From Actinomycetota bacterium (GTDB lineage: Bacteria; Actinomycetota; Acidimicrobiia; IMCC26256; VFJJ01), in assembly GCA_009886115.1 (NCBI GenBank), contig VFJJ01000069.1:54978-74977 (forward strand): a DNA stretch of 20,000 nt. The letters are read 5' to 3'. The notes under the pieces are model-generated. The model had not been told where the DNA came from, ran no database searches, and saw only the letters and a list, made by a program, of their open reading frames with translations. The stretch's first letter is position 1. Each line of letters begins with the position of its first letter. The translations under genes were made by a program, and so were the position numbers. Positions 1 through 20,000 of the stretch are shown here, piece by piece.

Positions 1-1785
1 GAGAACCTGCTCGACGGCCGGGGGCAGCCCCCCGATTCCCCCGCGCTCATCTTCCGCGGCGAGGACGGGCGCCGCGAGGTCTGGTCGTGGGGGAGGCTGC
101 GCACGACCGCCACCGGGGTCGCCCGTGCCCTCCGAGACGACGGCGTGGCACCAGGCGAGCGGGTCGTGGCGTGGATGCCCAACGTCCCCGAGACCGTGGC
201 CTTCATGCTCGGGGCCACGAGCATCGGCGCCGTGTTCTCGTCGACCTCGCCCGACTTCGGGGTCGACGGGGTCATCGACAGATTCGGACAGATACAACCT
301 GTCGTGCTCTTGGCCGCGGCGCGTTACACCTATGGCGGCAAGGAGCTCGACTGCCTCGAGCGCCTCGGGCAGATCGTCGATCGCCTGCCGAGCCTGCGCC
401 GAGCCGTCCTCCTCGGCCCAGACGACCCGATGCACAGCAGCACGACGTCGACGTCTTCCTGGGAAGCATGGCTCGGCGACGACACCAACGACACCAACGA
501 CACCAACGACACCCACGGCTCCGGGACGCCCGAGGCGTTCGAGCGGTTCCCGTACGACCTCCCGTGGTACGTGCTCTACAGCTCGGGCACGACCGGGCCG
601 CCCAAGTGCATCGTGCACCGGACCGGGGGTGTGCTGCTCAAGCACCTCGTCGAGCAGCAGCTCCACTGCGACGTGCGGCCCGGCGACCGCGTCATGTACT
701 TCACGACCACCGGCTGGATGATGTGGAACTGGTTGGTGTCGGCGCTGGCCTCGGGCGCCACGGCGATCCTCTACGACGGCTCACCCCTGTACCCCGGGCC
801 CGAGGCGTTGTTCCGTATCGCCGACGAGGAGGCCGTCACGCTGTTCGGCGTGAGCGCCAAGTTCATCGACTCGGTCAAGAAGGCCGGTTACCACCCTCGC
901 GACAACACAGGCCTCTCGAAGCTCCGCACCATCTGCAGCACGGGATCGCCCCTGTCACCCGAGTCGTTCGCGTTCGTGTACGAGGCGATCGCCGACGATG
1001 TTCACCTGGCCTCGATCTCCGGCGGCACCGATCTGTGCGGTTGCCTCGTAGCGGGCGATCCGATGTCGCCCGTGTTCGCCGGCGAGATCCAACGCGCCGC
1101 GCTGGGCATGGCGATCGAGGTGTGGGACGACGACGGCCACCCCGTGGTGGACGAGCGGGGTGAGCTGGTGTGCACGGCCCCGTTCCCCTCGATGCCACTC
1201 GGGTTCTGGGGCGACGACGACGGCCGGCGCTACCGCAGCGCCTACTTCGAGCGCTTCGCCGTGCGAGACGATGCCCACGACGGCCAACCGGGCGAGGTGT
1301 GGGCCCAGGGCGACTTCGCGACCCACACGTCGAACGGGGGCTTCGTCATCCACGGGCGCTCCGACACGACCCTCAACCCGGGCGGCGTGCGGATCGGCAC
1401 CGCAGAGATCTACCGCCAGGTCGAGCAGATCGCCGATGTGGTCGAGTCGCTCGTGTTCGGGCAGGAGGTGCCCGACGCAGCCGGCGCGCTCGACACCGAG
1501 ATCGTCCTGCTCGTTCGCCTCGCGTCCGGGCTGACCCTCACCGACGACCTCGAGGTCGACATCCGGCGACGCATCCGGACGGGCTGCACGCCCCGGCACG
1601 TCCCGGGCCTGATCGTCGCCGTCGACGACCTGCCCCGCACGCGGAGTGGCAAGTTGGCCGAGCTGGCCGTCACCGACGCCGTCAACGGCCGGGCCGTTCG
1701 CAACACCGAGGCCCTGGCCAATCCCGAGACGCTGCACGACATCGCCCGGCGAGTGACCGAGCGGAGAGAGACGAGGACGCCATGA
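1..1785 (+). CDS. Acetoacetate--CoA ligase (acetoacetyl-CoA synthetase), 5'-truncated by window edge
   Basis: Frame 1 is open from base 1 (ENLLDGRGQPPDSPALIFRGEDG...). AMP-binding loop YSSGTTGPPKCIVH, AACS-type motifs YFTTTGWMMWNWL and LASISGGTD, GRSDTTLNPGGVRIGTAEIY, PRTRSGKLAE, NTEALANPE. Stop TGA at 1783-1785. Confidence 0.93.
   Translation, partial: ENLLDGRGQPPDSPALIFRGEDGRREVWSWGRLRTTATGVARALRDDGVAPGERVVAWMPNVPETVAFMLGATSIGAVFSSTSPDFGVDGVIDRFGQIQPVVLLAAARYTYGGKELDCLERLGQIVDRLPSLRRAVLLGPDDPMHSSTTSTSSWEAWLGDDTNDTNDTNDTHGSGTPEAFERFPYDLPWYVLYSSGTTGPPKCIVHRTGGVLLKHLVEQQLHCDVRPGDRVMYFTTTGWMMWNWLVSALASGATAILYDGSPLYPGPEALFRIADEEAVTLFGVSAKFIDSVKKAGYHPRDNTGLSKLRTICSTGSPLSPESFAFVYEAIADDVHLASISGGTDLCGCLVAGDPMSPVFAGEIQRAALGMAIEVWDDDGHPVVDERGELVCTAPFPSMPLGFWGDDDGRRYRSAYFERFAVRDDAHDGQPGEVWAQGDFATHTSNGGFVIHGRSDTTLNPGGVRIGTAEIYRQVEQIADVVESLVFGQEVPDAAGALDTEIVLLVRLASGLTLTDDLEVDIRRRIRTGCTPRHVPGLIVAVDDLPRTRSGKLAELAVTDAVNGRAVRNTEALANPETLHDIARRVTERRETRTP
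481..516 (+). repeat. 9-bp tandem repeat GACACCAAC x3 plus a degenerate copy GACACCCAC, in frame (DTN-DTN-DTN-DTH)
   Basis: Read directly: gacaccaac gacaccaac gacaccaac gacacccac. Confidence 0.95.
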
Positions 1786-2780
1786 CCGGTTTCGGGCTGC
1801 GATTCGACATGCGGGCGCCGGAGATCGCCCCCACGACGCTGACCGAGCGTTACGCCGCGGCGCTCGACATGTGCGAGTGGGCCGACGGGCTGGGTTGCGC
1901 CAACATCGTCGTCTCCGAGCACCACGGCTCGGCCGACGGGTACCTTCCGTCGCCGATGGTGTTCGCGGCTGCGGTGGCCGCTCGCACCACGAACGCCAAG
2001 ATCGTGCTCAGCGCGCTCATCGCTCCGCTCCACGACCCGCTGCGGGCTGCCGAGGACCTGGCGATCCTCGACGTGATCTCGGGCGGCCGCTTGATCGTCA
2101 CGGTGGGAGCGGGCTACGTGCCGTCGGAGTTCGCCATGTTCGACCGCCGCCTCGACGACCGGGCGGCCCTGGTCGAGGAGGCGGTGACGGTCTTCCAGCA
2201 GGCGTGGACGGGCGAGGAGTTCGAGTTCCGTGGGCGAACGGCTCGCATCACCCCGAAGCCGGTGCAGCAGCCCCGGCCGCCGATCCTGCTCGGGGGCTCG
2301 ACCAAGGGAGCCGCTCGACGAGCCGCCCGCCTGGGCGACTGGTTCAGCCCCGGGGCGCCCGGCCTGTGGGAGACCTACCGGGCCGAGGTGCAACGACTCA
2401 AGGGCTTCGACCCCGGACCCGAGCTGGGAGGCGGACCCATCTATCTCCACATCGCCGACGATCCCGACGCGGCGTGGGAACGGATCGCCCCGTACGCCAT
2501 GCACGAGATGAACTCGTACGGCACGTGGTGGCGCGAGAGCAACGACGCCGGGTACCCGATGGCCTCGCCGTACTCGCCGGTCGCCGACGCCGACGCGTTG
2601 CGGGCCATGGGCGTGTACCCGGTGCTCACGCCGGCTGAGACCGTCGAGCTCGCCGGGACCCTGGGCGAGACCGGCCTGTTGATGTTCCACCCGCTGATGG
2701 GGGGCACCGACCCCGAGCTGGCGTGGGAGAGCCTGCGCCTGTTCGAGACCGACGTGCTGGCCGTGCTCAAGGGTTCGTGA
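1782..2780 (+). CDS. LLM-class flavin-dependent oxidoreductase (luciferase-like monooxygenase)
   Basis: ATG at 1782 overlaps the upstream TGA (ATGA). MTGFGLRFDMRAP..., SEHHGSADGYLPSP, PLHDPLRAAEDLAILDVISGGR, GAGYVPSEF, PKPVQQPRPPILLGG, ARRAARLGD. Confidence 0.9.
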   Translation: MTGFGLRFDMRAPEIAPTTLTERYAAALDMCEWADGLGCANIVVSEHHGSADGYLPSPMVFAAAVAARTTNAKIVLSALIAPLHDPLRAAEDLAILDVISGGRLIVTVGAGYVPSEFAMFDRRLDDRAALVEEAVTVFQQAWTGEEFEFRGRTARITPKPVQQPRPPILLGGSTKGAARRAARLGDWFSPGAPGLWETYRAEVQRLKGFDPGPELGGGPIYLHIADDPDAAWERIAPYAMHEMNSYGTWWRESNDAGYPMASPYSPVADADALRAMGVYPVLTPAETVELAGTLGETGLLMFHPLMGGTDPELAWESLRLFETDVLAVLKGS

Positions 2781-3249
2781 CCGCACCTGGAGCGACCACC
2801 GGCACGAAGTACGGGAGCGTGATCTCGTCGTCGATCGCGCGGAACTCGACCCTGACCCGCATCCCGATGGCGACATCGTCGGGCCGACAGCCGATCACGT
2901 TGCTCATCATCTGGTAGCCCTCGTCGAGGTCGACGATCGCCACGGCGTAGGGCACGGTGAACGCCGGGGTCTGGGGTCGGTGCACGACGGTCCACGAGTA
3001 GACCGACCCCACGCCAGCGCTGCGCTCCCACGCCAGATCGGACGACAGGCACTGCCGGCAGGCCGGCGCCGGGTTGAACACGGTGGCCGAGCAGGCGCGG
3101 CAGCGTTGGAAGAGGAGCTCGCCGCGCCGGCACCCGTCCCAGTAGGGCTTCGACACCACGGTCGGGCGGGGTAGCGGGATCCCGGCCCCCTGGGCGTCGA
3201 GCTCTCCCTCGGCCAGGCTCCACTCGCGGCTCGGACCCCCCGCGGTCAC
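2767..3249 (-). CDS. DUF35-type Zn-ribbon/OB-fold protein (thiolase partner)
   Basis: C-terminal part of ORF 2767..3645. GTG at 3249 overlaps the thiolase TGA (GTGA). KPYWDGCRRGELLFQRCRAC..FNPAPACRQC (two CxxC), then GSVYSWTVVHR, PYAVAIVDLDEG and IGMRVRVEF. Confidence 0.88.
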   Translation of the reverse strand: MTAGGPSREWSLAEGELDAQGAGIPLPRPTVVSKPYWDGCRRGELLFQRCRACSATVFNPAPACRQCLSSDLAWERSAGVGSVYSWTVVHRPQTPAFTVPYAVAIVDLDEGYQMMSNVIGCRPDDVAIGMRVRVEFRAIDDEITLPYFVPVVAPGAVTNP

Positions 3250-4418
3250 GCCGCCTCCTTGCCGAGCAGCATCACGTCGGTGAACAAGGCGCCGGGCCCG
3301 CCGTTGCTGCACATGGCGACCTCGGCCCCGGCGACCTGTCGGCTCAGGCACCCACCCCGGAGCTGCTGCACCGACCGGATGACACGTTGCAACAACTGCA
3401 CCGTCGCGCCGCCGTGCGAGAAGGCCATCAGCCCGCCGTCGGTCGTGATGGGAGAGCGACCCCCGACCTCGATGGTGCCGTCCATCACGAACTCGCCGCC
3501 TTCGCCCTCGCCGCAGAAGCCGAACGCCTCGAACTGGCGGATGATCTCGAACGAGAACGGATCGTAGAACTCGCACACGTCGACGTCGCTGGGAGTCAAG
3601 CCGCACATGGCGAACGCTCGCTGCGCCGCCAGCCGCCCCGCCCACCCGTTGGCGTACTCGGTCCCGAGACGGCCGGTGAGGTCGAAGACGGGAGGATGCT
3701 GGTACGACGGTCCGTAGCTGTCGCCCCCTCCGCCGAGCAGCCAGACCGGAGCCTGCGCCAGATCACGCGCCCGCTCCCCGGTGGTGAGCACCAAGGCGGC
3801 GCCGCCCTCACTCGTCATCGAGCAGTCGAGGAGGTGGAAGGGATCGGCGACCATGCGCGAGTCGAGGATGTCCTGCGGGGTGAACGGGCCCCGCCCGGAG
3901 TAGATGGCGTCGGGGTGGACGTGGCCGTTGTTGCGGATCGTCGCCGCGACCGTGGCCAGGTGCTCGGGTTTCGTGCCGTACATGTGCATGTGGCGCCGGG
4001 CGATCAGGGCGAACTCGGCTGCGGTGAACAAGCCCCACGGCACGACGAACTCGTTCGCGGGACGGGTCCACGGCGCGGTCGACTCGCGCTCGGTGTACAC
4101 CCCGGCCGAGCCCGCCGCGATGACGACCGTGGTGGCGAGGCCGGTGGCGATGGCCGATGCCGCTTCGAGCACCTGAGGGATCCCGTCGCCCCGGCCGCTG
4201 CGCCAGGCTGGGCCGCAGCCGAGCTGATAGATCCACTGCGTGCCCTGACCGCCGATCGACACGCCGTCGAGGTCCTTCGGCCCGAGCCCGGCGTCGGCCA
4301 GCACACCGCGAACGGCGTCGAGGGTGATCGTGTCCGACGTGTGACCGTCGAGCACCCGGGCCTGCGCTGTGTTGTGGACGCCGACGATGGCGACGTCGTG
4401 CAGCGGGTGTCGGGCCAT
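3246..4418 (-). CDS. Thiolase-family / lipid-transfer-protein (SCP2-thiolase/Ltp-like) enzyme
   Basis: VAIVGV, ARRHMHMYGT, RMVADPFHLLDCSMTSEGGAALVL, DVDVCEFYDPF, FEAFGFC..GEG, TDGGLMAFSH, VQQLRG..RQV. Directly upstream of a DUF35 gene. Confidence 0.88.
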   Translation of the reverse strand: MARHPLHDVAIVGVHNTAQARVLDGHTSDTITLDAVRGVLADAGLGPKDLDGVSIGGQGTQWIYQLGCGPAWRSGRGDGIPQVLEAASAIATGLATTVVIAAGSAGVYTERESTAPWTRPANEFVVPWGLFTAAEFALIARRHMHMYGTKPEHLATVAATIRNNGHVHPDAIYSGRGPFTPQDILDSRMVADPFHLLDCSMTSEGGAALVLTTGERARDLAQAPVWLLGGGGDSYGPSYQHPPVFDLTGRLGTEYANGWAGRLAAQRAFAMCGLTPSDVDVCEFYDPFSFEIIRQFEAFGFCGEGEGGEFVMDGTIEVGGRSPITTDGGLMAFSHGGATVQLLQRVIRSVQQLRGGCLSRQVAGAEVAMCSNGGPGALFTDVMLLGKEAA

Positions 4419-4425
4419 GGAACGG

Positions 4426-4431
4426 AGGCTA
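4426..4431 (-). promoter_or_regulatory. Putative -10 box TAGCCT, 7 nt before the thiolase ATG (leaderless-type)
   Basis: Minus strand reads ...cggcgt TAGCCT ccgttcc ATG. No Shine-Dalgarno sequence. Confidence 0.5.
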
Positions 4432-4529
4432 ACGCCGAGGCGCTCTCGGTGCTCGGCCCCCGACGGGCACGATCACCGACTCCGGCAATAGTCTCCGACT
4501 ACTACACCGACCCGTCCCAGGAGACCCAG

Positions 4530-4835
4530 ATGATCGTCGTCGCCGGCACCCTGCCCATCAACCCTGCCAAGCGTTCCGAGGCCGAAGCGGCGTGCCGGTC
4601 GATGTCGGCTGCATGCAAGAGCAACGAGCCCGGCTGCCAGGCCTACGAGTTCTCGTGGGACATCACCGAAACCGACACTCTGCGAATCTTCGAGGTCTAC
4701 ACGAGTGCCGACGACCTGGCGTCGCACATGCAGACCGAGCACTTCAAGGCGTTCGGCGGGCAGCTCGGCGGGCTGCTCGGCGGCGCCCCGGTCTTGGTGA
4801 AGTACGAGGTGTCGGCATCGGGCCCGCTGTTCTGA
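4530..4835 (+). CDS. Antibiotic biosynthesis monooxygenase (ABM) / putative quinol monooxygenase family protein
   Basis: SD-like CAGGAG at 4518-4523, ATG at 4530. MIVVAGTLPINPAKR...NEPGCQAYEFS...IFEVY...LASHMQTEHFKAF. About 101 aa, typical ABM pattern. Confidence 0.88.
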   Translation: MIVVAGTLPINPAKRSEAEAACRSMSAACKSNEPGCQAYEFSWDITETDTLRIFEVYTSADDLASHMQTEHFKAFGGQLGGLLGGAPVLVKYEVSASGPLF

Positions 4836-4876
4836 GACGCTGTTTCGAGACGCTGTTTCGAGACGCTGTCCTGAGA
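4825..4876. repeat. 13-bp tandem repeat x4 (CGCTGTYYYGAGA) spanning the ABM stop codon
   Basis: cgctgttctgaga cgctgtttcgaga cgctgtttcgaga cgctgtcctgaga. Confidence 0.9.
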
Positions 4877-4878
4877 GC

Positions 4879-6321
4879 TCAGACCGGCCGGGGTGAGGGG
4901 CGTCGGCGTTCGGCCGCGCCCCTCACCCCGGCCGCGATCACCAGCACCATGATCAACGCACAGCCGAGGAACACGTCGGAGAAGGCGTCGGCGTCGACCA
5001 CGGTCTTGGCCCCGACGATCGACACCACGGCTGCGACGCCGAGGGAGTTCCCGATCCGCTGCAGCGTCTGGTTCAGGCCGGCGCCAGCGGGGACGAGCTC
5101 GATCGGGAGCTGGCGCATGATGATCGGGAACAGGGCGCCCCAGAGGAACCCCGATCCCACGCCGGCCAACGACACAGCAGCCAACCACAACGGGCGATCG
5201 CGCTCCGCGCCGAGCTCGAACGACATCCACGTGCACGCGCCCGCCCAGGTGACCCCGCCCGACACGATGATCCATCGGTAGCCGAACCGCTCACCGAGAC
5301 GTCCTCCGACCGCCGTCGTGATCGCGGTCGTCACGAACACCGGGGTCGCCAGCAGCCCCGCCTCGGCGATCGAGTGCCCCCACACCTCGGTGAGGAACCG
5401 CACGCACGCGAACTGGAAGCCGAAGAAGCTCACCGCGTAGGTGCACATCGCCAGCGTTCCGAAGCTGAAGCCTTCGAAACGCAGCAGATCCAAGCGCAGC
5501 AAGGGATTCGAGAGGCGGCGCGACCTCACGACCACCCAGACCAGGAGTGCGGAGCCGAACGCGAACGCGGCAATGGTTCGTTGATCGTCCCAGCCCCACG
5601 TGCGGCTCTGCACCAGGCCCAGGACCACCCCGGCCACGCCGGCGAACAGCGCGACGCAGCTCACCAGGTCGGGCCACGGCGTGTGACGGTCCGACGGGGA
5701 CACCGCGGGCCCGGAGTTGGGGACCACCTTGATCGCAGCCACCACCGAGCAGACGCCCAAGGGAACGTTCATCCAGAAGGCCCATCGCCACGATCCGACA
5801 CCGATGAGGAAGCCTCCGAGCGACGGCCCGACGGCACCCGCGGCAGCGCCCACGGCCGACCAGGTGGCGATGGCCGTCCCTCGATGGCTCGGCGGGAACT
5901 GGGCCAGCACGATCGTGTTCGCCGTGGGTAGCAAGGCTGCGGTCGCCAGTGCCTGCACGCAGCGGAAGCCGATCAGCACGCCGACCGTCGGCGAGAGTGC
6001 CGCACCCACCGAAGCCAGCGTGAACACGGCCGTGGCCCCGACGAGGATCCGCTTGCGCCCGAACCGTTCTCCCGCCACACCGCCGAGCACGAGCGTGGAG
6101 GCCGAGACGATCGTGAAGATGTTCACGACCCACGACAGCTCGGCGGTCGACGAATCGGGGAACGAGCTCGCCAGCGCGGGGAAGATCACGAAGATGATCG
6201 ACAGCGACATGGCCGTCTGGAAGCTGCTCAGGCTCACGACGGCCAGGGTCAGCCACGCCCGGCGCAGATCGGGCGGGGTGACCTGATCGAACTGCCCGAC
6301 CGCCGACGTGGCCTCCACCAT
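4879..6321 (-). CDS. MFS transporter, DHA2 (EmrB/QacA-like) family
   Basis: Many hydrophobic segments. Motif A-like GERFGRKRIL, FRCVQALA, GPSLGGFLI..SWRWAFWMNVPLG, PLLRLDLL. Start at ATG 6321 or GTG 6318. Confidence 0.88.
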   Translation of the reverse strand: MVEATSAVGQFDQVTPPDLRRAWLTLAVVSLSSFQTAMSLSIIFVIFPALASSFPDSSTAELSWVVNIFTIVSASTLVLGGVAGERFGRKRILVGATAVFTLASVGAALSPTVGVLIGFRCVQALATAALLPTANTIVLAQFPPSHRGTAIATWSAVGAAAGAVGPSLGGFLIGVGSWRWAFWMNVPLGVCSVVAAIKVVPNSGPAVSPSDRHTPWPDLVSCVALFAGVAGVVLGLVQSRTWGWDDQRTIAAFAFGSALLVWVVVRSRRLSNPLLRLDLLRFEGFSFGTLAMCTYAVSFFGFQFACVRFLTEVWGHSIAEAGLLATPVFVTTAITTAVGGRLGERFGYRWIIVSGGVTWAGACTWMSFELGAERDRPLWLAAVSLAGVGSGFLWGALFPIIMRQLPIELVPAGAGLNQTLQRIGNSLGVAAVVSIVGAKTVVDADAFSDVFLGCALIMVLVIAAGVRGAAERRRPSPRPV

Positions 6322-6424
6322 GCGGACCCTATCCCCGTGCACCACCCTGTTCCCGGTGGTGGGCTGGTTCGGGCCCGTGCACCGAGTCGGGCGGAAAAGG
6401 CCTTACCGGCCGAGATGATGTCGT

Positions 6425-6430
6425 CACAAT
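6425..6430 (+). promoter_or_regulatory. Putative -10 box CACAAT, 6 nt before the rtcB ATG (leaderless-type)
   Basis: tcgt CACAAT gggccc ATG. No SD upstream of 6437. Confidence 0.4.
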
Positions 6431-6436
6431 GGGCCC

Positions 6437-7594
6437 ATGGAATGGATCACCCCCCACCTGGCCTCCTGGGCTTCCGAGGTCGATGACGTCACGATGGCCC
6501 AGGCGTTACGGCTCTCGCGGCTGCCCGTCATCGCGGGTCACGTTGCGCTCATGCCCGACGCCCATCTCGGTATCGGCGCCACGGTCGGCAGCGTCATCGC
6601 GACCGAAGGTGCCGTGATCCCATCGGCGGTCGGTGTCGACCTGGGCTGCGGGATGGCCGCAGTCCACACCACGTTGCGGGCCGAGGACCTGCCCGACGAC
6701 CTCGCGCGTTTCATGCCTGTCGTCGAGAAGGCCGTCCCGGCAGGCATCGGCCAGCACTTCCGCGGCGCCGACACGCCCGGCCGAGCCTGGCTGGCCGCCA
6801 ACCCCGCGCCGACGCTGCTCGAGCACCGGCTCGAGACCAAGACCGTGCAGCAGTTCGGGTCGCTCGGCTCGGGCAACCACTTCTTCGAGATCTGCCTCTC
6901 GAGCGAAGACGAGGTGTGGCTGGTGCTGCACTCGGGCAGCCGCGGAATCGGCAACATCCTCGCCACCGGGCACATCGGCCGGGCCCGCGGCGCTATGAAG
7001 GAGGCGCTGGTGACGCTCGAGGACCCCGAGCTGGCCTGGTTCGTGGAGGGCACGCCCGAGTTCGAGGCCTACGTGGCCGACATGCTGTGGGCCCAGCGCT
7101 ACGCCCGGGCCAACCGGGACTGCATGCTCGACCGGGTAACTGCCGAGTTCCTGCGTTTCGTCGGTCACGGTACGGAGCGCACGAGGGTCAACTGCCATCA
7201 CAACTTCTGCCAGCGCGAGCACCACCACGGTCACGACCTCTGGGTCACCCGCAAGGGTGCGATCAAGGCCGACCTCGGCGACTGGGGGATCATCCCCGGT
7301 TCGATGGGCGCCCGGTCATACATCGTGCGCGGCAAGGGGCAGCCCGACAGCTTCCGCTCGTGCGCCCACGGCGCCGGCCGGCGGCTGTCACGCAACGCGG
7401 CACGAAAGCGTTACACCGCGTCGGATCTCGCCGAGCGCATGAGCGGCCGAGTGTGGAACGACAGCGCGGCCGAGAAGCTGATCGATGAGATCCCCGACGC
7501 GTACAAGCCCATCGAGCAGGTGATGGCCGACCAGGCCGACCTGGTCACCGTGGTGACCGAGCTGCGGCAGATCCTCAACCACAAGGGGAGCTGA
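6437..7594 (+). CDS. rtcB: RtcB-family 3'-phosphate/5'-OH RNA ligase
   Basis: MPDAHLG, VGVDLGCGM, GSLGSGNHFFE, LHSGSRGIG, NCHHNF, TRKGA, IPGSMG, SCAHGAGR, DEIPDAYK and C-terminal KG. The characteristic RtcB motifs are all present. Confidence 0.96.
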   Translation: MEWITPHLASWASEVDDVTMAQALRLSRLPVIAGHVALMPDAHLGIGATVGSVIATEGAVIPSAVGVDLGCGMAAVHTTLRAEDLPDDLARFMPVVEKAVPAGIGQHFRGADTPGRAWLAANPAPTLLEHRLETKTVQQFGSLGSGNHFFEICLSSEDEVWLVLHSGSRGIGNILATGHIGRARGAMKEALVTLEDPELAWFVEGTPEFEAYVADMLWAQRYARANRDCMLDRVTAEFLRFVGHGTERTRVNCHHNFCQREHHHGHDLWVTRKGAIKADLGDWGIIPGSMGARSYIVRGKGQPDSFRSCAHGAGRRLSRNAARKRYTASDLAERMSGRVWNDSAAEKLIDEIPDAYKPIEQVMADQADLVTVVTELRQILNHKGS

Positions 7595-7598
7595 ACCA

Positions 7599-7653
7599 CT
7601 CCCGGTGTCACCGGGCTCACCGGGCTCACCGGGCTCACCATGTTCACCGGGAG
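7599..7653. repeat. 9-bp tandem repeat TCACCGGGC (3 exact, 2 degenerate) with flanking inverted repeat CTCCCGGTG/CACCGGGAG, between convergent genes; possible terminator
   Basis: 7608 tcaccgggc tcaccgggc tcaccgggc tcaccatgt tcaccggga. 7599-7607 is the reverse complement of 7645-7653. Confidence 0.85.
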
Positions 7654-8786
7654 AGCTGATCGGCAACTGCTTTTCTCGCCTCGAGATCGCCGAGCGCCGC
7701 TTCGGCCCGGGCGAGGAAGGCGGCTGCGAACACCTGGCGGGCCGCGGTCGCGTTCGCCGGGAACGTCACGATCTGGCAACAGGCCGGGACGGTGTAGGCC
7801 GCATGGAGCCGATGGGCGAGCCAAGCCTCGTCGTAGCTGATGGGGGCGGCGCCGAGCGCCCGTCGGACGTCGAGATAGTGGCGCAGGAGAGCGCGCTCGT
7901 GGGCTCGGCGGTCGTCGACCGACAGGGCCATGTTCATGAAGTAGCTCACGTCGCGCATGGGGCTCGTGATGTTGATGATCCCCCAGTCGAGGAAGCCCAC
8001 CCTCGCGCCAGAACCCGCGGCCACGTCGACGACGCTGCCGCTGTCGATGTCGATGTCGATGTCGATGAACAGGTTTCCGATGTGCGGATCGCCGTGAACG
8101 ACCGTGAGCGGGCCCCGGTGCCACAAGTGGTGCAGCGCTCGGTTGTCGGAGATGTAGAGCTCGGCGATCGCCGCGAAGTCCGTGCTCAGCCGGTCGCCGT
8201 GATGATCGAGCCCGTAACGCAGCATGTTCGCCCCGTAGCTGCGCCCGTGCGTGGCCTCGGGTATCCACGGCACCTCCAGCTCGCGCCGAGCCGGATCTTC
8301 GAAGCGCGCGTGGAGCTGGGCCAGGGCGGCGAGGGCCCCCATGGCGGCCTCGGGCGAGACGCCCCAGGTGCCGTCCGAAATCAGACAGTTACTACTATCG
8401 AGATCGTCGAGGGCGACGATGAATGCTCCGGTCTCATCGTCGAAGAGCGCAAGGTGCGCGTGCGGAAGCCGCATTGACAGCGTTGGCGCCAGCTCACGGT
8501 AGAAGCGCGCCTCGCGCTGTCCCATGCCGGTGGCGGCAACGGCGTCACGGCGAGAGCTCTCGAGTGGAAGCATCTTGACGAACAGGCTCGATGAGACCGG
8601 GTCGCTCCCCCCAGCTTCGACCTCGATCCGGAGCCGCACGTGCGTGTTCGTCACCTCACGAACGTCGAGCACCTCGACCGACGAGACGACGACACCAGGC
8701 TGGTGCTGCGAGAGTGCCGCCGTCAGCCACTCGGCGGTGATCTCCTCTGGAGTGGCCGGTATCCCCGTCGTCGAACCTCGGGACAC
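7644..8786 (-). CDS. Aminoglycoside/choline/ecdysteroid-kinase-like phosphotransferase
   Basis: ITAEWLTAAL, LFVKM, REARFYREL, LAQLHA, Brenner motif VVHGDPHIGN, GFLDWG, DVSYF. GAGGA upstream of GTG 8786. Confidence 0.85.
   Translation of the reverse strand: MSRGSTTGIPATPEEITAEWLTAALSQHQPGVVVSSVEVLDVREVTNTHVRLRIEVEAGGSDPVSSSLFVKMLPLESSRRDAVAATGMGQREARFYRELAPTLSMRLPHAHLALFDDETGAFIVALDDLDSSNCLISDGTWGVSPEAAMGALAALAQLHARFEDPARRELEVPWIPEATHGRSYGANMLRYGLDHHGDRLSTDFAAIAELYISDNRALHHLWHRGPLTVVHGDPHIGNLFIDIDIDIDSGSVVDVAAGSGARVGFLDWGIINITSPMRDVSYFMNMALSVDDRRAHERALLRHYLDVRRALGAAPISYDEAWLAHRLHAAYTVPACCQIVTFPANATAARQVFAAAFLARAEAALGDLEARKAVADQLSR
8043..8066 (-). repeat. 6-bp repeat GTCGAT x4 encoding IDIDIDID in the phosphotransferase
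   Basis: gtcgat gtcgat gtcgat gtcgat. Confidence 0.9.
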
Positions 8787-8797
8787 GTCGTCCGTCC

Positions 8798-9556
8798 TCA
8801 GGTCGGGTCGGTTGCGGACTCGGTCGACAGCAGGCGGCCGGCCGTCTCACTCACCCGGGCACCCAGTTCGGTCCGGCAGATGAGGAGGTCGGGCAGCCAT
8901 GGCCGTTCCTGGTTGTACATCAGCGGTGCGCCGTCGAGGCGTGTGACGTGCAGCCCGGCTGCGGTGGCAACGCCGGCGGGTGCGGCATTGTCCCACTCCC
9001 ATTGGCCACCGGCGTGGGCGTACACGTCGACCACGCCGAGGACGACAGCCATGGCCTTGGCCCCGGCCGAGCCCATGGGCACGAGGTCGGCGCCGAGCTC
9101 GTCGGCGAGCTGCTGGGTGAACGCCGGCGGTCGAGTCCGGCTCACCACGATCCGTGGGCGGGACGGAACGGGCCCGGTCGAGTTGGACGCAGGGACGCCT
9201 CCGGGGCCCGTGTGCAGGATCCGACCTTGTGCCGGCAGGCCAACAGCGGCCGCCGTGATACCCCGACCCCGCTCCCACAACGCGATGTGGACGGCCCAAT
9301 CTTCACGCCCTTCCTCGTTGTACTCGCGGGTCCCGTCGAGGGGATCGATGATCCACACGCGTTCGGCAGCGAGGCGCTTGAGGTCGTCGGCCGACTCCTC
9401 GGAGAGCACGGCATCTCCCGGGCGCTCGACCGCGAGCCGACCGAGGATGAGCCCGTCCGAACGCACATCGGCCTCGCCCGGACTGGTGGAGCGGACGGCG
9501 AGCAACAGCTCCCCGGCCGCGGCGGCGAGGTCGGCGGCGAGGCGGTGGTCGTCCAT
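8798..9556 (-). CDS. cysQ: 3'(2'),5'-bisphosphate nucleotidase CysQ (PAP phosphatase, actinobacterial type)
   Basis: [79 protein letters not shown]. Closely follows mycobacterial CysQ as recalled. ATG 9556 preceded by TACGCT. Confidence 0.92.
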
Positions 9557-9649
9557 GGGAGCGCAGCGTACCGGGAGGGGGTGTGTGCGACCGCTCCGGA
9601 TGTGCGACGCTGCCCGCACCGCACCGCACCGTGAGGGAGGAGGTCACCC

Positions 9650-10897
9650 GTGACCGCGACCGCTCGTTGGGACACGCTCGACCGGTACCTGCTGATCTCG
9701 ACCGACGGCCACGCCGGCGCCGACCTCCGCGACTACCGGCCGTACCTGGCATCGCGCTGGCTCGACGAGTTCGATGCCTGGGCCAATGCCTACGTGAACC
9801 CGTGGGGCGATCTCGTCAACCCCGACGCCGATCGCAACTGGAGCCACGAGCGCCGCGAACGCGAGCTCGACGCCGAGGGCATCGCCGCCGAGGTGCTGTT
9901 CCCCAACACCATCCCGCCGTTCTTCCCGTCGGGCTCGCTGCTCGCCCCGCTGCCCAGCGCAGCGCAGTACGAGCACCGCTGGGCCGGGCTCCAGGCCCAC
10001 AATCGGTGGCTCGCCGACCTGTGCGCCGCGCAGCCGGGCCGGCGCGCGGGCATGGCGCAGATTCTGCTGAACGATGTCGACGACGCCGTGGCTGAGATCC
10101 GTTGGGCCCGCGAGCACGGTCTCTTCGGCGGCATCCTGCTGCCCGGCGTGGCCCCCAACCATCCCGATGTCGCGCCGCTGTGGTCCGAGACCTACGAGCC
10201 CATCTGGCGTACCTGCGCCGAGCTCGACATGGTGATCAACCACCACAGCGGCGCCGGCCTCCCCGAGTACGGCATGACCGCCGCGGCTCGGGCCATCCAG
10301 CTCGTCGAGATCCCCATCTTCTCCCACCGCGCCTTGTGGCATCTGATCTTCGCCGGCGTCTTCGAGCGTCACCCATCGCTCAAGTTCGTGCTCACCGAGC
10401 AGGGGACGGGCTGGATCCCCGGCGGCCTGGCCAGCCTCGACTGGTTTCTCGGCCGAATGAAGCGGGCCGGCTCGGCCGAGGCCATGTTCGGCGGCGAGGC
10501 GGCCGCGAGACTTTCGCTCACCCCGACCGAGTACTTCGCCCGCAACTGCTGGGTCGGCGCCAGCTTCATCCGCCCCATCGAGGTCGACATCCGCCATCTC
10601 GTCGGCGTCGAGAAGATCATGTGGGGCGCCGACTACCCCCACAGCGAGGGGACGCAACCGCTCACCCGGGAGGCGCTGCGGGCGTCGTTCGCGAACGTGC
10701 CCGCCGACGAGTGCAGGCTCATGTTCGCCGGCAATGCGGCAGACGTGTACGGCTTCGACCTCGCGGCTCTCGCCGCCGTGGCCGAGCGCATCGGACCGAC
10801 CGTCGCCGAGGTGCACGTCCCCTTGGCGACGGCCGATTTCCCGACCGACACCACCTGCGGCGCCTTCGACCGCGACGCCATCATCCGGAGCTGGTAG
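9650..10897 (+). CDS. Amidohydrolase family protein (Amidohydro_2 type)
   Basis: Strong SD GGAGGAGG before GTG 9650. ISTDGHAG, ELDAEGIAAEVLFPN, AHNRWLADLC, NHHSG, GVFERHPSLKFVLTE, MWGADYPHSEGT. Confidence 0.9.
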   Translation: MTATARWDTLDRYLLISTDGHAGADLRDYRPYLASRWLDEFDAWANAYVNPWGDLVNPDADRNWSHERRERELDAEGIAAEVLFPNTIPPFFPSGSLLAPLPSAAQYEHRWAGLQAHNRWLADLCAAQPGRRAGMAQILLNDVDDAVAEIRWAREHGLFGGILLPGVAPNHPDVAPLWSETYEPIWRTCAELDMVINHHSGAGLPEYGMTAAARAIQLVEIPIFSHRALWHLIFAGVFERHPSLKFVLTEQGTGWIPGGLASLDWFLGRMKRAGSAEAMFGGEAAARLSLTPTEYFARNCWVGASFIRPIEVDIRHLVGVEKIMWGADYPHSEGTQPLTREALRASFANVPADECRLMFAGNAADVYGFDLAALAAVAERIGPTVAEVHVPLATADFPTDTTCGAFDRDAIIRSW

Positions 10898-10943
10898 CCC
10901 CGACCCCAGCCCCCAGCCCCGGGGGGTGTGGGGTGGATGGCGG
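10898..10943. other. C-tract/G-tract intergenic element between convergent stops (G-quadruplex consensus on the minus strand; imperfect hairpin possible)
   Basis: CCCC ga CCCC ag CCCCC ag CCCC (10898-10920), followed by GGGGGG tgt GGGG t GG at GG c GG. Confidence 0.6.
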
Positions 10944-12218
10944 CTACAGGGTGGCCCGCCACCACCGCGCTTGGGCGATGACGGCCGGGTCGGTCGTTAC
11001 CAGTGACGGGTCCTGGCCCAGATCGGCTGGCGTGGGCCCGATGCGGTCGGCGATGGTCCGCAGCGCGTCGGTGTCGAAGCCGTAGACGCGAGCACAGGTC
11101 TCACCCAGCAGCAAGCGGGCGTCAGCGAGCGGGACGTCGGCGAAGTCCTGGCGGAGCCGGGAGATCGTGTTGGGCCAGGTGCCCTCGGGGTGCGGATAGT
11201 CGGTGCCCCACATGGCGACGTCGCAGCCGATGGCGTGACGGCGGCGGATCTCCTCCTTCGACATGGTCGAGGCGCCGATGAAGACGTTCGTGCCGAAGTA
11301 CTCCGACGGGAGCTTCGACAGCTTGCCCGCCATCATCGCGGCCATCTTCTTGGTGGTGTGACCACCGCCGAAGTACACGTCCCACTTCCACATCATGTCG
11401 GGGGCCCAGTACGCAGCCGCCTCCGTCACGACGAACCTCAAGCCGGGGAAGCGCTCGAAGGCCCCCGAGAACAACAGATGGGCGATGGGACGGGTCGTCC
11501 ACCACACCACCTCGGCGAGATAGATCCCGATGTTGTCGCCGTACTCGTCGCGTGGGGCCTCGCCCGAGTGCACGTGGACGGGCAGGCCGTGGACCTGACA
11601 CGCGGCCCAGATCGCGTCGTACGCCACGTCGTTGTACGGCAGGCGATCGCGCCACATGGTCGGGATCATGATCCCGCGAATGCCCGGCTGCCGGGCGGCC
11701 CATTCGATCTCGGCGACACCTCGTTCGATGTCGTGACAGATCGGCACGAGCGCGATCCCGGCTCGCCGCTCGGGATGCTCCGAGCACAGCTCGGCCAGGA
11801 ACCGGTTGTGGGCCCGGGCGCCGGCGAAGGCCAGGTTGGGATCGGCGATCGCTCCCGCAGACAGCCCAGCTCCGAACGGCGGCGACTCCATCCCGGTGAT
11901 GGCGTCGCTGTCGGGGAACAGCACCTCGCCAGCCACACCGTCGGCGTCGAGCTCCTTGTCCCGCCGGGCCGGATCGTGGGCGCCCTGGAGACCTTCTGCG
12001 TGGTCGGTCTCCCAGTTCATGATGTAGTCGTAGTTCATGCGCAAGGCCTCACCGCGAGCCGCCTCTCGCTCGGCGAGGAACGCGTCGAACTGCTCGGTGT
12101 AACGAGCGTCGAGGTAAGGCCGGTACTCGTCGCAGCGCAGCCCGGCATGGCAGTCGGACGACACGATCATGTAGCGCTCGCTCGTGGGGGTCATGGCGGC
12201 GCCGGTGCGTTCGTCCAC
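10944..12218 (-). CDS. Amidohydrolase family protein (Amidohydro_2 type), paralogue of 9650..10897
   Basis: GTG 12218 lies just after the upstream gene's stop, with AAGGA; alternative ATG at 12194. VSSDCHAG, ELDADGVAGEVLFP, AHNRFLAELC, HVHSG, GAFERFPGLRFVVTE, MWGTDYPHPEGT. Confidence 0.9.
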   Translation of the reverse strand: MDERTGAAMTPTSERYMIVSSDCHAGLRCDEYRPYLDARYTEQFDAFLAEREAARGEALRMNYDYIMNWETDHAEGLQGAHDPARRDKELDADGVAGEVLFPDSDAITGMESPPFGAGLSAGAIADPNLAFAGARAHNRFLAELCSEHPERRAGIALVPICHDIERGVAEIEWAARQPGIRGIMIPTMWRDRLPYNDVAYDAIWAACQVHGLPVHVHSGEAPRDEYGDNIGIYLAEVVWWTTRPIAHLLFSGAFERFPGLRFVVTEAAAYWAPDMMWKWDVYFGGGHTTKKMAAMMAGKLSKLPSEYFGTNVFIGASTMSKEEIRRRHAIGCDVAMWGTDYPHPEGTWPNTISRLRQDFADVPLADARLLLGETCARVYGFDTDALRTIADRIGPTPADLGQDPSLVTTDPAVIAQARWWRATL

Positions 12219-12220
12219 GT

Positions 12221-13012
12221 TCAGTCCTTTGCGCCAGCCCCGAGAACCGAGAGGTCGTCGTAGCGCTGGTGCACGAACGGCAGGAGCCACTCGGCTGGGA
12301 CGGTGCCCTGGATCTCGCCGATCTGATGCGTGGCCCGCTCGGTCCAGTTGAGGTCGACCACACGGCGCACCACGAGATCGGCGATGGGGTCGAGCGGGGA
12401 GTCCTTCAGGATGATCTCGCCGTCGATCCCCTCGTGCACCCGCGACCGCTCGTGCTTCCTTCCGTACACGAGCAGCGGATCACGGTCGAGGCCGACGCCA
12501 TCGGGAGCCTGTCCGAGCTTGAAGTAGAAGTCGATCTTGTCCTTCTCGTAGGCCGGACGGGTTCCCGTGATGCGACCGCGGATCTCGCAGACCGTGAAAC
12601 CCATGCGGGCCATGACCCCTTCCACCTGATCGCCGTCACGCTTCACCCACACCTCACCGATCTTCTTGGGCTCGCCATAGGTCTCGCGCCCGCCGACGGT
12701 CGCCTGCTCGGTGGTCATCGGCATGAACAGCGGGTACTCGCCCTCGACGTCGCCGTGGCGGGCCCGCACGCCGAACCACCCAGCGCCGAACGGGCGTCCA
12801 CCGGGCATGGTGACCGTGGTGATCGTCGCCCGGACGAGGGGCCCGGCCTCCGAGGAGGGTTCAAGGGGCCGGGGCAGGATCGCCGCGATGATCTCGGGAT
12901 CGGTCTCGTAGATGCACGTGATGGCCTCCGACCAGATCTCGGCCGTGGTGGCCTCGACCTCACGGTTCCGGCGCTGAGCGGGCTGGCGCGCTGCGTAGCG
13001 AATCGTGCTCAT
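12221..13012 (-). CDS. Acetoacetate decarboxylase (ADC) family protein
   Basis: GGAGG SD before ATG 13012. YETDPEIIAAILPRPLEP, GEYPLFM, GGRETYGEPKKIG (Schiff-base Lys motif), SPLDPIADLVV. Confidence 0.85.
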   Translation of the reverse strand: MSTIRYAARQPAQRRNREVEATTAEIWSEAITCIYETDPEIIAAILPRPLEPSSEAGPLVRATITTVTMPGGRPFGAGWFGVRARHGDVEGEYPLFMPMTTEQATVGGRETYGEPKKIGEVWVKRDGDQVEGVMARMGFTVCEIRGRITGTRPAYEKDKIDFYFKLGQAPDGVGLDRDPLLVYGRKHERSRVHEGIDGEIILKDSPLDPIADLVVRRVVDLNWTERATHQIGEIQGTVPAEWLLPFVHQRYDDLSVLGAGAKD

Positions 13013-13144
13013 GGTCTCGACCTCCATTGCTTCCAGGTGGCACTTCGACGAGCCAGCGTGGCACGTGGCCGGCGCTGCCGCAACGGTGGTGTCGACCCTG
13101 GATCGAGCTGGCGACGCTGGCCGGTGTGGGCTGATCGTCGTCGC

Positions 13145-14914
13145 TCAGCGCTTGGCTGCGGTGAAGTACGGAGCTCGGCCCGCCCGGTGGTCGGTGATGT
13201 CGACAACGGCCACGACCTCGGGCCCGAAACGCTCTCGCAGCAAGGGTTCCACGCCCTGGCGCAACGTGACCTCCGAGAGCGTGCAACCCTGACAGCCTCC
13301 GACGAAGCGCAGGCGCACCGTTGCGTCGGGCGCGACGCCGGCAACCACGACCCGTCCACCGTGGGCCGCGATCGCCGGGTTGACCGAAGCGTCGAGGAAC
13401 TCGGTGATCCGCTCGGCCAGCGTGTGACCGTGACCGGGCGCACGAGCATGACCGGGACCGGGCTCGGGTCGGGGCTCGATCGCGATGGCGTCGAACGGGC
13501 CGACGAACACGCGCTCGATCGACGGATCGTGGCGGCGGATCTGACGGTCGATCGCATCCCGCATCGGCCCCAGCGCTCCCGGCGAACCCGTTGCCTCGAG
13601 GTGCACCTCGGTGTCTCGGCGCTCGACGAATCCCAGCCCACCCCCACGAGCGATGGCCGTGGGGCGCAACGACTCCTCGACGAGCCTCGCCACAGGATCG
13701 AGCGGCAGCCGCCGTGACGGCACCGATCGAACGGCCGCCGCCCGCGGCGTCGCGCCAGGCTCCTCGCCGCTCGCGGTCGCATCGAGAGCCTGCCGCAGAT
13801 CCGCGGCGATGTCGTCAAGGGCCTCCAGCCCCACCGAGATCCGCAACAGGTCGGCCGGGACCGGCGACGACGGACCCTCCACGGTCTTGCGGTGCTCGAC
13901 GAGCGTCTCGGTGCCACCGAGCGACGTCGCCCGCTTCACCAACTCCAGCCGGGACAGCACTTCCAGAGCCGCGGCCTCCCCACCACGCACCTGCACCGAG
14001 AGCATCGTGCCGAAGCCACCGTCCATCTGCCGGACCGCGATCTCATGACCCGGATGCGACACCAGGCCCGGATAGAGGACGGTCGTCACACAGTGATGAC
14101 CGTCGAGCTGCTCGGCCAGGGCCAGGGCCGTGGCGCACGAGTGGCGCACACGGACATACAGCGTGCGCATGCCCCGTAGCAGCAACCAGGCCTCCATCGG
14201 CCCGGGCACGTTGCCCGTGCTGCGACGCCAGGCCCTGATGCGTTGCACGAAGCCGTCGTCGTGGGGGAAGACGATCGCACCGGCGAGCACGTCACCGTGA
14301 CCGTTGAGGGCCTTGGTGGCGCTGTGCATCACCAGGTCGGCCCCGAGCGCCAGCGGACGGGTGAGGACGGGGGTCGACACCGTGGAGTCGACGACAACCC
14401 GGGCGTGGGCCCGATGGGCGAGCGCGACCACGGCCTCGATGTCGGTGATGTCCCACGTGGGGTTGGCTGGCGTCTCGACCCACACCAGCCGGGTCTGTCC
14501 CGGACGCAGCGCCCCGGCGAGGGCTGCGAGGTCGCCGGTGTCGACGTACTCGACGTCGACACCCCACGAGACCGCGAACTCCGACAACCACTTCCTCAGG
14601 CCCCAGTAGACGATTCGGGGAATGAGCACATGGTCGCCCGGCACGAGAGCGCAGAAGATCGACGTGGCCGCGGCCATCCCCGACGAGAACAGCATCGCCC
14701 CGGCCCCACCCTCCAGGGCCGCCAACAACCGCTCGGGCTCCTCGAACGCGGGACTGTCGGCCCTGGAGTACCCGCGGGCGTCGACCAACGTGTTGTCGGG
14801 CCGACGCTCGAACGTCGTGCTCATGTGCACCGGCGACACCAGCGCTCGCGTCGCCGGGTCGACGTGCCCCAGCGCCTGCGCTGCCAATGTCTCGGGCGAG
14901 AGCGACCAGTCCAT
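13145..14914 (-). CDS. Fusion: cystathionine gamma-synthase/lyase-family PLP enzyme + degenerate Nfu domain + NfuA-type Nfu domain (CQGC)
   Basis: N-terminal ~380 aa: YSRADSP, LAALEGG, FSSGMAA, IVYWG, WVETPANPT, VVDST, HSATK (PLP Lys), LYPGL..HPGH, ATSLGG, LLRISVGLE. C-terminal part: VNPAIAAHGGRV..VRLRFVGGCQGCTLSEVTLRQGVE..VVDITDHRAGRAPYF. Single uninterrupted frame. Confidence 0.88.
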   Translation of the reverse strand: MDWSLSPETLAAQALGHVDPATRALVSPVHMSTTFERRPDNTLVDARGYSRADSPAFEEPERLLAALEGGAGAMLFSSGMAAATSIFCALVPGDHVLIPRIVYWGLRKWLSEFAVSWGVDVEYVDTGDLAALAGALRPGQTRLVWVETPANPTWDITDIEAVVALAHRAHARVVVDSTVSTPVLTRPLALGADLVMHSATKALNGHGDVLAGAIVFPHDDGFVQRIRAWRRSTGNVPGPMEAWLLLRGMRTLYVRVRHSCATALALAEQLDGHHCVTTVLYPGLVSHPGHEIAVRQMDGGFGTMLSVQVRGGEAAALEVLSRLELVKRATSLGGTETLVEHRKTVEGPSSPVPADLLRISVGLEALDDIAADLRQALDATASGEEPGATPRAAAVRSVPSRRLPLDPVARLVEESLRPTAIARGGGLGFVERRDTEVHLEATGSPGALGPMRDAIDRQIRRHDPSIERVFVGPFDAIAIEPRPEPGPGHARAPGHGHTLAERITEFLDASVNPAIAAHGGRVVVAGVAPDATVRLRFVGGCQGCTLSEVTLRQGVEPLLRERFGPEVVAVVDITDHRAGRAPYFTAAKR

Positions 14915-14922
14915 GGCCGAGG

Positions 14923-14928
14923 ACCGTA
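14923..14928 (-). promoter_or_regulatory. Putative -10 box TACGGT, 8 nt before the fusion gene ATG (leaderless-type)
   Basis: Minus strand reads ggggc TACGGT cctcggcc ATG GAC TGG. Confidence 0.5.
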
Positions 14929-15073
14929 GCCCCGGACCAGGATCACGCGAGGAGCAGGCGCGGCCGCCGGAGCCCGTTGGTGCGCGAGCGGTCGCAGGTG
15001 CTCGATCGGTCGACCGACGGCGGTGGGCGGCTCCGGGTCGGTCCGCCCGGAATGCCGACCACCACCTCGATCG

Positions 15074-15334
15074 TCAATGGCAGGCCGTTGTTCCCGAGTC
15101 GGTGAAGGTCTGACCGGCGACCGGGAGGAAGTTCCACGAGCAGCTGCCGGCCGAGAGCGTCAGCTTGAGCACGCCGAAGGTCGTGTCGTTGGCAGCCTCG
15201 CGCCGTGCATCCGGTCTGAGCACGTTGTAGTCGTGATTCCCTGGCGAGGGCAGGGTACGCGCCTTGTGGCGACCCCACGTCGGGTTGTAGCAGTTCGTGA
15301 ACTCGGCGGCCGTAGGATTCCGGCGGAGGGGCAC
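15074..15334 (-). pseudogene. Metallophosphoesterase (calcineurin-like/purple-acid-phosphatase-type) remnant with N-terminal loss and internal deletion
   Basis: TAAEFTNCYNPTWGRHKARTLPSPGNHDY is joined within about 12 aa to the family's typical C-terminus NDTTFGVLKLTL..SCSWNFLPVAGQTFTDSGTTACH. Only 86 aa, and the other metal-binding motifs are absent. Confidence 0.7.
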
Positions 15335-15360
15335 GACACCCCGTCGATGAGGAGGACGTC

Positions 15361-15795
15361 ATGTCGGTCAAGTACACGCCGTCGCACTTCGGGATCTGCG
15401 TCACCGACCTGCAGCGGTCGCTGCGCTTCTACTGCGAGGGCCTCGGGTTCGAGGCGGCCGAGACCTACGTGATCGGCAACGAGTTCTCGGCTGGGTTGGA
15501 AGTCGACGGCGAGGTCGACCTCGACGCCGTGTTCATCCGCAATGACGCCATGGCCATCGAGCTCCTCGCCTACCGGTCGCCGCATCCCACAGGACGCCCG
15601 TCGGCCAGCCGGGGCCAGCTCGGCCTCACCCACTTCGGGTTCTGGGTCGACGACGTCGACGAGGCCGCGGCCCGACTCGTCGCGCACGGCGGCACGCTGC
15701 TCACCGGCACCCGGTGCAAGACCGACACCGTCGAGATGATCTTCGTCGAGGACCCCGACGGCGTGCGCGTCGAGCTCATGAAGTCGAACCTGTAG
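15361..15795 (+). CDS. VOC / glyoxalase-bleomycin resistance family protein
   Basis: SD GAGGAGG at 15349-15355. SHFGICVTDLQRSLRFY..LGF, IELL.Y, GLTHFGFWVDDVD, FVEDPDGVRVELM. Confidence 0.9.
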   Translation: MSVKYTPSHFGICVTDLQRSLRFYCEGLGFEAAETYVIGNEFSAGLEVDGEVDLDAVFIRNDAMAIELLAYRSPHPTGRPSASRGQLGLTHFGFWVDDVDEAAARLVAHGGTLLTGTRCKTDTVEMIFVEDPDGVRVELMKSNL

Positions 15796-15806
15796 CGACC
15801 TCCCCG

Positions 15807-15853
15807 TTCTTTGCGTCCAGGGGCGCGCTGGGAACGGTGGTGGACGCAAAGAA
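15807..15853. terminator. Perfect 13-bp inverted repeat (21-nt loop) between convergent genes; bidirectional terminator or REP-like element
   Basis: TTCTTTGCGTCCA (15807-15819) and TGGACGCAAAGAA (15841-15853). Confidence 0.7.
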
Positions 15854-15868
15854 GCCTGTGGGGGCAGC

Positions 15869-16792
15869 TCAGTCGTCGGTGAGGAGCGCGACGAGCGAGG
15901 AGGTGTCCCAGCGGCGTCCGCCGCGGTTTTGCACCTGGGCGTAGAACTGGTCGACCAGCGCGGTCACCGGGAGGCGGGCGCCGGTGCGGCGGGCCTCGTC
16001 GAGGCAGATCGCCAGATCCTTGCGCATGAGGTCGACGGCGAAGCCGAACTCGAACTCGCCCCGGCACATGGTCGGAGCCCGATTCTCGAGCTGCCACGAA
16101 CCGGCGGCACCCTTGCCGATGGTGGCGATCACGGCCTCCATGTCGAGCCCGGCCCGCTGGCCGAAGTTCACGGCCTCGGCCAGTCCCTGGATCACTCCCG
16201 CGATGGCGATCTGGTTCACCATCTTCGTGAGCTGACCGTGACCGACCGGACCGATCAGGTTGCAGGCCACGGAGTAGGCGGCGATCACCGGCGCGACGGC
16301 CTCGAAATCGGCGGGTGCGCCGCCGCACATCACGGTGAGGCGCCCGTTCTCGGCGCCGGCCTGCCCACCCGACACCGGCGCATCGACGAAGCCGACGCCC
16401 GACCCCACACCCGGGCCCACGCCGGCACCGTCGACCGTCGCGCAGGCCGCGGCCAGCTCGCGGGCCAGTTCGGCCGAGGCGGTCGTGTGATCGACGAGCA
16501 CGCGACGGTCGTTGGCCCCGCCGAGACCAAACGCCATCCCGGCCAGGACCCCGTCGGGCCCGTACACGACCGAACGCACATCGGCGTCGTTGCCGACACA
16601 GGTGAACACCACGTCGGCACCGGCTGCGGCCTCCCGGGGCGAAGCTGCAGCCCGGCCTCCGTGGCGGGTCGTCCAGTCGGAGGCCTTCGAGCCGGTGCGG
16701 TTGTACACCGTCACCGCATGCCCCGCGGCCACGAGATGGCCCGCCATCGGGAAGCCCATGACACCCAGACCCACGAACGCGCACGTCGCCAT
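15869..16792 (-). CDS. NAD(P)-dependent 3-hydroxyacid dehydrogenase (3-hydroxyisobutyrate dehydrogenase/tartronate semialdehyde reductase family)
   Basis: AFVGLGVMGFPMAGHL, VYNRT, FVDAPVSGGQAGAENG.L.VMCGG, GQLTKMVNQI, FGFAVDLMRKDL. TAGCGT -10 box lies 8 nt upstream of ATG 16792. Confidence 0.92.
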   Translation of the reverse strand: MATCAFVGLGVMGFPMAGHLVAAGHAVTVYNRTGSKASDWTTRHGGRAAASPREAAAGADVVFTCVGNDADVRSVVYGPDGVLAGMAFGLGGANDRRVLVDHTTASAELARELAAACATVDGAGVGPGVGSGVGFVDAPVSGGQAGAENGRLTVMCGGAPADFEAVAPVIAAYSVACNLIGPVGHGQLTKMVNQIAIAGVIQGLAEAVNFGQRAGLDMEAVIATIGKGAAGSWQLENRAPTMCRGEFEFGFAVDLMRKDLAICLDEARRTGARLPVTALVDQFYAQVQNRGGRRWDTSSLVALLTDD

Positions 16793-16811
16793 GGGCACAG
16801 ACGCTAACTGC

Positions 16812-17474
16812 TCAGACCGCCAGCCCGGCTCCGCCGATCCGGTCGAGCACGGCCAGGATGAGCGCCGCCTGCTCGTCGGGTGAGCCATCGGAGGGGCGCA
16901 GCACCAGCTCGGGCGCCGACGGCGGTTCGTAGGGATCGTCGATTCCGGTGAAGCCGGTGATCGTGCCGGCGCGGGCCAACGCGTACAGGCCCTTGGGATC
17001 ACGCGCCTCGCACACCTCGATGGGGGTGTCGACGAACACCTCCACGAACGGCACTCCCGCGACGGCATGGACCTCCCGGGCCCGCTCCCGGCCGTGACGG
17101 TACGGGGAGATGAGCGGAACGATCGCCATCACGCCGGCGTCGGCGAACAGGCGAGCCACCTCGGAGGCCCGGCGCACGTTCTCGTCGCGGTCGGACGGGC
17201 TGAAACCCAAGTCGCCGTTGAGCCCGTGGCGCAGGTTGTCGCCGTCGAGCATGTACGCCGGACGGCCGGCGCGCACCAGCAACCGCTCCAGCACCACGGC
17301 GACGGTCGATTTCCCCGAGCCCGAGAGGCCGGTGAGCCAGACGGTCGCACCAGCAAAGCCCAACGATGAGCGCCGATCGGCCGCGGCCATCGACCCGGGA
17401 TGCCACACGACATTCGGCGAGACCCGCCCCGGCGTCACCGGCGCGCCCCGGTCGGCGGGCTCCGCCGGGCTCAC
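16812..17474 (-). CDS. cysC: Adenylyl-sulfate (APS) kinase
   Basis: C-terminal part of ORF 16812..18872. GTG 17474 overlaps the cysN TGA; the exact start is uncertain. [63 protein letters not shown]. Confidence 0.93.
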
Positions 17475-18727
17475 TGGGTGGGACCGAGGATCATCCCGGC
17501 CGCAACGGTGGCGTTGGTGACCTCGTCGACCAGGATGAACGAACCGGTGGCCCGGTTGCGCCGGTACTCGTCGTACAGGAGCGGCTGCGTCGTGCGCAGC
17601 GAGACCCGGCCGATCTCGTTGAGCGCCAACCCATCGATGCCTTCCTCGCGATGCAGCGTGTTGATGTCGAGCCGGTAGTTGAGGTTCTTCACCAGCGCCC
17701 GGGCCGATCGGGTCGTGTGCTTGATCGTGTACTTGGCCCCCGCGGTGAGACGAGCCTGCTCGGACATCCAGCAGATCATGGCGTCGACGTCTTGCCCCAC
17801 GGTCGGCTGGTTGTGGCGCCGGCAGATCATGTCGCCGCGCGACACGTCGATCTCGTCTTCGAGCCGGATGGTCACCGACATGGGTGCGAATGCCTCGCCG
17901 ATCGGCCCGTCGGCCGTGTCGATCGAGGCGATGCGCGACGTGAAGCCCGACGGGAGCACGACGACCTCGTCGCCGGGCTTGAACGTGCCCGAGGCCACGG
18001 TGCCGGCGTAGCCGCGGTAGTCGTGCCACTCGTCGCTCATGGGCCTGATCACGTACTGGACGGGGAAACGGGCGTCGATGTGGTTGCGGTCGGAGGCGAT
18101 GTGGACCTCCTCCAGATGGTGCAACAACGACGGCCCTTGGTACCACGGCGTGTTCGCCGAGCGGTCGACCACGTTGTCGCCGAGGAGCGCCGAGACTGGG
18201 ATGAACGCCAGGTCGGTCACGTCGAGCTTGGCGGCGAACTGGCGAAACTCGGCTTTGACGTTCTCGAAGACCTGCTGGTCCCAGTCGACGAGGTCCATCT
18301 TGTTCACGCACAGCACGAGATGCGGGATGCGCAGCAGCGAGGCGATGAACGAGTGCCGACGGCTCTGCTCGAGCACTCCCTTGCGAGCGTCGATGAGCAC
18401 CAGGGCCAGATCGGCCGTGGACGCCCCTGTGACCATGTTGCGGGTGTACTGCGTGTGACCGGGCGTGTCGGCGATGATGAACTTTCGCTTGGGCGTGGCG
18501 AAGTAGCGGTAGGCGACGTCGATCGTGATGCCCTGCTCGCGCTCGGCCCGCAGCCCGTCGGTGAGCAGCGCCAGGTTCGTGTAGTCGAAGCCCTTGTCGC
18601 GGCTGGTGCGCTCGACCGCCTCGAGCTGGTCCTCGAAGATGGCCTTGGAGTCGAAGAGCAAGCGCCCGATGAGCGTCGACTTCCCGTCGTCGACCGACCC
18701 AGCCGTCGCGAAACGGAGGAGCTCCAT
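17471..18727 (-). CDS. cysN: Sulfate adenylyltransferase subunit 1 (GTPase)
   Basis: [92 protein letters not shown]. Confidence 0.97.
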
Positions 18728-18759
18728 CTAGTGCCGCCTCCATGTACCTGCGGTGCCCA

Positions 18760-19686
18760 CTAGAAGTACCCCTCTTTCTTGCGGTCTTCCATCCCAGCTT
18801 CGCTGATGCGGTCGTCGGCCCGGGTGGCACCCCGCTCGGTGATACGAGTGGCCGCGACCTCGCGTATGACATCGTCGACGGTCGCTGCCGGTGATTCCAC
18901 GGCCCCCGTGCACGAGGCGTCGCCCACGGTGCGGAACCGGACCGTGGCCTCGAAGAGATCCTCGCCGTCGCCTCGGGTCACGAACTCCGTGTCGGCGAGC
19001 AGCATGCCGTCGCGGCGAAAGACCATGCGCCGATGCGCGTAGTAGATGGCCGGTATCTCGATGCCGTCGTCGGCGATGTACTGCCAGATGTCGAGCTCGG
19101 TCCAGTTGCTCAGAGGGAAGACCCGGATGTGCTCGCCCGTCCGATGCCGGCCGTTGTAGAGGCTCCACAGCTCGGGCCGCTGGTTCTTCGGGTCCCATTG
19201 GCCGAACTCGTCACGGAAGCTGAACACCCGTTCCTTGGCCCGGGCCTTCTCCTCGTCGCGCCGGGCACCACCGAACACGGCGTCGTAACGCCCGTCCTCG
19301 ATCGAGCGCAAGAGCGTGGCCGTCTGGAGCCGGTTCCGGCTCGCCCGTGGACCGCGCTCCTCGGCGACCCGTCCGGCGTCGATGTCGTCTTGCACCGAGC
19401 CCACGACCAGCTTCACGCCGGTGCGGGCCACCGCACGATCGCGGAACTCGATGACCTCGGGGAAGTTGTGCCCCGTGTCGACATGCATCACGGGGAACGG
19501 CACGCGCGCCGGCCAGAAGGCCTTCTCGGCCAAGCGCAGCATGACGATCGAGTCCTTGCCACCCGAGAACAGGAGGACCGGCCGCTCGAACTCGGCCGCA
19601 ACCTCCCTGATCACGTGGATCGACTCCGCTTCGAGCGCCTTGAGATGCGAGAGCTCGAAGAACGACGTGGTGCCAGCAGTGCTCAT
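18760..19686 (-). CDS. cysD: Sulfate adenylyltransferase subunit 2
   Basis: [91 protein letters not shown] upstream of ATG 19686. Confidence 0.97.
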
Positions 19687-19769
19687 GCGCTCCCTCTCGA
19701 CCGAGCGACGATACCTGACCAGATGAGTCGGGTTTCGTAGCGTGGGCCCGTCCTCCCGGTGGACGTTGA

Positions 19770-20000
19770 GTGAACGGGCCGCCAGGCAAGGAGATGCACT
19801 ACTTCGACCGGAACTACGAGCGGGGCATCGACTGGTACCGGAGCCGCTTCGTCGACGCACGACCCGAAGAGCTGATCTTCGACGCCACTCCCTCGTACAT
19901 GTACCGCCCCGAGGCCACCAAACGCATGGCTCACGACCTGCCCGGGGCCCGGATCCTGATCTCGCTTCGCAACCCCATCGACCGGGCGTACTCGCAGTAC
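19770..20000 (+). CDS. Sulfotransferase (PAPS-dependent), runs off the window; N-terminal PSB loop apparently missing, so possibly a pseudogene
   Basis: Own translation: VNGPPGKEMHYFDRNYERGIDWYRSRF...DATPSYMY....RMAHDLPGARILISLRNPIDRAYSQY. Contains KExxYF, ATPxY and the 3'-PB motif RNPxDRAxS. In-frame TGA at 19767-19769. Confidence 0.8.
   Translation, partial: MNGPPGKEMHYFDRNYERGIDWYRSRFVDARPEELIFDATPSYMYRPEATKRMAHDLPGARILISLRNPIDRAYSQY

Follow-up and report, generated by a model that had tools for sequence, protein, structure and literature searches.

A trans-sulfuration-family PLP enzyme fused to a tandem Nfu unit in an uncultured actinobacterium, and its fused and split relatives

Described systems and their likeness to the PLP-Nfu protein

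Fe-S cluster assembly is thought to take its sulfur from NifS/IscS/SufS-type desulfurases by way of an enzyme persulfide. In the pairs NifS-NifU, IscS-IscU and SufS-SufU/E, as presumably in the protein described here, a sulfur-mobilising PLP enzyme is physically coupled to a cluster-binding protein. NfuA of E. coli and Azotobacter combines an N-terminal adaptor, represented by a degenerate A-type (IscA-like) domain, with a C-terminal Nfu domain and a DxTDH..PYY tail. The cystine lyase C-DES of Synechocystis has a NifS-like fold and is homologous to the PLP domain discussed below only at the level of fold type I. C-DES, a PLP-dependent lyase of cyst(e)ine C-S bonds that lacks a cysteine in its active site, yields a persulfide (cysteine persulfide) or sulfide and supports the assembly of Fe-S in ferredoxin (PMC8300815). 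Plastid NFU proteins (NFU1-3) consist of a CXXC NFU domain plus a redox-inactive NFU domain (PMC7851846).

The PLP-Nfu protein is encoded on the reverse strand of a 20,000-nucleotide stretch of DNA (referred to here as the window) from an uncultured Acidimicrobiales-type actinobacterium. The ORF list and translation bear out the single 589-aa frame proposed in the first-pass annotation, with an ATG start, and all motifs named there (YSR, IVYWG, DST, HSATK, SLGG and RISVGLE) are present; its placement of the PLP lysine codon and of CQGC (Table 1) is exact, as the codon positions recomputed from the translation match. Full-length homologues display 53-83% identity, and their aligned N-termini are consistent with the start codon. 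Both PF01053 and PF01106 exceed their cut-offs in this protein, and its anatomy, i.e. its domains, modules and fused state, is assigned with very high confidence.

Compared with the desulfurase-scaffold pairs, the PLP domain derives from another family and lacks a conserved persulfide cysteine, while its partner is a late-carrier-type Nfu rather than a U-type scaffold. The score against the cysteine desulfurase model (PF00266) was 18.5 bits, below the cut-off of 21.5, and there is no catalytic cysteine; NifU itself ends in an Nfu domain, and the window protein is a weak TIGR02000 match. C-DES offers a comparison of working principle only, and has no attached carrier. The logic of a Cys-less adaptor domain followed by a CxxC carrier domain is shared with NfuA, although the adaptor is here a degenerate Nfu module. 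The NfuA-like tail recognised in the first pass was recovered as a match to the last 87 positions of TIGR03341 (positions 104-190) at 84 bits; with a whole-protein cut-off of 269 bits and no A-type domain, the protein falls outside the NfuA class (TIGR03341/NF008392). Arabidopsis NFU2/CnfU (2z51) likewise pairs a CxxC-bearing module of NFU fold with another that is free of cysteines, and the window module profile matches both of its domains (E 2.6e-20). Relative to the free-standing plastid NFUs, however, the order is reversed (Cys-less first), an NfuA-like tail and an extra K[RS] end are present, and the unit is fused to a PLP enzyme (fused or operon-coupled in relatives), placing it outside that class as well.

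Table 1. Features of the PLP-Nfu gene and selected neighbours in the window
Feature	Residues	Position	Strand	Basis
Whole PLP-Nfu fusion CDS	1-589	13145..14914	-	ORF list and translation; 589 codons, stop 13145-13147
Cys/Met-metabolism PLP domain	8-377	13784..14893	-	PF01053, E 3e-101
Lys201 codon, PLP Schiff-base lysine of HSATK	201	14312..14314	-	Invariant in 116/116 fused sequences; aligns with the 8sf4 SxTK lysine
W229-R230-R231 codons, surface helix patch specific to Nfu-associated enzymes	229-231	14222..14230	-	Sequence comparison
Ala/Pro-rich linker 1	about 380-405	13700..13777	-	pLDDT <50 at 386-403; variable, gapped alignment
Cys-less Nfu-like module	407-472	13499..13696	-	Second PF01106 stretch
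Linker 2, variable	473-498	13421..13498	-	Low pLDDT at 477-495; gapped alignments
CxxC Nfu module	499-572	13199..13420	-	PF01106 at 503-570
C541-Q-G-C544 codons	541-544	13283..13294	-	Invariant in 116/116 fused sequences and 32/32 tandem-Nfu modules
C-terminal tail, DxTDH...P[FY][FY]xxxK[RSKG]	573-589	13148..13198	-	Invariant H576, P582, K588
cysD		18760-19998	-	
cysN		17474-18727	-	
cysC		16815-17474	-	
CysQ-like inositol-monophosphatase-family gene		8798-9619	-	

Domain anatomy of the fusion protein

Judged from its sequence, the N-terminal portion of 380 residues retains the full catalytic apparatus of a PLP enzyme and belongs to the cystathionine gamma-lyase/gamma-synthase clade. The PF01053 match (339 bits against a cut-off of 27) spans profile positions 1-380 of 381, placing the domain within this family, and the predicted structure (pLDDT 80, pTM 0.85) adopts the family fold, with a Foldseek TM of 0.92 and an rmsd of 2.2 Å to T. 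fusca CGL (8sf4; 44% identity). For 8sf4 and M. ulcerans MetB (3qhx), the best solved relatives, identity amounts to 42-44% over about 375 residues and the target-normalised TM to 0.92-0.94. Residues K201, D176, Y49, R51 and R358 were invariant in all 116 fused sequences and Y103 was conserved in at least 90%, with K201, D176 and Y103 aligning with the same residues of 8sf4; from the family literature, these positions presumably provide the Schiff-base Lys, pyridine-N Asp, stacking Tyr, carboxylate Arg and partner-subunit Tyr/Arg. The PLP lysine, Asp, stacking Tyr, carboxylate Arg and partner-subunit YxR are common to CGL/MetB and the PLP domain, whereas in the window protein the stacking Tyr is followed by YW rather than YGG, EHRxSxEGP replaces a longer EHPxxMTHA-type loop (a five-residue gap relative to 8sf4), and a 190-residue tandem Nfu extension is added that is found in no solved relative.

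The motifs YW(G/A)LRxWL and EHRxSxEGP mark the PLP domain as a member of a distinct sub-clade, which also includes stand-alone enzymes. The closest NCBIfam model was that of cystathionine gamma-synthase (NF005871), with a score of 364 against an equivalog cut-off of 513; scores also remained below the equivalog cut-offs for cystathionine gamma-lyase (NF005758, 313 against 440), methionine gamma-lyase (TIGR01328, 289 against 550) and O-succinylhomoserine sulfhydrylase (TIGR01325, 275 against 510), and a stand-alone sister (L042) likewise scored 359 against the 513 of NF005871. Comparison with 48 stand-alone sister enzymes revealed the same active-site motifs as in the Nfu-associated enzymes, indicating that the PLP chemistry predates and also occurs without the Nfu unit and is not Fe-S-specialised. 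The only PLP positions that separate the two groups are W229 (30/30 Nfu-associated versus 0/48 stand-alone domains) and R231 (90% versus 2%), both of which lie beside the patch predicted to contact the CxxC module. No invariant cysteine was found in residues 1-385 across the 116 fused sequences; Cys73, which is common in relatives, is Ala in the window protein.

Compared with known NFU proteins, the C-terminal 190 residues represent a plastid-NFU-like tandem Nfu unit in swapped order, in which a Cys-less module precedes the CxxC module. PF01106 was matched in two stretches, the better of which (73.3 bits against a cut-off of 27) establishes membership of the domain family, and both modules possess the alpha-beta-beta-alpha-beta topology of the NFU fold, with 2z51 as the best fold match, alongside 2m5o, 1veh, 1th5 and 2jnv. 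The description of these domains in the first-pass annotation holds for the last one, which is NfuA-like with an invariant CxxC, whereas the upstream one is devoid of cysteines and looks like a docking module. The Cys-less module is typified by invariant R423-G424 and G443-S444, has GSPGA in place of CxxC, and aligns with the Cys-less second domain of NFU2 (2z51) and with 1th5. The CxxC module, presumed to be a [4Fe-4S]-binding domain, matches NfuA, NFU2 domain 1 and the C-terminal domain of human NFU1 in sequence and fold. The CxxC expected of the family in the loop before helix 2 is present here as C541 and C544, and across the 116 fused sequences no other cysteine is invariant. At the C-terminus, the xxxK[RSKG] extension was observed in PLP-associated Nfu proteins, and was absent from three other Nfu proteins with intact C-termini (the Nfu_N-type P0137 and P0180, plus P0200).

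Fused and split forms and the predicted docking of the two halves

A search for the PF01053+PF01106 architecture across genomes retrieved it in 116 of the best 120 database clusters, the Atlas cluster comprising 200 members, and as a single-frame fusion in 21 of 80 fetched genome loci, to which the window is additional; the 21 loci are distributed over Methylomirabilota, Acidobacteriota, Tectimicrobiota, Actinomycetota and Pseudomonadota. The earlier suggestion that such a fusion is undescribed is in agreement with our full-text literature searches, in which no description was found, but the architecture itself is common in databases rather than rare. In eight of the 80 loci, the PLP enzyme and the tandem Nfu unit are encoded by two translationally coupled genes, divided within linker 1, with GTGA, TGATG or SD-ATG junctions. 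Frameshift errors were rejected as the origin of these split forms: at all eight junctions the start codon overlaps or abuts the stop codon, several with GGAGG upstream. In a quick tree with SH-aLRT supports, all Nfu-associated PLP domains, fused and split, formed one clade (SH-aLRT 99), within which the split forms represent a nested clade (SH-aLRT 98) among fused forms; Nfu has been lost in one lineage of the Nfu clade (L057). In the nearest relatives of the window protein in this tree (L003 and L031), the Cys-less module was matched weakly or not at all by our own HMM. An apparent 420-residue N-terminal extension in L027 and L045 was discarded: Pfam recognises no domain in it, and another frame of that region holds an MFS gene.

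The first-pass annotation had itself considered that relatives might encode the two parts separately and that the window copy might reflect a lost stop codon or a misassembly. Such an artefact, in which neighbouring genes were joined in the contig through a lost stop codon, a frameshift or misassembly, could find support in the eight loci where two genes meet exactly in the linker and in locus L020, which is broken into several frames. However, the same single-frame architecture recurs in the clusters and in the 21 independent genome loci described above, the most similar relatives, at 82% and 76% identity, are fused from end to end, the split forms are a single derived clade within the fused ones, and the base composition is even along the gene. 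An artefact is exceedingly improbable and for practical purposes refuted; the fusion is a genuine, conserved bifunctional protein.

When a PLP dimer and the tandem Nfu unit were modelled together, the complex scored 0.61 (runs 0.63, 0.61 and 0.53), compared with 0.01 for the best of three controls. Of 157 solved complexes, 116 attained this mark, as did two of 215 mismatched pairs, a rough yardstick here, given that the alignment was our own and three chains were modelled. The runs shared at least 75% of contacts, with a partner pLDDT of at least 71, and since no solved structure among the sequence or fold matches joins the PLP and Nfu folds, the docking result does not derive from a memorised complex. 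In the model, the Cys-less module rests on one PLP subunit, where it touches residues 95-137, and the CxxC module lies against the other subunit, where it is predicted to touch residues 220-228, adjoined by the W229-R231 patch. This brings the Nfu unit into the vicinity of helix 104-114, which follows the active-site Tyr103, and of helix 221-233, while C541 and C544 are not among the confident contact residues. The Cys-less module is predicted to serve as a docking module, and the occurrence of fused and split forms in one clade, together with the model, indicates that the PLP and Nfu halves are coupled functionally and probably also physically.

Genomic context and candidate functions

The cysDNC and cysQ genes reported near the fusion gene are present in the window (Table 1), but this neighbourhood is not conserved: none of the window neighbours is seen again in the 80 loci. 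Genes of the suf, isc or nif type were absent from the 81 annotated neighbour ORFs of nine loci and from the window. The one recurrent partner encodes an ATP-grasp L-amino-acid ligase (ATP-grasp_4 and LAL_C2), located directly downstream of PLP-Nfu on the same strand, usually within a few bases; it was observed in 16 of 28 assessable Nfu-bearing sources, including all seven assessable split loci, and in none of 50 others (49 stand-alone loci and the contig-truncated L023). The remaining 12 sources have no ligase gene nearby, the window (13 kb downstream examined) among them. The best solved relatives of the ligase are the dipeptide-forming BL00235 (E 3e-31) and BacD; the ATP-grasp_4 and LAL_C2 domains are shared with these enzymes and with LdmS, although at low identity and with scores short of every NCBIfam cut-off. 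Triple fusions with the ligase were represented only by a fragment (P0151) and four single-member proteins (P0272-P0275), presumably from a protein-level soil assembly, which were treated as possible chimeras as their junctions all differ and the single members lack contigs.

As a tentative mechanism, which we consider quite possible though not to be relied upon, the PLP domain, without a catalytic cysteine, would cleave the C-S bond of cysteine, cystine, homocysteine or cystathionine, releasing sulfide or a small-molecule persulfide, and the docked CxxC module would capture this sulfur. Paired CxxC modules in a PLP tetramer could then assemble or repair a bridging [4Fe-4S] cluster and hand it over to client proteins, a NifS/IscS/SufS-independent route resembling that of the Synechocystis cystine lyase C-DES, but with the NFU carrier built in. 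The domains and catalytic residues that it needs appear intact and invariant in the fused sequences (K201, D176, Y49/R51, R358, C541 and C544; 116/116), and the conserved fusion/fission clade, the docking score, the position of W229 and R231 beside the contact patch and the Nfu matches to NFU2, NFU1 and NfuA support it. C-DES and the pairing of a CXXC with a redox-inactive domain in plastid NFUs provide precedents. Against it stand the identical active-site motifs of the stand-alone sisters, the recurrent ligase, which an Fe-S-only model leaves unexplained, the lack of suf/isc/nif genes among the neighbours examined, the location of C541/C544 outside the confident contacts of the predicted complex, the weak or unmatched Cys-less module of L003 and L031, and the failure of the PLP domain to reach any NCBIfam equivalog cut-off.

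The ligase is accommodated by an alternative in which the PLP enzyme, Nfu and ligase would cooperate in producing or salvaging an amino acid or dipeptide that contains sulfur, e.g. a homocysteine- or cysteine-derived dipeptide or thiol. The PLP domain would act as a synthase or sulfhydrylase, sulfur would be donated or carried by the Nfu CxxC (as persulfide or cluster sulfide), and the ligase would add a second amino acid. The selective occurrence of the ligase beside Nfu-bearing genes, its similarity to dipeptide-forming enzymes, the cystathionine gamma-synthase model as closest NCBIfam match and the cysDNC genes near the window fusion gene point in this direction, as does the divergent arrangement of the Entotheonella fusion gene with a homoserine O-acyltransferase gene and a metY-like gene. 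A member of the same ligase class, LdmS, produces L-Asp-L-Met and has a connection to Met/Cys regulation in S. aureus (PMC9486568). This pathway is nevertheless unlikely in our assessment: the 12 sources without a nearby ligase include the window, no further gene recurs with the PLP-Nfu/ligase pair in the 80 loci, no SAM or other riboswitch was detected at Rfam gathering thresholds in the window or 18 Nfu-bearing loci, and the NifU-ATP-grasp proteins that would link the parts may be chimeras. We also know of no Nfu domain that donates sulfur to a PLP enzyme. A related idea, in which the ligase would load the invariant penultimate Lys588 in the manner of LysW/LysX, was dropped as a main rival, given the similarity of the ligase to enzymes that act on free amino acids and the retention in the PLP domain of its Arg for binding a free alpha-carboxylate.

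Alternatively, Nfu could be a sensor of Fe-S, oxygen or thiol status: the presence or loss of a cluster, or the dithiol/disulfide state of CxxC, would switch the docked PLP enzyme on or off, and the breakdown of cysteine/homocysteine or the production of H2S would be tuned accordingly. The predicted docking across both PLP subunits, near helices 104-114 and 221-233, has a geometry that would suit allostery; moreover, the stand-alone sisters with identical active-site motifs indicate that catalysis does not need Nfu, and the L057 lineage has dispensed with it. On the other hand, Nfu domains are known to us as cluster carriers and not as sensors, and the NfuA-like tail and Cys-less module are kept even in split genes, which makes Nfu look more like a working partner than a switch; the ligase would again be left without a role. 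We regard this regulatory reading as improbable.

Returning to sulfur capture by a docked Nfu unit, a widespread, cysteine-less PLP C-S enzyme welded to an NFU carrier would constitute a natural test of alternative sulfur entry into cluster or persulfide chemistry, in a family that possesses a dedicated docking module and retains the same partners where they are encoded by separate genes. The broader proposal, that PLP-Nfu is a desulfurase-free sulfur-mobilising system passing sulfur from a Cys-less C-S lyase to a docked NFU, and that with the ligase it forms an unrecognised three-part module linking sulfur amino-acid turnover to Fe-S/persulfide supply in widespread soil and marine bacteria, is doubtful at present. 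The family also provides a way into the function of a large sub-clade of 'trans-sulfuration family' enzymes that as yet has no name, and into that of an uncharacterised L-amino-acid ligase. Its hosts (Acidimicrobiia, Methylomirabilota/Rokubacteria, Entotheonella, Vicinamibacterales and marine Proteobacteria) are abundant and mostly uncultured groups, and the module may therefore matter for environmental sulfur and iron economy. Should the protein prove to be merely a regulated lyase, it would still illustrate cleanly how domains fuse and separate, with an interface predicted between them.

With regard to expression signals, the -10 box assigned to the fusion gene in the first pass was not recovered: a sigma-70 scan of positions 12900-15500 returned no promoter-like site, and no intrinsic terminator was found around the gene. 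By eye, a TANNNT-like hexamer is located 9 nt before the ATG, without a Shine-Dalgarno sequence. The sole Rfam match in the window and the 18 Nfu-bearing loci was a group II intron piece in L009. A frameshifted cysNC gene was also considered in the window and rejected: cysC starts within a GTGA that also contains the stop codon of cysN, and it encodes a complete APS kinase of 220 aa.

Distribution and origin of the PLP-Nfu coupling

By every feature that could be checked, the protein encoded by the fusion gene is a member of both PF01053 and PF01106, both of which were matched by Pfam. The 589-aa frame as well as the lysine and CxxC positions proposed in the first-pass annotation agreed exactly with the translation. 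The N-terminus of the protein aligned with those of its homologues, and base composition was even along the gene.

Features of the window and of related loci (positions in nucleotides of the respective stretch unless given as residues)
Feature	Position	Strand	Basis or remark
Fusion gene, 589 codons, ATG start	13145-14914	-	ORF list, translation
PF01053 (Cys/Met-metabolism PLP enzyme)	residues 8-377	-	Pfam, 339 bits, E 3e-101
PF01106 (NifU-like), best of two stretches	residues 503-570	-	Pfam, 73 bits
Lys201 codon	14312-14314	-	counted from translation
C541-Q-G-C544 codons	13283-13294	-	counted from translation
Acetoacetate-decarboxylase-family gene	12221-13027	same as fusion gene	117-nt gap, own GGAGG
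Glyoxalase-family gene	15361-15795	opposite to fusion gene	flank of fusion gene
86-aa ORF	15074-15334	-	in 450-nt gap 5' of fusion gene; GNHDY-like motif
cysD, cysN, cysC	16815-19998 (cysN 17474-18727, cysC 16815-17474)	-	separate genes
L002, sulfatase gene	4861-7845		immediately 5' of PLP-Nfu gene
L004 (Entotheonella), fusion gene and divergent genes	5497-7998	-	homoserine O-acyltransferase (PF04204) and metY-like PF01053 genes; also in L019
L009, group II intron D1-D4 fragment	11576-11697	-	RF02003, 66 bits; about 1.8 kb downstream of PLP-Nfu gene
L014, IS110-family transposase gene	10054-11103		between PLP-Nfu and ligase genes

Among the 120 best database clusters (query counted), 116 combined PF01053 with PF01106 (540-598 aa, 53-83% identity, 97-100% query coverage), and a 200-member ESM Atlas cluster, named only automatically, contained PF01053 in 100% and PF01106 in 95% of its members. 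Database names of the fused homologues were likewise automatic only ('cystathionine gamma-synthase', 'PLP-dependent transferase' and 'NIF system FeS cluster a...'). The remaining four clusters (P0004, P0005, P0006 and P0008; 757-769 aa) carry two PF01053 stretches in tandem and no Nfu, with 52-56% identity to the PLP domain; such a covalent PLP-domain dimer is uncommon for the PF01053 family.

A scan of species-representative genomes matched 599 stretches, 80 loci being kept, and their stop-to-stop ORFs were searched with HMMs built from the family alignment. At 21 of the 80, one frame encodes both the PLP domain and Nfu, with record titles covering Methylomirabilota/Rokuibacteriota, Vicinamibacterales and other Acidobacteriota, Entotheonella, Acidimicrobiia, and Alpha- and Gammaproteobacteria. 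At eight loci (L016-L018, L021, L022, L025, L026 and L028), the PLP ORF was followed directly by the tandem Nfu in another frame; one locus (L020) was broken over several frames, and one (L023) was cut by the contig end. At the other 49, the PLP enzyme (53-64% identical across residues 1 to about 380) stands alone, the Nfu HMM giving no match within about 8 kb. True two-gene operons are present at the eight two-frame loci: in each, the start codon of Nfu abuts or overlaps the stop of the PLP gene (GTGA in four, TGATG, TGAGCGTG, GTG 11 nt ahead of the stop, and TAG-GGAGG-N9-ATG); a GGAGG-like site lies 5' of the Nfu start in several. The objection raised in the first-pass annotation, namely that relatives encode the parts separately and that the window copy has lost a stop codon, is therefore half true: the parts are separate at these eight loci, but the window copy is not a lost stop, and the fusion stands unrefuted. 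That it is an artefact is extremely improbable.

A quick IQ-TREE analysis of the PLP domain (82 rows, 384 columns; SH-aLRT supports from a short search) took as its root the metY-like paralogue from two Entotheonella loci and omitted L020, which has no PLP piece long enough. All Nfu-associated PLP domains fell into one clade of 32 rows (SH-aLRT 99), consisting of 22 fused and eight split forms, L023 and the stand-alone L057, which truly lacks Nfu, a convergent gene following its PLP gene. The split forms make up a single clade nested inside it (SH-aLRT 98), and the window PLP domain is sister to two Acidimicrobiia fused forms (SH-aLRT 94). The PLP enzyme and the NFU module, fused or split, were shown to represent a coupling of single origin; on this rooting, the tree indicates one origin, one split and at least one loss. 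The PLP-Nfu genes of L027 and L045 are near-identical (end branches 0.003 and 0), although titled Acidobacteria and Candidatus Rokuibacteriota, respectively, suggesting that the binning or labelling of the two MAGs is in conflict.

The two halves and their predicted docking

Consistent with the intact PLP enzyme of the first-pass annotation, residues K201, D176, Y49, R51, R358 and E336 were invariant in all 116 fused sequences, and Y103 was at least 90% conserved. The best solved relatives were Thermobifida fusca CGL (8sf4; 44% identity, TM 0.92) and mycobacterial and corynebacterial MetB. Since no NCBIfam equivalog cut-off was reached (gamma-synthase 364 vs 513, gamma-lyase 313 vs 440, methionine gamma-lyase 289 vs 550), the PLP half is, as judged from its sequence, a family member, yet of no named trans-sulfuration function. 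No invariant cysteine was found in residues 1-385 of the 116 fused sequences, so that an enzyme persulfide of NifS type is excluded on sequence grounds; the protein is not a member of the cysteine desulfurases. Two clade motifs, YW(G/A)LRxWL in place of the YGGTxR of solved relatives and EHRxSxEGP, representing a shortened loop, are common to 48 stand-alone sisters. Only W229 (30/30 Nfu-associated vs 0/48 stand-alone domains) and R231 (90% vs 2%) distinguish Nfu-associated from stand-alone enzymes.

The Nfu half was modelled both within the full-length protein (pLDDT 80, pTM 0.85) and as residues 399-589 (pLDDT 86), each model displaying two alpha-beta-beta-alpha-beta modules (407-472 and 499-572) with low-confidence linkers between. 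Its top fold-search matches were 2z51, the human NFU1 C-terminal domain, HIRIP5 and rice NFU. A profile of 32 tandem-Nfu modules, searched against solved structures, matched Arabidopsis NFU2 (2z51) in two stretches of swapped order: the C-terminal CxxC module aligned to the first, CxxC-bearing NFU2 domain and the N-terminal module to the second, Cys-less domain, with 1th5 also matched. Plastid NFUs are described (PMC7851846) as combining a redox-active CXXC NFU domain with a redox-inactive one; with its module order reversed, the fusion protein is not a member of that type. The N-module carries invariant R423-G424 and G443-S444 (GSPGA), where the C-module has GGCQGC. The NfuA-like tail and Nfu C-terminus of the first-pass annotation were recovered as a PF01106 match and a tail matching the end of NfuA, of which the protein is nevertheless not a member. 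This tail runs on into xxxK[RSKG], with an invariant penultimate lysine, an extension present in PLP-associated Nfu proteins and absent from Nfu_N-type P0137 and P0180 and from P0200, the three other Nfu proteins compared whose C-terminus is intact. Together, the halves comprise an intact CGL/CGS-clade PLP enzyme that lacks a catalytic cysteine and an NFU carrier module whose CxxC is invariant.

When the 191-residue module was searched exhaustively, 2575 matches were obtained at E up to 0.001 (seven at E up to 1e-30). Among 40 of the 150 matches listed, Pfam recognised PLP-Nfu fusions that are truncated, tandem Nfu proteins that stand alone at 176-214 aa and correspond to the split form, and Nfu_N+NifUx2 proteins. 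P0183, P0202 and P0252 (394-425 aa), relatives of the module, represent another uncharacterised Nfu architecture (Nfu_N + NifU + DUF6522). The 230-aa fragment P0166 joins a sulfatase C-terminal end to a single CxxC NifU domain and is either a further type of Nfu fusion or chimeric.

A complex in which residues 400-589 partner two chains of residues 1-385, modelled with a 116-sequence alignment, supported binding, with a score of 0.61 (runs 0.63, 0.61 and 0.53; best of three controls 0.01). This mark was reached by 116/157 solved complexes and 2/215 mismatched pairs, counts that are rough for a three-chain job with its own alignment. The runs agreed in at least 75% of contacts, with partner pLDDT at least 71. 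The result does not reflect recall of a known complex, as none of the structure matches to either half joins PLP and NFU folds. In the model, the Cys-less module (414-462) sits against residues 95-137 on one PLP subunit and is thus the predicted docking module, while the CxxC module (532, 545-553, 568-576) contacts 91-92, 138-139, 170 and 220-228 of the other; C541 and C544 lie outside the confident contacts. The 220-228 patch borders W229 and R231, identified independently by sequence comparison, and the agreement of these positions with the predicted patch is the strongest internal support for a defined PLP-Nfu complex. In L003 and L031, the Acidimicrobiia loci nearest to the window in the tree, the fused proteins are about 520 aa, and the Cys-less-module HMM matched weakly in the former and not in the latter; this lineage may have a reduced docking module, although the window protein retains it.

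A ligase partner and possible roles of the coupling

The sole recurrent neighbour is an ATP-grasp_4+LAL_C2 L-amino-acid ligase gene (about 410-445 aa) directly downstream, present in 16 of the 28 Nfu-bearing sources with at least 250 nt of downstream sequence: 7/7 assessable split loci, 8/20 fused loci and the broken L020. It lies on the opposite strand in L003 and behind an inserted IS110 transposase in L014, the corresponding gap in the sister genome L010 being 4 nt. By HMM, it was found in 0/49 stand-alone loci and was absent from L023 and the window. Among solved structures, the ligase is closest to the dipeptide ligases BL00235 and BacD, and no NCBIfam cut-off was reached. In P0151 and P0272-P0275, NifU (with Nfu_N in the four longer proteins, single members lacking contig data) is continuous with an ATP-grasp ligase, the junction differing in each; either these Nfu-ligase fusions are real or neighbouring genes were joined into chimeras during assembly.

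A full-text search, with subscription journals outside its scope, yielded no description of the PLP-Nfu architecture, in which known domains form a conserved but uncharacterised pairing that has a predicted interface and an unexpected operon partner. Tentatively, we favour a mechanism in which the PLP site, acting on a C-S substrate, would release sulfide or a small persulfide, the docked CxxC module would take up the sulfur freed there, and CxxC modules, paired in a tetramer, would build or repair a [4Fe-4S] cluster for delivery. In vitro, the sulfide for cluster reconstitution can come from Escherichia coli beta-cystathionase or from O-acetylserine sulfhydrylases, and human NFU reportedly reduces desulfurase persulfides. 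C-DES, a PLP cyst(e)ine lyase that lacks an active-site cysteine and whose product persulfide supports Fe-S formation, offers a precedent (PMC8300815). This mechanism leaves unexplained the ligase partner and an active site shared with stand-alone sisters. A pathway for small molecules that would include the ligase and use Nfu as sulfur donor or carrier for a synthase-direction reaction finds a loose precedent in LdmS, an Asp-Met ligase linked to sulfur amino-acid regulation (PMC9486568), and is considered unlikely; control of the lyase by the Nfu unit as a redox or Fe-S sensor is less likely still.

Surroundings of the gene

Upstream of the fusion gene lie cysD-cysN-cysC and a 3-hydroxyisobutyrate-dehydrogenase-like gene, and farther downstream amidohydrolases and a CysQ-like gene. 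The proximity to cysDNC and cysQ noted in the first-pass annotation thus exists in the window but, as with its other neighbours, does not recur beside the related loci compared. A -10 box of its own, as also proposed there, was not borne out: a scan of window 12900-15500 detected no promoter or terminator. By eye, the sole -10-like feature is a TANNNT-like hexamer 9 nt 5' of the ATG, with no Shine-Dalgarno sequence. No suf, isc or nif genes were found among 81 annotated neighbour ORFs of nine loci, and no riboswitch in the window or 18 related loci.

The window CysN is 80-82% identical to proteins named Acidimicrobiales by their sources, and a 96% CysN relative and an 82% fused homologue, which lie on contigs of equal length (49,270), suggest, short of proof, that the cysN-fusion gene linkage is conserved in a sister genome. 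A frameshifted cysNC, considered for a 686-aa ORF spanning the region in the cysC frame, was rejected, as cysN ends and cysC begins within one GTGA overlap and the 220 aa encoded by cysC make up a complete APS kinase. The 86-aa ORF, without a Pfam match, by eye resembles two metallophosphoesterase ends lacking the middle and may be a gene remnant. Elsewhere, the divergent arrangement in the Entotheonella loci L004 and L019 gives the only gene context that clearly points towards methionine biosynthesis.
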